64,000 bases of DNA from Elusimicrobiota bacterium (GTDB lineage: Bacteria; Elusimicrobiota; Elusimicrobia; UBA1565; UBA9628). The translations under genes were made by a program, and so were the position numbers. Below the pieces are notes generated by a model. That model did no database searches. It had not been told where the DNA came from and was given only the letters and a program-made list of their open reading frames with translations. The stretch is from the NCBI GenBank assembly GCA_016207665.1, contig JACQPG010000050.1:5519-69518 (forward strand), read 5' to 3'. Below are positions 1 through 64,000 of the stretch, piece by piece. Within the stretch, counting starts at the first letter, position 1; each line of letters opens with the position of its first letter.

Positions 1-1465
1 TCTTGACCTCGCCCAAGGCCTGGGCTTCCCGGACTTTCTCGAGCAACTGTCCGATGCGCGGGCCGGGCTGTAGTTTGAGGGCCTTCATCACCTCATGCCC
101 GTTGACTATAGGCCTGGGCAGAGGGCCTGGGCCTGGAGCGAGCAGTTTCTTGAGAAGATGGGAGACGACCTGCAGGTGATAAATGGTCTTGCGCGCTTCC
201 ACGGGCTTGATCCGAGATAGGGAGCGGCCCTCCGGCCCCTGGGGCTCGAGCCGGGCGCGGCCGAGATGCTTAAGAAGGACCGGGTGCGGCAAATAACTCG
301 CATGATCGGCCCAGCAGACCAGGAGCAGGTCCAGGGCCCGGGGGCCCAGGTCCCGGAAGAAGCGATAGGCCGCCTTGTCCGTGATCATGCCGGAAGCCGC
401 GAGATTGCCGGGCCGCAGATGATGCGCTATCACGGTCGACAGCGTATCCACCACCTCTCCCGGGAAGCGCAGCTCCCTGAGTAGCTCGGCCGCCTGGCGG
501 GCGCCAAGCTGGTCGTGGCCGAAGAATCTCAGGCGTCCGCCGACCTTGCGCGCCGTGGCCGGCTTGGCGATGTCATGGAGAAGGGCGCCGAGCATCAATA
601 CGGACTTGCGCGTCGCCGCGCCGAATGGGCGCTCGAGCTCGGCCGACAAGGCCGAGGCGTGATCCGGGAAAACCTTGGAGAGATTATGAAAGAGAAAATC
701 CGCTCGAGACGCGGTGTCGAGAGAATGCCGAAGCACCCCTCCCGAGCCATAATAGACAGTGGCGCAGGCCCGCTCGGGCTCGAGCTCCGGCAGCAGGGCG
801 GTAAGCAAGGAGCACTCGTCCATGCGCTTGAGCCATTCGGACGCGCCCGGGTTGCCGAGCAGCAGTCCGAGCTCGGCCTGTATCCGTTCTCCGGTAGGTT
901 TGCGCGCCAAAGACCGGCATCGGCGTATGTGCTTCAAGGTGCCGGCTTCGATGTTGAATCCAAGTTGGGAGGCGAAACGAAAGGCTCGCAGTAGGCGCAA
1001 TGGATCGGACTCGAATAAATCGGCGCTTTCGGCCCGCAATAGGCGACCCTTGATGTCGCGCAGCCCGCCGCGAGGGTCTATCACTTTCGAGGGCTCGAGC
1101 GTGGCCGGCTGTTTGGATGAGATCTCGACTGCAAGCGCGTTGACCGTGAAATCCCGCCGGGCGAGGTCCTGCAGAATGCCAGGGCCTTGCAAGCGTGCGA
1201 CGTCGAGTCGGCGGACCTGGCGGAAGGAGGCGGGAAGGGCGACGCGATAGACTCCCTCCTTCGCGTCAAGGGTTACGAATTTTCCCCCGAAGGCCGAGGC
1301 CAGGCGGCGGGACAAGGCCTCTGGCCGGCGACAGGCTAGATCGAGGTCGACCCAGGGTCGTTGAAGGAGAATATCCCGGATCGCTCCTCCCACCAGGAAG
1401 ATGGATCCCGAGCCTATACGCGCCGCCTCGCGTAAAAGCCGGATGGACTCGTCATTGAGACGCAT
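1..1465 (-). CDS. tRNA nucleotidyltransferase (CCA-adding)/poly(A) polymerase family protein with HD domain; C-terminus runs off window edge
   Basis: Minus-strand frame is open from ATG at 1465..1463 to position 1. N-terminus MRLNDESIRLLREAARIGSGSIFLVGGAIRDILLQRPWVDLDLA matches the class II nucleotidyltransferase GGxxRD motif region. A later HD-type motif LLHDIAKP is present. The ORF track does not list it because no stop codon lies inside the window. Confidence 0.75.
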   Translation of the reverse strand, partial: MRLNDESIRLLREAARIGSGSIFLVGGAIRDILLQRPWVDLDLACRRPEALSRRLASAFGGKFVTLDAKEGVYRVALPASFRQVRRLDVARLQGPGILQDLARRDFTVNALAVEISSKQPATLEPSKVIDPRGGLRDIKGRLLRAESADLFESDPLRLLRAFRFASQLGFNIEAGTLKHIRRCRSLARKPTGERIQAELGLLLGNPGASEWLKRMDECSLLTALLPELEPERACATVYYGSGGVLRHSLDTASRADFLFHNLSKVFPDHASALSAELERPFGAATRKSVLMLGALLHDIAKPATARKVGGRLRFFGHDQLGARQAAELLRELRFPGEVVDTLSTVIAHHLRPGNLAASGMITDKAAYRFFRDLGPRALDLLLVCWADHASYLPHPVLLKHLGRARLEPQGPEGRSLSRIKPVEARKTIYHLQVVSHLLKKLLAPGPGPLPRPIVNGHEVMKALKLQPGPRIGQLLEKVREAQALGEVK

Positions 1466-1579
1466 CGGAGCGAGTTTTCTCTGGCTCACGATCTGATTCT
1501 ATCTAATTGGCGCTATTTGAAATGGAACTTTAACGCGTCGTCAATCGTATGCCATGGGGGGGCGAGAGGGGACTGGCTA

Positions 1580-1603
1580 AAGTATACGTGACAGTGTATA
1601 CTT
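1580..1603. promoter_or_regulatory. 8-bp inverted repeat AAGTATAC-N8-GTATACTT immediately upstream of the phd start; likely antitoxin operator overlapping a TATACT -10-like box
   Basis: Seen directly in sequence. The palindrome ends 4 nt before the ATG at 1608. Type II antitoxins commonly autoregulate through such palindromes. Confidence 0.45.
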
Positions 1604-1607
1604 AGGC

Positions 1608-1880
1608 ATGGCCAAGACCGTGAGCCTCAAGGAGCTGAGACCCAATCTTCCCAAGATCATGGCGAATGTAGACCAGAAGTTCGATCGCTATATCGTGACT
1701 AAACGCGGCCGTCCGCTGGCGGTCATCCTCAGCACGGACGACTACGAGGGCCTGCTCGAGACCATCGAAATTCTTCAGGCCCCAGCCTGTTTGAGGCGCA
1801 TAAGTCGCGCCAAGAAAGAGATGCGAGCGGGAAAGGTCAGAAGCTTGGAAGAGATTCACCGGTCTCTGGATCGTGTTTAA
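1608..1880 (+). CDS. Phd/YefM family type II antitoxin
   Basis: 90 aa, MAKTVSLKELRPNLPKIMANV...GRPLAVILSTDDYEGLLETIEIL. Typical Phd/YefM fold signature. Overlaps the downstream toxin gene by 8 nt. Confidence 0.85.
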   Translation: MAKTVSLKELRPNLPKIMANVDQKFDRYIVTKRGRPLAVILSTDDYEGLLETIEILQAPACLRRISRAKKEMRAGKVRSLEEIHRSLDRV

Positions 1881-2133
1881 GATCTATCTAACCCGCGACG
1901 CGGAGGCGACCTATCGCTGGCTTCAAGATCGGGATTTTCGGCTCTGGCAGAGGATTCGCCTGGCCTTGGACGGTTTGCGAACCGATCCCCGTCAAGGGAA
2001 GCTTCTCAAGGGAGCATTTCGGGGCGATTATTCGTTGCGAGTAGGTTCCTACCGCATCATCTATACGGTCGAGCATAGGATTTTGACTGTGATTGTCATC
2101 GACATCGGGCACAGGCGGGAGATTTATCGGTAG
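1873..2133 (+). CDS. RelE/ParE family type II toxin
   Basis: 86 aa, GTG start. Motif GKLLKGAFRGDYSLRVGSYRIIYTVEHRILTVIVIDIGHRREIY is characteristic of RelE/ParE. Confidence 0.8.
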   Translation: MFKIYLTRDAEATYRWLQDRDFRLWQRIRLALDGLRTDPRQGKLLKGAFRGDYSLRVGSYRIIYTVEHRILTVIVIDIGHRREIYR

Positions 2134-2139
2134 GCGGAA

Positions 2140-3726
2140 TTAAGCGGGACCAGAGGAAGGCGGGGCCGCGGTTCTCTTGTCCAGCTCTCTCTGGCGAAGG
2201 GCGCGCTTGAGCACCTTCTGAAGGGCGTTCTTGGGCAGGGCTTCGACTATCTCGATATCCCGAGGCCGCTTATAGGGATCGAGCTTGCTGCGGCAAAATT
2301 GCATCAGTCCCGACTTATCGGTCGAGGCGCCTTTCTTGAGCACGACGAAAGCCTTGATGGTCTCGTCGCCATGCTCGTCTGGTATGCCGATGAGCGCCGC
2401 CTCCTGGACGTCGGGATGCTCGAGCATCACGGATTCGACCTGGGCCGAAAAGACCTTCAGGCCCTTGATGATGATCATGTCCTTCTTGCGGTCGCGGATG
2501 TAGAGATAGCCTTCCGAGTCCAAGGCCCCGATATCCCCGGTCTTGAACCAGCCGTCGGTGGTGAACGCCTCGCGCGTGGCCTGGGGAAGGTTATAATAGC
2601 CCTTCATCACGTTGTCGCCCTTGACGCAGATCTCCCCCTCCTGTCCCAACTCGAGATCATGCTCTTGATCGTCGATGATTCGGACCTTGACTCCATCGAT
2701 CATCGTGCCCACGCTGCCGGGCTTTCGCTTCTCCACCGGATTGACGCTGATGATGGGAGCGGTCTCGGTCAGGCCATAGCCTTCCACGATAGGCACGCGG
2801 AGATTCTTCTCGAAGGCCTCGAGTACCACCGGCGACAGCGGAGCCGCTCCGGAGACGGCCAGCCGGACCTTCCGGAAGAACCAGTAGCGCAGCACCAATC
2901 CCTGCAGCCCGGTCGCCTGCTTGGCCAGGATCGAAAAAAGCTGCGGCACCGCCGAGAACATGGTCACTCCATGCTTGGCCATGAGCCCGAGCCAGGGCCT
3001 GGGCGGGGTGATGGAGGGCGAGATGACGAGCTTGGTTCGCGCCAGCAGCGAGACAAGCACGTTAGCGGTCCATCCGAAAATATGGAACATGGGCAGCAGG
3101 GCCAATTGCACGTCGTTGGGCCTGATAGCGAGCTTCTTGACGCCGGCCACGGCGTTGCTGGCCAGGTTGCGATGGGTGAGCATGACGCCCTTGGGATTGC
3201 CGGTCGTTCCCGAGGTATACAGTATGGCGACCGTATCCTGGTCCTGGGCTTGGGGATAGGAGAGCGCGGCCGGCTCCTGGAGCAGGTTGGAGAAGGGTTC
3301 CTCCCGAGGTCTTTCCCCTTTCTCATCCGCAATGGGATCGGACACCCAGATCATGGCCACGGAGCGGGCCTTGGCCGCTGCGCCGCGCAGACCCTTGAGG
3401 AACTCGCTTTGGGTGACTATCCCTTTGGCCTGGCAGTCGTTGAGCATATAAGCCAGCTCATCGGGCTTTTGCACCATGAAATTGATGGGCACGGCCACGG
3501 CGCCCAGCCTGGCCAGGGCGAAATACGAGATGACGAATACGGGGCTGTTGCGATGAACGATGGCGACCGCGTCGTTCTTGCCGATGCCCCGGGCGGAGAA
3601 GCCGGCCGCTACGAAGAGCACCCGCCGCTGCAGCTCGGAAAAGCTGAGAGTCTCTTCCGGGGTGACCAAGGCGGGTCCTTGCGGAGCCCGGCGCGCCGCC
3701 TCATCGAGAAGGTCGTTGAGGGTCAT
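2140..3726 (-). CDS. long-chain fatty-acid--CoA ligase (AMP-dependent synthetase/ligase)
   Basis: 528 aa. AMP-binding motif YTSGTTGNPKGV and adenylate-forming C-terminal motifs (GWFKTGD, KGLKV) are present. Confidence 0.9.
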   Translation of the reverse strand: MTLNDLLDEAARRAPQGPALVTPEETLSFSELQRRVLFVAAGFSARGIGKNDAVAIVHRNSPVFVISYFALARLGAVAVPINFMVQKPDELAYMLNDCQAKGIVTQSEFLKGLRGAAAKARSVAMIWVSDPIADEKGERPREEPFSNLLQEPAALSYPQAQDQDTVAILYTSGTTGNPKGVMLTHRNLASNAVAGVKKLAIRPNDVQLALLPMFHIFGWTANVLVSLLARTKLVISPSITPPRPWLGLMAKHGVTMFSAVPQLFSILAKQATGLQGLVLRYWFFRKVRLAVSGAAPLSPVVLEAFEKNLRVPIVEGYGLTETAPIISVNPVEKRKPGSVGTMIDGVKVRIIDDQEHDLELGQEGEICVKGDNVMKGYYNLPQATREAFTTDGWFKTGDIGALDSEGYLYIRDRKKDMIIIKGLKVFSAQVESVMLEHPDVQEAALIGIPDEHGDETIKAFVVLKKGASTDKSGLMQFCRSKLDPYKRPRDIEIVEALPKNALQKVLKRALRQRELDKRTAAPPSSGPA

Positions 3727-3735
3727 GGCTTCGCG

Positions 3736-4674
3736 TCACTTCTGGCGGGGATCGAGAATGTCGCGGACCGCGTCCCCCAGCAGGTTCCAGCCCAGGACGA
3801 AGAGGAATATGGTAAATCCCGGGATGAACACGGTGTGCCAGTATTCGAAGGGGTTGCCCGAGGTGCCGAGTATCCAATTGCGCGACAGCGAGATCAATTG
3901 TCCCCAATCGGCGTAGCCTACCGGAGCTCCCAAGCCCAGGAAGCTCAGCGCCGCCGCGGTGATCACGATGCGGCCCATGCTCAGGGAGGCGACCACCAAC
4001 AGGGGATAGATGGAGTTGGGGATGATGTGCCTGAAAAGGATCCTGAAGTCCGAAGCACCGAGCGCGCGCGCCGCCGAGACGAAGTCCCGTTCCTTGATCG
4101 AGAGCACCTCTCCGCGGAGCAGCCGGGCGTAGGAAGGCCAGGAGACGGCCGTCACCGAGAGCATCACGTTATGGAGGCTGGGTCCGCTCACCGCGACGAT
4201 CACGACGGCCAGCACGAGATCGGGGAAAGCCAATATGATGTCAGTGAATCGCATGAGGACGTCATCGACCCAGCCGCCATAGAATCCAGAAAGCCCTCCC
4301 ACGATGATGCCGATGACCAGGGACACGAACACCACGGTCAGCGCCACCCGGAAGGCCGTGCGCGTGCCCCAGACCATGCCGTAATAGAGGTCGTATTGCT
4401 GCTCGGTCGTGCCGAAGATATGCGCGTCGTTGGGCCTAACCGGGTCAGGGCTGTAGCCGTCTTGCGGGATGATATAGGCGTCCCGCGCGTTGGGCGCGGG
4501 AGGAGCGAGCACCGGCGCCAAGGCCGCCGCCAGGGCGAAGAAAGAGATCAGGCCGAAACCCAAAAGCGACATCGGCTTCTTGCGCAGCATGCGCCAGATC
4601 CTTTGAAACCGCGTCTTTTCGGAAGCGGTCTGGGCCGGGGCCGGAGCCGTCGCCGTGGCGCTTTTCGTTTCCAT
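3736..4674 (-). CDS. ABC peptide/nickel transporter permease (DppC/OppC family)
   Basis: Start placed at METKSAT...; the ATG overlaps the dppB stop (TGATG at 4672-4676). BPD-transporter signature region and 6 predicted TM segments. The upstream 181 codons of the listed ORF overlap dppB and are not counted as coding. Confidence 0.85.
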   Translation of the reverse strand: METKSATATAPAPAQTASEKTRFQRIWRMLRKKPMSLLGFGLISFFALAAALAPVLAPPAPNARDAYIIPQDGYSPDPVRPNDAHIFGTTEQQYDLYYGMVWGTRTAFRVALTVVFVSLVIGIIVGGLSGFYGGWVDDVLMRFTDIILAFPDLVLAVVIVAVSGPSLHNVMLSVTAVSWPSYARLLRGEVLSIKERDFVSAARALGASDFRILFRHIIPNSIYPLLVVASLSMGRIVITAAALSFLGLGAPVGYADWGQLISLSRNWILGTSGNPFEYWHTVFIPGFTIFLFVLGWNLLGDAVRDILDPRQK

Positions 4675-5699
4675 CAGCCTATGCGTATGCGCGGGTCTAC
4701 GAGGGCGTAGACGATGTCCGAGATTAAGTTGGCCAAGACGAACAGGAACGCGGCCAGCAGGCTCGAGCCGAGCACCCCGGGGACGTCGAGCTGCTGCGCC
4801 GCGACCACGGTCCAGCGGCCTATGCCGGGATAGTCGAAGACGGTCTCGGTGATGACCACGCCGCCCAGCAGGCCGATGAAGAGCAGGCTCGAGAGCGTCA
4901 CCACCGGGATCAACGCGTTGCGCAGGGCGTGCTTCTTGACGATCACCGGCCCGGGCAGGCCCTTGGCGCGCGCCGTTCTGATATAGTCCTTGCCCAGCTC
5001 CTCGAGCATCGAGGAGCGGGTGATGCGCAGCAAGAGCGCCAAGCTGATGTAGATGAGCGTCGTCGCCGGCAGTATCAGATGCTTGATCACGTCGACGAAG
5101 GCGGCGAATTGCCCGTTGAGCAGCGTGTCCACGGTCAGAAGGCCGGTGTAATGCCTGAAGGCCTCGGAGTGCACCAGAAGATCGACGTCGAGGGAATAGC
5201 GCCCCGGCGGGAACCAATGCAGCCGGCCGTAAAAGATCATGAGCAGCAACAGGCCCAGGACGAAGCTCGGCAGGGAATAGCCGGTGATGGCGATGAAGCG
5301 CGTTAGGTGGTCTATGAATCGATCCTTGTAGACGGCCGAAAGCGTGCCCAAATAGACCCCGATGATCAGGATCGGCAGGAACGCCAGCACCGCCAGCTCG
5401 AAGGTCGCAGGGAAGAAGGCACGGACGGCCTCGGCCACGGGCATCTTGGCGGTCTCGGAATATCCCAGGTCGCCTCGCAGCACCTGCTTAAGCCAGATCC
5501 AGTACTGCACCGGCATGGGGTCGCGCAACCTGTACTTCTCGATCACCTGCTCCAGGGCCGAGAGTTGGCGCGGGTCCTTGATGTAGAGCGAGGCCCTCAT
5601 CTCCGGCGTCAGGAACTGGAGCGCCCCGAACAAAAGGGCCGTCACGCCGAACATGACGAAAGGCAGGAACAAGAGGCGGCGGCCGATGAATTTAAGCAC
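4674..5699 (-). CDS. ABC peptide/nickel transporter permease (DppB/OppB family)
   Basis: 341 aa. Typical DppB N-terminus MLKFIGRRLLFLPFVMFGVTALLF and EAA-like loop (YIRTARAKGL). Confidence 0.9.
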   Translation of the reverse strand: MLKFIGRRLLFLPFVMFGVTALLFGALQFLTPEMRASLYIKDPRQLSALEQVIEKYRLRDPMPVQYWIWLKQVLRGDLGYSETAKMPVAEAVRAFFPATFELAVLAFLPILIIGVYLGTLSAVYKDRFIDHLTRFIAITGYSLPSFVLGLLLLMIFYGRLHWFPPGRYSLDVDLLVHSEAFRHYTGLLTVDTLLNGQFAAFVDVIKHLILPATTLIYISLALLLRITRSSMLEELGKDYIRTARAKGLPGPVIVKKHALRNALIPVVTLSSLLFIGLLGGVVITETVFDYPGIGRWTVVAAQQLDVPGVLGSSLLAAFLFVLANLISDIVYALVDPRIRIG

Positions 5700-5701
5700 T
5701 G

Positions 5702-7468
5702 TCAGCGCCCTTTTCCAGCGGCACCCGCCTTGTAGATCGGGTAATAGTAGCTGCCATAGGGCGAATCCGGGAACACCGGGTTATGATACCAGCCCTTGAC
5801 CCAATCCCGCTGGGTGCGATAGCGCACCCCGTCCAAGACCACGATATGCGGCACGTCCTCATATTCGATCTCCTGGGCCTTGCGATAGAGCTCCTTGCGT
5901 TTGGCGATATTGGTCTCGCGATTGGCGGCCTCGATGATCTTGTCGAGCTCCTCGTTCTTGTACTTTTGAGTGATCGGATAATCCCCCAGCGAATGCAGCA
6001 GGGGGAAGGCGAAGTTGTGCGGGTCGGGGTAATCGGCGTTCCAGCCCATCACGAACACGGGCAGCTTGGAGGATTTGTAGTTGTCCAGGAACGTGGGCCA
6101 CTCGATGGCCCGCACGTCGATCTTGAATTTGGGATTAAGGCTCTCCACGTTGCGCTTGATCATCTGGCAGATGGTCTGGCGCGGGACGTTGCCCGTATTG
6201 AAGGACAGGGTGAACTTGAAGCCGGTTTCCCAGGCCCGGCCTCCCCAGGCCTTTTCGAAATGCTCCTTGGCCTTTTCCATGTCGAACTTATAGGTCTTTT
6301 GCTTCGGATTGTGGCCGGGCAAGGCCTTGGGAATGGCGCCCGTGGCTTGGGTGGCCTTGCCGCGCATCACGTCGCGGATATAGCCCTCGTAATCGAAAGC
6401 ATGGGCGAAGGCCTTGCGCACGTCCTTGTCCGAGTAGAAATCGGGCGGGATGCCGTTGCCGTCGAATTTCCCGGATCCGATATTGGGGTTGGCCACGTGG
6501 TTGATCTTGAAGGTGAAGAAAGCCACGGGATTCATCTCCATGGTGGGAAGATCATCCTTGATCTCGACCCCGTGGATGCCCTGGAGTTGATTGAGCACGG
6601 GGCGGTCCGCGTAGATGGCGTCGGCGTCCCCTGCCTGGAGCATCAGCTTCCGCGTGCCGAACTCGTCGACGCCCTTGACGATCACGTGCTTGAGCTTGGC
6701 CGGCGCCCGCCAATAGCCGTCGTTTCGGGTCAGCACCACTTCCTTGGTCTTTTGATCCCAGCGCTCGAGCTTGAATGGGCCGCTGCCATTGGACCGCTCG
6801 TAGTAAGGGGAGTTCCTCTTCTCGGGATTGTTATGCTTGGCCCAGTTGGCCTCCGCGCCGTCCCAATCCCCGTTCTTGGCCGACCAGGATTTCGAGAGCA
6901 CCGGCGCCCAGGACGCCAATATTCCGAGCAACGGAGCGTAAGGAGCGGGAAGATTGAGCACCAGGTTGTTGCCTTGCGCCTGGACGGCTCTTTCCACGTC
7001 CTTATAGACGTTGGGCTTGAGTTTTCCCCCTTCGTCCCGGGTGGAGGGATAGCCGACCAAGGGCTCGAGCAGCAACGAGGACGGGCCCGCGACGCGGTCG
7101 TAAAGGACGAATCGCATGATGGAGTAACGCACATCCTCCGCGGTCAAGGGGCTGCCGTCATGGAATTTCACGCCCTGGCGAATCGGTATGGTGTAGCGTT
7201 TGCCGTCGGCGGAGATCAGGCCGTTCTCCTTGCTGGGGACCTTGGCGGCTATCAAAGGGACCAGCTTTTCGGTGGACTCCCCATCGAAGAAGAAAAGGGG
7301 CTCGTAGATGTTGAGTATCAGATTGTGGCTGGCCGTATCATAAGACCAGGCGGGATCCAGGCTGTCCGCGCCCGAGATGGTGACATAGATATAGGTGTCC
7401 GGGTTCTTGATCTGCGCGGAAGCAAAAAGTGGCAAGAAGGAGAAAACGAGCGCAAATAATCGTTTCAT
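5702..7468 (-). CDS. ABC transporter substrate-binding protein, family 5 (peptide/nickel)
   Basis: Signal peptide MKRLFALVFSFLPLFASAQ, then an SBP_bac_5-like body. Start moved to the ATG at 7468, which has an AGGA 9 nt upstream. Confidence 0.85.
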   Translation of the reverse strand: MKRLFALVFSFLPLFASAQIKNPDTYIYVTISGADSLDPAWSYDTASHNLILNIYEPLFFFDGESTEKLVPLIAAKVPSKENGLISADGKRYTIPIRQGVKFHDGSPLTAEDVRYSIMRFVLYDRVAGPSSLLLEPLVGYPSTRDEGGKLKPNVYKDVERAVQAQGNNLVLNLPAPYAPLLGILASWAPVLSKSWSAKNGDWDGAEANWAKHNNPEKRNSPYYERSNGSGPFKLERWDQKTKEVVLTRNDGYWRAPAKLKHVIVKGVDEFGTRKLMLQAGDADAIYADRPVLNQLQGIHGVEIKDDLPTMEMNPVAFFTFKINHVANPNIGSGKFDGNGIPPDFYSDKDVRKAFAHAFDYEGYIRDVMRGKATQATGAIPKALPGHNPKQKTYKFDMEKAKEHFEKAWGGRAWETGFKFTLSFNTGNVPRQTICQMIKRNVESLNPKFKIDVRAIEWPTFLDNYKSSKLPVFVMGWNADYPDPHNFAFPLLHSLGDYPITQKYKNEELDKIIEAANRETNIAKRKELYRKAQEIEYEDVPHIVVLDGVRYRTQRDWVKGWYHNPVFPDSPYGSYYYPIYKAGAAGKGR

Positions 7469-7521
7469 GCTCAATATCCTATCAAAAAATGCAGTCCGAG
7501 TCTCGATAGCTCGACGTGCTG

Positions 7522-7857
7522 TTATAGGGCCAGATGCAGTTTTACGGCTCTTTCGACATGCGGAATCAAATCTTGAGGAAGGTTTCCAAGCAATCGACCG
7601 ATACGGCGTTTGTCTACGGTTCGGATTTGGTCGGCCTTGATTTTGACGGGCTTATCATTGTCGAACGAGTCCGGTTTGACCAGGACTTCAAAGGGATGGA
7701 CGTGCTTGACCGAGCTCGTCAAGGGCAATATGGTCACCGTCTCGGCGTGGACATTATTGATGTCGTTGGATAGGATGAGTCCGGGGCGGGTTTTTTGAAT
7801 CTCCGATCCTATCGTCGGATCGAGGTTTATCCAATAAATTTCTCCCCTCTTGATCAT
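7522..7857 (-). CDS. mazF: MazF/PemK family endoribonuclease toxin
   Basis: MIKRGEIYWINLDPTIGSEIQKTRPGLILSND...VTILPLTSS shows the PemK/MazF hallmarks. The ATG overlaps the upstream antitoxin stop as ATGA (7854-7857). Confidence 0.85.
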   Translation of the reverse strand: MIKRGEIYWINLDPTIGSEIQKTRPGLILSNDINNVHAETVTILPLTSSVKHVHPFEVLVKPDSFDNDKPVKIKADQIRTVDKRRIGRLLGNLPQDLIPHVERAVKLHLAL

Positions 7858-8063
7858 AAGCCATCCCCGGAAAGGGCGTCCCATTCTTCATTAAAGGCCT
7901 TGTCCTCTTGGGCGGCTTGACGATAGGCGACCGCAAGCCGCTCGGCGGCCTTTTCCCGCTCGACACCCTCTAGTTTTTCTTTGACGGCCTGAGTGATAAA
8001 CGCGCTTTTGTTGGGCACCTTTTTAAGCAATTCGGCATACTCTTTTGGTATTGTAATATTCAT
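7854..8063 (-). CDS. ribbon-helix-helix (CopG/MazE-like) antitoxin
   Basis: About 70 aa, MNITIPKEYAELLKKVPNKSAFITQAVKEKLE. Sits directly upstream of and overlapping mazF. In-frame alternative starts exist at 8078 and 8084. Confidence 0.7.
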   Translation of the reverse strand: MNITIPKEYAELLKKVPNKSAFITQAVKEKLEGVEREKAAERLAVAYRQAAQEDKAFNEEWDALSGDGL

Positions 8064-8064
8064 T

Positions 8065-8102
8065 CTATGTGTATTCATATACATATTTTAATACACACAT
8101 AG
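8065..8102. promoter_or_regulatory. AT-rich imperfect palindrome CTATGTGTAT...ATACACACATAG with TAAAAT/TATATG -10-like boxes; putative mazEF promoter/operator
   Basis: Seen in sequence: a sharp GC drop and an inverted repeat just upstream of the antitoxin start, inside an otherwise GC-rich operon. Confidence 0.45.
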
Positions 8103-8123
8103 AATTTGGTCAAGGGGGTGTCG

Positions 8124-10292
8124 TTAAGGGCGAGAGTGCTTCTTGCCCAGGGCATGCCGGTAGAGCGAATAGACCACGGCGGCGTATAGTCCCGTGGAGA
8201 GGAGGGTCTCGAACGCCGGGTGGCCGGCCTCCGGGCGGCGCAATTGCAAGAACTGGGAGAGGCCGCCGGCCCATGGGAGCGTGCTGATCACCGCGATGCC
8301 GGCGATCACGATGCCCATCAAGGCGTCGCCGGCTATGAGCCCGGAGGCGTAGAGCGAGCCCGGATCGTGCTCGGCCACGGCCTGCCGTTTTTTGCGCGCC
8401 ACATACCAGGCCAACAGGCCTCCGACCATCATCATCGGCCAGTTGGTGATGGGCAGGTAGAGTCCGATAGCGAAAGCCAAGGCGGAGATGCCGCACATCT
8501 CCACGATGAGGCCGATGCCGGCTCCGGTGAGCAGCAAGGTCCAAGGCAGCTGGCCGCCCGTGGCGCCCTGGACCAGGCTGGCCATGAGGCTGGCTTGAGG
8601 GGCCTCCAAGGGATTGGGATGCTCCGGAGTCGGGGCCCCGAAGCCGTAGGCCATATAGAGCAGGAGCAGAATGAAGCCGGTCCGGACGGCTGAGACCAAG
8701 GTGCCCATGATCTCGGCCAGCTGCACTTTCCAGGGAGTGGCTCCGACCAGGGCGGCCGTCTTGAGATCCTGGGATAGATCCCCGGAAAGCGCGATGGCGA
8801 CGCAAACCACGGCCCCCCCCATGATGGCGGCCGTCTTGAGCGTGGCGGGGTCATGGCCCAGGGCGGCGAAGAGCAGGGTCATGGAAAGAAGCGCCGTGAT
8901 CGTCATCCCCGAGACCGGCTGATTGGTCGTGCCGATGAGCCCCACCATGCGGGCCGAGACGGCCACGAAGAAAAAGGCGAAGAGGAGGACGATGGCCGCC
9001 TCGACGGCGGATAATCCGAAGATGGGATGGAGCCACAGCAGCAGGCCGACCGACGCCACCCCCAAGCCGACCACGGGGATCGGAAGGTCGTGCTCGGTTC
9101 GAGGCAGGCCTGCGCCGAAGCGCGAGGCCGTCCGGCTCAGATAGAAGAAGAGCACGGCGCCGACCGCGGCGCCCACGGCCCCGCCTAACGCCATCCGAGC
9201 CAATCCCATCCATGACCAGTCGATTTCGCCGGCGAAAGCGCCGACCAGGAATCCCAAGGCCGCGCCGCCGAATACGATGGCGCCGTTCTCCCAATCCACG
9301 GCGGGCAACGCATTTCCTGATGCCCGCCGGGACGGTTCGCTCCCGCTCACCGTCCACAACCGATTGAGTGAGCCCAGTATCAGGGGCAGGGAACGCAGCA
9401 AGCTCAACAAACCGCCGAAAGCCACGCCTCCCGCTCCTATATAGCGCACATAGGTGGACCGTATTTGGCCCATGGACATCTGGTCGATCGGCATGGTCCC
9501 CGGCTCTATCACGTTCGATCCTCCGAGAGCGTCGATGAGAGGGATGAGCACCAGATAACCCAGGAGGCTGCCCGCGAACATGACGGCCACGATACGAGCC
9601 CCGATGAGATAGCCGACGCCGACGAACAGGGGAGAGACCTCGTAGCCGAAGCCCGCTTTATGGAGATTGGGCCAGGTCCAGACGATGGCGTCCTTGAACA
9701 GCATGAGCGCCGACATGGCGAATTTGAAAAGCCCCCCGACCAAGGCTCCTTGCAGCACCGGCGCGGCGGTGGCGCCTCCTTTATCCCCCGCTACCAGGAC
9801 CTCGGCCGCGGCTCTCCCCTCGGGGAATGGAAGGGTCTCGTGCTCCAGCACGACCAAGGAGTGGCGCAAAGGGATCATCATCAGAAGCCCGAGCAGCCCG
9901 CCCGCCACGCCCAGCCAAAACACCTTCGCGTTGGAGAGCTCCCCTCCCAGGAAAAGCAGCGCCGGGACGGTGAAAATCACGGCGGCGGCCAGCGACTCGC
10001 CGTTGGAGGCGATGGTGTGCACGATGTTGTTCTCGAGAATGGTGCCGTTGCGGCCGATCAGCCGCGGCAAGAGCATGCGCAACACGCCCATGGAGATGAT
10101 GGCCGAGGGGATCGACGCCGAAACGGTCAGTCCGATCTTGAGCCCCAGATAGGCGTTGGCCGCGTTGAAGATGATGGAGAGGATGAAGCCCAGCAAGACG
10201 GCCTGAACGGTGAACTCGGGGACGCGGCGATCGTCGGGGATATAGGACAACGCGGCGCTGGAGCTCTGTTCTCCGGAGGAAGGGCTTTTCAT
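8124..10292 (-). CDS. OPT-family oligopeptide transporter
   Basis: Start at MKSPSSGEQ...; the ATG overlaps the oppF stop as ATGA (10289-10292). Many TM helices. N-terminal region [36 protein letters not shown] is typical of bacterial OPT transporters. Confidence 0.8.
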
Positions 10293-11308
10293 CCGAGCGC
10301 TGTCAGAGCGGCGTCGCTGGGTTTCTGCCTGAAAGGCTGAATAGGACAGGCGGCCCAATGCCCGGGCTTGACCTCGATGAAGTCGGGCGAGTCGCGGCGG
10401 CAGGGCTTTTGGGCATAACGGCAGCGGGGATGAAAATGGCAGCCCGGCGGCGGCTTGAGCGGGCTAGGCACGTCTCCGGTCAGCAGGATGCGCTTGCGCC
10501 TTTTCTCGATGTTGGGATCAGGGATCGGCACCGCGGAGAGCAGGGCCTCGGTGTAAGGATGCTGGGGATCATTGAAGAGGGTCTCGGATTCCGCCAGCTC
10601 CACGACTCGGCCCAGGTACATGACCGCGATGCGGTTGCAGAGATGCCGCACCACGGAGAAATCATGGGAGATGAAGATATAGGTGAGCTTAAGCTCCCGC
10701 TGCAGATCCTTGAGGAGATTGAGGATTTGGGCCTGGATCGAGACGTCGAGCGCGGAGACGGGCTCGTCGGCGACGATCAGCTTGGGATTGAGAGCCAGGG
10801 CCCGGGCGATGCCGATGCGTTGGCGCTGGCCGCCCGAGAACTCATGGGGATGCCGCTCGAGGTGGCTTTGCGCGATGCCGCAGAACTCCAGCAGCTGGAG
10901 AAGGCGCTTGCGGCGCTCGGCCTTGTCCGGGTAGACGCCATGGATGATGAAGGGCTCGGTGATGATCGATTCGACCGTCATCCGGGGATTGAGACTCGAG
11001 AAGGGATCCTGGAATATGACCTGCATCTCGCGGCGCAGTCCGCGCAATTCGGAGGAGCGCATGCCGTAGATGGAGCGTCCCTCGAAGACCACGTCTCCCG
11101 CCGTGGGCTTGTCGAGGGCCAGTATCATGCGGCCGAGCGTGGTCTTGCCGCAGCCGGATTCTCCAACCACCGCGAAGCTCTCCTGGGGAAAAACCGAGAA
11201 GCTGACCCCATCGACGGCCTTGACCGTGCCCTTTTCGCCGAATAGTCCCTTGCGCACGGTGAAATGCTTCTTGATGTCCTTGACCTCGAGCAGCGGACGG
11301 GTGCTCAT
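10289..11308 (-). CDS. ABC oligopeptide transporter ATP-binding protein (OppF/DppF type)
   Basis: Walker [10 protein letters not shown], signature LSGGQRQR, Walker [13 protein letters not shown]. Has the C-terminal oligopeptide ABC extension. The ATG at 11308 overlaps the oppD stop (ATGA). Confidence 0.9.
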
Positions 11309-12327
11309 GAAGGCGCGGCGCTCTGGGCCGGGGAATAACGGTGCCGGGACTGCTCGGATTCCGATTCCTGTTTCCAGCAATTGGAGACGCGGCCGCCCGG
11401 AAGATGAAAGTGCGGCGGGTCCTGGATGCGGCAGCGGTCCATGGCCACCGGACAGCGGACCACGAAAGGACAACCCGGGAACTCCCGAGTCAGCTCAGGG
11501 GGCTGGCCGCCGATGGCCTCGAGCCTCTCCTTGCGCGCGTAGATCGACGGCACGGAGCTCAGCAGGCCTTGGGTGTAGGGATGCTTGGGATCCTTGAAAA
11601 GCGAGTGTATGGACGCCTGTTCGATCTGCCGGCCGGCGTACATCACAGCCACGTCGTCGGCCATCTCGGCCACCACCCCGATATTGTGGGTGATGAGCAC
11701 GATTGCCATCCGGTATTCCTTTTGAAGGTCCCGCATCAGCTCGAGTATCTGGGCCTGTATGGTCACGTCCAAGGCCGTGGTCGGCTCATCGGCGATGAGC
11801 ACGTCCGGCTCGCAGGACAGGGCGATGGCGATCATGGCCCTTTGCCTCATGCCGCCCGAGAACTGATGCGGATAATCCTGCACGCGCTCTTCCGCGTGAG
11901 GGATCCCGACTTTCTTAAGGAGCTCGACGGCCTTGGCCCAGGCCTTTTCGCGGGTGGCTCCCTGGTGGAGCATCACCGCCTCCGCGATCTGCTCGCCCAC
12001 CGGCAGCACCGGATTGAGCGAGGTCATGGGCTCCTGGAATATCATGGCTATGCGATTGCCCCGGATGTCCCCCATGCCCTGCGGGCCGAGCGCCAGGAGA
12101 TCCCGCCCGTTGAACAATATTTCCCCCGCCACGATGCGGGCGGGCGGCTCGGGCAACAGCCTCAGGATGGAGAGGGCATGCACGCTCTTGCCCGAGCCTG
12201 ATTCGCCCACGACGGCCAGGGTCTTTCCCGGGTAAAGGTCGTAGCTGATGCCGTCTACGGCGCGGATGACCGAATCGTCAAGATGAAAATAAGTCCGCAA
12301 ACCGCGGACCGAAAGGACAGGCTCCAC
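11305..12327 (-). CDS. ABC oligopeptide transporter ATP-binding protein (OppD/DppD type)
   Basis: GTG start. Walker [28 protein letters not shown]. Confidence 0.9.
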
Positions 12328-12353
12328 TCAGGATTTTCTCTACTTTGCCGCCG

Positions 12354-12587
12354 TTAGATAGCGGTCGTTATGAGGCTCTCGGTTGACAAGACTCCGGGGA
12401 TCGCGCGGATGCCCCTGACGACCACGTTCGAAAGGGTGGAAAGATCGTCCGTCTCGATATCCAGCACCAGGTCCCAGCGGCCGAACACCGCGGTGACGTG
12501 CGAAACGCCCCTGGTGGCCTTGATCTGAGCTAGAGCCCCCTTTTCCTTGCCCGCCATCAGACGAACCAGAACCAGTCCGGTGACCAT
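12354..12587 (-). CDS. stand-alone Lrp/AsnC ligand-binding (RAM) domain protein
   Basis: 77 aa from ATG 12587, with GAGGGGTGA upstream. Pattern VTGLVLVRL...ALAQIKATRGVSHVTAVFGRWDLVLDIETDDLSTLSNVV...IPGVLSTESL is typical of the RAM domain. No helix-turn-helix domain. Confidence 0.7.
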   Translation of the reverse strand: MVTGLVLVRLMAGKEKGALAQIKATRGVSHVTAVFGRWDLVLDIETDDLSTLSNVVVRGIRAIPGVLSTESLITTAI

Positions 12588-12659
12588 GTTCACCCCTCGA
12601 TATACGGCCTCAAATATGCCGAAGTCGAACGATGTTTTCAGTATATCAAAAAAGTTGAT

Positions 12660-14255
12660 ATGATTGACGCTCGCCTACTGGCGCGGATTAGGAAGTGCGT
12701 CAGCTCCTTCATGAAATCCCAGCATAGAAAGAAGGGCCTGAAGGTTTTCGCGGCGCTGGCGGTGTTGTACGCCATCGCCTTCTCTGGCGAGACTCTCTGG
12801 CGGCGGCGCACCCGGGCCGTGGTGCTGGAACCCTCCAAATCCTCCTATTTCCACTATGAGTTCATCGAGATACGCCTAAGCAGCCGCGATCCGGCCCTGA
12901 GACGCCGGTGGCGGCAGTCGCCTCCCAAGGTCGTGGTCACGCGCGGGGGCCAGCCCGTCACGACCATCGCCTCCATCAGGGAAATGGCGTTGCAGCCCGA
13001 CGAATCGACCGGGATGTGGTCCGCGCGTTGGCCCTGCCCATGGAACGCGCCTACCGGTGTCTATGAGCTGAAGCTGGTCGAACCCGGCGACTTGGGCGAG
13101 CGCCTGACCGCCCGTCCGTTTTCCATCCGGCGCCGCAAGCCCAAGCCCGTGCCCCACCGTTTCGCCGTCCTGACCTTGGAGAGCGTGAGGCCGTTGCGGA
13201 CCATGAAGGTGAGGACTCCGGACGGAGAGATCAAGGATTGGCGCGGTCTCTTCGATTGGGTGGAATATATCGGCGCCGACGCCTTCTGGGTATTGGCGGG
13301 ACGGACTCCAGGGGACCGGCCGCAAGAGGTCTGGTTGAGCCACAACCTTCCCATGATCCCGGAGCTGGCCAAGGAATCTCGCCGGCGGGGCATCAAGTTC
13401 GGCGTCTATGTCATGTGCTATCTGACGCTTTCTAGCGACCGGCTGTCGCGCTACGAGTACGCTCTCGACGTCCAGGACGGGCGGCCCGTGCCGACCCGCG
13501 CCATTTCCATACGCGATCCCCGGCGCGCCGAGGACGTGGGCGCGCTCCTCGAGCGCATGCGCGATATCCCGGAGGTCGATTATCTGGGCCTGGATTACAT
13601 ACGCAATCCCTTGGGAGGGTATGAGCTGGTGGACGATTTCTATCGCGAGATGCCGGTGTCCCCCCCTCCCGGCTGGGACAAATTGAGCCGGGAGGAGCGC
13701 ATGGTGTATTTCGTGCGCAAGAAGATCATGCGCCTCGATAGGGACTTCATCGACGCCTGGCAGTGGTGGCGGGCGCATCGCGTGGCCGGCATAGTCAGGG
13801 GCATCAAGGCGAGGCTCGGCGACTCCAAGCCCTTGTGGGCCTTCACCTTGACCTGGGACAAGGGCTGGCATCACGGTCAGGATCCGGTGATGATGAACGA
13901 CGCCGGAGTCGATGCCGATGCTCTGATGCTTTATGAGGCCGATGAGTCGCAGTTCGCGGCCATGATGCGGGACTGGAGCCGCTATGTCCGGAAAGACGAC
14001 GTCCAGCTCATCGTCGGCGACGTGATCGATTGGAATCTCCATCAGAAACACCCGGAGGGTCCCAAGGAGTTTTATCGACGCACGGTCGAGGCCATCAACA
14101 AGATCCACGCGGACGGGATGGCGACCGGAGTCTTTTTTCACGATCTCGACCGCGCGCTTTGGGGGCGCTTGGGCCCCTGGGACAGCCGGGCATGGATGGA
14201 CGAGGCGCGCCGCGCCGTCCAGTATTTCAAGGCCTCGGGAGTCGTCGCGCGATGA
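12660..14255 (+). CDS. membrane-anchored hypothetical protein, possible glycoside-hydrolase-like TIM-barrel domain
   Basis: 531 aa. N-terminal TM LKVFAALAVLYAIAFSG. No confident family match from sequence alone. A glycoside-hydrolase-like fold is an inference from composition (many W/D/E/Y, DYLGLDYIRNP) and locus context. Confidence 0.45.
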   Translation: MIDARLLARIRKCVSSFMKSQHRKKGLKVFAALAVLYAIAFSGETLWRRRTRAVVLEPSKSSYFHYEFIEIRLSSRDPALRRRWRQSPPKVVVTRGGQPVTTIASIREMALQPDESTGMWSARWPCPWNAPTGVYELKLVEPGDLGERLTARPFSIRRRKPKPVPHRFAVLTLESVRPLRTMKVRTPDGEIKDWRGLFDWVEYIGADAFWVLAGRTPGDRPQEVWLSHNLPMIPELAKESRRRGIKFGVYVMCYLTLSSDRLSRYEYALDVQDGRPVPTRAISIRDPRRAEDVGALLERMRDIPEVDYLGLDYIRNPLGGYELVDDFYREMPVSPPPGWDKLSREERMVYFVRKKIMRLDRDFIDAWQWWRAHRVAGIVRGIKARLGDSKPLWAFTLTWDKGWHHGQDPVMMNDAGVDADALMLYEADESQFAAMMRDWSRYVRKDDVQLIVGDVIDWNLHQKHPEGPKEFYRRTVEAINKIHADGMATGVFFHDLDRALWGRLGPWDSRAWMDEARRAVQYFKASGVVAR

Positions 14256-14749
14256 GAGCGTGGGCGGCGGCGGCGCTTCTGTGGATCGGAGCAGCGTTTC
14301 CTTCTTTGTGCTCGGCTCAAGTGCCGGAGCCGGCCCGGGAGGACGTTCGCCTGCCCGCTCCCGAGCCCTCTCCCGCAAAAAAAAGGAAGGGCAAGGACAA
14401 TCCTCCCTTAGCCCTGGCCCTGGACCTCGCTTTCGGCCCCACGGTATGGGCTCAAGTCCAGATCTCCACGGCGGGGCCCGTGGTCGAGCTGAGCAAGCTG
14501 GTCAAGGAGGGCTATTACAAGCTGGAGCTCATCCAGCTCATCCTGATGAGTTCTCAGTCCAAACGGCCGCTCAAGGAGCTGCTCGAGAAGCGCCGCAAGG
14601 GCGCCAAGCTGGCCGAGATCGCTTGGGACCTGGGCCTCGATTATGAGAAGCTCTACGGCTCGGCTCTGGCCGTCCAGGAGCTCGTGGACAAGGAGTATCT
14701 TCCCCGCTTTCCCGAGACTCGCCTGCGTCGCGCCGGCGAGGAGCCTTGA
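14252..14749 (+). CDS. secreted hypothetical protein
   Basis: About 166 aa from the ATG at 14252 (ATGA overlap with the upstream gene). Signal peptide MRAWAAAALLWIGAAFPSLCSAQ. Confidence 0.5.
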   Translation: MRAWAAAALLWIGAAFPSLCSAQVPEPAREDVRLPAPEPSPAKKRKGKDNPPLALALDLAFGPTVWAQVQISTAGPVVELSKLVKEGYYKLELIQLILMSSQSKRPLKELLEKRRKGAKLAEIAWDLGLDYEKLYGSALAVQELVDKEYLPRFPETRLRRAGEEP

Positions 14750-15213
14750 GCGGGTTCCTGGCTTGCGCGCTGGCGCTGGCTCTCAACGCCGGCCCCGCGG
14801 CGCCTCTCAAGGCGCCGAAGCGGACCCGCTTGGAGCTTCCCAGCGGCGACAGGCTCATGGTCGACGTGGTCGACACTCCGGCCGAGCGCATGAAAGGGCT
14901 GATGTTCCGCCGTTCGCTTCCCAAGGATTATGGGATGCTTTTCGTGTTTCCGGCGCAGACCTGGCAGACCTTCTGGATGAAGAACACCTGGGTGAGCCTC
15001 GATATCGTATTCATCGACAAGGATAAAAAGGTGACCGCCATCTATCACGAGGTTCGCCCTTCCACGCCCAAGACCAGCGACTTGGAAGTCGCGCGCGTCA
15101 GCGGATTGGGCCAATTCGTGCTGGAGTTGCCGGCCGGCGCGGCGCGGCGCTACTCGCTTGATAAAGGCCGACTCGTCGACTTCAACCCCCCTATAACGCC
15201 CCCAAGGCGCTAA
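14746..15213 (+). CDS. DUF192 family protein
   Basis: 155 aa. Motif PAERMKGLMFRRSLPKDYGMLFVFP...FWMKNTWVSLDIVFID...VLELPAG matches the DUF192 consensus. TTG start overlapping the upstream stop (TTGA). Confidence 0.75.
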   Translation: MSGFLACALALALNAGPAAPLKAPKRTRLELPSGDRLMVDVVDTPAERMKGLMFRRSLPKDYGMLFVFPAQTWQTFWMKNTWVSLDIVFIDKDKKVTAIYHEVRPSTPKTSDLEVARVSGLGQFVLELPAGAARRYSLDKGRLVDFNPPITPPRR

Positions 15214-15327
15214 AGGCCCAGGTTCCGCTTCATCTTATAGACGGTGTTCAAGGTCACCCCGAGCACCGACCGGCCAATCGCATACCACCGCGCGGGTAAT
15301 TGTCATATAATCTTCACACGTCCGTCG

Positions 15328-16416
15328 ATGAGCCCCTCCCTAATGTCTTTCGAACCGATATTCCGCCTGAGCCTGCTGATCAGCCTGGCCTTGCTCGGCT
15401 TCGTGGCGCTGCTCATCGTGGCCCTCATCATCTCCAAGGGCCTGCGCCAGCTCTGGCTTCGTTACTCGAGCTGGCGAGAGGATCGGTTTAGACGTTTGGT
15501 GCTGGGGGCGATCGCGACCGATCATCCCCAGGCGGCCGGCCGGCTTTTGTCTTGCTTGTCCTGGCCCGGGGACAGGAGGGTGGTCAAGGCGTATCTATTG
15601 CGCCTGGCCGAGGGGCTCAGCGGGCATGGACGGGAGCGCATATACGCGCTGTTCGAGAGCGCCGGATTTGCCGACGACGAGATAGGACGGTTGGGCAGTT
15701 GGCGCTGGTGGGTCCGAGCCCAGGCCGCCCAGAGGCTGGGGATCATGATGTGCAGCAAGGCCGCGCCCGAGCTGGTGCTGGCGCTCGATGACCGCTCCAT
15801 CGAGGTGAGGCTCATGGCCGCCTGGGCCCTGGGCCGCTTCGGCGATTGGCCGGCGCTTTTCCGGATCGTGGAGGCCTTGGCGCGCTACTCGAAGCTGGCC
15901 ACGCTCCGGGTGACCGAAATCATCATGCAGATCGGCGCGGCCGCCGGTCCCATGGTCGAGCTGTTGCTCAAGCATGCCGATGAGGACGTCAGGCTCCTGG
16001 CCGTTCGGCTGGCCGGGCTGATCAAGGATGAGAAGGCCGCCGGGCAATTGCGGGAGTTCGTGAAGGATCCATCCGTCGACATCAGGGTCGCTTCCTGCGA
16101 GGCCCTCGGGGCCTTGGGCGGGGCGCGGGGCGCGAGCTCGCTGGTGGAGGCTCTCTCGGACGCGGCCTGGCCGGTGCGCGCCAAGGCGGCGCTCATGCTG
16201 GGCCGTCTGGCCTTGCCCCAGACCGCCGAGGCCTTGAGGACGACTCTTTCGGACCCGGCCTGGTGGGTGAGGCTCAACAGCGGACGGGCCTTGAGCCGGA
16301 TGGGTCAAGCGGGGCGCGAGATACTCCAGTCCGCGCTCTCCCATCCCGATCGCTTCGCCCGTGATATGGCGGCGCAATGGCTCGATGAATCCGAGCCGGC
16401 GCTGGGGACCCGATGA
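15328..16416 (+). CDS. HEAT/PBS-lyase repeat membrane protein
   Basis: N-terminal TM LSLLISLALLGFVALLIVALII, then multiple HEAT-like repeats (VRLMAAWALGRFGD, VRLLAVRLAGL, VRVASCEALGALG, VRAKAALMLGRL, VRLNSGRAL). Start moved to the ATG at 15328, downstream of a TGTCATATAAT box. Confidence 0.65.
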   Translation: MSPSLMSFEPIFRLSLLISLALLGFVALLIVALIISKGLRQLWLRYSSWREDRFRRLVLGAIATDHPQAAGRLLSCLSWPGDRRVVKAYLLRLAEGLSGHGRERIYALFESAGFADDEIGRLGSWRWWVRAQAAQRLGIMMCSKAAPELVLALDDRSIEVRLMAAWALGRFGDWPALFRIVEALARYSKLATLRVTEIIMQIGAAAGPMVELLLKHADEDVRLLAVRLAGLIKDEKAAGQLREFVKDPSVDIRVASCEALGALGGARGASSLVEALSDAAWPVRAKAALMLGRLALPQTAEALRTTLSDPAWWVRLNSGRALSRMGQAGREILQSALSHPDRFARDMAAQWLDESEPALGTR

Positions 16417-18587
16417 CGGGTTTCAATCTTTACGCGGCTCTCGAGATATACCAGGCGGGCCTGCTCTTCTATTTCATCGCGGTCAATATAGTCTATCTGG
16501 CCCTTTTCCTGATCTCGCTCTCGGCCATCGTCGATTATCTGCATCACAAGGGCTATCGCAACGCGCAGGAGGTGTTGCGCTCCCGATTGACGCCCCCGAT
16601 CTCGGTGCTTGTCCCGGCCCACAATGAAGCCGTGAGCATCGTCGCCAGCGTGCGCAGCCTGCTTCAATTGAACTATCCTGAATACGAAGTGATCGTGATC
16701 AACGACGGCTCGACAGATCGCACCCTGCAAGCCTTGACCGAGGCCTTCGGCCTGAGGAAGACCAAGCGCGTCTATCACCGCACCTTGCCCACGGCCGAGG
16801 TGCGCGGCCTATACGCAGGAGCCAAGACCTTTCCTTGGGTCACGCTCACGGTCATAGACAAGGAGAAGGGCGGCAAGGCCGATGCTCTCAACGCGGGCAT
16901 CAACGTCTCCCAATACCCGCTCTTCTGTTCGGTGGACGCCGACTCGATACTCGAGCGCGATTCTCTATTGCGCGTGGTCATGCCCTTCATGGAACGCTTC
17001 GCGGTCATGATGGGGGTCGGCGGCATCGTGCGGGTGGCCAACGGTTGCGCGATATCCGACGGATTCGTGCAACGGATCCGGTTGCCGAGGCGCTGGCTGC
17101 CGTGCTTCCAGGCCGTCGAATACCTCAGGGCGTTCTTATCCGGCCGCGTCGCCTGGAGCCGTATGAACGGTCTGCTGATTCTTTCCGGGGCCTTTTCTCT
17201 GTTCCGCAAGGACCCCGTCTTGGCGGCCGGCGGCTATCAACGCGGCAGCGTGGGCGAGGACATGGACCTGGTGGTGAGGCTGCACATGAACGCCGCGGGA
17301 CGGTCCGGGCCGCGCGAGATCGCCTTTGTCCCGGATCCGGTCTGCTGGACCGAGGTGCCGGAGAGCTTCAAGACGCTTTGGCGGCAACGCAATCGCTGGC
17401 ATCGGGGGCTGGGCCAGTCCTTGGCCGGCCACGCCAGCCTGATCTTTAACCCGCGCTTCGGCCTGATCGGGATTTTCGCGGCCCCGTATTTCTGGTTCGT
17501 GGAGTTCCTAAGTCCGGTGATCGAGCTTTCGGGCTACGCGGTGTTCGCGCTCTCGTGGGCGCTCGGGTCGGTACGCTGGGACGCCTTCGCCGCCTTCCTA
17601 ATACTATCCATATTGATGGGAGTGAACCTGTCCTTGCTGGCCGTTCTCCTTGAGGAGTTCACCCTTCATCGCTACCCCAGGATACGGGACTTGCTCAAGC
17701 TCCTGGCCTGCGCCGTCGCGGAAAATCTGGGCTATCGGCAGTTCGTCAGCCTTGCCCGCCTTCATGGGCTGATCGATTGGCTGCGCAACGAGACCTTGTG
17801 GGGCTCCATGGATAGAAAGGGCCTGCAGTCGGCGGCTCTGTTCCTGGGCCTTTTGGCCACCGCTTGCTTGTGCCGGGCTTCCATGGCGCTCAACGCTGGG
17901 CTCGGCTATGAGGATTTCTCTTTCGCCGGAGCGGGCCGCAGCTCGTGGATCAGGGTTGATCGCCGTCTTTCCCGGGGGTCCATCTCCGGCGGCCTTACGC
18001 GCATCGAGCGCTTCGGCGAACGCGAGGCCCAAGGGGAGCTGGGTCTGGGCGCCAGGCTCGGCCCGAGCGCGGGACTCGAGTTGGGGGCCAGCGCTTCCCC
18101 GGAGGCTCATATACTCCCCGAGTGGTCGGCCGCGGCGGTGCTTTACTGGAACCCCCGGAGGCCGGTGACGATCAGCCCCGGCCTGCGCAGCGCCGGCTTT
18201 CGCGCGGCCGGGGTGCATACGGCCAGCCTGGGGATCGAAGCCCAGGCCGCGCCCGGCCTCGCGGTTTTGGTCCGCGGCTTCGGCAGCGTGACTCAATTCC
18301 GCGGCTCGCGCGCCGAGGACTGGACCCCCGCCGTCCTGCTCGCGCTCCGCGCTCAGCCGATGGATTGGCTTCTTGTCGCGCCCTCGTTCGCCTATCGGGA
18401 GGAATCCTTCGAGGCCGGCGCTCCGGGCAGCGGCATCTCGCGCACCTTCCAAGCGCATGCCGCCCGTCTCGATCTATCGGCCGGCCGAGAGCGGGGCTGG
18501 GCCGCGAGGGCGGCTTGGGAATACGAGAGAAGGGTCCCTAAGAACTTCGTCAGGCGCTACGAGTTGGGACTCAGCTACCGGTTCTAG
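16413..18587 (+). CDS. processive family-2 glycosyltransferase (PgaC/IcaA/NodC-like synthase) with about 260-aa C-terminal extension
   Basis: 724 aa. N-terminal TMs, DGS (VINDGSTD), DxD (SVDADSILERD) and QRNRWHRG (the Q/RxxRW processivity motif), then C-terminal TM helices. The frame stays open a further 260 codons (see finding). ATGA overlap with the HEAT gene. Confidence 0.85.
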   Translation: MTGFNLYAALEIYQAGLLFYFIAVNIVYLALFLISLSAIVDYLHHKGYRNAQEVLRSRLTPPISVLVPAHNEAVSIVASVRSLLQLNYPEYEVIVINDGSTDRTLQALTEAFGLRKTKRVYHRTLPTAEVRGLYAGAKTFPWVTLTVIDKEKGGKADALNAGINVSQYPLFCSVDADSILERDSLLRVVMPFMERFAVMMGVGGIVRVANGCAISDGFVQRIRLPRRWLPCFQAVEYLRAFLSGRVAWSRMNGLLILSGAFSLFRKDPVLAAGGYQRGSVGEDMDLVVRLHMNAAGRSGPREIAFVPDPVCWTEVPESFKTLWRQRNRWHRGLGQSLAGHASLIFNPRFGLIGIFAAPYFWFVEFLSPVIELSGYAVFALSWALGSVRWDAFAAFLILSILMGVNLSLLAVLLEEFTLHRYPRIRDLLKLLACAVAENLGYRQFVSLARLHGLIDWLRNETLWGSMDRKGLQSAALFLGLLATACLCRASMALNAGLGYEDFSFAGAGRSSWIRVDRRLSRGSISGGLTRIERFGEREAQGELGLGARLGPSAGLELGASASPEAHILPEWSAAAVLYWNPRRPVTISPGLRSAGFRAAGVHTASLGIEAQAAPGLAVLVRGFGSVTQFRGSRAEDWTPAVLLALRAQPMDWLLVAPSFAYREESFEAGAPGSGISRTFQAHAARLDLSAGRERGWAARAAWEYERRVPKNFVRRYELGLSYRF

Positions 18588-19273
18588 CCCTTGGCGTCGA
18601 AGCGATAACCGAATCCCCGCACCGCGGTGATCATGCTCGCCACCGGCCCCAGCTTGTCGCGCAGATGGCTCAAGGTGACGTCGACCACCTTGGTGGTCAG
18701 GTTGAGGCCCGCCTCGTAGCCCCAGACGTATTGCAGGAGGAAGTCGCGGGTCAGCACGTGGTTGCGGCGATACATCAAATACCAGAGCAGGTCGAACTCC
18801 TTGGCGCTCAAAGGGACTTCCTTGTTCTTGATGAAGGTCTTGCGCGACTCGCGCTCCAGGCGCAAATCCCCCGCGGTCTGTATCGCGGGCTCCTCCATCC
18901 GTCCGGTGCGACGCAGCAAGGTCTCGACACGGGCGACCAACTCCTCGGTATTGAAGGGCTTGGCCAAGTAATCGTCGGCGCCGCTCTTGAGCCCGGAGAC
19001 TCGTTCCTCGACGGCCTTCTTGGCGGTCAGGATCAGCAGGGGCAGATTGTTGGATCTCTGGTCGCCCCTGATCTGGCGGCAGAGATCGATGCCGTCGCCG
19101 TCGGGGAGATTGCGGTCCAGTATCATGATCGTCGGCAGGGACTTCTCGAGGGCGTTCCTGGCCTTGGCCAAGGACTCGACGACCTTGACCTCGTAGCCCT
19201 CCTGCTTGAGCACCTCGGAGATCAAGTTCGATGTGGCGGCCTGATCCTCAACGACCAACACTGATGCCTTCAT
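18584..19273 (-). CDS. OmpR-family response regulator (REC + winged helix)
   Basis: MKASVLVVEDQ...D55-like ILDRNLPDGDGIDLC...LTAK..., C-terminal trans_reg_C (YVWGYE...). Start placed at the ATG at 19273. No histidine kinase is adjacent. Confidence 0.85.
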   Translation of the reverse strand: MKASVLVVEDQAATSNLISEVLKQEGYEVKVVESLAKARNALEKSLPTIMILDRNLPDGDGIDLCRQIRGDQRSNNLPLLILTAKKAVEERVSGLKSGADDYLAKPFNTEELVARVETLLRRTGRMEEPAIQTAGDLRLERESRKTFIKNKEVPLSAKEFDLLWYLMYRRNHVLTRDFLLQYVWGYEAGLNLTTKVVDVTLSHLRDKLGPVASMITAVRGFGYRFDAKG

Positions 19274-19299
19274 GATCGCATTATGATAGCACAACGGGG

Positions 19300-20895
19300 C
19301 TAGAGCGGGATATTCCCCCTGTTTTCGAACTGGCCCGGCATCCGCTTGTCCTTCAAAAAGCGAAGCCCGCGGATGATCTTATAGCGGATCTGGCTGGGCT
19401 CTATCACCTCGTCGATGGAGCCGGTGGACGCGGTCTGGTAAGGCGAGGCGAATTTCTCGGAATACTCGGAAGTCAGCCTATCGCGCAGGCGCGTCCTGTC
19501 CTCGGGCGTCTTGGCGTTGGCCAATTCCCGCGAGTAAAGTATCTCGATGGCGCCCTGAGGGCCCATGACCGCGATCTCGGCGCAAGGCAGGGCGAAGTTA
19601 AAGTCGCCTCGGAGGTGTTTGGAGCTCATGGCGATGTAGGCGCCGCCATAGGCCTTGCGCAGTATCACCGATATCTTCGGAACCGTCGCCTCGGCGTAGG
19701 CGTGCAGGAGCTTGGCCCCGTGCCTGATGATGCCTCCATGCTCCTGGTGGACTCCGGGCCAATAGCCGGGAACGTCGACGAAGGTCACGATCGGGATGTT
19801 GAAGGCGTTGAGCAGCCGGATGAAGCGGGCCGCCTTGTCCGAGGCGTCGATATTGAGCGCTCCCGCGAGATGGGCCGGATTGTTGGCGATCACGCCCACC
19901 ACCTCGGCGCCCATGCGCATGAAGCCCGTGATGATGTTCTTGGCGAACGCCGACTGGACCTCGAAGAACTTGTGCTCGTCCGACACCTGCCAGATGATGT
20001 GGTGCATGCGATACGGCTTGCGGGGATCGAGCTCGCAGAGCTTCTCGAGAAGCGGGGTCGCCCTGCGCACCGGATCCGGGTTGGCTATGCGCGGCGCCTT
20101 CTCCCAGCGGTTTTGGGGCAGATAGGCCAGCAGCTCGCGCACTTGCCGGAAACAGTCGGGCTCCGATTTGGCGACGAACTGGCAGACCCCGGACTTGGCC
20201 GCGTGGGCCTCGCAGCCGCCCAGCGCGTCGAAGCTCACCTCCTCGCCCGTCGCCGCCTTGACCACGTCGGGACCGGTCACGAACATATGGCTGATGCCTT
20301 CCACCATGAAGACGAAGTCGGTCAGCGCCGGGGAGTACACGGCTCCGCCCGCGCAGGGGCCCAATATCACGGAGATCTGAGGTATCACCCCTGAGCAGCG
20401 GGTGTTGCGAAAAAAGATCTCGGCGTAACCGTCGAGCGAGTCGACGCCCTCCTGTATGCGCGCCCCTCCGGAGTCGAGCAGGCCGATGACCGGGACGCGG
20501 TTGTCGTAGGCCAGATCCATGATCTTGCAGATCTTCTCCGCGTGGGCCAGGCCGAGAGAGCCGCCCAATACGGTGAAGTCCTGGGAATAGACGCACACCT
20601 CGCGGCCGTTGATGGTCCCGAAGCCCGTGATCACGCCGTCTCCGGAAGCGGCCTTCTCCTGGAGACCGAAGTCATGGGAGCGGGTCCGGACCAGAAGATC
20701 GGTCTCCTGGAAGCTGCCCTCATCCAGCAGATAATGGACGCGTTCGCGCGCGGTGAATTTTCCGCGAGCCTTTTGAGCCTGGATCTTGTCCGGCCCTCCC
20801 CCGGCCATGGCGGCCTCGATGGATTGCTTGAGCTTCTTGGCGGCGGCGGAGAGCCGTTGAGGCTGAATGGGCTTGGCTGGGACGGTCTTATCCAT
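19300..20895 (-). CDS. acyl-CoA carboxylase carboxyltransferase subunit (propionyl-CoA carboxylase beta / methylmalonyl-CoA carboxyltransferase family)
   Basis: Start MDKTVP at 20895, preceded by AGGGAGGA. Two carboxyl-transferase domains, with typical VGLLDSGGARIQEG and PGYWPG motifs. Confidence 0.85.
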   Translation of the reverse strand: MDKTVPAKPIQPQRLSAAAKKLKQSIEAAMAGGGPDKIQAQKARGKFTARERVHYLLDEGSFQETDLLVRTRSHDFGLQEKAASGDGVITGFGTINGREVCVYSQDFTVLGGSLGLAHAEKICKIMDLAYDNRVPVIGLLDSGGARIQEGVDSLDGYAEIFFRNTRCSGVIPQISVILGPCAGGAVYSPALTDFVFMVEGISHMFVTGPDVVKAATGEEVSFDALGGCEAHAAKSGVCQFVAKSEPDCFRQVRELLAYLPQNRWEKAPRIANPDPVRRATPLLEKLCELDPRKPYRMHHIIWQVSDEHKFFEVQSAFAKNIITGFMRMGAEVVGVIANNPAHLAGALNIDASDKAARFIRLLNAFNIPIVTFVDVPGYWPGVHQEHGGIIRHGAKLLHAYAEATVPKISVILRKAYGGAYIAMSSKHLRGDFNFALPCAEIAVMGPQGAIEILYSRELANAKTPEDRTRLRDRLTSEYSEKFASPYQTASTGSIDEVIEPSQIRYKIIRGLRFLKDKRMPGQFENRGNIPL

Positions 20896-20906
20896 GGCGT
20901 CCTCCC

Positions 20907-21569
20907 TCATATATAGGCAACCGAAATGCAGGCTCCGGCGTACACGCCGTGATCCAGCCGGATGGAAGGGCGGCCGAGCTTTTCCCAACGTTTCAGGGCC
21001 TGCCCGGAAAGGGATAGCTTCCCGGCGGCAAGCAGCTCGATCTCCCGCAAGTCGTGATTGAGCTCCTCGGAGAGCAGCTTGAACACCGCCTCCTTGGCGG
21101 TCCAGAGCCTGATCTGGTCCTCGGGCGACCTGAGGGATTCCTGTTCCCGCGCCGTCGCGTAATAGCCTATCACCGCGGGAGTTTGGGTCCTGATGGCCTC
21201 CCAGTCCACTCCTATCACGGATGAGGCCGCCGCCCCCAGGCCTCCGGCCTCGCAGTGGGATATAGAGATATTCATCTTCCGCCCGCCGGGCAGCTCGGCG
21301 TAGGGACGGCCGGACTCGGCGTTGGCTATCTCTATGTCCTTGGGCTGGCCTTCGCCAAGAGCCCTCTTAGCGGCGATCCTCCCCGCGAGCCAGTCTCTGC
21401 GGCGCTTCTCCGTCTTGAGCGAGTCGAGAACGGCTCGTTCGCTGTCAGTAAGCCAATCGGAGCAATGATGGAGCAGCTCGGCCGCTTCTTGGGCCAGGCA
21501 TAGACCCAGGCGATAATTCGCCGAAGCGGACAGGAGCGGTTCGCGCTGGCCTGCCTTATGCCCGTTCAT
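20907..21569 (-). CDS. 4'-phosphopantetheinyl transferase (Sfp/EntD type)
   Basis: 220 aa. Motifs MNISISHCE (PPTase SxSH) and WTAKEAVFK (WxxKEAxxK). Confidence 0.75.
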   Translation of the reverse strand: MNGHKAGQREPLLSASANYRLGLCLAQEAAELLHHCSDWLTDSERAVLDSLKTEKRRRDWLAGRIAAKRALGEGQPKDIEIANAESGRPYAELPGGRKMNISISHCEAGGLGAAASSVIGVDWEAIRTQTPAVIGYYATAREQESLRSPEDQIRLWTAKEAVFKLLSEELNHDLREIELLAAGKLSLSGQALKRWEKLGRPSIRLDHGVYAGACISVAYI

Positions 21570-21627
21570 GGGCTATGATTATAGCTAATCCTGGGAAAAA
21601 TCAACTGGGAGGCGCCGTCATCCCGTA

Positions 21628-21656
21628 TTGACACTCTTGGGATATTCCGATAATAT
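21628..21656 (+). promoter_or_regulatory. sigma70-like promoter TTGACA-N17-TAATAT
   Basis: Near-consensus -35 and -10 with 17-nt spacing. Followed by AGGAGA and the ATG at 21677. Confidence 0.55.
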
Positions 21657-21676
21657 TCTTCGCGCCAGGAGAAGAA

Positions 21677-22477
21677 ATGACGACGATCTGGGCTGATGGA
21701 TGGTTCTATATATCCGGCGGCGGTTTTTTGATCAGCTCGGTGCTTTTCGTATTCCTCCTTAATCAATATCGCGCCGCGATCGAATCCGAGGATGAGTCTG
21801 TTTCGCCCGAAGATATCGCGCCGATGCCCAAGCCGGAGGTCTACATCCCCAAACCCGTCGAATCCCCGGCTCCGGCGCCAGTCGCCGAGCCGCCGCAGGC
21901 CGCGCCTGGCCATATGGAAATGGGCCAGGCACCGCGGAACAATCCTCCTTATTCCGCGGCGCCCAAACCGGTGGAGCTGCCTCAGGTCAAGGCGGCCGAG
22001 CCTCCGGCCGAGAGAAGGAAGTCGGAGACCACCACGGGGGGCCTGTCCCCGGCTGTGGTCTATCTCCAGAATCTGACCATGCAGATGGCCTATGTGGAAA
22101 AGGAGTTGGCCGGATTGCGTTCCACCGTCTCCCAGCAGGCCGCGCAAAGCGAGCTGATATTGCAAAGGTTGGCGGATTTGAACGAGAGATTCGCGCAGCA
22201 GACTTTCCAGGTCATGGCGCCCACGCCTTCGAGCGCGCCCGAGTCCTCGCAGCCGAGCGCGGCCGCGGCCGATCCTATCGCCGAGCTGGAGAAGACCATC
22301 GTGCTTCAACCCGCGCCGTTATCGGCCGCGGCGACCGAGCCCGAGGGAACGCCCCCTACGGCGGCGGAGCCCGCGCCCCAAGCAGAGCTCAAGCTGGCTC
22401 CTCCTCCCCAAGAGAATACGGCCGAGCAAGGCCCCGAGGCCAAGCCGGGCCGGAAGGGTCCTGTCTGGCCAATCTAA
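21677..22477 (+). CDS. membrane-anchored Pro/Ala-rich hypothetical protein with coiled-coil segment
   Basis: 266 aa. TM FYISGGGFLISSVLFVFLL. Long low-complexity P/A/E region. Confidence 0.55.
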   Translation: MTTIWADGWFYISGGGFLISSVLFVFLLNQYRAAIESEDESVSPEDIAPMPKPEVYIPKPVESPAPAPVAEPPQAAPGHMEMGQAPRNNPPYSAAPKPVELPQVKAAEPPAERRKSETTTGGLSPAVVYLQNLTMQMAYVEKELAGLRSTVSQQAAQSELILQRLADLNERFAQQTFQVMAPTPSSAPESSQPSAAAADPIAELEKTIVLQPAPLSAAATEPEGTPPTAAEPAPQAELKLAPPPQENTAEQGPEAKPGRKGPVWPI

Positions 22478-22494
22478 AGATACCGCTGCTCCTC

Positions 22495-23421
22495 TTGATG
22501 GCCGCCGCTCCAGCGACGGCCACGTCTCTTTTTCCCGACTCGCCCTTCACCGATAAGGCCGTGGGGACGACCTCGGCCGCCTTCTTGAAGCTTCCCGTGG
22601 GCGCCCGGGCCGAGGCCATGGGCGGGGCCGCGGCCGGCTCCTCCAGCGGCGCCGAGTCGATTTTCCGCAACCCGGCCGGCCTGGCCCGTCTCAACGCTCC
22701 GAAGGCGACGGAGCTCATCATGACCTACAGCCAGCTTTTGGCCGATTCCTACGCCGGAGGCATGGGCCTGGGACGCCGCGCCATGGGCGGAACCGTGGGA
22801 ATGGGCTTGATCTATTTTTCCCAGAGCTCCTTGACCTCCTACGACGCGCAGGGCGACGTGACCGGAGAGTTCAGGCCCGTGGATCTGGCCTTGTCTTTGT
22901 CCTATGCCCGGCCGGTCGAGAACTTTCTGATCGGCGGAAGCTTCAAGGGCATCCGTTCTTCTTTGGCCGGCGAGACAGGCTCTAGCGTGGCAGCCGATGT
23001 CGGGGTCCAGGCCCTGCATGTGACCAATGTGGGCGAAGGGCCCCTGGATGTGGGCGCCTATTTGAGCCAGCTGGGGCCGCCCTTGAAACTCGGATCGGTC
23101 TCCTCTCCGCTTCCCTTCCAAGCACGCACGGGCTTTCTCTGGCACGCCTCCGAGAGGATGCTGGGCGCGGTCGACATCGTGCTGCCCGTGGATCACGATC
23201 CTTACGTGGCCCTGGGCGTCGAGCTGTCGCACCGGCATCGACAGTGGGCTGGATTCTTGAGAGCGGGATACAACCAGGCCCGTTCGCGCGGGTTGGATGG
23301 TTTGGCCGAAGTCACCGCCGGCGCGGGCCTCGAGTTCGGGAGCTTCCGGCTCGACTACGCCTGGATACCTTTCGGCGACCTGGGGGTCACCAATCGCGTG
23401 GCTCTCGGCTTCAAGCTTTAG
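22495..23421 (+). CDS. PorV-like outer membrane protein (T9SS PorV/LptO family-like)
   Basis: N-terminal region FLKLPVGARAEAMGGAAAG...FRNPAGLARL resembles the PorV/LptO signature GARAxAMGGA. Beta-rich with alternating hydrophobics. The start is probably a few codons upstream (signal peptide ...LLLLMAAAPATA). Confidence 0.55.
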   Translation: MMAAAPATATSLFPDSPFTDKAVGTTSAAFLKLPVGARAEAMGGAAAGSSSGAESIFRNPAGLARLNAPKATELIMTYSQLLADSYAGGMGLGRRAMGGTVGMGLIYFSQSSLTSYDAQGDVTGEFRPVDLALSLSYARPVENFLIGGSFKGIRSSLAGETGSSVAADVGVQALHVTNVGEGPLDVGAYLSQLGPPLKLGSVSSPLPFQARTGFLWHASERMLGAVDIVLPVDHDPYVALGVELSHRHRQWAGFLRAGYNQARSRGLDGLAEVTAGAGLEFGSFRLDYAWIPFGDLGVTNRVALGFKL

Positions 23422-24547
23422 CCGACTCGACGGCCACCGCGATTCCCAGTCCGCCTCCCACGCAGATGGAGGCGATCCCTCTCCTGAGATCGCGCCTGCC
23501 CAATTCGCGCAACAGGGTCAGGACCAGCCGGGCTCCAGTGCCGGCGAAGGGATGGCCTAGGGCCAGAGCTCCCCCGTTGACGTTGACGCGCTCCCCAGAC
23601 AGGCCCAGGAGCTTGAGATCGACCAGGAGTTGGGCCGCGAAGGTCTCGTTGATCTCGAAAAGGTCGAAGTCCGAGAGTTTGAGCGATGTCTGGCCGAGCA
23701 GGGAGCGTATGGCCTCCACGGAGCCCAAGGGCATCTTTCGAGCGGGAAGGCTGACCACCGCGGCGCCGAGATAGCGCCCCAGCGGCGGACGCGCGAGGGT
23801 CTCGAGCTTGCCGCAGCCCAGCAGCAAGGCCGAGCCTCCGTCGACGATGGCGTGGGTGTTGGCGGCCGTGGCCTGGGAGTCCTCGATCAAGGGTTTGGAC
23901 CGGGCGAAAATCTCGGGGCGCGGGTCGGCCAGTATCGCGTCGTCTTCCGAGCAGCCGGCCGCGGGCGCGATCTCTTCCGCGAGTATCCCGCGGCCGCGCG
24001 CGGCGAAGGCCCGCCGATGGCTTTCCATGGCACATCCATCTTGTTCATCCCGGCCGATTCCCATCTCGCGGGCCAACTCCTGCGCGGTCTGGGCGATATG
24101 AAGCCCGCAGGAGACGTCCTGGAACGACGGGACGAACACGTCCCTTCGCACCAAGCTCGGGCTATCGGCTCCCGCGCACGCGACGATCCGGCCCTGTCCC
24201 AAGGCGATCGATTCGGCCGCGGTCTTTAGCGCGTAGAGTCCCGTTCCGCAGGCGAGGGCGCAAGTGACCGAGGGGACTCCGTCGGGCAGGCCCGCGCGAT
24301 GAGCCGCGTATCTTCCACCGTAGCAGGCATGCGGGCCCGCATGATACATGTTGCCGAAGACCAAGAGCTCCAAATCCCCGGCGGCCAGCCCGGCCTTTTC
24401 AAGCGAGGCCTTGAGGCTTATGGCCGCCAGGTCGAACGGGTCCAAACCCTTGAGAGCGCCTCCCTTTTGCCCGTCGCCGCGGGTTCCGGCCGACCAAGCG
24501 GCGAAGGGAGTGCGCGCTCCCTCCAGTATCCAAATCGGGTCCTTCAC
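23411..24547 (-). CDS. acetyl-CoA C-acetyltransferase (thiolase)
   Basis: GTG start at 24547 with GGAGG upstream, overlapping the upstream stop (GTGA). Thiolase motifs VTCALACGTGLYAL, NVNGGALALGHPFAGTGARL, CVGGGLG. Confidence 0.85.
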   Translation of the reverse strand: MKDPIWILEGARTPFAAWSAGTRGDGQKGGALKGLDPFDLAAISLKASLEKAGLAAGDLELLVFGNMYHAGPHACYGGRYAAHRAGLPDGVPSVTCALACGTGLYALKTAAESIALGQGRIVACAGADSPSLVRRDVFVPSFQDVSCGLHIAQTAQELAREMGIGRDEQDGCAMESHRRAFAARGRGILAEEIAPAAGCSEDDAILADPRPEIFARSKPLIEDSQATAANTHAIVDGGSALLLGCGKLETLARPPLGRYLGAAVVSLPARKMPLGSVEAIRSLLGQTSLKLSDFDLFEINETFAAQLLVDLKLLGLSGERVNVNGGALALGHPFAGTGARLVLTLLRELGRRDLRRGIASICVGGGLGIAVAVESAKA

Positions 24548-25338
24548 CGAGCCTCCGCGAAAAGGGACAGCATCTGGCGATGGAGCGCGCCATTGGTAGC
24601 CAAGGTCTCTCGTCCCAGATCCGCGATCCCCCTCCAGGCTTGCCCCGAGAAATCCGTGACCATCCCTCCCGCCTCGCTGACTAGAACGGCGCCGGCGGCG
24701 ACGTCCCAAGGGTTGAGCTTGAACTCCCAGAAGCCGTCCGCCCGCCCAGCCGCCACCCAAGCCAGGTCCAGAGCGGCCGAGCCGCTGCGGCGCACATCGT
24801 GGCAGACAACCATGAATCGGCGATAGAACTCGACGTAAAACCGGGATCGCCGCGCGCGGTCATAAGCGAACCCCGTGACCAGGAGCGAGGCCCTGAGATC
24901 GGAGACTTTCGAGACGCGCATGGGCCGGCCGTTCAAGCGCGCGCCCCGGCCTTGCCGGGCGACGAAGCACTCGTCCCGGAATGGATCATAGACTCCGCCC
25001 AGCAACGGGCGGCCCCGGTAAAGCAGGCCGATCGAGACGCAGGCCACGGGATAGCCATGGGCGTAGTTGGTCGTTCCATCCAACGGGTCGATGATCCAGC
25101 AATAATCCGAGCCGCTTTCCTTGACAGCGCTCTCTTCGCTGCGATAGTCGTGTTCGGGGAAGCGGCGCCTGAGCACCGCCAGGATGGCGGCCTGGCTGCG
25201 GAGATCGGCGAGCGTGACGATATTGGCCTTGCCCTTGTAGCGGACCTCGACCCGGCCGAAATGGCGGCGCAGCACAGCGCCCGCCTTCTCCAAGGCCTCG
25301 GAAAGCGCTGAGTCCAGAGCGTGGTCGGTAGGCTTCAT
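24544..25338 (-). CDS. inositol monophosphatase family protein
   Basis: Start MKPTDHAL at 25338 (ATGA overlap with hemD). Motifs WIIDPLDGTTNYAHG and WDVAAGAVLVSEAGG. Confidence 0.85.
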   Translation of the reverse strand: MKPTDHALDSALSEALEKAGAVLRRHFGRVEVRYKGKANIVTLADLRSQAAILAVLRRRFPEHDYRSEESAVKESGSDYCWIIDPLDGTTNYAHGYPVACVSIGLLYRGRPLLGGVYDPFRDECFVARQGRGARLNGRPMRVSKVSDLRASLLVTGFAYDRARRSRFYVEFYRRFMVVCHDVRRSGSAALDLAWVAAGRADGFWEFKLNPWDVAAGAVLVSEAGGMVTDFSGQAWRGIADLGRETLATNGALHRQMLSLFAEAR

Positions 25339-26102
25339 GAGAGCGCCGAGGCGATGCGCCGGGCCAGGGATTCGAGAGTCGCCTCCGGCGCCTCTATGAT
25401 GCGGCGTACGCCGCGTAACCGAAGTTCGGCCGATGTCACGGGGCCGATGGAGGCCGCCTTGGCGTGCCGGAACATCCTCCGGCAACGGGCGGAGCCGAGC
25501 TGGGAAAACAGGGATTTGACGGCGGAGCCGGAAGTGAAGGCTACCACCGTGATCTCATTTTTAGCCGCGGCCTTGAGCTTGGGGAGGCCCGTCGGATCCG
25601 GAAGGGTCTGGTAAGCCTCCACGGCGGCGACCGATACCCTGTGCGAGCGCAAAACCCGCGGCAATTCCTCCCTCCCCTCCCTTGCGCGCGGCAAAAGCAC
25701 CCGGCGGGCGCCCGCGCGCAGTATCAGACGTGCGAGCTGCTCGGCGCGGAAGGTCTTGGGAATGACGGCCCGGCCGAGGGCGTGCGATCTCATAGCTCGG
25801 GCCGTGCCAGGTCCTACGGCGAAGAGCGCGTCGGGAAGCGCAGGCCGTCCCATTTTGCGCCAACGGCGCAGGAAGAACTCGACCGAATTTTGGCTGGCGA
25901 AAACCAAGGCATCATAACGGCCCAGGTTCTTGATCGCTCGATCCAAGGCCGCGTAGGACCTGGGCGGCGCGATGCGTATCATGGGAGCGAATACCAAGCG
26001 CGCTCCGGCGCGCGCGAGCGGCTCCGCCATGCGAAGGCTTCGCCGCCGCGGCTGGGTCAGGACCACCACGGGCCTGGATATCCGCGCGCGGCTATTCCCC
26101 AT
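25335..26102 (-). CDS. hemD: uroporphyrinogen-III synthase
   Basis: About 255 aa HemD-like two-domain protein (VVLTQP..., VAFTSGSAV). Start at the ATG at 26102. Confidence 0.65.
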   Translation of the reverse strand: MGNSRARISRPVVVLTQPRRRSLRMAEPLARAGARLVFAPMIRIAPPRSYAALDRAIKNLGRYDALVFASQNSVEFFLRRWRKMGRPALPDALFAVGPGTARAMRSHALGRAVIPKTFRAEQLARLILRAGARRVLLPRAREGREELPRVLRSHRVSVAAVEAYQTLPDPTGLPKLKAAAKNEITVVAFTSGSAVKSLFSQLGSARCRRMFRHAKAASIGPVTSAELRLRGVRRIIEAPEATLESLARRIASALS

Positions 26103-26140
26103 CACGAGGCATATTACCAAATGTTGTAAAATCAAAAACT

Positions 26141-26668
26141 ATGTCGGCCTGGCTCAAGAGGGAAGAGGCCTCTGGCTGGCCCGGAGCCTCCCGCTCCGAG
26201 CCGACGCTGGTCTCGCCCTACCTTTCGGAGGGCGCGATACTCCTTTTGCGCGAGCCGCAAGAGCGTTTCCAGGTGATGGAGGCGCTGGTGCGGCTGGGCT
26301 GCCAAGCCCACTCTCTCGACGGTTGGAGCGATTTCCTTTCCAAGATCAAGGACCGGGAGAAAGGGATCAGCACGACGCTCGACACGGGGCTTTCCCTGCC
26401 GCATGCCCGCATCGATGACCTCGACCGTATCGTCAGCGCGCTGGCGCTGCTGCCGCAAGGCCTCAAGGAGCCGGATCAGGGCGTCATGGTCAAGGCCATG
26501 TTCCTTTTCGTCTCGCCGAACAAGCAGCCGTTCTTCCCCCTTCATTTGCGGCTGCTGCGCGCGGTCTCGCTGTTGTTCCAGCCCGCGCTTATCGACGAGC
26601 TTGCGAGAGCGCAGAGCCCGGCCGAGGCCTTGACCCTCATCCGCTTAAGCGAGGGCCGAGGACGCTGA
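26141..26668 (+). CDS. PTS EIIA(Fru/Ntr-type) domain protein (PtsN-like)
   Basis: 175 aa. Motif GISTTLDTGLSLPHARI with conserved His; VKAMFLFVSP. Confidence 0.7.
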   Translation: MSAWLKREEASGWPGASRSEPTLVSPYLSEGAILLLREPQERFQVMEALVRLGCQAHSLDGWSDFLSKIKDREKGISTTLDTGLSLPHARIDDLDRIVSALALLPQGLKEPDQGVMVKAMFLFVSPNKQPFFPLHLRLLRAVSLLFQPALIDELARAQSPAEALTLIRLSEGRGR

Positions 26669-26669
26669 C

Positions 26670-27182
26670 ATGCCGGCATTGCGCATCACCAAGCAAGGAG
26701 AGCCGGTGCTCAAGAAGGTTTCCCAGCCGGTGGATTACGAGGCCATCCGGGAAAAGCTTCCCGCCTTGCTCAAGGACATGTGGGCGACCATGTACGCGGT
26801 CCGAGGTGTCGGGCTGGCCGCGCCGCAGATCGGGCTCAACATCCGGCTTTCCATCATCGACATCAAGCCGGGCGGCAAGTCCCGCCCGCTCGTGCTCATC
26901 AATCCGAAGATGCTTTCCAGCGAGGGCGAGCTGCGCGAGGAGGAGGGTTGCCTGTCGCTGCCCGGGATCTACGCCCGGATCATAAGGGCCTCTCGCGTGC
27001 GCATACGCGCTCTCGATGCCGAAGGCAAGCCTTACGAGATGTCCGGAGAGGGATTGCTGGCCCGGGCCTTCCAGCACGAGATTGACCATCTTGACGGCAA
27101 GTTGTTCATCGATCATCTGCCCTTCGAGGAGCGACTCAAGGTCATGGGCCTGATACGGGACCTGAAAAAGACTTGGAACTGA
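26670..27182 (+). CDS. def: peptide deformylase
   Basis: GVGLAAPQIG, EGCLSLPG, HEIDHLDG motifs. Confidence 0.95.
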   Translation: MPALRITKQGEPVLKKVSQPVDYEAIREKLPALLKDMWATMYAVRGVGLAAPQIGLNIRLSIIDIKPGGKSRPLVLINPKMLSSEGELREEEGCLSLPGIYARIIRASRVRIRALDAEGKPYEMSGEGLLARAFQHEIDHLDGKLFIDHLPFEERLKVMGLIRDLKKTWN

Positions 27183-27197
27183 CGCCTAGCCCATCGA

Positions 27198-28145
27198 ATG
27201 AAAGCCCTTTTTTACGGAACCCCGGCCGTGGCCGTCCCCTATCTCGAACTGCTGGCGCGGCGCGCGGAGCTGGTCGCGGTCGTGACGCAGCCGGACAGGC
27301 CCGCGGGCAGGGGCCTGGAACTGCGGCCCTCTCCGGTCAAGGCCAAAGCCCTCGAGCTGGGGCTGGCCGTCTTGCAGCCTGAGAAGCCCTCCGAGATCGT
27401 GGCTCGGCTGGCCGGTCTCAAGCCCGACCTGGCCGTGGTGGTGGCGTATGGCCGTATCCTCAAGCGGGACGCGCTTCTGGTCCCGAGGCTAGGCAGTTTG
27501 AACGTCCACTTCTCGCTGCTTCCCCGCTACCGCGGAGCGGCGCCGGTGCAATGGAGCCTCATACGCGGCGAGACCAAGACGGGCGTCACGCTGTTCTGGC
27601 TGGATGAGGGAATGGACACGGGCCCGGTTTTCCTTCAGAGAGAACAGGCCATCGATCCCGAGGATGACGCCCGCACTCTCATGGAAAAGCTGCAAGCCCT
27701 GGGCGTAGTCCTGCTCGGCGAGGCCCTGGATGAGATCGAAGCGGGGCGCCTGCCGCGCCGCGAGCAAAGCGGCGAGCCCTCGGCGGCCCCCTTGCTTCGC
27801 TCCTTGGACGCCCGTTTGGAGGTGGATCGCCCGGCGATCGAGTTGCATAACCGGGTCAGAGGGCTGGCCCTTGGTCCCAAGCCCTATTTGGAGCTGCGCG
27901 CGGGCGCCGGACTGACGAGATTGATCGTGCTCAAGACCAAGATCGGCGCGGGGCCGGGCGATGAAAAAGCGCCGCCCGGCGCTATCTTACGCGTTGATCC
28001 AGGCGCCGGTTTTTTGCTAAAATGCCGGACCAGCTGTTTGTGGCTCCTTTCAGTTCAACCTGAGGGAAAAAAGCCGGTAACTGCTGCGAATTTTCTTAAC
28101 GGCCTCCGCTTAGGAGCGGGGGACTTTTTGCCATTGTGTCTATAG
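27198..28145 (+). CDS. fmt: methionyl-tRNA formyltransferase
   Basis: N-terminal formyl-transferase domain (SLLPRYRGAAPVQWSLIRGE) and C-terminal domain. def-fmt synteny. Confidence 0.9.
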   Translation: MKALFYGTPAVAVPYLELLARRAELVAVVTQPDRPAGRGLELRPSPVKAKALELGLAVLQPEKPSEIVARLAGLKPDLAVVVAYGRILKRDALLVPRLGSLNVHFSLLPRYRGAAPVQWSLIRGETKTGVTLFWLDEGMDTGPVFLQREQAIDPEDDARTLMEKLQALGVVLLGEALDEIEAGRLPRREQSGEPSAAPLLRSLDARLEVDRPAIELHNRVRGLALGPKPYLELRAGAGLTRLIVLKTKIGAGPGDEKAPPGAILRVDPGAGFLLKCRTSCLWLLSVQPEGKKPVTAANFLNGLRLGAGDFLPLCL

Positions 28146-29149
28146 ACGATAACGAAGCCGCCACGTCGACCAGCGAGCCGGAGATCGAAACATCCGGCCC
28201 TCGCATGGTGGGCCGTTGGGAAATGATCGGGATCGCCTTGGTCTTGGCCGGCTTGGCCCTGTATCTGTTTCAGTGGGCCCTCGAGGGCGCCATACATAGC
28301 CGCGGCGCGCAGACCGTCCCCGACCTCAAGGGGAAATCCGTCACGGCCGCCCTGGAGATGCTGTCGGCCCTTAATCTCGGTCTGAAAAAGGAAAGCGCCG
28401 AATTCAACAGCTCCGTTCCCATAGCCTCGGTGATCCGCCAAGATCCCCCCGGCGGAACCGTGGTGCGCGAGGGAAAGATCATCAGGATCGTCGTCAGCCA
28501 GGGCGGCGAGACCGTGCTCACGCCCGGGGTGGCGGGCTTGCCTCTGCGAAACGCGGAGATGCTGCTGCGCCAGAACCAGCTGCTCTTGGGCGAGGTGGGC
28601 GAGAGCTATTCCCTGCGTCATTCCAAGGGAGTGGTATTGTCCCAGGATCCCAAGGCCGAATCAAGCGTCGAGCGCAACTCATTGGTCAACGTGGTCGTCT
28701 CGGACGGGCCGCCTCCGGCGGGAGTCGTTCTCATGCCCGATTTCCTCCGCAAGAACATCAGCGAGGCGCGTTCCTGGGCCGCGGGCGCGGAAGTCCAGGT
28801 CAAGGAATCCAAGGATTCCGCCTCGCTCTTCCCTTTCGGCACGATACTGAGCCAGGATCCCCAGCCGGACGCGGTCTTGAGCGCCGGCTCCAGGGTCTCT
28901 TTCGTGATCAGCGGGCGCTCCGGCAAGCCCGGCGAAGGACCGGCTACCCAAAATTTCAGCTACGAGCTTCCGCCGGGCGGCAGCGAGAGCTTGGTCCGCA
29001 TCGTGGTGGTGGATAAATACGGCGAACGCGAGCTCTTCAACGGCCTGCGCAAGCCCGGATCGAAAATCGATCTTCCCCTTCAGGAATCCGGAGGCGCTCG
29101 GATGAAGATCTATCTCAACGGCATCCTCGTCGAGGAGCGGGATCTGTGA
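28136..29149 (+). CDS. membrane-anchored PASTA-repeat protein (no kinase or PBP domain)
   Basis: TM MIGIALVLAGLALYLF, then three PASTA-like repeats (VPDLKGKSVTAALEML..., LTPGVAGLPLRNAEMLL..., VLMPDFLRKNISEARSW...). Confidence 0.7.
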   Translation: MSIDDNEAATSTSEPEIETSGPRMVGRWEMIGIALVLAGLALYLFQWALEGAIHSRGAQTVPDLKGKSVTAALEMLSALNLGLKKESAEFNSSVPIASVIRQDPPGGTVVREGKIIRIVVSQGGETVLTPGVAGLPLRNAEMLLRQNQLLLGEVGESYSLRHSKGVVLSQDPKAESSVERNSLVNVVVSDGPPPAGVVLMPDFLRKNISEARSWAAGAEVQVKESKDSASLFPFGTILSQDPQPDAVLSAGSRVSFVISGRSGKPGEGPATQNFSYELPPGGSESLVRIVVVDKYGERELFNGLRKPGSKIDLPLQESGGARMKIYLNGILVEERDL

Positions 29150-29823
29150 TGACCGCCGGGCGCAAGACCCTGGAGATCGTGCCGTCCTTGCTGGCGGCCG
29201 ATCTCTCGCGGATGGGAGAGCTGGTCGCGCAGGTGAGATCGGCCGGGATGCGTTGGATATCGGTCGACGTGATGGACGGCCATTTCGTCCCCAATTTGAG
29301 CTTCGGCCCGGACCATGTGCGCATGGTCAAGGCTTTAGGCGTTCCCGTGGTCGACGCCCATCTGATGGTGGACAATCCCGGACGGGCCGTCCCCTGGTTC
29401 ATCGACGCGGGAGCCGACTTCGTGACCATACACGCGGAGTCTTGCGCCGACCCGGGACCCGTGCTGGCGGCCATCCGCAAGAGCGGAGCCAAGGCTGGCC
29501 TCGCCGTCAAGCCCGCCACGGCCGCCTCCGCCCTCACGCCGTGGCTGGCCTCGATCGACCTGGCTCTGATCATGACCGTCGAGCCCGGTTTCGGCGGAGC
29601 CAGGTTCCTTTCCGGCATGCTGCCCAAGATCAAGGCCGTCCGCCAGGCCATCGACGCCGGCGGCCATGATTGCTGGCTCCAGGTCGATGGGGGCATCAAT
29701 TCCGAGACCATCGTGGCGGCCGCGCAGGCCGGCGCGGACAGCTTGGTGGCGGGAAGCGCCGTTTTCGGCGCTTCCGACCCCGCCTCGGCCTTCAAGGGGC
29801 TGCGGGAAAAGATTTCAGTCTAG
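29146..29823 (+). CDS. rpe: ribulose-phosphate 3-epimerase
   Basis: SLLAADLSRMGE, VDVMDGHFVPNLSFG, VDGGIN motifs. GTGA overlap with the upstream gene. Confidence 0.9.
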   Translation: MMTAGRKTLEIVPSLLAADLSRMGELVAQVRSAGMRWISVDVMDGHFVPNLSFGPDHVRMVKALGVPVVDAHLMVDNPGRAVPWFIDAGADFVTIHAESCADPGPVLAAIRKSGAKAGLAVKPATAASALTPWLASIDLALIMTVEPGFGGARFLSGMLPKIKAVRQAIDAGGHDCWLQVDGGINSETIVAAAQAGADSLVAGSAVFGASDPASAFKGLREKISV

Positions 29824-29847
29824 ACGTCAGATATCAGGAGGTTGTTC

Positions 29848-30090
29848 ATGGCAGTCGTCATCAGGTTGCAGCGTACGGGCAAGCCCAAGCAGGCCTATTA
29901 TCGGGTCGTGGCCATCGAGAAATCGCGAGGCGCGGCCGGGAAGCCCTTGGAGGTGCTCGGTTCCTACAATCCGCGGGCCGATGTTCCGGCCAAGAAGGTC
30001 CAGCTCAATCGGGACCGCTTCGATCATTGGGTCAAGAACGGGGCTCTTCCGTCCGATACCGTCGCCCAGCTCGTCAAGAACGCGGGCTAG
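29848..30090 (+). CDS. rpsP: 30S ribosomal protein S16
   Basis: MAVVIRLQRTGKPKQAYYRVVA... Start at the ATG at 29848, 7 nt after AGGAGG. Confidence 0.9.
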   Translation: MAVVIRLQRTGKPKQAYYRVVAIEKSRGAAGKPLEVLGSYNPRADVPAKKVQLNRDRFDHWVKNGALPSDTVAQLVKNAG

Positions 30091-30095
30091 AGCTG

Positions 30096-30329
30096 ATGGC
30101 AGCGAAGGATTTGGTGCTCTTCGTAGTCAAGCGCCTAGCCGGCCAGCCGGACCGGGTCGAGCTCAAGGAGAGCGAGCAGGACGGCGTTCTCCAGCTCCAG
30201 CTCGTGGTTGCCGAGGAGGACAAGGGAAAGATCATCGGCAAGCAGGGAAAGGTGATCAAGGCCATACGGGCGATCGCGGCGGCGGCCGAGTCCAAGCCCG
30301 GCCGCAAAGTGTCGGTGGATATCGATTAA
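30096..30329 (+). CDS. KH-domain RNA-binding protein (UPF0109/YlqC-like)
   Basis: 77 aa with GKIIGKQGKVIKAIR (GxxG KH motif). Conserved position between rpsP and trmD. Confidence 0.8.
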   Translation: MAAKDLVLFVVKRLAGQPDRVELKESEQDGVLQLQLVVAEEDKGKIIGKQGKVIKAIRAIAAAAESKPGRKVSVDID

Positions 30330-30333
30330 GCGC

Positions 30334-31023
30334 ATGAGGATAGACTTCGTCACCCTATTCCCCTCGCTCTTTAGCGAGGCCGCCGGCACCGGATTGATGC
30401 GGCGGGCCGGCGAGAAGGGGCGCTTGCGCATCGGGGTGGTCAACCCTCGCGATTTCGCCTCGGACAGGCATAGGCGCGTCGACGACAGGCCTTATGGCGG
30501 CGGGGCCGGAATGGTGCTCATGGCCGAGCCTTTATACCAGGCCATCAAGAGCGTCGGCCGGCGCGGCAGCCATGTGATAGGCCTGTCGGCCGCGGGACGG
30601 CCTTTCGATTGCGAGACCGCCATGCGTCTGTCCCGAAAGAGACATTTGATCCTCGTCTGCGGCCGCTACGAGGGCATAGATCACCGGGTTTCGAGGCTCT
30701 TTGACGAGGAGATTTCCATAGGAGATTATGTGCTCAGCGGCGGCGAATTGGCCGCCCTGGTCGTGGCGGACGCGGTGACCCGGTTGGTGCCGGGCGTCAT
30801 CGAGAAGGAACAGTCCCGCCTTCAGGAATCGTTCCTGAGCGAAGGTTTGGACTATCCCCAGTATACGCGGCCCCCGGTTTGGCGGGGAAGACGGGTTCCA
30901 TCCGTGCTCCTCTCGGGCGATCATAAGCGCATCGCCGATTGGAGGCGACGGCAAAGCTTGATTTTGACGCAAAAACGGCGGCCCGATTTGTTGAGCGGCA
31001 AGCGAAAGCAGTTATCACATTAA
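30334..31023 (+). CDS. trmD: tRNA (guanine37-N1)-methyltransferase
   Basis: [10 protein letters not shown]...[11 protein letters not shown]...GDYVLSGGE TrmD signature. Confidence 0.9.
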
Positions 31024-31036
31024 CTTAGGAGTCAAT

Positions 31037-31519
31037 ATGGTGGCAGAACCGTTGGAGAAGAAGAAGGATGTGCCGGAATTTAGGCCCGGGGACACGGTCC
31101 GGGTCTTCATCAAGGTCGTGGAAGGCGAGAGCGAGCGCATTCAGGCCTTCGAGGGAACGGTGATCAGCCGCCGTGGAGCGGGCCTCTCGCAGACCTTTAC
31201 GGTCCGCAAGATCTCGTTCGGCGTGGGCGTGGAGAGGACTTTCCCCTTGTTCTCGCCGCATATCGACCGCATTGAGGTGGTCAAATCCGGCCGGGTGCGT
31301 CGCGCCCGCCTCTATTATCTTAGGGGTCTCTCCGGCAAGGCCGCCCGCCTGAGCGAGGAGGACGGCAAGAAGGCGGAATCGGCCGCGCCTTCCTCCTCCG
31401 CGACTCCTGCCGCGGACGCCAAGCCCGAGTCGCAATCCAATTCGACCCATACCGACAAGGCCGCCAAGAGCCGCCCCGCGGGAGCTACTCGAGCCTTGGG
31501 AGCCGCGTCCTCCTCCTGA
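31037..31519 (+). CDS. rplS: 50S ribosomal protein L19 with low-complexity C-terminal extension
   Basis: L19 core (FRPGDTVRV...[10 protein letters not shown]...TFTVRKIS) plus an Ala/Ser/Lys-rich tail of about 40 aa. Confidence 0.9.
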
Positions 31520-31525
31520 CGCACG

Positions 31526-32167
31526 GTGAATCCGGGCAGCGTCTTCGACGCCGGCGTGCGGTCTCGCGCCGGGGCCCTGGATCTGATCGGCGTGGACGAG
31601 GCCGGCCGCGGACCTCTGGCCGGACCGGTGGTCGTGGCCGCCGTTCTATTGGGCGACGGCCTGGCGGATGAGCTCTCGGGAGTGCGCGACTCGAAGCGGC
31701 TCTCCCATCGTCAGCGGGAGGCCCTTTACCTTCCCATCCGCCGCAGCGCGCGCGCCATCGCCATCGCCTGGTCCCACCCCCGTCAAATCGAGCGGTTGAA
31801 TATACTGCGGGCTACTCTTAGCGCCATGAGGCGCGCGGTCTTGAGGACTCTTAGGTTCTCAACGCGGGAGAGGCGCCCGTTCGTTCTGGTCGACGGCAAC
31901 CGCTGCATTCCGGACTTGCCGGCTCCCCAGATGGCGGTCATCGACGGCGACGATCGGTCCCTGGCGGTCGGCTGCGCCAGCATCATCGCCAAGGTGTTCC
32001 GCGACCGATGCATGGCGCGGCTCGACCGTCGCTATCCGGGCTACGGGCTGGCGCAGAACAAGGGCTATGGGACCGAGGAACATCTGCGCGCGCTCCAACG
32101 GCTTGGCCCCAGCCCCATACATCGCAGGACTTACGCTCCGGTCCAGGAGCTGCTGCTCCCCGTCTAG
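31526..32167 (+). CDS. rnhB: ribonuclease HII
   Basis: GVDEAGRGPLAGPVVVAAV; GTG start. Confidence 0.85.
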   Translation: MNPGSVFDAGVRSRAGALDLIGVDEAGRGPLAGPVVVAAVLLGDGLADELSGVRDSKRLSHRQREALYLPIRRSARAIAIAWSHPRQIERLNILRATLSAMRRAVLRTLRFSTRERRPFVLVDGNRCIPDLPAPQMAVIDGDDRSLAVGCASIIAKVFRDRCMARLDRRYPGYGLAQNKGYGTEEHLRALQRLGPSPIHRRTYAPVQELLLPV

Positions 32168-32200
32168 GGAACTTTTCCGCGTCTCGATCGTATCCCATTC

Positions 32201-32557
32201 ATGCGGGATATCGGCCGGATTGCGGAGCATCGCGCCGCTCGATGGCTCGAGGACAAAGGCCATCTCATCCTGGCGCGCAATTGGCGCTCGGTTTTCGGCG
32301 AGATCGACATCATCATGAAGGACGGGGACTGCCTCGTCCTCGTCGAGGTGCGTTACCGGGCCCGCGCGGACTACGGTACTCCCGGTGAGACCGTAAACTG
32401 GTGGAAGCAGCGGCGCATCATCAAGACGGCCTTGATTTATATGCTGGACCTAGGCTGGGAAGGGCCCGTAAGGTTCGACGTGTTGGCGATGGGCCCCGAA
32501 GGGATCGAGCATATAAAGGATGCCTTTCAGCCTGGTCAGCGGCTGCCCTTCAGATAG
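32201..32557 (+). CDS. yraN: YraN-family (UPF0102) endonuclease-like protein
   Basis: 118 aa. GEIDIIMKDGDCLVLVEVRYR fits the UPF0102 pattern. rnhB-yraN synteny. Confidence 0.8.
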   Translation: MRDIGRIAEHRAARWLEDKGHLILARNWRSVFGEIDIIMKDGDCLVLVEVRYRARADYGTPGETVNWWKQRRIIKTALIYMLDLGWEGPVRFDVLAMGPEGIEHIKDAFQPGQRLPFR

Positions 32558-34062
32558 CTTTGTAGCTCGTCCAGGCTCATTTCCGAGACGCTCTTGCGCC
32601 CGGATTTCTCGTTTTCCCCGGCCGTGGACTTGGGTTCGGACGCGGGTTTGGGCGCTGCCACGGCCTGAGGAGCGGGCATGGGCCTGGGCGGCGCGCTGGT
32701 GGGAATGGCCGCCGTCGGAGTCGGCTCCGGCGACTGGGCGGCCGAGGGAGCCGGCTTTGCCGGAGCGGCCGAGGGAGCCGGCTTTGCCGGAGCGGCCGAG
32801 GGCGGCGTCTTCTGCGGTGCCGCTATAGGAGCGGGCTCTTCCTGCGCTTCGGAGCTCGCCGTGCTAGGCTCGGCCTCCGCTTGTGACGGGGCTGGCTCGG
32901 CCGGCATGGCGCCCCGCGCTCTTTCCCGGCGCGTTCGCGGCGCCGGTCTATTCGACGCCGGCTTGGGCATCGGCCGCCCGGCTATCGGAGCCTTGGCCCA
33001 TAGTCGATAAGCCGGCGCTTCTATCGCCATTCCCTCGAGCGCTTCGGCCAGCCTCAGATTCTTGCCTCCCCAGCGCGAGGCCTTGAGCGCGTCGAGATCA
33101 TGCCAGGAATTGAAATCCAAGGGCTTGATCGTCTGTTCGCGCAAATCGACTTGGAACGAGCGATCCTCCTCCGGAGCTCCCCTCCAATATCTCGCCTTGA
33201 CCGAGACCCGATATATCTCGGTCGATCCGGAGACCGCGTCGGCTTCCCACGCCAGCCGGTGATTGGCCTTAAGGAAACGACGGCCCAGAACGGCCCATTT
33301 TTCCTTGTCCTTGAGAATCTCGCTTTCCCCATCCTTGATCTTGCGGCCCTGTTTATCCAAGGCTTGGCTGGCCGACACCGCGAGAGCGGCCAGGGCCCGC
33401 CGCTCGTAGTATTCCCCGAGCGACTTGGGCGCCGACCAGCGCGAGGGACTGAGCGCGTCGGCGGCATTGGACGGCATGCGCGGCCCGGGGCGAGGCAGCG
33501 GGAAGGCGCGCGCGGAATCGATGGAGCGCTGGCGGCCTTGCTCCAAGGCGAGCTCCTGAGGGCTGGGCTGAGCCGGGGTCTCGACGGGAGAGGCCGGCTC
33601 GCTCGAGGCCGCGAGGGGCCCGTCCTGCCGCGGCAGGTCTCGGCTGGGAGAGGGTCTGCGCGTGATGTAATAGCCCATTCCCACGCCGAAGAGCGCGATG
33701 AACACCGCGGCCCAGGTGGAGCTGGACCAACGCGGCAATCCGATGCTTCCGCGCGGAGTCACGGTCGAGGGTCCGGGTTTGACCGCCTTCTCCGGCTCGG
33801 GTTGAGCCGAATCGGCCGCCGGCTCGGCCTTGGCGGGAGACTGAGCCGCCTTGAGGGGTTTGGGCGAGGGGGCCGGCTCGTTCCTTTCGCTCTTGCTGCC
33901 TGGCGGCCTAATGAGATAGTACTGCGCCGGTTTCCATTGGTCGGGGCTTTCGGTCCCTTCGGGGCAAATCAGGGTCTCGGGCGTGAATCCCTGGAGCTTC
34001 TTGAGCTCCTCGGCCTCGTAGGGACCTTGGGGCTGCTGGCCGTCGAACATCCAGTATTTCAT
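32536..34062 (-). CDS. membrane protein with N-terminal GYF/DUF4339-like cytoplasmic domain, one TM and Pro/Ala-rich repetitive periplasmic region
   Basis: 508 aa. N-terminus MKYWMFDGQQPQGPYEAEELKKL, TM WAAVFIALFGVGMGYYI, repeats PSAAPAKPA encoded by a 27-bp tandem repeat. Confidence 0.6.
   Translation of the reverse strand: MKYWMFDGQQPQGPYEAEELKKLQGFTPETLICPEGTESPDQWKPAQYYLIRPPGSKSERNEPAPSPKPLKAAQSPAKAEPAADSAQPEPEKAVKPGPSTVTPRGSIGLPRWSSSTWAAVFIALFGVGMGYYITRRPSPSRDLPRQDGPLAASSEPASPVETPAQPSPQELALEQGRQRSIDSARAFPLPRPGPRMPSNAADALSPSRWSAPKSLGEYYERRALAALAVSASQALDKQGRKIKDGESEILKDKEKWAVLGRRFLKANHRLAWEADAVSGSTEIYRVSVKARYWRGAPEEDRSFQVDLREQTIKPLDFNSWHDLDALKASRWGGKNLRLAEALEGMAIEAPAYRLWAKAPIAGRPMPKPASNRPAPRTRRERARGAMPAEPAPSQAEAEPSTASSEAQEEPAPIAAPQKTPPSAAPAKPAPSAAPAKPAPSAAQSPEPTPTAAIPTSAPPRPMPAPQAVAAPKPASEPKSTAGENEKSGRKSVSEMSLDELQSYLKGSR
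32741..32802. repeat. 27-bp tandem direct repeat (2 perfect copies + partial third) inside coding sequence
   Basis: gccgagggagccggctttgccggagcg repeated at 32741-32767 and 32768-32794, then a diverging partial copy. Encodes PAKPAPSAA repeats on the minus strand. Confidence 0.8.
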
Positions 34063-34934
34063 GGTTCCATTTTGATCGTGGGTCCCCGATCGGCGGACAC
34101 CACGGCCACCGTGATCTCTCCCCTTTCTCCGATGGGTTGTATCTCCAATTCGATCCGATTGGCATTGATCAGCAGGAAGCGCGAAAAATAGCGCTTGAGA
34201 AGGGCGGCCCGGGACTTAGCGAAACGGCTCTGAGGCTGCTCATCGTAGAGGATCATCTTGCAGGCCTTTTGACGCAGGTCCGTGCGCCGCAGCGCCCTGC
34301 CCATGGCCTCGAGAAACGGCTCCGCCTCCGAGCGCAGCGCCGGTTTGTCCGGTTCGAATAGCAAGGAATTGGCAGCCTCGAGATGGATGTCCCCTAAGTA
34401 CTGCTTCACCGCCAAGGATTTCAGGGCGATAGGCTCGCTGGCCACGACAAACGATCCTTCCGCGCGCTTGCCGGTGAAGCGAAAATGATAAGGCCGGCCC
34501 ACCCGGGCGGCCTGGCGTCCCTCCTGATCCGATCCGCTCCACTCTATCCGTTCCTTGAGCGGACCCTGGCCCTCCGTCTTCCAGAGCACCTGGCCCCCAT
34601 CGAGCACCTCGAACACCCAGCTCTCGTAAGGAGAGGCGATGGAACGCGGCGAAAGGCTGAGATAAGGCGGTTCCGGGAATGGCTGCTCCAGCCGGGAAAA
34701 CCGCGCTTGAACCTTGACCTCCGGGGTCTTGATCTCCACCGGCTTCTTGTAGATGTCGAGAGTGCGCACCACCTCGTCGATCACGGCGGGCGATACCTCG
34801 GGCTGGGGCAGCTGCACCGGAGGACCGCTCGAACCTCGCGACTTGATCGTGATCTTCTGCCGTATCTGCGAGGTTTCCGGCTCCGAGGCGGTCGAGGCCG
34901 CCAGAAGAACCGCCGAAAGCGCGATGATCATCAT
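34059..34934 (-). CDS. periplasmic protein with degenerate C-terminal OmpA-like domain (Pal/MotB-like)
   Basis: Signal peptide MMIIALSAVLLAASTASE. C-terminal region LLFEPDKPALRSEAEPFLEAMGRALRR...ILYDEQPQSRFAKSRAALLKRYF...RIELEIQPIGE follows the OmpA_C pattern but lacks the GHTD motif. ATGA overlap with exbD2. Confidence 0.5.
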   Translation of the reverse strand: MMIIALSAVLLAASTASEPETSQIRQKITIKSRGSSGPPVQLPQPEVSPAVIDEVVRTLDIYKKPVEIKTPEVKVQARFSRLEQPFPEPPYLSLSPRSIASPYESWVFEVLDGGQVLWKTEGQGPLKERIEWSGSDQEGRQAARVGRPYHFRFTGKRAEGSFVVASEPIALKSLAVKQYLGDIHLEAANSLLFEPDKPALRSEAEPFLEAMGRALRRTDLRQKACKMILYDEQPQSRFAKSRAALLKRYFSRFLLINANRIELEIQPIGERGEITVAVVSADRGPTIKMEP

Positions 34935-35359
34935 TTCTTGGCCGGTTCGGTGGCCATGGCTATCTCCCGCGCTCCCGCTCTTTTGGCCGCGGCCAACAGT
35001 CGCTGCACGATCTTGTATGGGACGCTTTCGTCGACTCTCAGCAGGACCACAACGGAAGGCGATTTGGAAAGCTCCACCTTCAAGGCGGGCTCGAGCCGGT
35101 CCCATCCGACGTCCACGGCGCGCAAGGCGATGCGCCCGTCCTTGGTATAGGTCACGACCAGGGACTGGTCCTCGACCGGAGGCAGCGAGGCCTTCGGCAG
35201 TATGACGGGATGGTTGGGATAGGACAGGAGAGGGGCGGTCACGAAGAGGATCACCAGCAGCACCAAAGAGATGTCTATGACCGGGATGATGTTCACCTCG
35301 GTCACCGGCTCGGCTTCAGCCTGGAGACGCCGTAGCTTGAGAAGCTGGTATTTCGCCAT
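34931..35359 (-). CDS. ExbD/TolR family protein (second copy)
   Basis: 142 aa. Single TM IIPVIDISLVLLVILFV and periplasmic ExbD domain. Confidence 0.8.
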   Translation of the reverse strand: MAKYQLLKLRRLQAEAEPVTEVNIIPVIDISLVLLVILFVTAPLLSYPNHPVILPKASLPPVEDQSLVVTYTKDGRIALRAVDVGWDRLEPALKVELSKSPSVVVLLRVDESVPYKIVQRLLAAAKRAGAREIAMATEPAKK

Positions 35360-35810
35360 CCTCGTCTTCCGCGATCGTCTGCACCAGCGCCACCGACTCG
35401 GCGCCGCAGGACTTGATGAGTTCCAGGGTCCGCACTACCATGCCATGGGCGATCTCCGGGCCGGGGGCCAAGAACACCTTCCGGTCCGTGCGCCGAGCCA
35501 GCTCTTGCCTCATGAAAATAGCGAAACGGTCGGTGTCGGAGAAGAATTGATTCCCCACCACCAGGCCCGTCGGTCCGAGAGCCACCACCAGCACCACTTC
35601 CGCGGGCTTCTGCGGCTCGGGGGGCGTAAGATCCTCGCTTTCCAGCCTCTCCTGTTTGGCCGCGGTCTTGACCTTGAGCATCGATTGAGTCATCATCGGA
35701 GAGAGCACCAGCAGGATGATCAGCAGCACCAGAGACACATCAGCCAGGGGCACGACGTTCACTTCGCTGATCTCCCGCGCTTCCTCCGCCTGATGAAAGG
35801 GAGAGCTCAT
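35316..35810 (-). CDS. ExbD/TolR family protein (first copy)
   Basis: Start MSSPFHQAEE at 35810 (ATGA overlap with exbB). TM VVPLADVSLVLLIILLVL. The long upstream part of the listed ORF is not coding. Confidence 0.8.
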   Translation of the reverse strand: MSSPFHQAEEAREISEVNVVPLADVSLVLLIILLVLSPMMTQSMLKVKTAAKQERLESEDLTPPEPQKPAEVVLVVALGPTGLVVGNQFFSDTDRFAIFMRQELARRTDRKVFLAPGPEIAHGMVVRTLELIKSCGAESVALVQTIAEDEDGEIPASQATASPG

Positions 35811-36469
35811 GGTCCTAGCCGGGGACCGGGGCGCATCGGAGCTTGGATCGGAGGAGAGGCCTGGGGAAGCAGTTCGGCGAGCTCGAAGACCCAAAGATCG
35901 GCTTGGCTGAGCCTTTGCCGGGCCGCTAGGGTGAAATAGTTGTAGAACACCGCGCTCATCACGGCGACTCCTATGCCGGCCGCGGTGGCGACCAAGGCCT
36001 CGGAGATGCCGGCCGCCACGACCACCGGTCCGCCTGCTCCGGCGATAGCCAGGTCGTGAAAGGCGCGCATGATTCCCAGCACCGTCCCCATCAAGCCGAT
36101 CAATGGCGCGATGAAGCTGGCCGTGCCGAAGAAGCCGAGCCGCCGATTGAGCTCCATGTGCATGCGCTGGCGGTAAAGCTGAAAAGCCTCGACCAGCCGC
36201 TCCGTGTTTGGGTCCTTGAGATTGAGCAGCCTCTCGAGGGCTTCTCCCATGATTCCGGACTGGACTTGGCATATCCCTAGGGCGCCTTCGTGGTCTCCTT
36301 TATCCAATTTGGCCTTGACCTTTTCCCAAAAACCGCCGGGCAAGGGGCAAGCCACCCAAAACACGTAGAAACGCTCGATCGCCTGGGCTACGATAAGGAT
36401 AGACAGCACCAGGAGAATCGGCATGGTGATGCTGACTTTCAGCATCTGTCCGAAACTCATCTGTTCCAT
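35807..36469 (-). CDS. ExbB/TolQ/MotA family proton-channel protein
   Basis: 220 aa. Three TMs with the conserved GLMGTVLGIMRAF...GISEAL region. Confidence 0.85.
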   Translation of the reverse strand: MEQMSFGQMLKVSITMPILLVLSILIVAQAIERFYVFWVACPLPGGFWEKVKAKLDKGDHEGALGICQVQSGIMGEALERLLNLKDPNTERLVEAFQLYRQRMHMELNRRLGFFGTASFIAPLIGLMGTVLGIMRAFHDLAIAGAGGPVVVAAGISEALVATAAGIGVAVMSAVFYNYFTLAARQRLSQADLWVFELAELLPQASPPIQAPMRPGPRLGP

Positions 36470-36529
36470 ACGTTTGGAGTATAGGCCAGAATGGATTTGG
36501 CCGCAAGGGCGAATATATTAAGGAACAGG

Positions 36530-38917
36530 TTAAAGAGCGGCGCCGGAGGAACTTCGTGCGGACGAGTGAAGTAGCGCGTCTAGACGGCGGCGCGCCGCCT
36601 CGAAATCCACATGGCCCTTGGACGCGACCCGCAATATCTCATGGTAAAGAGGCATGGCCTTGCGCCTGTCCTGGCGCAACTCATAGAGAAGTCCGAGCCG
36701 GAGAAGGCCATGGACCCTGAGGGGATGGCGGGCGGGCTTGGCCGCGCGAAGGGTCTCGTAGGCCTTGATGGCCAAGGCCGGCTGCTTGAGCTTTTCGCGG
36801 ATCTTGGCCGTGTTGTACACGGCTTGTATATGGTTGGGATCCGAGCTTGAGACCTTGGCATAGGACTCGGCCGCGGGAGCCAAATGCCCCAAGGACTCCC
36901 TGAGTTGGCCCATCTGAAAATGGATCCAGGACGATTTCGCGTGTTTGGGAAAGCGCTTGATCAGATCCTCATAGGCGGCCAGGGCGCGGCCCTTGTTCTC
37001 CGTCTTTCCCGAGGCGACGGCTCGGTTGAAGAGGGCATCCGCGGCCGAGCCATCCTTGGCCGAGCCTCCCAAGGCGAAGGCGGAGGCGGCTTCTTCGTAG
37101 CGGCGGAGCTCGTAGAGCAGGTGGCCGAGGCGCAGCGCCGCCTGTGGCAGCAGCTTATGGGATCGGTGCTCGGAGAGGAATCGACGGAATGTCTTGATGG
37201 CTTGCTCAGTGTCGTCCGTTTTCAGCTGCGACTCGGCCAGAAAGAACACGCTTTCAGCGACATGGGCCGATTTGGGGAAGTCCGAAGCGTAGGTGGCGAA
37301 GAGTTTTTGGGCTCTTTGGAAATCCCCGCTCTGGAAAGCCTTGACCCCGAGCTCCCAGCGGATATGGGAGACGATCGGATGCCTGATGTATTGGTTGGCC
37401 GCCTTGATCAAGCCTGGGTTATCGCGATCGCCCATCCAGTAAGAGGTGAGCAGAAGCTCCTCGACCTCATAGGCGCGGGAGTCGCCCGGGTATTTCTCCA
37501 GGAATCTCGAATACAGCGGGATCGCCTCCTTGAAGCGCTTCCCGTTGTAATGAACCTGCGCCATGAGAAGCAGGGATTCCTTGGAATCGGAATCACCTCC
37601 CCCCTCCCCCAGGTTGCGGTAATGGGTGATCGCCTGTTGCGAGCGGCCTAGACGGGCATAGAGTTGGCCCAGCTGGAGATGGGCGTCGCGGGTGAAGACC
37701 GAATCGGGGCTGCGGCTGAGTATTTGCGAAAAGGCGTCTATGGCCTCCTGACTGCGATCGAGCCTCTTAAGAGCCAGTCCCTGCTGGTACAAGGCCATGC
37801 CCAATTGGGGATGTTCCGGGTGCCTCTTAGCGAAGCGCGCATAGGCCGCGGCCGCTTCCCGAAGCTTGGCGGTCTTGTAAAGGATGTGAGCCTCGGAGAT
37901 GCGAGCGGAGGCTCCGAGATGGATCAGGCCCCAGCGCTCCGCCGAGGCTTGGGCCCGGCGCAGCTCGGCCAAGGCTTGATCCGGGCGGCCGGATCGATCG
38001 AACTGGGCCGCGCTCGCGCCCAAGGCATAGGCGGTCAGCGGAGAATCGAGTTTGGAATCGATCACGGCCCTATAGCGGCGGAGGGCTTGGCTCAGCTTTC
38101 CCTCCCGCTCTTCGGCCGCGGCCTGCCAGACCTGGGCGAGAGTGGACCATCGGTCGGTCTTGGAGCCGGAAAGCGCGTTGACGGCCGACCACACGCCGAG
38201 ATTATCGCCTTGGGCCAGCGCGGAGGCGGCCAGCAGGTAAAGGGCTTTGTTCTTGAGCGCTCCTTCGGCAGCGCCGTCGGCCACGGCTTGTAGTATGCGC
38301 GCGGCCCGCGCGGGATCCTTGAGACGCAGATAAAGAGCGCCCGCCAGCAGTTTTAATTCAGAGGCGGATCTGTGGTTCGGATGCATCTCCAGGAATTGCC
38401 GGCAGGCCTCGAGCGCGTCGGCCGGAGAGTTTTGGCGCAGGGCGTCCTGGATCCTCGCCAGGGCGGACTCCGGCCGCCGGCCCACCACCACCGGGATTTC
38501 GGGCTCGGGGTCGGAGTAAGGAAGCTGATACTCTTCGGGGAAGGTCTGCATCAACTGACGGGCCCGGTCGGACCATTCGGAGTCCGGATAGCGTCCCACG
38601 AGAATGTCGATGTGGTGGCGAGCGCCGGTAAAGTCCCCTTTCCGCGCCGCCAGTTGGGCCATGCGGTAGAGGTCCAGCTCCATGAGATGATCGCGAGGCG
38701 CGGTCATTTTGGTGCTCCAATTCAATGAGCTCCTATAGTTGGCCTGGGCTCCCGCGTAATCGCCCAGTTGATAGGCGGTCTCGGCCAGGAAGGCCGTGGC
38801 TTCCATGTTGAGCTGATGCCAGTTCTCCAGGGGAGCCGGAGCGCCCTCTTCCTGGGCCTCGGCGTAGGCGCTTGCCGAGGTCATGGCCAAGATCAGGGCG
38901 GTCAGCATCCGTTTCAT
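36530..38917 (-). CDS. large secreted TPR-repeat protein (YbgF/CpoB-like repeats)
   Basis: 795 aa. Signal peptide MKRMLTALILAMTSASAYA. Many TPR-like A/Y/L-rich helical repeats. Confidence 0.75.
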   Translation of the reverse strand: MKRMLTALILAMTSASAYAEAQEEGAPAPLENWHQLNMEATAFLAETAYQLGDYAGAQANYRSSLNWSTKMTAPRDHLMELDLYRMAQLAARKGDFTGARHHIDILVGRYPDSEWSDRARQLMQTFPEEYQLPYSDPEPEIPVVVGRRPESALARIQDALRQNSPADALEACRQFLEMHPNHRSASELKLLAGALYLRLKDPARAARILQAVADGAAEGALKNKALYLLAASALAQGDNLGVWSAVNALSGSKTDRWSTLAQVWQAAAEEREGKLSQALRRYRAVIDSKLDSPLTAYALGASAAQFDRSGRPDQALAELRRAQASAERWGLIHLGASARISEAHILYKTAKLREAAAAYARFAKRHPEHPQLGMALYQQGLALKRLDRSQEAIDAFSQILSRSPDSVFTRDAHLQLGQLYARLGRSQQAITHYRNLGEGGGDSDSKESLLLMAQVHYNGKRFKEAIPLYSRFLEKYPGDSRAYEVEELLLTSYWMGDRDNPGLIKAANQYIRHPIVSHIRWELGVKAFQSGDFQRAQKLFATYASDFPKSAHVAESVFFLAESQLKTDDTEQAIKTFRRFLSEHRSHKLLPQAALRLGHLLYELRRYEEAASAFALGGSAKDGSAADALFNRAVASGKTENKGRALAAYEDLIKRFPKHAKSSWIHFQMGQLRESLGHLAPAAESYAKVSSSDPNHIQAVYNTAKIREKLKQPALAIKAYETLRAAKPARHPLRVHGLLRLGLLYELRQDRRKAMPLYHEILRVASKGHVDFEAARRRLDALLHSSARSSSGAAL

Positions 38918-38918
38918 A

Positions 38919-39941
38919 TCAGCTCATCAGGAAGTGGAACGTGACGGTTCCCCAGGTCGCCGGATTGTCCGGCCGAGCCGGGATGGATTCGAATTTCCAT
39001 TTCTTGAGCGCCTCGAGGGCCAGTTGATCGATCTCGGGAAAGCCCGAGGTCTTGCGTATCACCGCGCCGAGCTTGACCGATCCATCCTCCAAAACTTGGA
39101 ATTTCACCTCGACGGTCAGCTCCAGACCCCGCTTGGAGACCCAATCGGGGCTTTGCGGCAGCACTCGCCGTATCAGACGCCGATTTCCCGCGGGCCCGTC
39201 GATGGACCAGGACAGTCCTCCGCCGTTGGGCCCCAGGCCTCCGCCCGAGGCCTTGCGGTATTTCTGGTCGCGCCCCTCGGCCTCAAGATCGTAGACCGGC
39301 TCGGCGCCGCTTCCCACGCCCTCAAGACCGCCCTTGGCCGGCGCCAGCCCCGGCTCGGCATGGGACACGGAGCCGGTCGGGGCGACGTCCTCATCTGCGT
39401 TCGAGTCGTTGGGCGCGTCAGACAGGACCTCGTCCGGATCGCGCAGGCTGGCTATTTCCTGCTCAAGCAGGGCCTTCTGCCGGACTTTTTCCGCCTTCAT
39501 TTCCGCCAGCCGCTGCGCTCGCTCGGCCCGCTCCTGGGCCAGCCGCAGCGCCTTTTCCCGCGCTTGAGCCGCGCGTTCGGCAGCCAGGGCCTCAGCGCGA
39601 GCCTTGCGCTCCGCAGCCAGAGCCTTGGCTCGGGGATTGGTCTTCTGCTTGTTCTTGGTCTTGATCGGGGTCTTGGGCTTGGCGACGCGCTCCGGTCGAT
39701 AAGCTCCAGGTCCATGCCGGGGAACGCCTTCTCGGCCCTGTCCTCCCGGCATGGGGGCCAGGGTCGGGGTGGGAGGAGGGGCGGCGACGAAATCGACCGA
39801 GACTATGGCGGTTGGAGGCGGCTTATGAGATCCGGCCCAATACAGCGTCGGGTTGGCCGAGAGCACGGCCGTATGGATGAGGCAAGCGGCCATCAACGAG
39901 GCTATATCCCGGGCCCTCTCGCTCCGTCGTAATATTCCCAT
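38919..39941 (-). CDS. TonB/TolA-family energy transducer
   Basis: N-terminal TM IASLMAACLIHTAVLSA, Pro-rich segment, Lys/Ala/Glu-rich helical region (KALAAERKARAEALAAERAAQAREKALRLAQERAERAQRLAEMKAE), C-terminal TonB_C-like domain (LELTVEVKFQVLEDGSVKLGAVIRKTSGFPEIDQLALEALKKWKFE). Confidence 0.75.
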   Translation of the reverse strand: MGILRRSERARDIASLMAACLIHTAVLSANPTLYWAGSHKPPPTAIVSVDFVAAPPPTPTLAPMPGGQGREGVPRHGPGAYRPERVAKPKTPIKTKNKQKTNPRAKALAAERKARAEALAAERAAQAREKALRLAQERAERAQRLAEMKAEKVRQKALLEQEIASLRDPDEVLSDAPNDSNADEDVAPTGSVSHAEPGLAPAKGGLEGVGSGAEPVYDLEAEGRDQKYRKASGGGLGPNGGGLSWSIDGPAGNRRLIRRVLPQSPDWVSKRGLELTVEVKFQVLEDGSVKLGAVIRKTSGFPEIDQLALEALKKWKFESIPARPDNPATWGTVTFHFLMS

Positions 39942-40096
39942 TATTTAATAAGTGTATGGTCCCTCTTTGGAGCGATCAAGCAAAAATTCGGTTATGTTTC
40001 GGTAAAGTGAAATCCGTCGTTCCCGTAACAACTTTTAAACACAGGACTGCTAAAAACTACCGCTGGTGGGTTAAACGAATGACGGAGGACCTTGGG

Positions 40097-40258
40097 ATGA
40101 TCAACGTGCTTGAGCTCAGCCGCCTCTATGAAAACCAGTGGGTTGTCTTGGATCGCAGCCAAAAGGTGCTTGACCATGGCCCGCAGCTTGACAGCCTGTG
40201 GAGCAAATATGGACCCATCGCGGGCAAGATCACTTTCTATTTCGCCTCGGCGACCTGA
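40097..40258 (+). CDS. small hypothetical protein (DUF5678-like pattern)
   Basis: 53 aa MINVLELSRLYENQWVVLDRSQKVLDHGPQLDSLWSKYGPIAGKITFYFASAT. GGAGGA 7 nt upstream. The rest of the listed ORF upstream is AT-rich and probably non-coding. Confidence 0.4.
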   Translation: MINVLELSRLYENQWVVLDRSQKVLDHGPQLDSLWSKYGPIAGKITFYFASAT

Positions 40259-40648
40259 TCAGCCGCCGGCGAGCTCAGCCGGATAAGGTCCCGACGGCCT
40301 TTCATCGAGGTTGCGAAGGCAGGTCTCGATGATCGCTTCCCATGAGTCGGCCGGCTTGGCGCTGACCGCCGGGGTTCGCGGCCGAGCCAGATGACGGATC
40401 TCCTGGATGAGGGCCTCTGCATCCTCCTCGGCCGCCAAAACCCAGCGTTCGCTCTCCTGCGCCCAGGCCGCGCATTGCTCGCGCCAAAGCCCGCGCAAGC
40501 CGGAGATATCCATGACCCGGGCGGAAAATCCGCGCCGCCATAGCTCCTGCGCCGCTTTCACCGCCTCGGGCAGGAACTTCGGGGAGGCGAAAATAGTGGC
40601 CTGATAATGGCGGGTCGCGTGAGGAGGAGTCCAGGCTGCGGCGGCCAT
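40259..40648 (-). CDS. hypothetical protein, weak resemblance to transketolase/E1-beta C-terminal domain
   Basis: 129 aa; ATIFASPKFLPEAVKAAQELWRRGFSARVMDISGL resembles the TK_C pattern. Stand-alone; may be a gene remnant. Confidence 0.35.
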   Translation of the reverse strand: MAAAAWTPPHATRHYQATIFASPKFLPEAVKAAQELWRRGFSARVMDISGLRGLWREQCAAWAQESERWVLAAEEDAEALIQEIRHLARPRTPAVSAKPADSWEAIIETCLRNLDERPSGPYPAELAGG

Positions 40649-40671
40649 GGCGGGATTGTATCAAAGTTTGG

Positions 40672-40704
40672 CTCCGGCCATTTTTGCTAAAATCCTGGCC
40701 GGAG
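40672..40704. promoter_or_regulatory. perfect 9-bp inverted repeat CTCCGGCCA-N15-TGGCCGGAG; loop contains TAAAAT, right arm contains the GGAG ribosome-binding site of punA
   Basis: Seen in sequence. Ends 4 nt before the ATG at 40709. Confidence 0.5.
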
Positions 40705-40708
40705 CTGG

Positions 40709-41536
40709 ATGACTAACGAGCACGTCGAGACGATTCGAAGGGCCGTTGAACGCATCCGCTCCCAGGCGCCCGGCGCCCCTCCCGATACCGCGGTCATCCT
40801 TGGTTCCGGCCTGGCCGGCGCCATTCCCGAGCTCTCCGCGGCCGTGAGCATCCCCTACGCCGACATTCCCGGCTTTCCTCGCGCCACCGTCGCCGGACAT
40901 GCCGGGAAGCTGGTCGCGGGCCGGCTCAAGAGCGCTCGCGTCGCGTTCATGCAAGGTCGCTTTCATTATTATGAAGGCCATTCCATGGAATCGATCGCCC
41001 TGCCCATTCGAGTACTGGGTTCCTGGGGAGTCAAGACCTTGATCGTCACGGCCGCCGTGGGTTCCATGCGTCCCGCCATCAAGCCCGGACATTTCACCGT
41101 CATCAGCGACCATATCAATCTCATGGGACATAACCCGCTGCGAGGAGGGCACAGCCAGTCTTTCGGCCAGATGTTCCCCGACTTATCCCTCGCTTACGAT
41201 TCCAAGCTCCGTTCGATGGCTCGGCGTGCGCTTAAGGCCCGGAAATTCAGGGTCCATCAAGGCGTATACTTGGCCGTCGGAGGTCCCTCCTACGAGACCC
41301 CCGCGGAGATCGGGGCTTTCCGCACCCTGGGCGGCGATGTGGTGGGCATGTCCGTGGTTCCCGAGGTCATCGTGGCCCGGCAAATGGGCCTGCGCGTGCT
41401 TGCGTTGACCTGGACTTCCAACATGGCTAGCGGGATGGGCGCGGCGGCGCTCAGCCATGCCGAGGTGCTCGCCTTGGGCGAGCGGGTCTCGGTCCGGTTA
41501 AAGGCTGCTCTGGGGGATATTCTGGGGCAGGTGTGA
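40709..41536 (+). CDS. purine nucleoside phosphorylase (PNP-I/PunA family)
   Basis: 275 aa. AVILGSGLAG, FHYYEGH, GMSVVPEVIVARQMGLRVLALT motifs. Confidence 0.85.
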   Translation: MTNEHVETIRRAVERIRSQAPGAPPDTAVILGSGLAGAIPELSAAVSIPYADIPGFPRATVAGHAGKLVAGRLKSARVAFMQGRFHYYEGHSMESIALPIRVLGSWGVKTLIVTAAVGSMRPAIKPGHFTVISDHINLMGHNPLRGGHSQSFGQMFPDLSLAYDSKLRSMARRALKARKFRVHQGVYLAVGGPSYETPAEIGAFRTLGGDVVGMSVVPEVIVARQMGLRVLALTWTSNMASGMGAAALSHAEVLALGERVSVRLKAALGDILGQV

Positions 41537-42843
41537 TGGAGATGATCGAGCTTATCGCCAAGAAACGGAGAGGCCTGGCGCATACCCCCGAGGAGATCCG
41601 TTTCATCGCGCGTGGCGCGGGAGAAGGGACCTTGCCCGATTATCAGCTCTCCGCTTGGCTGATGGCCGTCTGTCTGCGTGGCATGAGCCAGGCCGAATCG
41701 GTCGAGATGACTCGGGCGATGGCCGACTCCGGCCAGAAGCTCGACCTCTCCTCGATCCGGTCGGCCAAGGTGGACAAGCATTCCACGGGCGGAGTGGGCG
41801 ACGGGGTATCCCTGGCCTTGGCGCCCTTGGTGGCGGCCGCGGGCGTGGCCGTGCCCATGATGAGCGGCCGCGGGCTCGGACATACCGGGGGCACGCTCGA
41901 CAAGCTGGAGTCGATACCGGGTTTTCGCGTGCGCCTGGACGCCGCGCAGATCAGGACCCAGATTGAAAAAATCGGGGTCTGCCTCTTCGGTCAGAGCGAA
42001 AGCCTGGCGCCCGCGGATCGGCGCCTCTATCACTTGAGGGACGCCACCTCGACCGTGGAGTCCTTGCCTTTGGTCGTGGCGAGCATACTCTCCAAGAAAT
42101 TGGCGGAGGACTTGGATGCCTTGGTGCTCGACGTCAAGACCGGCTCCGGGGCCATATTCCCCGAGCTCTCGCGTTCCGAGGAGTTGGCCAAGGCGCTGTT
42201 GAGAGTCTCCAAGCGCCTGGGCCTTCGCGGCGTCGCCTTGGTGACCGGGATGGACGAGCCCCTGGGTCGCGCGGTGGGAAACGCCTTGGAGATGCGACAG
42301 ACCATCGAGCTGCTGCAAGGCGACAGGCGAGCGGGGGATTTTCTGGAGCTCACACTCGAGCTCGGAAGCTGGATGGTGCATCTCGGCGGCAAGTCCCGGA
42401 CGCCGGCCGAGGCCCGAATCCTCCTGGAGGGTCTTATCCGGGACGGAGTCGCTTTGGCCAAGCTGCGCCAGATCGTCGACCATCAAGGGGGCGATCCCCG
42501 GGTGCTCGACGACCCCGGGCTGCTGCCCAAGGCCGCGGCCTCTCGCGCGCTGTCCAGCCCCCGCTCCGGCTTCCTCTCTCGCCTTGATGCCAGGAAGATC
42601 GGCGAGGCGGCCGTGCTCTTGGGCGCTGGACGCGCTTTTATGGAGCAGGCCATTGATTATGGCGCGGGCATCCTGTTGGAAAAGAAACTAGGAGACCAGG
42701 TGCTCAAAGGCCAGACCGTGGCCACGCTTTACGGGTCCGATGATGATAAACTTCGCCGAGCCGAAGGGATCGTCCTTTCGGCCATGAATATCGTGCCTCG
42801 AGCCCCGAAGCTCAAGCCTCTCATCAGAAAGGTGCTCAAATAA
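41533..42843 (+). CDS. thymidine/pyrimidine-nucleoside phosphorylase
   Basis: 436 aa. KHSTGGVGDG, SGRGLGHTGGTLDKLE motifs. GTGA overlap with punA. Confidence 0.9.
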   Translation: MMEMIELIAKKRRGLAHTPEEIRFIARGAGEGTLPDYQLSAWLMAVCLRGMSQAESVEMTRAMADSGQKLDLSSIRSAKVDKHSTGGVGDGVSLALAPLVAAAGVAVPMMSGRGLGHTGGTLDKLESIPGFRVRLDAAQIRTQIEKIGVCLFGQSESLAPADRRLYHLRDATSTVESLPLVVASILSKKLAEDLDALVLDVKTGSGAIFPELSRSEELAKALLRVSKRLGLRGVALVTGMDEPLGRAVGNALEMRQTIELLQGDRRAGDFLELTLELGSWMVHLGGKSRTPAEARILLEGLIRDGVALAKLRQIVDHQGGDPRVLDDPGLLPKAAASRALSSPRSGFLSRLDARKIGEAAVLLGAGRAFMEQAIDYGAGILLEKKLGDQVLKGQTVATLYGSDDDKLRRAEGIVLSAMNIVPRAPKLKPLIRKVLK

Positions 42844-42844
42844 T

Positions 42845-43471
42845 ATGCCCTCGAAACTGACGGTCTGCGACCATCCGGTGGTTCAAGACAAGCTTTCCGC
42901 GCTGCGCGATAAGCATACCCGGCCGGACGATTTCCGATTGCTCATGTCCGAGATCAGCGCCCTCATGGCTTATGAAGTGCTCAAAGGCGTGCGCACCAGG
43001 CGCACCATGGTGCAGACCCCGCTGCGCAGCGCCAGCGCCGAATTTCTCGCCCAGCCCATCGCCTGCGTCGCGGTGCTGCGCGCGGGCTTGGGCATGCTCA
43101 CGGGTCTGCTCTCGGTCGTTCCCCGCTGCCGGGTAGGTCATATCGGCCTCTATCGCAACGAGGAGACGCTCAATCCCGTCCGCTATTACGTGCGCCTGCC
43201 CAAGGATCTCGCGGAGTCGTTCGTGATCTTGTGCGATCCGATGCTCGCCACCGGAGGCTCGGCCTGCGAGGCCATCCGCATCCTCAAGACCGACGGAGCC
43301 CGGCAGATCGTCCTCATGTCCGTGCTGGCCTGCCGGGCAGGGGTCAGGCGCGTGCACGAGCTCTTTCCCGAGGTCCCGATCTACGCCGCGGCGGTCGACC
43401 CCCAATTGAACAAGTCGGGGTATATCGTCCCGGGACTGGGCGACGCGGGGGACCGGTTGTTCTGGACCTGA
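42845..43471 (+). CDS. upp: uracil phosphoribosyltransferase
   Basis: 208 aa. HPVVQDKLSALRDK, VILCDPMLATGGSA, YIVPGLGDAGDRLF. Confidence 0.9.
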   Translation: MPSKLTVCDHPVVQDKLSALRDKHTRPDDFRLLMSEISALMAYEVLKGVRTRRTMVQTPLRSASAEFLAQPIACVAVLRAGLGMLTGLLSVVPRCRVGHIGLYRNEETLNPVRYYVRLPKDLAESFVILCDPMLATGGSACEAIRILKTDGARQIVLMSVLACRAGVRRVHELFPEVPIYAAAVDPQLNKSGYIVPGLGDAGDRLFWT

Positions 43472-43475
43472 ACCT

Positions 43476-44183
43476 CTAGGACGACGAAGAGGCGAGTTGC
43501 CGCAGCTTGGCCTCGTCGAGTATCAAGAGATCCTTATCCCGCTTGCGCAGCAACGAGCGTTGCTCGAAATCCTTGAGCAATCGCACCGCTGTCTCAAGCG
43601 TCAAGCCGGCCATCTCGGCGAGGTCGCGGCGCTTGAAGCCCGCCACCATGGGATGGGGCTTGCTCGAGCGCATCATGCGCAGGAGGGTGTCCGCAAGCCG
43701 TCCGCGCGCGGGCTTGAAAGCGATGTCCCGAGCCTTGTTCTCCCCTCGGCGCACGTCGCGGGCCAATTCCTTCATGAGCGCCCGGGCCGCCTGGGGAAAA
43801 CGCGAGAGGAAGTCGAAGAAATTCTTCTGATCCACCATGGAGACGGTGCTGGTTTCCAGGGCTTGGGCGGTTCCCATGTAGCTGCCTTCCTCGGAGAGAA
43901 GGGCCACGTGGCCGAGCAGGTCTCCGGGCGACTCGATGCGGGTGATGAGCTCCTGGCCGCTGCGCCCTGACTTGAATATTTTCACCTTACCCGAACACAC
44001 CACGAAGAGGGCCGCGGGCTGGGCGCCCTCATGGAATATCGACTCCCCCGGCTTGAAGCGATTTGCCACCCGCATCTCCTTCCAAACCTGCCGAGCCTCT
44101 GCCGTCCCCAGATAATCGAAGAGGCAATTCTTGCGATGAGGGCACCACTGGCAGTTGGGGGCTTCACGCTTTGAAAAGGGCAT
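43476..44183 (-). CDS. Crp/Fnr-family transcriptional regulator with N-terminal Cys cluster (FNR-like)
   Basis: 235 aa. CQWCPHRKNC near the N-terminus, cNMP-binding fold, C-terminal helix-turn-helix (RRDLAEMAGLTLETAVRLLK). Confidence 0.75.
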   Translation of the reverse strand: MPFSKREAPNCQWCPHRKNCLFDYLGTAEARQVWKEMRVANRFKPGESIFHEGAQPAALFVVCSGKVKIFKSGRSGQELITRIESPGDLLGHVALLSEEGSYMGTAQALETSTVSMVDQKNFFDFLSRFPQAARALMKELARDVRRGENKARDIAFKPARGRLADTLLRMMRSSKPHPMVAGFKRRDLAEMAGLTLETAVRLLKDFEQRSLLRKRDKDLLILDEAKLRQLASSSS

Positions 44184-44222
44184 AGCTTGAGGATCAAAAT
44201 ATCATTTTGCCGGCCGAGGCGG

Positions 44223-44783
44223 CTACTCGCCCGACAAAAGACGCTTCAGGGAGCGCCAAAGAGAGGAGGCCGATAATCCCAGGTTGCGGAAGAACTCCAC
44301 GGCGCCTACCCCCAGTCCGCCTAAGAGCCCGATGAGAAAACCTACGGCGGCGCCAAGGGCCGCTCCCGCGTCGTCGCCTCCCTTTCCGCCATCGCGGACC
44401 AGGTTAAAGCCCCAGGCGGCGGCTCTCGGAATGGCGATGGCCAGGGTTCCCGGAACCGATATCAAGGCGCGATAGAGCCGGATGATAAAACCATCATCGT
44501 GCTGGCCGTGAATATGGTCCATTCCTGGGAAATCAGCCACGATATGCTCGAGCCAATTGTCGCCCTGCCGCATGGAAAGCGGCAACTCGGGCTCGGAGAC
44601 CGGCACGGGTCTGGGACCGGTCAGATCGGGGACGCCTCCCGCGGGAGCCTGGACGGGCAAGGCCTCGGCCGGCTGGTTCAGATCGAAATCCCTGGAGGCC
44701 GCGCTCCATGCCGACTCATCCGAGGGTGGTTCGGCGCCGAGAAGAGGCGCGGCAAGGCAGAGAAGGAGAAGGCGCAAGATCAT
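44223..44783 (-). CDS. secreted/membrane hypothetical protein with C-terminal glycine-zipper TM
   Basis: 186 aa. Signal peptide MILRLLLLCLAAPLLGA. C-terminus GAALGAAVGFLIGLLGGLGVGAV. Confidence 0.5.
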   Translation of the reverse strand: MILRLLLLCLAAPLLGAEPPSDESAWSAASRDFDLNQPAEALPVQAPAGGVPDLTGPRPVPVSEPELPLSMRQGDNWLEHIVADFPGMDHIHGQHDDGFIIRLYRALISVPGTLAIAIPRAAAWGFNLVRDGGKGGDDAGAALGAAVGFLIGLLGGLGVGAVEFFRNLGLSASSLWRSLKRLLSGE

Positions 44784-46069
44784 CGCGACACCCTCCGCCG
44801 GTAGGTCGGAGAACGCGGAGTTCGAGGGATCTCCTGTCCCGGGCTGTCCAGTTCCGACAGCAGGAATTTGAATCGCCGCGGGCCTCCGTCCGGCTCGAAA
44901 TAGTGGCGCGCGGCCACGCTCGCGATGATCTCATCCCCGATGGCGCCCTCGAGCGAACCGGCCTCGATGGCCACGTCCAACACCTCGACCGCTTTGCCGG
45001 CCCTGTTCGTGAAGTGGAGAGTCCAGCTTCCATTACCGGAAGGCCGAGCGATCGCGTTCAGGCCGTGAGGGAAGAAGAGCGCTTGGTCGACCGAGCCTAT
45101 GCGCACGGCCCGATAGGCGGGTCCTCCGAAAGAATCATGGGGCCGATCCGCCGGGAAATCGCCGAAGGAATCATGGATGATGAAATAAGCGCTCTCGGCC
45201 CACTCCGATTCATCGCGGTTGCGCGAGCAATCAAAGGGACCCTGTCCCGGCTTAAGGCAAAAGTAGCCGATGGCTGCCGTAGTGTGCGACCCGGTCAGCC
45301 GAGGATTCTTTTGATCCTCGAGTTGCACGTAAGCGATGCCCCATTTCTCTAGGCCCCGGACCAGGAGCTCAGCCTTATCCTGGGACGTTTTCCCCTCCAG
45401 GAAACGATTGGTAAAGAGTTGCACGTAACGGCCTTCCATCACGTCGTCGGGATGAAACGCCAGTTTCTCCCCCGTCACGGGATCCACCGCCACGTAGGGT
45501 CGATCCTCGATGAGAAGCTCGGCGAATCCCCTTGGCTGGATCGGGACCGAGATTCGCCTGACCGGATCCATGGTGAAAAGGCGGGGAACGAGCAGGTAGT
45601 ACGGGTCCTGGCGCTGCGCCCTCCGGAAATATTCCAGCTCTATGAGCCGCGGGTTCAACCCGCGCTCCTCGCGCCCATTATTGGCGTTGCGATAGAGCGG
45701 TAGCTCGCGGCCCAACTGCAACGCCCACCAATCATAAACCGTGCTTGCGCCGAAGGAGAGGCAGGTATAAGGCACATAATCCGATCCTGGGGTGTAGACC
45801 CATTCGGGCATCTTATGCCGCCGATTCGCGTTTCCGGACCTGATCGCCTCGTTGATCTCCTCCAGGCGCTCCAAGGTGAGTCCTTGGTTCTTGTGAAAGA
45901 GCTGTTCGTAGCCCTTGATCAGCACATGCTCCATCCCGGCCAGCGCCTCCAGGTCCAGGCCGAAGCGAGGCGCGGGGGCGTCATCGTGGCGCTCGGGATG
46001 GAGTACTCGGGGGGCGCTATGGGACAGCGTCGCGAGAAAGGCCGCAGCGATCAGGACGGCGAGCGTCAT
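44780..46069 (-). CDS. secreted hypothetical protein (possible Cys/His hydrolase-like)
   Basis: 429 aa. Signal peptide MTLAVLIAAAFLATLSHSA. Conserved-looking C (YTCLSFGAS) and H (GSHTTAAIGY) residues; no confident family match. Confidence 0.5.
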   Translation of the reverse strand: MTLAVLIAAAFLATLSHSAPRVLHPERHDDAPAPRFGLDLEALAGMEHVLIKGYEQLFHKNQGLTLERLEEINEAIRSGNANRRHKMPEWVYTPGSDYVPYTCLSFGASTVYDWWALQLGRELPLYRNANNGREERGLNPRLIELEYFRRAQRQDPYYLLVPRLFTMDPVRRISVPIQPRGFAELLIEDRPYVAVDPVTGEKLAFHPDDVMEGRYVQLFTNRFLEGKTSQDKAELLVRGLEKWGIAYVQLEDQKNPRLTGSHTTAAIGYFCLKPGQGPFDCSRNRDESEWAESAYFIIHDSFGDFPADRPHDSFGGPAYRAVRIGSVDQALFFPHGLNAIARPSGNGSWTLHFTNRAGKAVEVLDVAIEAGSLEGAIGDEIIASVAARHYFEPDGGPRRFKFLLSELDSPGQEIPRTPRSPTYRRRVSR

Positions 46070-46145
46070 CCGGCAATTCTAGGATTTCGCAGCCATCCAG
46101 GCATGGGACCTTGAGGTAAGGCGGGCCAAGGCAAAGGGCCCACGG

Positions 46146-46382
46146 TTATCGTATCACCGCCAGGACTCCGCGCGCCCGCCGGCCCAGCCCGTCGGTTCCC
46201 AGATAGAGATAGAGTCCCGAGGCCACTTTCTGACCCGCGTCGTTGTTGAGGTCCCAGCCGTCTTCGGCGGGGATGGTGCGCACCCAGCGGCCAGGCCCGT
46301 GATCCTGATCGGGGCCGAGCCATGGCGATCGGCGCGCCAGGGGTTGGGGAAAGCCAATACGGTTAAGCAGAGCACTGTCCAT
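46146..46382 (-). pseudogene. orphan fragment encoding a T9SS/FlgD-Ig-like C-terminal sorting-domain remnant
   Basis: 78-aa ORF ending ...WVRTIPAEDGWDLNNDAGQKVASGLYLYLGTDGLGRRARGVLAVIR matches the Por_Secre_tail/FlgD_ig consensus (WDG.D..G..v.sGvY.y). No room exists for the rest of the protein: the antiporter gene starts at 46454. Confidence 0.45.
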
Positions 46383-46453
46383 AATGAGGCGCGCATGGAT
46401 TGGACCGTAGCAGTTCCGAGATTGACTTCCCGCGCCGGCTCTGTTAGATAATT

Positions 46454-48469
46454 ATGATGACCGCCTCGGCGTTTCTCCAGGATCTCACGGTGGTATTGAC
46501 CACGGCCGCGGCCGTCATTTTCCTGTTCCGTAAGCTGGGCCAGCCCCCGGTGCTGGGATATCTGGCGGCCGGCTTGCTCATCGGCCCATACACCCCCCTT
46601 AGGATGTTCGTTTCGGATGTGCTGAGCCTCGAGGCCTTGGCGCAGATCGGAGTGATTTTCCTTCTCTTCGCCCTGGGAATCGAGTTCAATCTCGATCGGC
46701 TCTCAAAAATCGGGATCCGGGCCCTGATCTGCGCCCTCATCGAGGCGGCCATGCTCGTCCCCTTGGGCTATCTGGTCGGGCGCTGGCTGGGCTGGCGTCC
46801 CATGGAAAGTCTGCTGCTGGGCGGGATCGTGGCCCTGGCCAGCACGGCCCTGGTGGCCCGCACCTTGCTGGAGAGATCGCGCTCTCCCTCGGGTTGGGAG
46901 GCATTGGCCTCGGGCACGCTCATCGCCGAGGATATGATCGCCGTGCTGCTTGTGGCTTTTTTCTCATCGGCCCCGGCTTCCGACGGGCTGAGCCTGGCGG
47001 GGCTGTGGCCCTCCATGGTGCGTCTCACCGTGCTGGTCACGTTCGTGTTGATCATAGGGCTGCTCGCCTTCCCTAGGCTATTCGCGGCCTTGGAGAGGTT
47101 CGGCGTGGCCGAGATCAGGACATTGATGATCATCGGCATATGCTTCGGGATCTCGCTCATCACCGAAAAGCTCGGTTTTTCGGCCGCCCTCGGCGCTTTC
47201 TTGGCGGGCGCGACCGTGGCCACGGGCGGATCGGCCGGCCGGCTCGACCAAGTGGTCACGCCTTTCAAGGACCTTTTCGGCGCGGTGTTCTTCGTTTCCG
47301 TGGGCATGTTGATCGATCCGGCTTGGGTGCTCTCGCATTGGCAGATCACCTGCGCTCTGGGGTTGGCGGTGATAGCGGCCCGGGCCTATGCCAATTTCAT
47401 CGCTTTCCTGGCGGTGGGCGAGACCAAGTCCAGCTCGGCCCAGGCGGCGCTGGCACGCCTGCCGATCGGGGAGTTCTCCTTCATACTGGCCCAGGTCGGA
47501 CAGGCCCAGGGGGTTTCCGACAAGCCGGTCTATCCCCTGGCCGTCACTCTTTGCCTCTTCACCACCACGGCGTCTTCCTTTCTGTTTCCCCGCTCCCTCA
47601 AGCCCGGAGGGCTGGCCTGGATATTTCCGGGCTTTAATGGAGCCTGGTTGAGCCGTTATCAGCGCCGGGTGAAGGACCTGGCCTTGCCCGAGCGCCAGGC
47701 GCTTGTGTGGCGCTTGATTAGGCCCTCCCTCTTGCAGATCTTGATCAATGGTCTGATCATCACGGGGCTCTTTTTCGCCGCCCCGGCCGTCGAGAGACGT
47801 TACGCCTGGTCCTTGGATATTCCGGGAGCATCCTGGCTCGCCGCGGCGATGCTGTCCCTCCCGTTCCTCCTCGCCCTTTTCCGCAAGACGCACGCCGTCA
47901 TGCTCGTCATCCTCGAGGCCGCGATCTCGCAGCCGGGCCGGGACCCGGTCGGGCTTAACCCCTTCTGGGCCAGGCTCGCGCTGGGCTTCTCCATGCTGGT
48001 GGTGGGAGCCTGGTATTTGAGCTTGAGCGCCGATCTACTGCCGGGATGGCCCCATGCCGCTCTGCCCGTCTCGCTGTTGGCCATCGCCGTGCTCTTGCTT
48101 TGGCGCTACATGAACCGCCTCTATTCCCGAATCCAGGTGGCCTTGCGCGACGGGCTGGCGCGCAAGCATGTCGAGCCGGAGGCCGCGACCAAGGCCCTGC
48201 TGCACTTCGTCAGCGCGTTGACCCCGGAGAGTGTCCATATCAACTCAATCGTGCTCGAGCCCGGCTGCTGGGCTCAGGGCCGATCCATCCGAGAGATCGA
48301 GTTGAGGTCCAAGTCTGGGGCGAGCATTCTCCAGATCAGCCGCGGTGGCGAGATGCTCCCCGCGCCGGGTCCGGAGCTGCGTCTTCACGAGGGCGACAAG
48401 CTTCTCTTGATCGGAGAGGATGAGCAGATCGAAAAAGCCCGAGCCGTGCTCTTCACCGGCGGCCTTTGA
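46454..48469 (+). CDS. CPA2-family cation:proton antiporter with C-terminal TrkA-C/RCK_C domain
   Basis: 671 aa. 12-13 TMs (Kef/NapA-like N-terminus). C-terminal ...IREIELRSKSGASILQISRGGEMLPAPGPELRLHEGDKLLLIGE. Confidence 0.85.
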   Translation: MMTASAFLQDLTVVLTTAAAVIFLFRKLGQPPVLGYLAAGLLIGPYTPLRMFVSDVLSLEALAQIGVIFLLFALGIEFNLDRLSKIGIRALICALIEAAMLVPLGYLVGRWLGWRPMESLLLGGIVALASTALVARTLLERSRSPSGWEALASGTLIAEDMIAVLLVAFFSSAPASDGLSLAGLWPSMVRLTVLVTFVLIIGLLAFPRLFAALERFGVAEIRTLMIIGICFGISLITEKLGFSAALGAFLAGATVATGGSAGRLDQVVTPFKDLFGAVFFVSVGMLIDPAWVLSHWQITCALGLAVIAARAYANFIAFLAVGETKSSSAQAALARLPIGEFSFILAQVGQAQGVSDKPVYPLAVTLCLFTTTASSFLFPRSLKPGGLAWIFPGFNGAWLSRYQRRVKDLALPERQALVWRLIRPSLLQILINGLIITGLFFAAPAVERRYAWSLDIPGASWLAAAMLSLPFLLALFRKTHAVMLVILEAAISQPGRDPVGLNPFWARLALGFSMLVVGAWYLSLSADLLPGWPHAALPVSLLAIAVLLLWRYMNRLYSRIQVALRDGLARKHVEPEAATKALLHFVSALTPESVHINSIVLEPGCWAQGRSIREIELRSKSGASILQISRGGEMLPAPGPELRLHEGDKLLLIGEDEQIEKARAVLFTGGL

Positions 48470-48474
48470 GTTCT

Positions 48475-48483
48475 TGCTATAAT
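48475..48483 (+). promoter_or_regulatory. extended -10 element TGCTATAAT
   Basis: Exact TGnTATAAT match about 115 nt upstream of the atoE-like start. Confidence 0.45.
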
Positions 48484-48598
48484 CTCGAAGTCCCATGCCG
48501 CGGTGGTCGCGTTTTCGCTGTCACGACGGCAGTCGAGGTCGGGATCGACACGACCGGACTGCAGGCCAGGTTGCGCGTCTGAGCGCGATCAGGGACAA

Positions 48599-49405
48599 AT
48601 GCCCTTCCTGACTCGGGCCGCTCTTCGCCTGACGGATTTCTCCGGGCGCTATGTTCCCGGCGCCTTCGTCATCGCGTGCCTGTTGACCGCGATCACCTTC
48701 GCCCTGGCGCTGTCCGTGGCCGGCCGCTCTGTGGCGGCGACCGTCGGCTATTGGGGAGACGGAGTCTGGACCTTGCTCGAGTTCGGCATGCAGATGGCGT
48801 TGATCATGGTCACGGGCTCCATACTCGCCGACTCGCCTCATTTGCGCCGCGGGCTCGACGCCTTGGCCGCGGTCGCAGCCTCGCTGTTGCTGTTGGCGTG
48901 GGCTCTCTATCCCAGCCGCCGCGAGGATGTCTTTACGTTGAGCGCGGAACAGCTTCAGGCTCTGGAGGACGAGAGCCCTCCCGAGCCATTCTCGCCGCCC
49001 TCCCGTTTTATCGCTTGGGCCGAGGACAGCTGGGCTCTCTGCGCGTTCTTGGGCGGGCTGGGTCTGGCCTGGCTGGCCAGGGATTGCGCGCTTCACGGCA
49101 TGGCCCTCACCCTCAACAAGCTCAATCTGGCTTTCTTTTCAGCGGCCTTGCTGCTTCATCCCAGTCCACGCTCTTTCGCTCGTTCCGCCGAGAAGGCGGC
49201 GGGCTACGTTCATGGGGTCATCGTCCAGTTTCCGCTGTATGCGGGCATGTACGGCATTATCAAGGGTTCGGGCCTCGACCAGGCGATCGGCGCCTGGTTC
49301 GTGAGCTGCGCGACCCCGGCGACCTTCCCTCTGGTGGTCTATTGGTATTCCGGGGTGTTGAACTATTTCATACCTTCCGGAGGATCGAAGTTCGCGGGCA
49401 TTTAA
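48599..49405 (+). pseudogene. short-chain fatty acid transporter (AtoE family), apparently C-terminally truncated
   Basis: 268 aa from MPFLTRAALRL. AtoE-like motifs (FGMQMALIMVTGSILADSP, FIPSGGSKF). Family members are about 440-470 aa; here a stop at 49403 is followed 20 nt later by a convergent GNAT gene. Confidence 0.5.
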
Positions 49406-49425
49406 TTGGCGGGACGGCCTGGAGA

Positions 49426-49941
49426 TCACGGCCGCCACTGATGCTTAAGAAGGCCGAACAGCACTTCATTGACGGGATGGCCATTGATGAGATAATGCTC
49501 CCGCAAAAGGCCCTCCCTTCTGAAACCGAGCCGGTCGAGCAACCTGCAGGACGCGAGGTTCTGGTCGTGCACGAAGGCGATCAATCGGCGCAGCGACGAC
49601 TCTTGGAAGGTCTTTTGAAGCAACAGGCGGACGGCGGCCGTGCCGATCCCCAATCCCTGGTACTGCTCATCGATGCCGTAACCGACCTCCGCGTAGAGCA
49701 TCGAGCGGCTGATATTCTTTATGGAGACGTTGCCTACCACCGAGTCATCGGTCTTGATGAACCAACGATAGCGCTCGAATCCCGGCTCGGCCAGGTCGCT
49801 TCCCTCGGAGGCCAGCATCTTGTCTATATCCATGATGCTCATCGGCTCCAGCGGGTTATGGAGGGTCGCCGAAGGTTGTTTCCTCCATTCGAAGAACAGC
49901 TTGGCGAAGTCCGGCCTATAAGGGACAAGCTCGATCTTCAT
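49426..49941 (-). CDS. GNAT-family N-acetyltransferase (RimL-like)
   Basis: 171 aa. Acetyl-CoA binding QGLGIGTAAVRLLL. Confidence 0.8.
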   Translation of the reverse strand: MKIELVPYRPDFAKLFFEWRKQPSATLHNPLEPMSIMDIDKMLASEGSDLAEPGFERYRWFIKTDDSVVGNVSIKNISRSMLYAEVGYGIDEQYQGLGIGTAAVRLLLQKTFQESSLRRLIAFVHDQNLASCRLLDRLGFRREGLLREHYLINGHPVNEVLFGLLKHQWRP

Positions 49942-49988
49942 CGATTGATTATGCCAAAGGCGGGTCTTTCAGTCGATGAGTTTGTCGT

Positions 49989-50561
49989 TTAGGGCGGCAA
50001 GGCCTTGCCGAGAATGCCGGCTCGCCCCACCAATCCCAGCCTTCCGCTGTCGAGCGATCCCCCGGGCTGATTGCCCAAGAGAAGATACGCTTCGGGCGGG
50101 ATACAGCTATCATGGCTTTTCTGGTATGCGGAAAGCACGCTCCGGGCCCGCTCATCGAAACGGTAGGCCATCCCCTCGCTGTTGACGGCCAAGGCTCCAT
50201 TGATCCAAAGAGACCAGCTTCCGGCCTTCTCTTTGAGTTCGAAGCGATCCCCGGGAACGGCCTTGACTATCTTGATCGACGGGGTCTCTCTCCCCGAGTG
50301 GCGGAACAACACCCACTCTCCCCTTCTGGGTCGGCGGCAGCGATAATAACCCATCAGCACGTCCACCTTCTGCCCGGGCTCGAGCAGCCCGGCCATGGAG
50401 CGGCCGCGCACCGAGCGCTGCTCGAGCGCCACCAGGCAGGCCAATAGGCCCGCGCCTATCTGCGGCACAAGGTCTGATAGACGCAACGGTAACGGCAGCC
50501 TGGAAAGCCCGAGGCGATCCACACCGGCCAGCTGCTCAGGCCGGTCCAGCCCGACGGGCAA
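49989..50561 (-). CDS. small S26-family signal peptidase I (TraF/SipW-size)
   Basis: GRSMAGLLEPGQ (Ser-Met catalytic box), IKIVKAVPGDRF, YLLLGNQPGGSLDSGRLGLV (GDNRxxSxDSR-like). The 5' end overlaps the upstream gene; the true start may be the GTG at 50468. Confidence 0.65.
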   Translation of the reverse strand: MPVGLDRPEQLAGVDRLGLSRLPLPLRLSDLVPQIGAGLLACLVALEQRSVRGRSMAGLLEPGQKVDVLMGYYRCRRPRRGEWVLFRHSGRETPSIKIVKAVPGDRFELKEKAGSWSLWINGALAVNSEGMAYRFDERARSVLSAYQKSHDSCIPPEAYLLLGNQPGGSLDSGRLGLVGRAGILGKALPP

Positions 50562-50965
50562 GTCAGGGGCAATATCGCGGGACAGGTCGGGTCGCCGCGG
50601 CAGATGGCCGCGTCGGGCGTGATATGGGCGTCGCTCCCGACCGTGGCCGCGTCCACGTATTCCTTATTGGCCGCGTCGCTATCGAGCAGCGGCAGACCCA
50701 CGTTTTGTACGCGATAGATCGCCGCGCCTCCCACCAAAGAAAGGCTCAGGTCGCCGTTGACCTCGAGCTTGGTCGCCGGGCTGCTGGTGCCTATGCCGAC
50801 GTTCTGCCCGTCGCGCGCCAGGATGGAACGGCCGGTGGTGATGATCTGCGTGTAGACGCCGGAAGGAGCCGGATAGTAGGTGGAAAGCGTGACATTCTCG
50901 GAGGCGGTGTGTTCAAAGGCGAAAAAAACGAGAGCAAAAGCCCAAAGAGCGTTTTGTCGTTTCAC
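50456..50965 (-). CDS. secreted Cys-rich protein with phage tail-fibre-like motifs
   Basis: 169 aa. Signal peptide; YYPAPSGVY, GQNVGIGTSSPATKLEVNGDLSL and ANKEYVDAA motifs as seen in tail-fibre-domain proteins. Eight Cys in the last 45 residues. Confidence 0.5.
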   Translation of the reverse strand: MKRQNALWAFALVFFAFEHTASENVTLSTYYPAPSGVYTQIITTGRSILARDGQNVGIGTSSPATKLEVNGDLSLSLVGGAAIYRVQNVGLPLLDSDAANKEYVDAATVGSDAHITPDAAICRGDPTCPAILPLTCPSGWTGLSSWPVWIASGFPGCRYRCVYQTLCRR

Positions 50966-51036
50966 GAAGAGTTGTAATATAGATAATTAAGCTCCTTCCT
51001 TCAAGCCCTTTGCCGCGACCTCGTGGTGCACAGACC

Positions 51037-51255
51037 CTATTTGCTTTTCGTGTTCTGGAACATCTTCCCGAAGTCTTTAAGGCTTTGGGGGACTGCGACT
51101 TCCATGTCCCGCTCGGCGGGGATGTGGGGACCGATTTTTTTGATAGTGACTTTCATGCCGGCTTCGGAAATCATGGCGGCCAGGAAAATCCCGAATAATC
51201 CGGCGGCATATAGGCTGAAATGTCTTTTGATCATCGCCACCTCGCTTTTCCCCAT
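51037..51255 (-). CDS. small hypothetical membrane protein
   Basis: 72 aa with one hydrophobic helix (LYAAGLFGIFLAAMI). Lies in a low-GC stretch. Weak call. Confidence 0.25.
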   Translation of the reverse strand: MGKSEVAMIKRHFSLYAAGLFGIFLAAMISEAGMKVTIKKIGPHIPAERDMEVAVPQSLKDFGKMFQNTKSK

Positions 51256-51347
51256 ATCAGCTCAATATTTGGAGGCGGGGACGATGTAGGGTATGAGAAC
51301 GGGTTCTTGCGGCGCTGTCTCCCAGCCCGGCGATCCGGAGGCGATCC

Positions 51348-51914
51348 TTAACGCTCAGCGCTAGCTAGATTAGGCAAGGGATGGCGCTCAAAAAAATCCC
51401 ACATCGCCTCGCTGGCTGAAATATCGGTGGTAGTGTGTCCGAGACGGCGTTCCAATATGGCCGTGCCGCCGGGCCAGGTATGGCCGCCCCCCTCCACTTG
51501 GCAGTAGACCAGATCGGTCCCCGCTGAGCATGGGCCATGGCTGGTGCAGGTGACTTCTCCCTTCTGGTACGTGAGCCGGCCCGTGGACGAACACTGATTT
51601 CGCTTGACCCAAGACCGGATCGTATCGGCCATGGGAGGGAAGGCCCTGCGTGGACCCGCTTTTGGATTCAATCCGCCTTCGATCGGTACGGATTTGTCCC
51701 TGGTTCCATGAAATATCATGAGCGAGATAGGACGCGTTGGACGGCAGTCCTCAAGCATGGGCGCAGCCGCGACCGGAGCGATCGCAGCCACCTTGTGCGA
51801 TAGATCGCAGGCCAATCGGTAAGCCATGATGCCTCCATTGGAGAGCCCGGATATCATGAACAACAAGAATGTTATGAGAACTATATAATGCGCTCGTGGA
51901 AACAAGCAGAACAT
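51348..51914 (-). pseudogene. 5'-truncated PHB-depolymerase-family esterase (LpqC-like alpha/beta hydrolase) fragment
   Basis: The ORF begins only about 22 codons before the nucleophile elbow GLSNGG. The rest matches LpqC-like esterases (RLACD...AAIAPVA...IFHGTRDKSVP...GGGHTWPGG). The roughly 110 N-terminal residues with signal peptide are missing. The 5' end abuts the tRNA-His 3' end. Confidence 0.6.
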
Positions 51915-51944
51915 TAAAATTTGGTCATGGTGTTCCGGGCAAAA

Positions 51945-52022
51945 TGGGGTGACTGACGGGATTTGAACCCGCGACCTCGTGGTTCACAGCCACGCGCTCT
52001 AACCAGCTGAGCTACAGCCACC
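51945..52022 (-). tRNA. tRNA-His (anticodon GTG) with encoded G-1 and CCA
   Basis: Minus-strand sequence G-GTGGCTG-TA-GCTC-AGCTGGTTA-GAGC-G-CGTGG-CTGTGAA-CCACG-AGGTC-GCGGG-TTCAAAT-CCCGT-CAGTCAC-C-CCA folds as a canonical cloverleaf. Extra 5' G pairs with C73, as expected for His. Confidence 0.9.
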
Positions 52023-52066
52023 GCAAAGCGGTGCAGTCGCCGAAGGCGGCGGTCACCGGCGAGAAA

Positions 52067-52540
52067 TTATAGCACTATGCGAGTGACCGTCTCCAGGACG
52101 GCGAAGGCGTGCCCCTTGGGCCTCGAGCGTAGGCATTTCTTCCAGAAAGCGATCTCGTTGGGCGACTGTTGCGAAAGATAGTGGATCCACAGCCGAGCGA
52201 GCAGCCCGCTGAAGGCCCATTGCGAAATGCGTTCATGCAGCGTGCTCCTGTGGCCGAAATCCTGCGGGAGGCGGCGCCAAGAGGCTCCATGCGCCAGAAG
52301 CCAAAGCAGCGCTTCGAAGCAGAGGCGATCATCATGTCTGGGTCGTCCCCCCTTTCTGAGGTGTTTAAGTTTCGGTTCTCTCTTTGGCGGGGGTAGATTT
52401 CTGGCGAGTTGGGTCCATTGTAGGTTGCTTAAAGGCAACCAGGCCCGGCATGCTGGGGACGATTTCAGACATTCCGAAGAGGGGTTTTCGGACAGAGGCA
52501 GATCTATGGATTCTCCGGTTGTTTCGGCGTTAAAATCCAT
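52067..52540 (-). mobile_element. IS5/IS1182-group transposase N-terminal (DUF4096-like) fragment; DDE domain absent
   Basis: LSNLQWTQLARNLPPPK...GRPRHDDRLCFEALLWLLAHGASWRRLPQDFGHRSTLHERISQWAFSGLLARLW matches the DUF4096 pattern of IS5-family OrfA. The ORF stops 45 nt from the tRNA-His 5' end. Confidence 0.6.
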
Positions 52541-52588
52541 TTATTTTGATACGATCGGCTGAAAAAATAGTTCGCTGTCCGAAAACCC
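52482..52588. repeat. 14-bp perfect inverted repeat pair GGGTTTTCGGACAG / CTGTCCGAAAACCC separated by 79 bp
   Basis: Seen in sequence at 52482-52495 and 52575-52588, at the 5' side of the IS5-like fragment in a lower-GC spacer. Confidence 0.6.
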
Positions 52589-52645
52589 TCCTCGAGCAAA
52601 TCGGAAAATTCGGGCGGAGCCCAAGAGAGAAGGCTCGCGGAGCGA

Positions 52646-53599
52646 CTAGGTGGAGGCCGTCGTCGCGGGTCCGGCCGGAGAGCTTTGCTGGGGAGCGCCC
52701 ATAAGGAGGGCGATGGTGCCGGACAAGGCGATGATGCCGCCGATGATTTGGCGGACTGACGGCAGCTCTTGGCCCATCAAGGGCGTCATCAGCAGGACCA
52801 GGAGAGGGTTCTGGGCCACGATCAGCGAGACCCGGGACACGCCCAGGGCGCGCACGGCCTCATAGCGAAAGCCCATGTTGCAAAACGGTCCGATCAGTCC
52901 CCCCGCCGCCAACACCGCCCAAGCCCAGGATGAGCCGACGGTGGGCCATTCCCGCAGCCAAATCAGCCCGGGCATGCTGATCAGGAAGTAGACCACATTG
53001 CGCAGATGGGCCAGGGCCCAGGGATTCTCGTCACGCATCAGCCGCTTCATCCAAAAATGGCTGAGCGCCCAGGTGAGGCTGGCGACCAGCGATAGGGCGA
53101 TCCCCAGCCGCTGGCCGCGCTGGGCGGTGTAGGCCATGAGCGCCAGGCCGGCTAGTATGAGCAGAGTGCCTGCGGCCTCGGCGCGGGTGTAGCGCTCTCC
53201 CAGCCAGCCGACCCCGATGAGGACGACGAAGAGCAGCCCGATCTGGCTCAAGAAGGAGCTCATGGCCGCGGGAAGATGCGAAAGAGACCAGAAAAAGGCC
53301 AGGGCCGACACGGTGTCGAGCGCGAAGAAGACCCCGAGCGCCTTGAGATTGGCGCGCCGGAAGCGCCAGGGAAGAGTCTCCGGCCGGGCCCGAGCCATGG
53401 CGGCGAAAGGGAACAGTCCGAACAGGTACCAGTAGAACAGGAATGACCAGAACGGGACAAGGCGAAGGCCCTCCCGGCCCAGCACGAAGACCAGGGCCGA
53501 GGCGTTGAGGCTGGCGAAGGCGAAGAATAGGCCTCGGGATCGGCTCACCCTAAAATACAAGCACTTTGCCGGCGCGCAGGTGTAGGCCTTTGGACCCAA
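52646..53599 (-). CDS. EamA/DMT-superfamily transporter
   Basis: 317 aa, about 10 TMs, two EamA-like halves. Confidence 0.75.
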   Translation of the reverse strand: MGPKAYTCAPAKCLYFRVSRSRGLFFAFASLNASALVFVLGREGLRLVPFWSFLFYWYLFGLFPFAAMARARPETLPWRFRRANLKALGVFFALDTVSALAFFWSLSHLPAAMSSFLSQIGLLFVVLIGVGWLGERYTRAEAAGTLLILAGLALMAYTAQRGQRLGIALSLVASLTWALSHFWMKRLMRDENPWALAHLRNVVYFLISMPGLIWLREWPTVGSSWAWAVLAAGGLIGPFCNMGFRYEAVRALGVSRVSLIVAQNPLLVLLMTPLMGQELPSVRQIIGGIIALSGTIALLMGAPQQSSPAGPATTAST

Positions 53600-53657
53600 G
53601 CCCTCCTAGGACGGAGGCCTCTCGTAGGCGGAGAGTCCGTCGTATACGATATAAGGT

Positions 53658-54854
53658 ATGAGGATCGTCTGCGCCGCGTTATTGGCTCTGGCCCTGAGCC
53701 TTCCGGCCGGCGCCGCCTTATCCGCGGCCCAGATCCATATCCAGGCGGGCGTGCGGCATTTCGACAGGGGCGAGTTCGGCTTGGCGATCGAACAGTTCGG
53801 CCGCTCGATGCGAGCCCGGGGCGGGAGCGCGGCCTATTTCCTGCTGGGCTATTCCCATTTCATGCGCGGATTCGCGGGAGGCAGCCCCGAGAACGCGGAT
53901 CGCCAGGACTCGACCGAGGCCATCGCGGCCTTCTCGCTGGCCGTGGCTCTCGATCCGGAGCTTAAGGCCGTGACCGAGCCGTATCGGCTTTACCTGAGCC
54001 TGGCGCTTTGCCATGAGGCGCTGGGCGCCTCGGAAAAGGCGATCGCCGCCTACAGCAAGGCCTTCGAGCTCGCCCCACGCAATCCCCTGATCCCGCTCTA
54101 CGCCGCGAGGCTGCGTTTTTCGCGCAACGAAACGGATAAGTCGATCGCCAATTTGAATCGAGCCCTCGAGACCGCGCGCCGGAACGGGAAGGAGCGGGAA
54201 CTCATCGATTTCATATCGAGGCATCCGATGTTCTCGCTGATGCGCCGCAGCCGTCCCCACCAAGAGCTTCTCAGACCGTCGGAGCAGGAGAGCGAGACCA
54301 TGGTGGTGCAGGCGGAGAGCCGGGCCGACATGTTCGGCCTGAGGGATTCCGTGCGTTCCGAGGCCTCCGTGGTCGCGGAATTCCCCAAGAGGGACAAGGC
54401 CGTGCTCGATAAGCTGGGAGAGGCCAACGTCGCCTTCCGCTCCCAGCGTTACGCGGACGCTCTGGAGGCTTACTCCAAGGCCTTGGTCCTTAACGAGGCT
54501 TCCGGAGTGCTTGGACCGGGTCAGGTCGCCTTCATCCATGAGCGGATGGGGACGGCCAGCTACAGGCTGGGCTTGTCGCAGGACGCGGTGAGTTGGCTGA
54601 GGCGATCCGTCCATTCGCTGCCGTTCAATCCTTCGGCGTATTATCAGCTGGCCCTCGCGTATTCGGTGCAGGGACGTTTTCACGAGGCGATGAAGGCCTT
54701 GCGAGAGGCCCTGAGCACCGCCCCTTCGGTGCCGGAGCTGCGCAAATACATGATGCTGGCCCGCACCGATGGCGAGCTCGAGCCCCTGCGCGATCTTCCC
54801 GGCTTTCAGTCCATGCTTTCGGAATTCCGGCAGCGCGCCGGAATCGGGCGCTGA
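53658..54854 (+). CDS. secreted TPR-repeat protein
   Basis: 398 aa. Signal peptide MRIVCAALLALALSLPAGA. AGGT 6 nt upstream of the ATG. Confidence 0.7.
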   Translation: MRIVCAALLALALSLPAGAALSAAQIHIQAGVRHFDRGEFGLAIEQFGRSMRARGGSAAYFLLGYSHFMRGFAGGSPENADRQDSTEAIAAFSLAVALDPELKAVTEPYRLYLSLALCHEALGASEKAIAAYSKAFELAPRNPLIPLYAARLRFSRNETDKSIANLNRALETARRNGKERELIDFISRHPMFSLMRRSRPHQELLRPSEQESETMVVQAESRADMFGLRDSVRSEASVVAEFPKRDKAVLDKLGEANVAFRSQRYADALEAYSKALVLNEASGVLGPGQVAFIHERMGTASYRLGLSQDAVSWLRRSVHSLPFNPSAYYQLALAYSVQGRFHEAMKALREALSTAPSVPELRKYMMLARTDGELEPLRDLPGFQSMLSEFRQRAGIGR

Positions 54855-56336
54855 TCAGCTCTTTTTGTAGCTGAGATAGATCAGTTTCCCACGCCGGTTG
54901 ACGTCGAGCAGTATTCCCTCCTTCAGATTGATCTCTGTGGAGACCTTGAGAAAACTCTCGAGATCGCGCGTCTCCTTCCGGTTGACCGAGATGATCAGAT
55001 CGCCGGGCCTTAGCCCTATATCGAAAGCCGAGCTGTCCGGCGGAAGCCCTATCACCACCACTCCCCGGCCGTTCTCCGGCAGGCCGAGCTTCTTGTTGAT
55101 GTCCGGGCCGGCCGTATGCAGCATCGCTCCTTCCCACGTGGCGGGTTGAGGCTCTCCCGGCTTGGCGTCCGGAGATTCCGGCCTGGACTCGGCCGTTTCG
55201 GCCGGCCTCTCCCCCGTCAAGAGGCTCACCTCGGTCTCCTTTGCGTCCCGAATCACGGTCAGGCGCATGAGCGTGCGGGGAGGCGTGTTGCCGATGGATT
55301 TGATGAGCGATTCGGGGGAATCGACTCGCGTGCCGTTGATGCCGATGATCACGTCCGATCGCCACAGCCCGGCCTTGTCGGCGGGAGAACCCTCGAGCAC
55401 GTGATTGACCAGGGCTCCCTTCTGTTCGGGAACCCGGAATTGCCGGGCCATGATGTCATCGATGGGGGCCAGCTCCACTCCCAGCCAGCCACGGACCACC
55501 CGGCCTTCCGCTATCAGTTGGCGCATGATCTCCTTGGCCTGGTTGGCAGGTATGGAAAACCCTATGCCGGCGAATACTCCGGTCGGCGCGAAGATCGCCG
55601 TGTTGACGCCGATGATCTCGCCCTTGGTGTTGACCAGCGGGCCGCCCGAGTTGCCACGATTGATGGCGGCGTCGGTCTGTATGAAATCGGTGTAAAGCCG
55701 TCCCTCCACGTTGAGCGACTGGCGGACCGCGGAGATGATCCCCACGGTGACGGTCTGCTGGAGGCCGAAGGGGCTTCCGATGGCCATGACCCAGTCCCCC
55801 ACCTCGATCCGGTCCGAGTCTCCGAGAGTGGCGGCCTTCAGGGGGCGGGGCACGTCGATCTTGATGACGGCGAGATCGCTGGTCACGTCCGTTCCTACCA
55901 CCCGGCCTTTATAGGTATTCTCCTCCGAATCTTTGACCGTGACGTTGATGACGTCGGCGTCATGGACTACGTGCTCGTTGGTCAGTATATAGCCCCGGGG
56001 ATCGGTGATCACGCCCGAGCCGAGCCCCTCGGTGCGGCGCTTGAAGCGCCGAGGAGTCCTTTCCGGAGCGGGCGCGCCCGGCGCGGGGGCCTCTCCGAAA
56101 TTGCGGAACAAATTCTCCAGAGGATCGCCGAAGAAGAACTCGAAGGGATGGGATTCGACGGTCTCCGTGGCCAGGGTGTTGATGCTGACCACCGAAGGCT
56201 TGACCGTGGCGGCCACCTTCTGGAAGGCTTCTTGCAGCGCCTGTAGTTGCCTCTGCCCGTTGGGCGGCTCGGCAGGAACGGGTCCCGAGGCCGCCCATGA
56301 GGTCCAGAGCAACGCGGCCAGCGCCGTGGCAGCCAT
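54855..56336 (-). CDS. HtrA/DegP-family periplasmic serine protease with two PDZ domains
   Basis: Catalytic triad context TNEHVV, DLAVIKI, GNSGGPL, plus two PDZ-like regions. Start placed at MAATALAALLW (56336) with GGGAAGGG upstream; a TATAAT sits about 35 nt further up. The listed ORF extends to a TTG at 56402. Confidence 0.85.
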   Translation of the reverse strand: MAATALAALLWTSWAASGPVPAEPPNGQRQLQALQEAFQKVAATVKPSVVSINTLATETVESHPFEFFFGDPLENLFRNFGEAPAPGAPAPERTPRRFKRRTEGLGSGVITDPRGYILTNEHVVHDADVINVTVKDSEENTYKGRVVGTDVTSDLAVIKIDVPRPLKAATLGDSDRIEVGDWVMAIGSPFGLQQTVTVGIISAVRQSLNVEGRLYTDFIQTDAAINRGNSGGPLVNTKGEIIGVNTAIFAPTGVFAGIGFSIPANQAKEIMRQLIAEGRVVRGWLGVELAPIDDIMARQFRVPEQKGALVNHVLEGSPADKAGLWRSDVIIGINGTRVDSPESLIKSIGNTPPRTLMRLTVIRDAKETEVSLLTGERPAETAESRPESPDAKPGEPQPATWEGAMLHTAGPDINKKLGLPENGRGVVVIGLPPDSSAFDIGLRPGDLIISVNRKETRDLESFLKVSTEINLKEGILLDVNRRGKLIYLSYKKS

Positions 56337-56434
56337 GCCCTTCCCGCTTTCTCTTCGAGACGCCATAACGGAAATTATAAGGACGGCCGCCCGCTCCACC
56401 AATGACCACCGTGTAATTTAGATACAATCGAAGA

Positions 56435-57070
56435 ATGACATCGTTTCTGGCGGCGCTGCTGCTGACGGCGGTATCGCCGGGGGCCGAAACAGGCGCCGCG
56501 CGGGAGCTCGGTCTCGCGGCTCGGACAGTCCGCCGTGACCGTGGAGTTCGAGCTGGGACGGGATATCGATCTGGCGCTCCAGGACGTCCAAGCCAAGGTG
56601 GCGCAGTTCACCACCATCGCCGGAGTGGGCGACGTGCAGCTGGGCGGCTATATCGAGCCGAGCCTGAGGGTATGGGTGGACGCGAGCAAGCTTCACGAGC
56701 GTTATCTGACCTTGACGACGTCATCGCGGGGCGCAGCGGCTCCCCTATTTGGAAGACCTTCCGTATCGGCGACGTGGCGCGGGTGGAGGACGGTCTGGCG
56801 GATATGCGCCGCCTGTCGCGCAATAACGGCAAGCCCGCCGTGGACCTCGGGATCAAGAAACAACGCGGCTCCAATTCCGTGGCGGTGCTCTTGTCCCTGC
56901 TCGAGGCCTGTCCGATCCGGCTGAGGCCCATATTGATGACCTCGGTGGCCACCATCGCCGCCGCGGTGCCGCCAGCCTTGGGCTTCGGGCCGGGATTGAG
57001 AGCCGCAAACACCAGGACTCCGTCTCGGAGGTGTTCAAGCAGTTGGGCCAGGGACCATCATCCGCCGGTA
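56435..57070 (+). pseudogene. highly degraded RND efflux transporter (AcrB/CzcA family) remnant
   Basis: Two overlapping frames carry AcrB-like pieces: TVEFELGRDIDLALQDVQAKVAQ (porter domain), MRRLSRNNGKPAVDLGIKKQRGSNSVAV, and the far-C-terminal ILMTSVATIAAAVPPALGFGPG, all compressed into about 640 bp instead of about 3.1 kb. Confidence 0.6.
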
Positions 57071-58147
57071 TAGCGCCTCGGTCCTCGTGATCGCGGTCTG
57101 CGAGTCGAACTCGGATAAGCGCTCGCGGCGCCAGCGTTGCGCCCAAGCCCGGACTTGCTCCTGGTGATCCAAGGCCCATTCCAGGCGGGCGGCCAGGGCC
57201 GCGGCATCTCCGGGCGGGAACAGGAAATCAGCCGAGCCGGGCCCCAGCAACTCGCGATTGCCGGCCACATCGCTGGCGATGACGGGTATGCCCTGGCATA
57301 ATGACTCACGCAAGGCGCCGGAAAGCCCCTCCCCTTTGACGGCCGCATTCACGCTCAAGGTCAAGGTCGAAAGCAGCTCGGGAATATCGGAGCGGAACCC
57401 CGCAAGAACGACGCGGTCCTCCAAGCCGAGCTCCTTGACTCGCTGCCGCATGAGCGCTCCGTCGGTATCGCGGCCCGCGAAGATGAAACGCCCTTGGCGT
57501 CCGCGGGTCTTGAGCAGGGCCGCGGCCCGCAGCAGCACTTCCTGGCCCTTCCATTCAGAGGCGTTGGCGATCTTGCCGATCACGGCCATCCCATCTCTCA
57601 ATCCGAAGGCCTTCTTGATTCCCGCGTCGGGCTCCCGCGGCCGGAAACGGGCCGAATCGACGCCGCTGCGTATCACCGACACGCGGGAGGGATCGACTCC
57701 CGAGTCCACCAATATCCCCTTGACCGCTTCCGCCACGGCCACGATCTGGTCGATGAGCCGGCTTTGATATTTCCAACGGCTGAAGGGGTTTTGCCCCGGA
57801 GGGAATGAGACCCGGCGGCTGACGATGAGCACGGGGCGCTCGCCCATCAGACGCAGCAGCGCCGAGGAAAGCAGGCACACCGCGTGAGAACGGTTGTGAT
57901 GAGCATGCACCACGTCCACTCTCTCGGACTTGATGAACCGCGCCAAGGTCCATGCCGAGAAAATGTCATAGTCCTCCTTGAGCCCGACCGCGAATGTCCT
58001 GAAACCGAGCTCGCCGGCCCGGCGCTCCAGCCCGCTGCCGGGCCGGCACGCGATGAGCACCCGCCAGCCGCGCTGGCTCAAGCCTTGGGAGAGGGCCAAA
58101 AGCTGCGCCGCGCCCCCGGACCATTCGTTCGATTCGGAGACCTGCAA
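57035..58147 (-). CDS. family-4 glycosyltransferase (group 1)
   Basis: 370 aa. N-terminal ...NEWSGGAAQ, C-terminal Glycos_transf_1 (EGLSGALRESLCQGIPVIAS). TTG start; the true start may be a few codons upstream. Confidence 0.75.
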   Translation of the reverse strand: MQVSESNEWSGGAAQLLALSQGLSQRGWRVLIACRPGSGLERRAGELGFRTFAVGLKEDYDIFSAWTLARFIKSERVDVVHAHHNRSHAVCLLSSALLRLMGERPVLIVSRRVSFPPGQNPFSRWKYQSRLIDQIVAVAEAVKGILVDSGVDPSRVSVIRSGVDSARFRPREPDAGIKKAFGLRDGMAVIGKIANASEWKGQEVLLRAAALLKTRGRQGRFIFAGRDTDGALMRQRVKELGLEDRVVLAGFRSDIPELLSTLTLSVNAAVKGEGLSGALRESLCQGIPVIASDVAGNRELLGPGSADFLFPPGDAAALAARLEWALDHQEQVRAWAQRWRRERLSEFDSQTAITRTEALYRRMMVPGPTA

Positions 58148-58161
58148 TACCGTCGGATTTT

Positions 58162-59082
58162 CTATGCGGATGGCGTCTTTCCGGCGAGGCTCTTGAGTAT
58201 ATTGTCGACGTCGTAGGCCGACAGCAGAAGCAGCGCGTCGCGGCCCTCGACGCGGGCGTAGTAGTAGGAGGGCTTTTCCCCTTTGGCGGCGACCTTGGCC
58301 TTGCCGATCATCCAGCGCGCCTTGCGCTCGCCGGCCTGCAGCTCCACGGAGATCAGGGGCTTGGCCAGGCCGGTCTCCGATACCTTTTCCGAGCCCGAGC
58401 CGAAATCGGAGACGCGAAGGGCGGACAAGGTGGAGATCAAGGCGTCGAGCCTGTCCTTGGGAAGGGAGCCCGACCAGCCCGCGCTGGATTTCCTGAGCTC
58501 GAATGCCTGATTGCCGTAGGTGAGGCGTATCGAGCCGGCGGAGCCGAGATCGATCGAGGAGAGCTGTCTCTGCCGGAAATCGTTGGCCGACCTGTTCATT
58601 TGATAGGAATCGACGCCCGAGGCGATGTAGACGGGCTTGTCCGATTCGTAACGGAAATAATGGCTGTCATGACCCATGGCGGTCTTGCCGAAGTATCCGT
58701 CGAAAACGGGCTCGGATTTTCCCTGAACGAAAAGGCGCACGCGCGAGGCGCTCGAGTCATTGAGCTCGTAATCGGGATAGGATGAAGGATCATCGGAGAG
58801 CCGGGAGCCGATCGACAGCCGGAAGAGGCCGGTCAAGAGCTCCTGGCAGGCCGAGGGATCGGCCCCATCCGGGGGCTGGGCCAGGCGCCAGCTCCCATCG
58901 CGGCTTTCCAATGAAACGGACCGTTCACCCTTCCTTATCTCGATGCGGGACACCGAGCCCTTATCCAGCTCCTTGAGCGGTTCTTGGGCCTTGGGAGGCC
59001 GGGAGGATCTCCAAAGCAACAAGCCGGCAGCGCCCGAAAGGATCAGGGCGCAAGAGGCTAGGACGAGAAAGCGCTTAGGCAT
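58162..59082 (-). CDS. DUF4340-domain protein (GldG-associated)
   Basis: TM FLVLASCALILSGAAGLLLW, then a periplasmic body. Start at the ATG at 59082. Confidence 0.6.
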   Translation of the reverse strand: MPKRFLVLASCALILSGAAGLLLWRSSRPPKAQEPLKELDKGSVSRIEIRKGERSVSLESRDGSWRLAQPPDGADPSACQELLTGLFRLSIGSRLSDDPSSYPDYELNDSSASRVRLFVQGKSEPVFDGYFGKTAMGHDSHYFRYESDKPVYIASGVDSYQMNRSANDFRQRQLSSIDLGSAGSIRLTYGNQAFELRKSSAGWSGSLPKDRLDALISTLSALRVSDFGSGSEKVSETGLAKPLISVELQAGERKARWMIGKAKVAAKGEKPSYYYARVEGRDALLLLSAYDVDNILKSLAGKTPSA

Positions 59083-60688
59083 GGGAGGAGGCGGCGGGCT
59101 CATGGGTCCGCGTGGTCTCGGGATTGTCGGCGTAAAGCCCAGGCAGTCGCGCCCTCAGCGAGCGCTGCCGATAGTAGAAGGCCGAGCCCGAAAGCAGGAG
59201 AAGGGCCGGAAGGAAAAAGATCAGGCCGTATTTGGCCGCGCTGCGCTGAAAATCCGAGAGCCGCCGCAAGGGCCTGAAGCTGAACCCCTTGGCGCGTATC
59301 GACAACAGCGACTCGTCCTGGAGAGACCATTCTATGAGGTTCATCAAGAACGCGATGTTCGAGGCCTTGTTGGCCAGGTTCTGATGCAATTGATAGGCCG
59401 TTCCCACCACCACCACACGGCCGGCCGCGGCCTTGTCGGCGCCCGCCTCGGTAGCCGCGACGGTGGAGGGCGCGAGCTTGTAGAAGTCTCCCTCCAAAAC
59501 GCCGGCCAAGGAGAAGGGGCCCTTGTCGGCGCTCTCGAGCTTTTCGAGAGGCTGTCCGGGTTGAATGCTGTTGCCGGTATGGTGCCAGCTTGCCCGGCTC
59601 GACTCGACTAGGGAGGTGAACTTCACCGGACTCGCGGGCACGGCCGCCGCTTTAAGTGGATGCACGAAGGGAAGCGTGACCGCGTCGATGCGGCGGGTGG
59701 CGGGGTGCTCTCGGTTAATCTGGGTCGCCACCGGAAGGAATGGATACTCCTGGATGCGCATCGCCACGAACATGCCGTATTGGGTCTCCATCTGTATGCG
59801 TTCGGATTGGGCGTCGACCACGAAGCCCTCGCGCAGGTCCAGGCCCCATTTTTGCAGCAACGCGGAGAGCCCGCTTTCCTGCGGCATGGCGTAGAAGGCC
59901 TGCAAATTGACGGCGCGCCGGTTGAGCAGCAAGCCCAGAGGCCGGCCCGCGTTGACCCAGGCCTTGAGGCGCTCGATCTCGCCGCTCTTCAAGGGCTGCG
60001 TGGGTCCCAGCAGCCAGAGCGCGTCCAACTTGGCCGGGAGAGGCTTGTCCAGGCTCACGGTCTCGATGTTCATCTGCTCGCTCAGGCCCTGGAAAAGATG
60101 CTGCAGTCCGGGATCGGATCCCGTTTTCTCGCCGTGTCCGCCGACCAGGCCCAGCGTCTTCATTTGAGGGACGGTCAGCTTCTTGATGCGCCGCGTCAGA
60201 TCGTACTCCAGACCGGCCGTGTTCTCAAGCACGGGCAGGGTCTCGGTGCGTCCTTTATAAAGGAACACCGCCCCCATATAGGCTTCCTTTACCTCGAACT
60301 TGTCCCGGGCCATCACGTTGATCTGCACGGGCGCTATCCCGGCGCTCTGGGCCTCGCGCTGCCGCTCGGGCGTGTCCGGATTGATGAACTCGAGCTTGAG
60401 CCTTCCCCGGCCGGAGCTCTTATACTCGCCGAGGAGATCCTTGAGATATTGCTCCTGAAGCCCGTAGGGAGGAGGCAATCGCGGCGTGTAATAGACCTTG
60501 ACGAGCAGCGTATCCTTGATCTGGTCGAGCACGGCCCGGGTGCCGTCGGAGATGGAATAGACCTTTCCGGAGGAGAAATCGAATCGGGCGTAGAAGAACT
60601 GGGACAGCACGTTGGTCGCGGCCAAGGCCGCGAGAAGGAGAGCCGCCCCGGTCACGGAGAAGGCCAGGCCCCGGATCTTGCGATTCAT
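59075..60688 (-). CDS. GldG-like ABC-transporter auxiliary protein (ABC_transp_aux)
   Basis: 537 aa. N-terminal TM, C-terminal TM (LIFFLPALLLLSGSAFYY). Typical GldG family architecture. Confidence 0.7.
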   Translation of the reverse strand: MNRKIRGLAFSVTGAALLLAALAATNVLSQFFYARFDFSSGKVYSISDGTRAVLDQIKDTLLVKVYYTPRLPPPYGLQEQYLKDLLGEYKSSGRGRLKLEFINPDTPERQREAQSAGIAPVQINVMARDKFEVKEAYMGAVFLYKGRTETLPVLENTAGLEYDLTRRIKKLTVPQMKTLGLVGGHGEKTGSDPGLQHLFQGLSEQMNIETVSLDKPLPAKLDALWLLGPTQPLKSGEIERLKAWVNAGRPLGLLLNRRAVNLQAFYAMPQESGLSALLQKWGLDLREGFVVDAQSERIQMETQYGMFVAMRIQEYPFLPVATQINREHPATRRIDAVTLPFVHPLKAAAVPASPVKFTSLVESSRASWHHTGNSIQPGQPLEKLESADKGPFSLAGVLEGDFYKLAPSTVAATEAGADKAAAGRVVVVGTAYQLHQNLANKASNIAFLMNLIEWSLQDESLLSIRAKGFSFRPLRRLSDFQRSAAKYGLIFFLPALLLLSGSAFYYRQRSLRARLPGLYADNPETTRTHEPAASSHA

Positions 60689-61429
60689 CTAAAACCTCCT
60701 CGCCTGCAGCCTCTCCACGGTCAAATAAAGGAAGGCCGCGATCACGCTGAGGAAATAGAGCAGGTCGCGGGTGTCGAGCACGCCCTTGGCCATGTTGCTC
60801 AGATGCGAATCGACGCCGACGAACTCGGCCAGCCCGCCTAAAGGCCCGGGCAACAGCCCCGCGAACTTGCCGCAAACGAAGAAGAAAAAGGAGATCATGA
60901 AAGAGCTGACGAAGGCCACGATCTGGTTCTTGGTCAACGAGGAGGCGAACAGCCCGGCCGCCCCGTACATGAGCGAAAGCCAGGCCAGGCCTGCGAGTAT
61001 GCCGAGGCTTTCCCCCCAATCCACGCCGCTCTGGGGCTGCACGAGCGCGCTCAAGGCCAGAGGGAAGAAAAGGAGGCCGCCGACGGCGGTCAAGGCCAGT
61101 CCCGCGAAGCCCAGGTATTTCCCCAGCACGATGTCCCAGTCCTGCAAGGGCAGGGTGGCCAAGGTCTCGAAAGTCCCCGACTTGATCTCTTCCGAGATCA
61201 GCCCCATGGTCAAGGCCGGTATGAGGAATGAGAGCAACAGCGGCGCGAAATCCATGAGAGACTTGATCGAGGCTTGGCCCAGAAGGAACAAGGGAAAGGC
61301 GAAGAGATAGCCGGCCAGAAGGTAAAAGACGAATAAGGCCACGTAGGCGCTGGGCGTCTCGAAATAGCCGCGCAGGCCGCGCAGGGCGAGAGTCTTCACC
61401 GCGTTCGACTGGAACAGGGATTGTCTCAT
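60689..61429 (-). CDS. ABC-2 type permease (GldF-like)
   Basis: 246 aa, 6 TMs. ATGA overlap with the ATPase gene. Confidence 0.75.
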   Translation of the reverse strand: MRQSLFQSNAVKTLALRGLRGYFETPSAYVALFVFYLLAGYLFAFPLFLLGQASIKSLMDFAPLLLSFLIPALTMGLISEEIKSGTFETLATLPLQDWDIVLGKYLGFAGLALTAVGGLLFFPLALSALVQPQSGVDWGESLGILAGLAWLSLMYGAAGLFASSLTKNQIVAFVSSFMISFFFFVCGKFAGLLPGPLGGLAEFVGVDSHLSNMAKGVLDTRDLLYFLSVIAAFLYLTVERLQARRF

Positions 61430-62364
61430 TGGCTTTGGGTGAGCTTTCGGAATACTTCCTCGAGACTGAGCTTCTCCTGTCTCATGGCCATGATGGGCCA
61501 GCGCTTGAGGGAGGCCAGATTGAACACTTCCTCGCGCAGGTCCCGACCGGCCTCCGACTCGATGATGAAGCCCGAGCAGCCCGAGCCGGTCTGGCTTTCG
61601 GGCCGCACCGAGGTGGCGCCCTCGAGGCCTTGGAACGACGTCTCGATGGCCTCTCGAGGTCCCTTCAATTCGATGTAAAGGCGATTCTTGTTTTGCACAT
61701 CCCCGGAGATCTGCTCGGGCGTGCCGTCGGCCACGATGCGGCCGCTGTTGATGATGATGACGCGATCACAGGTGGCCGTGACCTCCGGAAGTATATGGGT
61801 CGAAAGAAGCACGGTCTTTTCCTGGCGGAGCTCGCGGATGAGCGAGCGCACCTCCTGGACCTGGTTGGGATCGAGGCCCGAGGTGGGCTCATCCAATATG
61901 AGAACGTCAGGGTCATGCACTATGGCTTGGGCCAGGCCCAGCCTCTGCCGATACCCCTTGGAGAGCTCGCCGACTTTCTTGCCGATCTCCCTTTTGAGCC
62001 CGCAGGCGCGGAGCACGAGCTTGACTCTTTCCCAGCGCTCCTTTGGGTCGTTCAAGCCCCGCAATTTGGCCACGTAATGAAGCGAGTCCGTGAGCTCGAA
62101 GTCGTCGTAGAGTGGGTTGTTTTCCGGAAGATAGCCGAGTCTCTGCCGCACCGAAAGGGGATCGGCGGACACGTCCTGGCCCATCAACTCAGCCCGGCCC
62201 TCGTCCGGCGGCAGATAGGCGGTCAGCAGGCGCATCGTGGTGGTCTTGCCGGCGCCGTTGGGGCCCAAAAACCCCACCACCTGGCCTCGCGGTATCTCGA
62301 AATCGAGATGGTCCACCGCGACGCGAGAGTCGAATTTCTTTGTCAAGGAGACGGCTCGGATCAT
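61426..62364 (-). CDS. ABC transporter ATP-binding protein (GldA-like)
   Basis: Walker A GPNGAGKTT, LSKGYRQRLGLA, Walker B LILDEPTSGLD, H-loop STHIL. Confidence 0.9.
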   Translation of the reverse strand: MIRAVSLTKKFDSRVAVDHLDFEIPRGQVVGFLGPNGAGKTTTMRLLTAYLPPDEGRAELMGQDVSADPLSVRQRLGYLPENNPLYDDFELTDSLHYVAKLRGLNDPKERWERVKLVLRACGLKREIGKKVGELSKGYRQRLGLAQAIVHDPDVLILDEPTSGLDPNQVQEVRSLIRELRQEKTVLLSTHILPEVTATCDRVIIINSGRIVADGTPEQISGDVQNKNRLYIELKGPREAIETSFQGLEGATSVRPESQTGSGCSGFIIESEAGRDLREEVFNLASLKRWPIMAMRQEKLSLEEVFRKLTQSQ

Positions 62365-62477
62365 CCCCTAATTATTAAAAAAAATACACGGCCCAGATCA
62401 AGACCTATTACCACCGGGACCAATAGACCTACAAAGATATGGGCCTAACGACCCAGGCCAGCGGAGGTCTCGGTCGC

Positions 62478-62483
62478 CTATAA
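62478..62483 (+). promoter_or_regulatory. TATAAT -10 box 8 nt upstream of the GTG at 62491
   Basis: Perfect TATAAT in a lower-GC intergenic region. May give a (near-)leaderless transcript. Confidence 0.35.
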
Positions 62484-62490
62484 TCGTAGG

Positions 62491-64000
62491 GTGGTGCGAG
62501 CTATCCTTATATTGGCCGCGCTTGGCATCGCGGGCTCGGCGTGGAGCAAGACCCAGCGTTCGGCTCCCCGGGGCCGAGGCGCGGTGCAAGCGCCGAGCCG
62601 GGCCGGGAACGCGACAAGGACTCTCGCTCCCAGCGTCTTCGCGCCTCGATCGGGATCAGGTTTTCGCTCTGATGGCGTCGTTACGGGCGCGACCAGCGCC
62701 GATGTGGGGCTAACCGAGGCGGATGCCTCGCCGACGGCGCAGGCCGAGCCCGCGCCGCTAGAGGCCGCGGCCGTCCGACATCGATCCCCATCCATCGCCG
62801 CGGGCACGGAAAGAGAGCTCAAGGCCGCCGTGACGGAGATCACGAGACGGCCGGAGCAAGGCTCCGCGGCCCAGGTTCTTTCCTCGATTTTCGAAGCGGC
62901 CAGGCGCAGACAGGATTCCTTGCCCGACCTTCCCGAGGCCCGGAGAGGCTCGGGTCAAGGCGATGCGGCCCACATTGACGGGCGGCTGGCCCGCACCGTG
63001 GCCTTGGCCGAGTCAGCCCGGGGAGAAAACGCGCCCTCTCTATACAAAGACGCCTTGCGCCAGGCCGAAGAGGCGGTTCGAGAGGGACTCTTGGGCGCCG
63101 ACACGGCCCGTATGGTCAAGGAGATCGTGTTGCGTTCGGCTCGCGCCAGGGCTCCCGCGGCCTTGAGCGCGCTTACGCAGGAAGCCCTTCAGGCGGCCGC
63201 GGGCGGCTCGCAGGCCGAGCGAAGGTTCAAGGGAGCGCTGGCGGGCTTGGCCGGATGGGAAGCGCTCTTAGGAAGTCCCGGGCGGCCCTTCATTCTCAAT
63301 CTTGGGCTGCTTCAAAGATTCTTGTCCGAGGCTTTCAGCCCGGCTCGCTCCTTTTCCCAAGGCTATGGCGCCGCTCCTCCGATAAGCTTCGAGCCCCGAG
63401 AGGGCGGATTGATAGCCAGGCTTCCCCCCTCCTCCTTGGCGAGAGTGCCTTCCCGTCTGGCCGCTTCCTTTAGCCTGAGCGGCGCATCCGCTGGGACCTT
63501 GGCCGCCGAGGGCCGATCATGGGATGAGCCCAGCGGCTCGCTCTGGGATGACGCCCTCCGGATCTATGCCTATCATGAACCTAGGGGCGCTCTCGGCGCC
63601 GCCTGGCGCGCCGGCGTTTTCTTGACCCGCAGAGCCGCGGCCGGCGCCGCTTGGAGCGGTTATTATCTCATCGCCGATCGTTTGGGCCGCGGTCCGGCTT
63701 GGCGGCCAGGCTCGGCTCGGGGCTTCACCGTGACCGGACCGACGAAAATCGGACAGCCGGTCGACCCGTCCACGATGGAGATGTTCGCCCGATTGGAATC
63801 TTTGCGGCGCTCCCAGGCCTTGTTCCTGGGCGGCCTAGCCCGCATGCCGCTGCGCCTATCCGCGGTCCGTTCGGAGTTGCTGGCCGCGTCGGAGCAGGCC
63901 GCGCGGGCCTATGGCGCCCTCAGCGGCGACCCCTCGGCCGAGCGCTCGGTCAAGCTTTTCGCCGCCAGGCTCGAGCGAGAGGCCGAGCTGTTGGATGTGG
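62491..64000 (+). CDS. secreted Ala/Arg-rich hypothetical protein, 3' end beyond window
   Basis: Frame open from GTG 62491/62494 to the window end (about 503 codons, no stop, so absent from the ORF track). N-terminus VVRAILILAALGIAGSAWS is signal-peptide-like. Confidence 0.55.
   Translation, partial: MVRAILILAALGIAGSAWSKTQRSAPRGRGAVQAPSRAGNATRTLAPSVFAPRSGSGFRSDGVVTGATSADVGLTEADASPTAQAEPAPLEAAAVRHRSPSIAAGTERELKAAVTEITRRPEQGSAAQVLSSIFEAARRRQDSLPDLPEARRGSGQGDAAHIDGRLARTVALAESARGENAPSLYKDALRQAEEAVREGLLGADTARMVKEIVLRSARARAPAALSALTQEALQAAAGGSQAERRFKGALAGLAGWEALLGSPGRPFILNLGLLQRFLSEAFSPARSFSQGYGAAPPISFEPREGGLIARLPPSSLARVPSRLAASFSLSGASAGTLAAEGRSWDEPSGSLWDDALRIYAYHEPRGALGAAWRAGVFLTRRAAAGAAWSGYYLIADRLGRGPAWRPGSARGFTVTGPTKIGQPVDPSTMEMFARLESLRRSQALFLGGLARMPLRLSAVRSELLAASEQAARAYGALSGDPSAERSVKLFAARLEREAELLDV

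Follow-up and report, generated by a model that had tools for sequence, protein, structure and literature searches.

A probable composite genomic scar at the tRNA-His gene of an uncultivated Elusimicrobia lineage

Genes and gene remnants around tRNA-His

The sole tRNA-His gene of a groundwater Elusimicrobia contig, studied here within a window of 64 kb (the whole stretch of DNA that was analysed), stands among intact genes and gene remnants (Table 1). Everything that the initial annotation had listed for positions 49406-52645 was present at or near the places it gave. The tRNA gene itself is intact, its G-1 (position 52022) being read from the sequence, and the promoter-like site upstream of it shares bases with the 3' end of the IS5-family ORF.

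Table 1. Features at and around the tRNA-His locus, in coordinates of the window.
Feature	Position	Strand	Basis and remarks
Na+/H+ exchanger with TrkA_C (NaH), frame marker	46454-48469	+	Pfam
atoE/SCFA-transporter pseudogene (atoE')	48599-49405	+	PF02667/TIGR00366 profile alignment
GNAT acetyltransferase, intact	49426-49941	-	Acetyltransf_3 positions 2-138 of 138, E 4.9e-20
Small signal peptidase I (S26)	49989-50486 (ORF open to 50561)	-	TIGR02227; GC3 0.63
Secreted Cys-rich protein, 169 aa	50456-50965	-	ORF, homolog search
Promoter-like site 5' of Cys-rich gene	50976-51004	-	TTGAAG, 17 nt, TATATT; consensus match only
Displaced tRNA-His fragment, candidate distal att remnant	51013-51033	-	Repeat search, blastn-short E 8.6e-4
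72-aa ORF (orf72), one hydrophobic segment	51037-51255	-	ORF call; 51% GC
PHB-depolymerase-family esterase remnant, C-terminal ~167 aa	51348-51854	-	NCBIfam profile, homolog alignment
AT-rich spacer between tRNA 3' end and esterase stump	51855-51944	.	Sequence, composition
tRNA-His(GTG), intact	51945-52021, or 52022 counting encoded G-1	-	Rfam 70.8 bits; CCA encoded
Promoter-like site 5' of tRNA-His	52066-52095	-	TGGAGA, 18 nt, TG, TATAAT; consensus match only
IS5-family OrfA-like ORF	52067-52540	-	DUF4096 (PF13340) positions 1-76 of 76, E 3.4e-19; GC3 0.66
Perfect 14-bp inverted repeat	52482-52495 / 52575-52588	.	Repeat search; GGGTTTTCGGACAG / CTGTCCGAAAACCC, 79-bp spacer
EamA/DMT transporter, intact	52646-53599	-	Pfam; GC3 0.84
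TPR protein, frame marker	53658-54854	+	Synteny with relatives
AcrB' gene stump	56435-57073		4.4 kb away, outside 49406-52645

The esterase ORF (51348-51914, minus strand) starts 30 bp from the 3' end of tRNA-His, and homology within it begins at 51854, i.e. at residue 156 of the closest homolog (P0002, 323 aa), of which residues 156-315 are aligned; positions 108-276 of 276 are covered in the NF050058 profile. The truncation that had been proposed is real, but the figure of about 110 lost codons becomes about 155 relative to the nearest homologs and about 107 relative to the profile. The remnant retains the columns where the Ser-Asp-His triad is usually found (Ser25, Asp73 and His145); it lacks signal peptide, HGGG motif and WNGGDCCG region, and its alpha/beta-hydrolase domain is incomplete. 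A search for full-length counterparts returned homologs of 300-329 aa, and the alignments indicate a gene fragment, that is a true pseudogene and not a naturally short gene. The few esterase homologs with named sources belong to Actinomycetota, Planctomycetota and Chloroflexota, none to Elusimicrobia, and no mobile context was seen around the closest one. The AT-rich spacer donates a spurious ATG and the first ~20 codons of the ORF; GC content is 37.5% across 51849-51944. The neighboring orf72, noted earlier as a tiny ORF in a low-GC stretch and confirmed as such, has no family match, and gene calling picks it up in an independently assembled contig (Logan L010) as well.

The atoE ORF, described as C-terminally truncated, does end at profile position 378 of 453, and it carries an additional internal deletion that the initial annotation had not seen: only positions 2-93 and 249-378 are matched, 94-248 being gone. 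The internal deletion is in frame and removes ~109 aa, and the C-terminal loss amounts to ~73 aa. The score is 161 bits against a TIGR00366 cut-off of 575.75, homologs measure 430-490 aa, and the missing parts were not found elsewhere within the 64-kb window; judged by profile comparison, this is a real pseudogene rather than a naturally short gene. Convergent with it, across a 20-bp gap, lies the GNAT gene, whose presence had been claimed and which spans its full domain profile.

Upstream of the tRNA, the IS5 ORF is a dead stump. As had been noted, only the N-terminal DUF4096 part is present, together with a 14-bp inverted repeat; NF033580 is matched at positions 5-86 of 258 only, a DDE catalytic domain is absent from the ORF, and tRNA-His starts 45 bp past its stop codon. 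NCBI annotates a 123-aa transposase from TTG 52438, which over nearly its whole length is about 30% identical to annotated plasmid IS5-family transposases, and among 5.8 billion proteins no close homolog except itself was found. With members of the IS5 family (NF033580) the locus shares the DUF4096 domain and short GGG-initiated inverted repeats nearby, as in a relative from Pandoraea with 22-bp inverted repeats 752 bp apart that start with GGGTCAG. Unlike that family, in which a DUF4096 OrfA is accompanied by a separate DDE OrfB, it has no DDE domain, and a search around the ORF found no inverted-repeat pair at IS distance (at least 0.8 kb). The 14-bp pair stands upstream of the DUF4096 domain and does not bracket the transposase gene. 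Since the spacer is only 79 bp, these repeats are too close for the two ends of a full IS, and 52482-52588 represents two facing IS ends or else a MITE-like derivative of 107 bp with an internal deletion. The statement that no integrase or intact transposase remains also held: Pfam and NCBIfam ORF scans of the interval were negative, and no integrase or DDE gene is hidden there, as every intergenic gap is at most 105 bp.

The displaced tRNA fragment

A partial direct repeat of the tRNA, proposed earlier as a possible attR, was found at 51013-51033. It copies tRNA-His positions 33-53 (gene bases 51969-51989) with 20 of 21 bases identical, in direct orientation and 956 bp downstream (start to start), and the copied stretch begins with the anticodon loop, at its first base, and reaches into the T stem, on its 5' side. 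Its edges are sharp, permissive local alignment giving no tRNA identity beyond position 53, and a second copy of the 3' 25-mer of tRNA-His was not found. No other direct, non-tandem pair of 21-mers in the whole 64 kb matches with one mismatch or none, and the best chance matches between tRNA and locus in four relatives are 10-14 nt long. The fragment is intergenic, in the 71 bp that separate orf72 from the Cys-rich gene, and overlaps no conserved protein domain.

The compositional anomaly that had been anticipated is present as well. GC content is 55.2% in 51034-51944, and only 1.4% of equal-sized windows are that low. Across the boundary, GC3 goes from 0.64 (esterase) and 0.69 (orf72) inside to 0.77 (Cys-rich gene), 0.78 (GNAT) and 0.79 (atoE') beyond; the latter three and EamA are host-like, at 0.77-0.84. 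On the other hand, GC dips of equal or greater depth occur in ordinary genes of the window, e.g. the Opp substrate-binding protein gene at 5702-7474, and S26, despite its place in a cassette shared with contig L027 (see below), has a GC3 of only 0.63.

An intact tDNA accompanied by a cognate fragment is a published island signature, and the one that Islander employs (Hudson, Lau & Williams 2015, PMC4383910); recognised crossover subsites in tDNAs include the anticodon loop (PMC4383910). Like such islands, and like degraded ones whose integrase is gone, the locus has a cognate fragment that shares the replicon and the orientation of the tRNA, lies downstream and starts at the anticodon loop, and the intervening DNA is of atypical composition and missing in relatives. 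Islander requires an integrase in the interval, a length of 2-200 kb and a fragment clear of conserved protein domains (PMC4383910). Unlike Islander islands, the present fragment is internal (33-53) and falls short of the 3' end, for which Islander would reject it; the interval of 956 bp is below 2 kb and contains no tyrosine integrase gene. With three defining filters failed, the interval is therefore callable as a remnant only.

We infer that the fragment bounds a low-GC remnant of ~0.9 kb, comprising the esterase stump and orf72, and not the whole 3.2 kb. A tyrosine-integrase-type integrative element would have recombined with tRNA-His in the anticodon loop and left behind the regenerated tRNA, an AT-rich arm of ~90 bp, an esterase cut at codon ~156, orf72 and the 51013-51033 copy, while later deletions would have taken the integrase, the remaining cargo and, from the displaced tRNA fragment, its 3' portion. 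Searches for an intact parent element and for phage or plasmid DNA similarity returned nothing, and the 3' half of tRNA-His (45 nt) had no matches in viral contigs.

The same debris could also have arisen without site-specific integration, at a hotspot of IS-mediated and illegitimate recombination where the 21-mer is a by-product of partial tRNA duplication or deletion during a move of the TPR-tRNA module. The IS5 stump and inverted-repeat debris adjoining tRNA-His, the relocated module (see below), several gene stumps including AcrB' and the absence of an integrase would all fit, and so would the internal position of the fragment, as integration predicts one from the 3' end (PMC4383910). We consider this unlikely, however, since two independent breakpoints would be needed in a duplicated tRNA, one of them falling precisely where the anticodon loop begins on its 5' side, whereas integration needs just one later deletion. 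Direct orientation and downstream position also fit the island configuration (PMC4383910), and both GC and GC3 fall specifically between the tRNA and the 21-mer.

Gene order in relatives and the layers of the scar

The gene order PNP-TP-UPRT-Crp-TPR-tRNA-His is found in four distant relatives (L002, L003, L004 and L011; 42-59% amino acid identity). NaH follows in L002-L004, where the orthologs are 51-53% identical and directly downstream of tRNA-His. TPR is the immediate divergent neighbor of the tRNA in three relatives, and one gene off in L002. The uninterrupted tRNA-His neighborhood that was to be looked for in relatives is thus available, and is compact, with spacers down to 20-28 bp and, in all four, none of the other genes from 49406-52645; likewise, EamA, here between tRNA-His and TPR, occupies that position in none of them. 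The comparison points to the ancestral order Crp - TPR(-) - tRNA-His(+) - NaH(+). While the window keeps PNP to Crp (40718-44183) and the right-hand block (58362-61315) collinear with the relatives, its TPR-tRNA-His module is inverted and situated on the far side of NaH-atoE', i.e. an essential tRNA and its neighbor have been relocated inside an otherwise collinear block. This arrangement may have arisen by two inversions, one nested in the other, or by one inversion and a transposition; its breakpoints coincide with damaged or foreign DNA. As the relatives are distant, neither the order of the events nor their polarity can be fixed.

Truncations and an inversion in a metagenome-assembled genome (MAG) could also be joins between strains or loci in a contig that is chimeric around the tRNA. 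Logan contig L010 stops exactly at the tRNA 5' end (52023), L001 and L010 break inside S26, and exact-protein look-ups for NaH and TPR gave no match. Such an artefact is nevertheless highly improbable. Two Logan contigs (run SRR12113385) match 48763-50268 and 50288-52023 at 100% identity, and therefore the atoE'/GNAT junction and those joining Cys-rich gene, 21-mer, orf72, esterase and tRNA were assembled independently; for junctions beyond 48763-52023 the one MAG assembly is the single source. In addition, the internal atoE deletion is in frame and the flanking blocks on both sides are still collinear with the relatives.

The locus is thus probably a composite genomic scar, neither a functioning system nor a single element, and its biology is ordinary, being what old insertions of mobile DNA and rearrangements leave behind. 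The integration remnant would be its first layer. On the opposite flank of the tRNA, the IS5 stump represents a separate event, in which an independent IS5-family element landed upstream of the tRNA and was cut to OrfA and inverted-repeat debris. Displacement of the TPR-tRNA module, as indicated by the comparison above, makes up a third layer, and a fourth consists of what is intact and predicted to be still functional, namely the tRNA with its promoter-like site, the Cys-rich/S26 cassette, GNAT and EamA. The earlier interpretation, an old integration followed by deletional decay, is partly supported: a ~0.9-kb remnant is probable, but a single 3.2-kb element with the IS5 as a part of it is not. 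Current understanding is unchanged by this scar because tRNA genes are well known as landing sites and rearrangement hotspots. Its value is mainly methodological and for annotation: pseudogene flags are warranted for the ORFs of esterase, atoE, IS5 and AcrB, and the 21-base fragment allows a boundary of foreign DNA to be placed even though the integrase is lost.

The Cys-rich protein and its S26 neighbor

The secreted Cys-rich protein has 188 homologs, including one paralog in the same MAG, and wherever a source is named it is a MAG from Elusimicrobia. The N-terminus is conserved across the family, reading SENVTLSTYYPAPSGVY...VGIGT..P..KLEVNG in the alignment (P0231, for example, is 35% identical to the window's protein, E 5e-22), and the contexts examined are all chromosomal. 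The protein had been described as carrying phage tail-fibre motifs, a resemblance that proved weak (PHROG E 5e-4 over 60 residues, no Pfam hit); one homolog carries Pfam Gp34_trimer. The S26 gene starts at GTG 50468 or TTG 50486 and overlaps the stop codon of the upstream Cys-rich gene. Its product, suggested to be of TraF or SipW size, is indeed an S26 peptidase, scoring 56.9 bits against the TIGR02227 signal peptidase I cut-off of 47. A role as conjugative TraF peptidase was rejected, the scores of 19 bits against 100.25 and 17.8 against 186 (TIGR02771 and NF010412) being far below the cut-offs.

A Cys-rich homolog followed by an S26 homolog (34% identical to that of the window, E 1e-33) was also found on an unrelated contig of 36% GC (L027), among genes for ribonucleotide reductase, phosphoglycerate mutase, MnmG and LpxB. 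Located beside housekeeping genes elsewhere, the pair is therefore unlikely to be phage debris, and it forms a two-gene cassette that is probably cellular; the phage or conjugative origin that had been suggested for it was not upheld.

This bears on whether the whole of 49406-52645 could be a single ancient integrative or conjugative element, inserted at tRNA-His and eroded by deletions, with the Cys-rich, S26, GNAT, esterase and IS5 genes as cargo. The absence of these genes from the relatives' tRNA-His neighborhoods, the low GC content of the entire interval (58.1% vs 62.8%) and the weak tail-fibre and TraF-like matches agree with such an element. It is decidedly improbable, however, as the sole tRNA repeat falls inside the interval, with none near 49406, and the IS5 stump is 5' of the tRNA, outside any 3'-integrated island. 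The housekeeping context in L027, the all-Elusimicrobia naming of the family, the peptidase scores and the host-like GC3 of the Cys-rich, GNAT and atoE' genes argue against it as well.

Within the composite scar, 49989-50965 may possibly, though we are rather doubtful, be a functional unit, in which the small S26 peptidase serves to mature the secreted surface protein beside it, Cys-rich and tail-fibre-like, in a family that would have two alternative dedicated maturation partners. A dedicated signal peptidase and substrate gene pair is known in SipW-TasA of Bacillus subtilis. As there, a secreted-protein gene is coupled to a small S26 gene, here by stop/start overlap, and in a second, unrelated genome too. 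Unlike there, cleavage by S26 is a prediction from gene pairing and most family members have radical-SAM instead of S26 partners; the pair is not known to be related in sequence to TasA or SipW. If the unit is real, the tRNA-His scar is the mere resting place of one cassette copy. This large and uncharacterised family, with its S26 or radical-SAM partners, is the only lead of wider interest here: at the four other loci examined, family genes lie directly upstream of radical-SAM genes, and an HxsD-type gene is present at two of these.

The tRNA-His gene and a repeated 21-mer

Every gene and repeat listed in the initial annotation was located around the tRNA-His gene (see table), whose identity was confirmed by Rfam, with no further RNA family found in 48-54 kb. 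The whole 3.2 kb at 49406-52645 had been interpreted as the debris of one decayed mobile element, a view that our results support in part. An old insertion at tRNA-His is well supported, but it covers about 0.9 kb rather than the entire 3.2 kb. The IS stump is an event separate from this insertion. The Cys-protein/S26 cassette, GNAT and EamA remain intact and have affinities that are host-like or cellular. Rearrangement has, moreover, affected the neighborhood as a whole. Taken together, the locus is a genomic scar of an ordinary kind, from a phylum that has been sampled poorly.

Features around tRNA-His and Cys-rich family members at other loci
Feature	Sequence	Position	Strand	Remark
NaH (Na+/H+ exchanger)	window	46454-48469	+	synteny marker
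atoE-like ORF (atoE')	window	ends at 49405	+	
GNAT gene	window	49426-49941		left of S26 gene
S26 peptidase	window	49989-50486/50561		left of Cys-rich ORF
Cys-rich ORF	window	50456-50965		169 aa; left of orf72
orf72	window	51037-51255		72 aa; left of esterase ORF
Esterase ORF (esterase')	window	51348-51914		leftward of tRNA 3' end
AT-rich DNA	window	51849-51944		about 90 bp at tRNA 3' end; 37.5% GC
tRNA-His(GTG)	window	51945-52021	-	ARAGORN; sole tRNA in 64 kb
DUF4096 (IS5-family) ORF	window	52067-52540		right of tRNA
Perfect 14-bp inverted repeat	window	52482-52495 / 52575-52588		right of tRNA
EamA transporter	window	52646-53599		right of tRNA
TPR (TPR protein)	window	53658-54854	+	synteny marker
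Cys-rich homolog	L022/L023	5001-5795		upstream of radical-SAM gene
Cys-rich homolog	L024	2043-2891		upstream of radical-SAM gene
Cys-rich homolog	L025	2158-2919		upstream of radical-SAM gene
Cys-rich homolog	L029	2938-3681		upstream of radical-SAM gene

The search for an attR-like repeat near the 3' side of the tRNA, as proposed initially, was positive. The sequence at 51013-51033 (CCGCGACCTCGTGGTGCACAG), 956 bp downstream, is a direct repeat of the tRNA-internal stretch 51969-51989, sharing 20 of 21 bases with it (blastn-short E 8.6e-4). It corresponds to tRNA positions 33-53, i.e. from the first base of the anticodon loop to the 5' strand of the T-stem, and sits in the 71-bp spacer that separates orf72 from the Cys-rich gene. 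When the whole window was compared with itself, no second non-tandem pair of directly repeated 21-mers with one mismatch or fewer was found, and the best chance matches between tRNA and locus in four relatives span 10-14 nt. The edges of the 21-mer are sharp, with no lengthening under permissive gapped alignment, and tRNA positions 54-77, the part missing from the displaced copy, had no match either upstream of NaH or across the whole window. Among inverted repeats, a single one in the window reaches 21 nt or more with no more than one mismatch (31621-31643 / 36010-36032; 23 nt, arms 4.4 kb apart).

A tRNA gene and a cognate fragment flanking foreign DNA constitute a published signature of integrase-mediated insertion, for which the anticodon loop is one recognised crossover subsite (PMC4383910). 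By the Islander rules of the same paper, however, the interval in the window does not qualify as an island, being without integrase, shorter than 2 kb and bounded by an internal fragment that stops short of the tRNA 3' end (PMC4383910). We therefore infer that the 21-mer is a truncated displaced tRNA fragment bounding a 0.9-kb remnant.

The compositional anomaly suggested initially is present at 51034-51944, where GC is 55.2% against a window mean of 62.8%, a value equally low in 1.4% of equal-sized windows; the IS zone (52022-52645) has 56.4% GC, with 3.5% of windows equally low. GC3 is low in the esterase stump (0.64), orf72 (0.69) and the IS5 ORF (0.66), and lies at 0.77-0.84 in the Cys gene, GNAT, atoE', NaH, EamA and TPR, so that the drop coincides with the 21-mer boundary; GC3 of the S26 gene is 0.63. 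As evidence the dip was downgraded from strong, because ordinary genes in the window dip further, which makes low GC an unspecific mark of mobile DNA here. The lowest GC of all, down to 51% (z = -4.5), belongs to a full-length, ordinary gene for an oligopeptide ABC (Opp) substrate-binding protein at 5702-7474 (-). Atypical local tetranucleotide composition was also seen at a tandem repeat with a 27-nt period (32736-32804; GGGCGGCCGAGGGAGCCGGCTTTGCC...).

Searches for a parent element returned nothing: the 3' half of tRNA-His (45 nt) had 0 exact matches in IMG/VR, and 50966-51944 showed no similarity to phage and plasmid collections by distant blastn. Among esterase homologs, P0002 is surrounded by methyltransferases, with no orf72 homolog or mobile genes, and P0006 lies in an ordinary chromosomal context.

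Gene remnants and the IS stump

The esterase, atoE and IS5 ORFs are real pseudogenes, the possibility of naturally short genes being ruled out for the first two by the length distributions of their homologs. The esterase ORF covers only positions 108-276 of the 276 in the PHA/PHB-depolymerase esterase model, while almost all of its 813 homologs measure 290-330 aa. In the closest of these (P0002, 323 aa, 58% identity) residues 156-315 alone could be aligned, beginning at 51854. The remnant has lost its signal peptide together with the HGGG motif and WNGGDCCG region; the invariant-column residues Ser25, Asp73 and His145, which we take to be the catalytic triad, are kept. The C-terminal truncation of atoE was confirmed, and an additional in-frame internal deletion, missed by the initial annotation, was identified. 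Full-length relatives have 430-490 aa, and atoE' matches Pfam SCFA_trans at positions 2-93 and 249-378 of 453; compared with its closest homolog (P0242, 445 aa, 61% identity), about 109 internal residues and the last ~73 are missing. The hypothesis that an inversion had split the esterase and atoE genes was rejected, as their missing halves were found nowhere else in the window.

Of the 258 positions in the IS5 transposase model, the IS5 ORF covers only 5-86, its DDE part being missing because the tRNA starts 45 bp past the stop codon; plasmid-borne IS5-family proteins are ~30% identical to it across essentially the whole 123-aa OrfA. The arms of the 14-bp repeat, separated by 79 bp, both lie on the upstream side of the DUF4096 domain and are therefore not the termini of a complete IS; in a Pandoraea IS5-family relative, 22-bp inverted repeats starting with GGGTCAG are 752 bp apart. 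This spacing and position fit a 107-bp internally deleted, MITE-like derivative. Two IS ends lying face to face would fit as well, given that the similarity continues weakly on the outer side (73% over 33-nt arms). A homolog search for a full-length copy defining the IS ends returned only the query protein itself, and the ~30% identical plasmid relatives do not fix the outer end of the repeat.

Another pseudogene of the rearranged zone is an AcrB/RND efflux pump stump of ~640 bp (AcrB', 56435-57073, +), 4.4 kb from the tRNA, whose matches to PF00873, spread over two overlapping frames, are confined to positions 164-202 and 234-295 of the 1021 in the profile.

Two contigs of the independent Logan assembly (run SRR12113385) match 48763-50268 and 50288-52023 with 100% identity, and hence the atoE'/GNAT and tRNA/esterase'/orf72/Cys-gene junctions are not artefacts of a single assembly. 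The Logan assembly stops exactly at the tRNA 5' end (52023), with a second break (50268/50288) inside the S26 gene; strain heterogeneity or low coverage could cause both.

The Cys-rich protein family and its partners

The Cys-rich protein belongs to a large family with 188 matches, whose source-named members all come from Elusimicrobia MAGs, including one paralog within the same MAG. The members have a conserved N-terminus in common (SENVTLSTYYPAPSGVY...VGIGT..P..KLEVNG). No Pfam match was obtained for the protein; a PHROG tail fibre match is weak (E 5e-4), one homolog carries Gp34_trimer, and the AlphaFold model (pLDDT 50.7, pTM 0.20) was of insufficient quality for a fold search. Among homologs with the full architecture, the best is P0231 (35% identity, E 5e-22), encoded on a 76-kb, 36%-GC metagenomic contig (L027; the gene pair at 5001-6237) among genes for ribonucleotide reductase, phosphoglycerate mutase, MnmG and LpxB. 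There, a 190-aa S26 peptidase gene follows after 52 bp, its product 34% identical (E 1e-33) to the S26 peptidase of the window, whose start overlaps the stop codon of the Cys-rich gene. The two genes thus form a cellular cassette, common to the window and an unrelated contig from a very different genome. HTA|SEN is the cleavage site predicted for the cassette. The peptidase of the window, initially described as TraF/SipW-sized, scores far under the TraF cut-offs and above that for signal peptidase I.

At four other loci, family members are found directly upstream of radical-SAM genes, two of these loci also having HxsD-type genes. In L022-L024 the HxsD-type gene is accompanied by a 391-aa gene, which in L024 gives a weak prepilin-peptidase match. 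Such neighbors suggest an uncharacterised family of secreted proteins, known up to now chiefly from Elusimicrobia, that has maturases of its own. The family, with its alternative S26 or radical-SAM partners, is the only lead with some novelty here.

Rearrangement of the neighborhood

The contig derives from an NCBI Elusimicrobia MAG (locus tags HY549_) for which no close relatives were found, the best being 42-59% identical at the protein level. A metagenome scan for closer ones added only L011 (44% identity) and L012 (36%), and in exact-protein look-ups neither NaH nor TPR was on record. Four distant relatives (L002, L003, L004 and L011) have a common order, i.e. PNP - thymidine phosphorylase - UPRTase - Crp(-) - TPR(-) - tRNA-His(+), followed by NaH(+) in L002-L004; in L003 the tRNA is separated from TPR by 20 bp and from NaH by 28 bp. 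None of atoE, GNAT, S26, Cys protein, orf72, esterase, IS5 or EamA occurs in these four tRNA-His loci. In L002, tRNA-His is flanked on each side by an insertion peculiar to that relative, one a gene of 463 aa that is caspase-like by eye and the other a gene of 251 aa (7654-9045 and 9244-9999); the lineage of L002 therefore also shows variation at this site.

In the window, collinearity with all four relatives is kept from PNP to Crp (40718-44183) and in a block on the right (58362-61315), and the orientation of NaH is unchanged. The TPR-tRNA-His module, in contrast, has been inverted and moved across NaH, now lying to the right of NaH-atoE'. The 14 kb between the collinear blocks (44.2-58.4 kb) is lineage-specific and rearranged. 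The path we infer would involve either two nested inversions or an inversion and a transposition, the relatives being too distant to fix it.

The place of TPR and tRNA-His in the relatives is occupied by a secreted-looking protein of 429 aa (44780-46069, -), with no match in Pfam, NCBIfam or PHROG. Between its gene and NaH lies a 78-aa ORF (46146-46382, -), the end of which (WDLNNDAGQKVASGLYLYL...) resembles a T9SS/FlgD-type C-terminal domain, a likeness for which a weak match to the PorZ C-terminus (E 0.024) is the sole support. This ORF may be another C-terminal gene scrap at a rearrangement junction.
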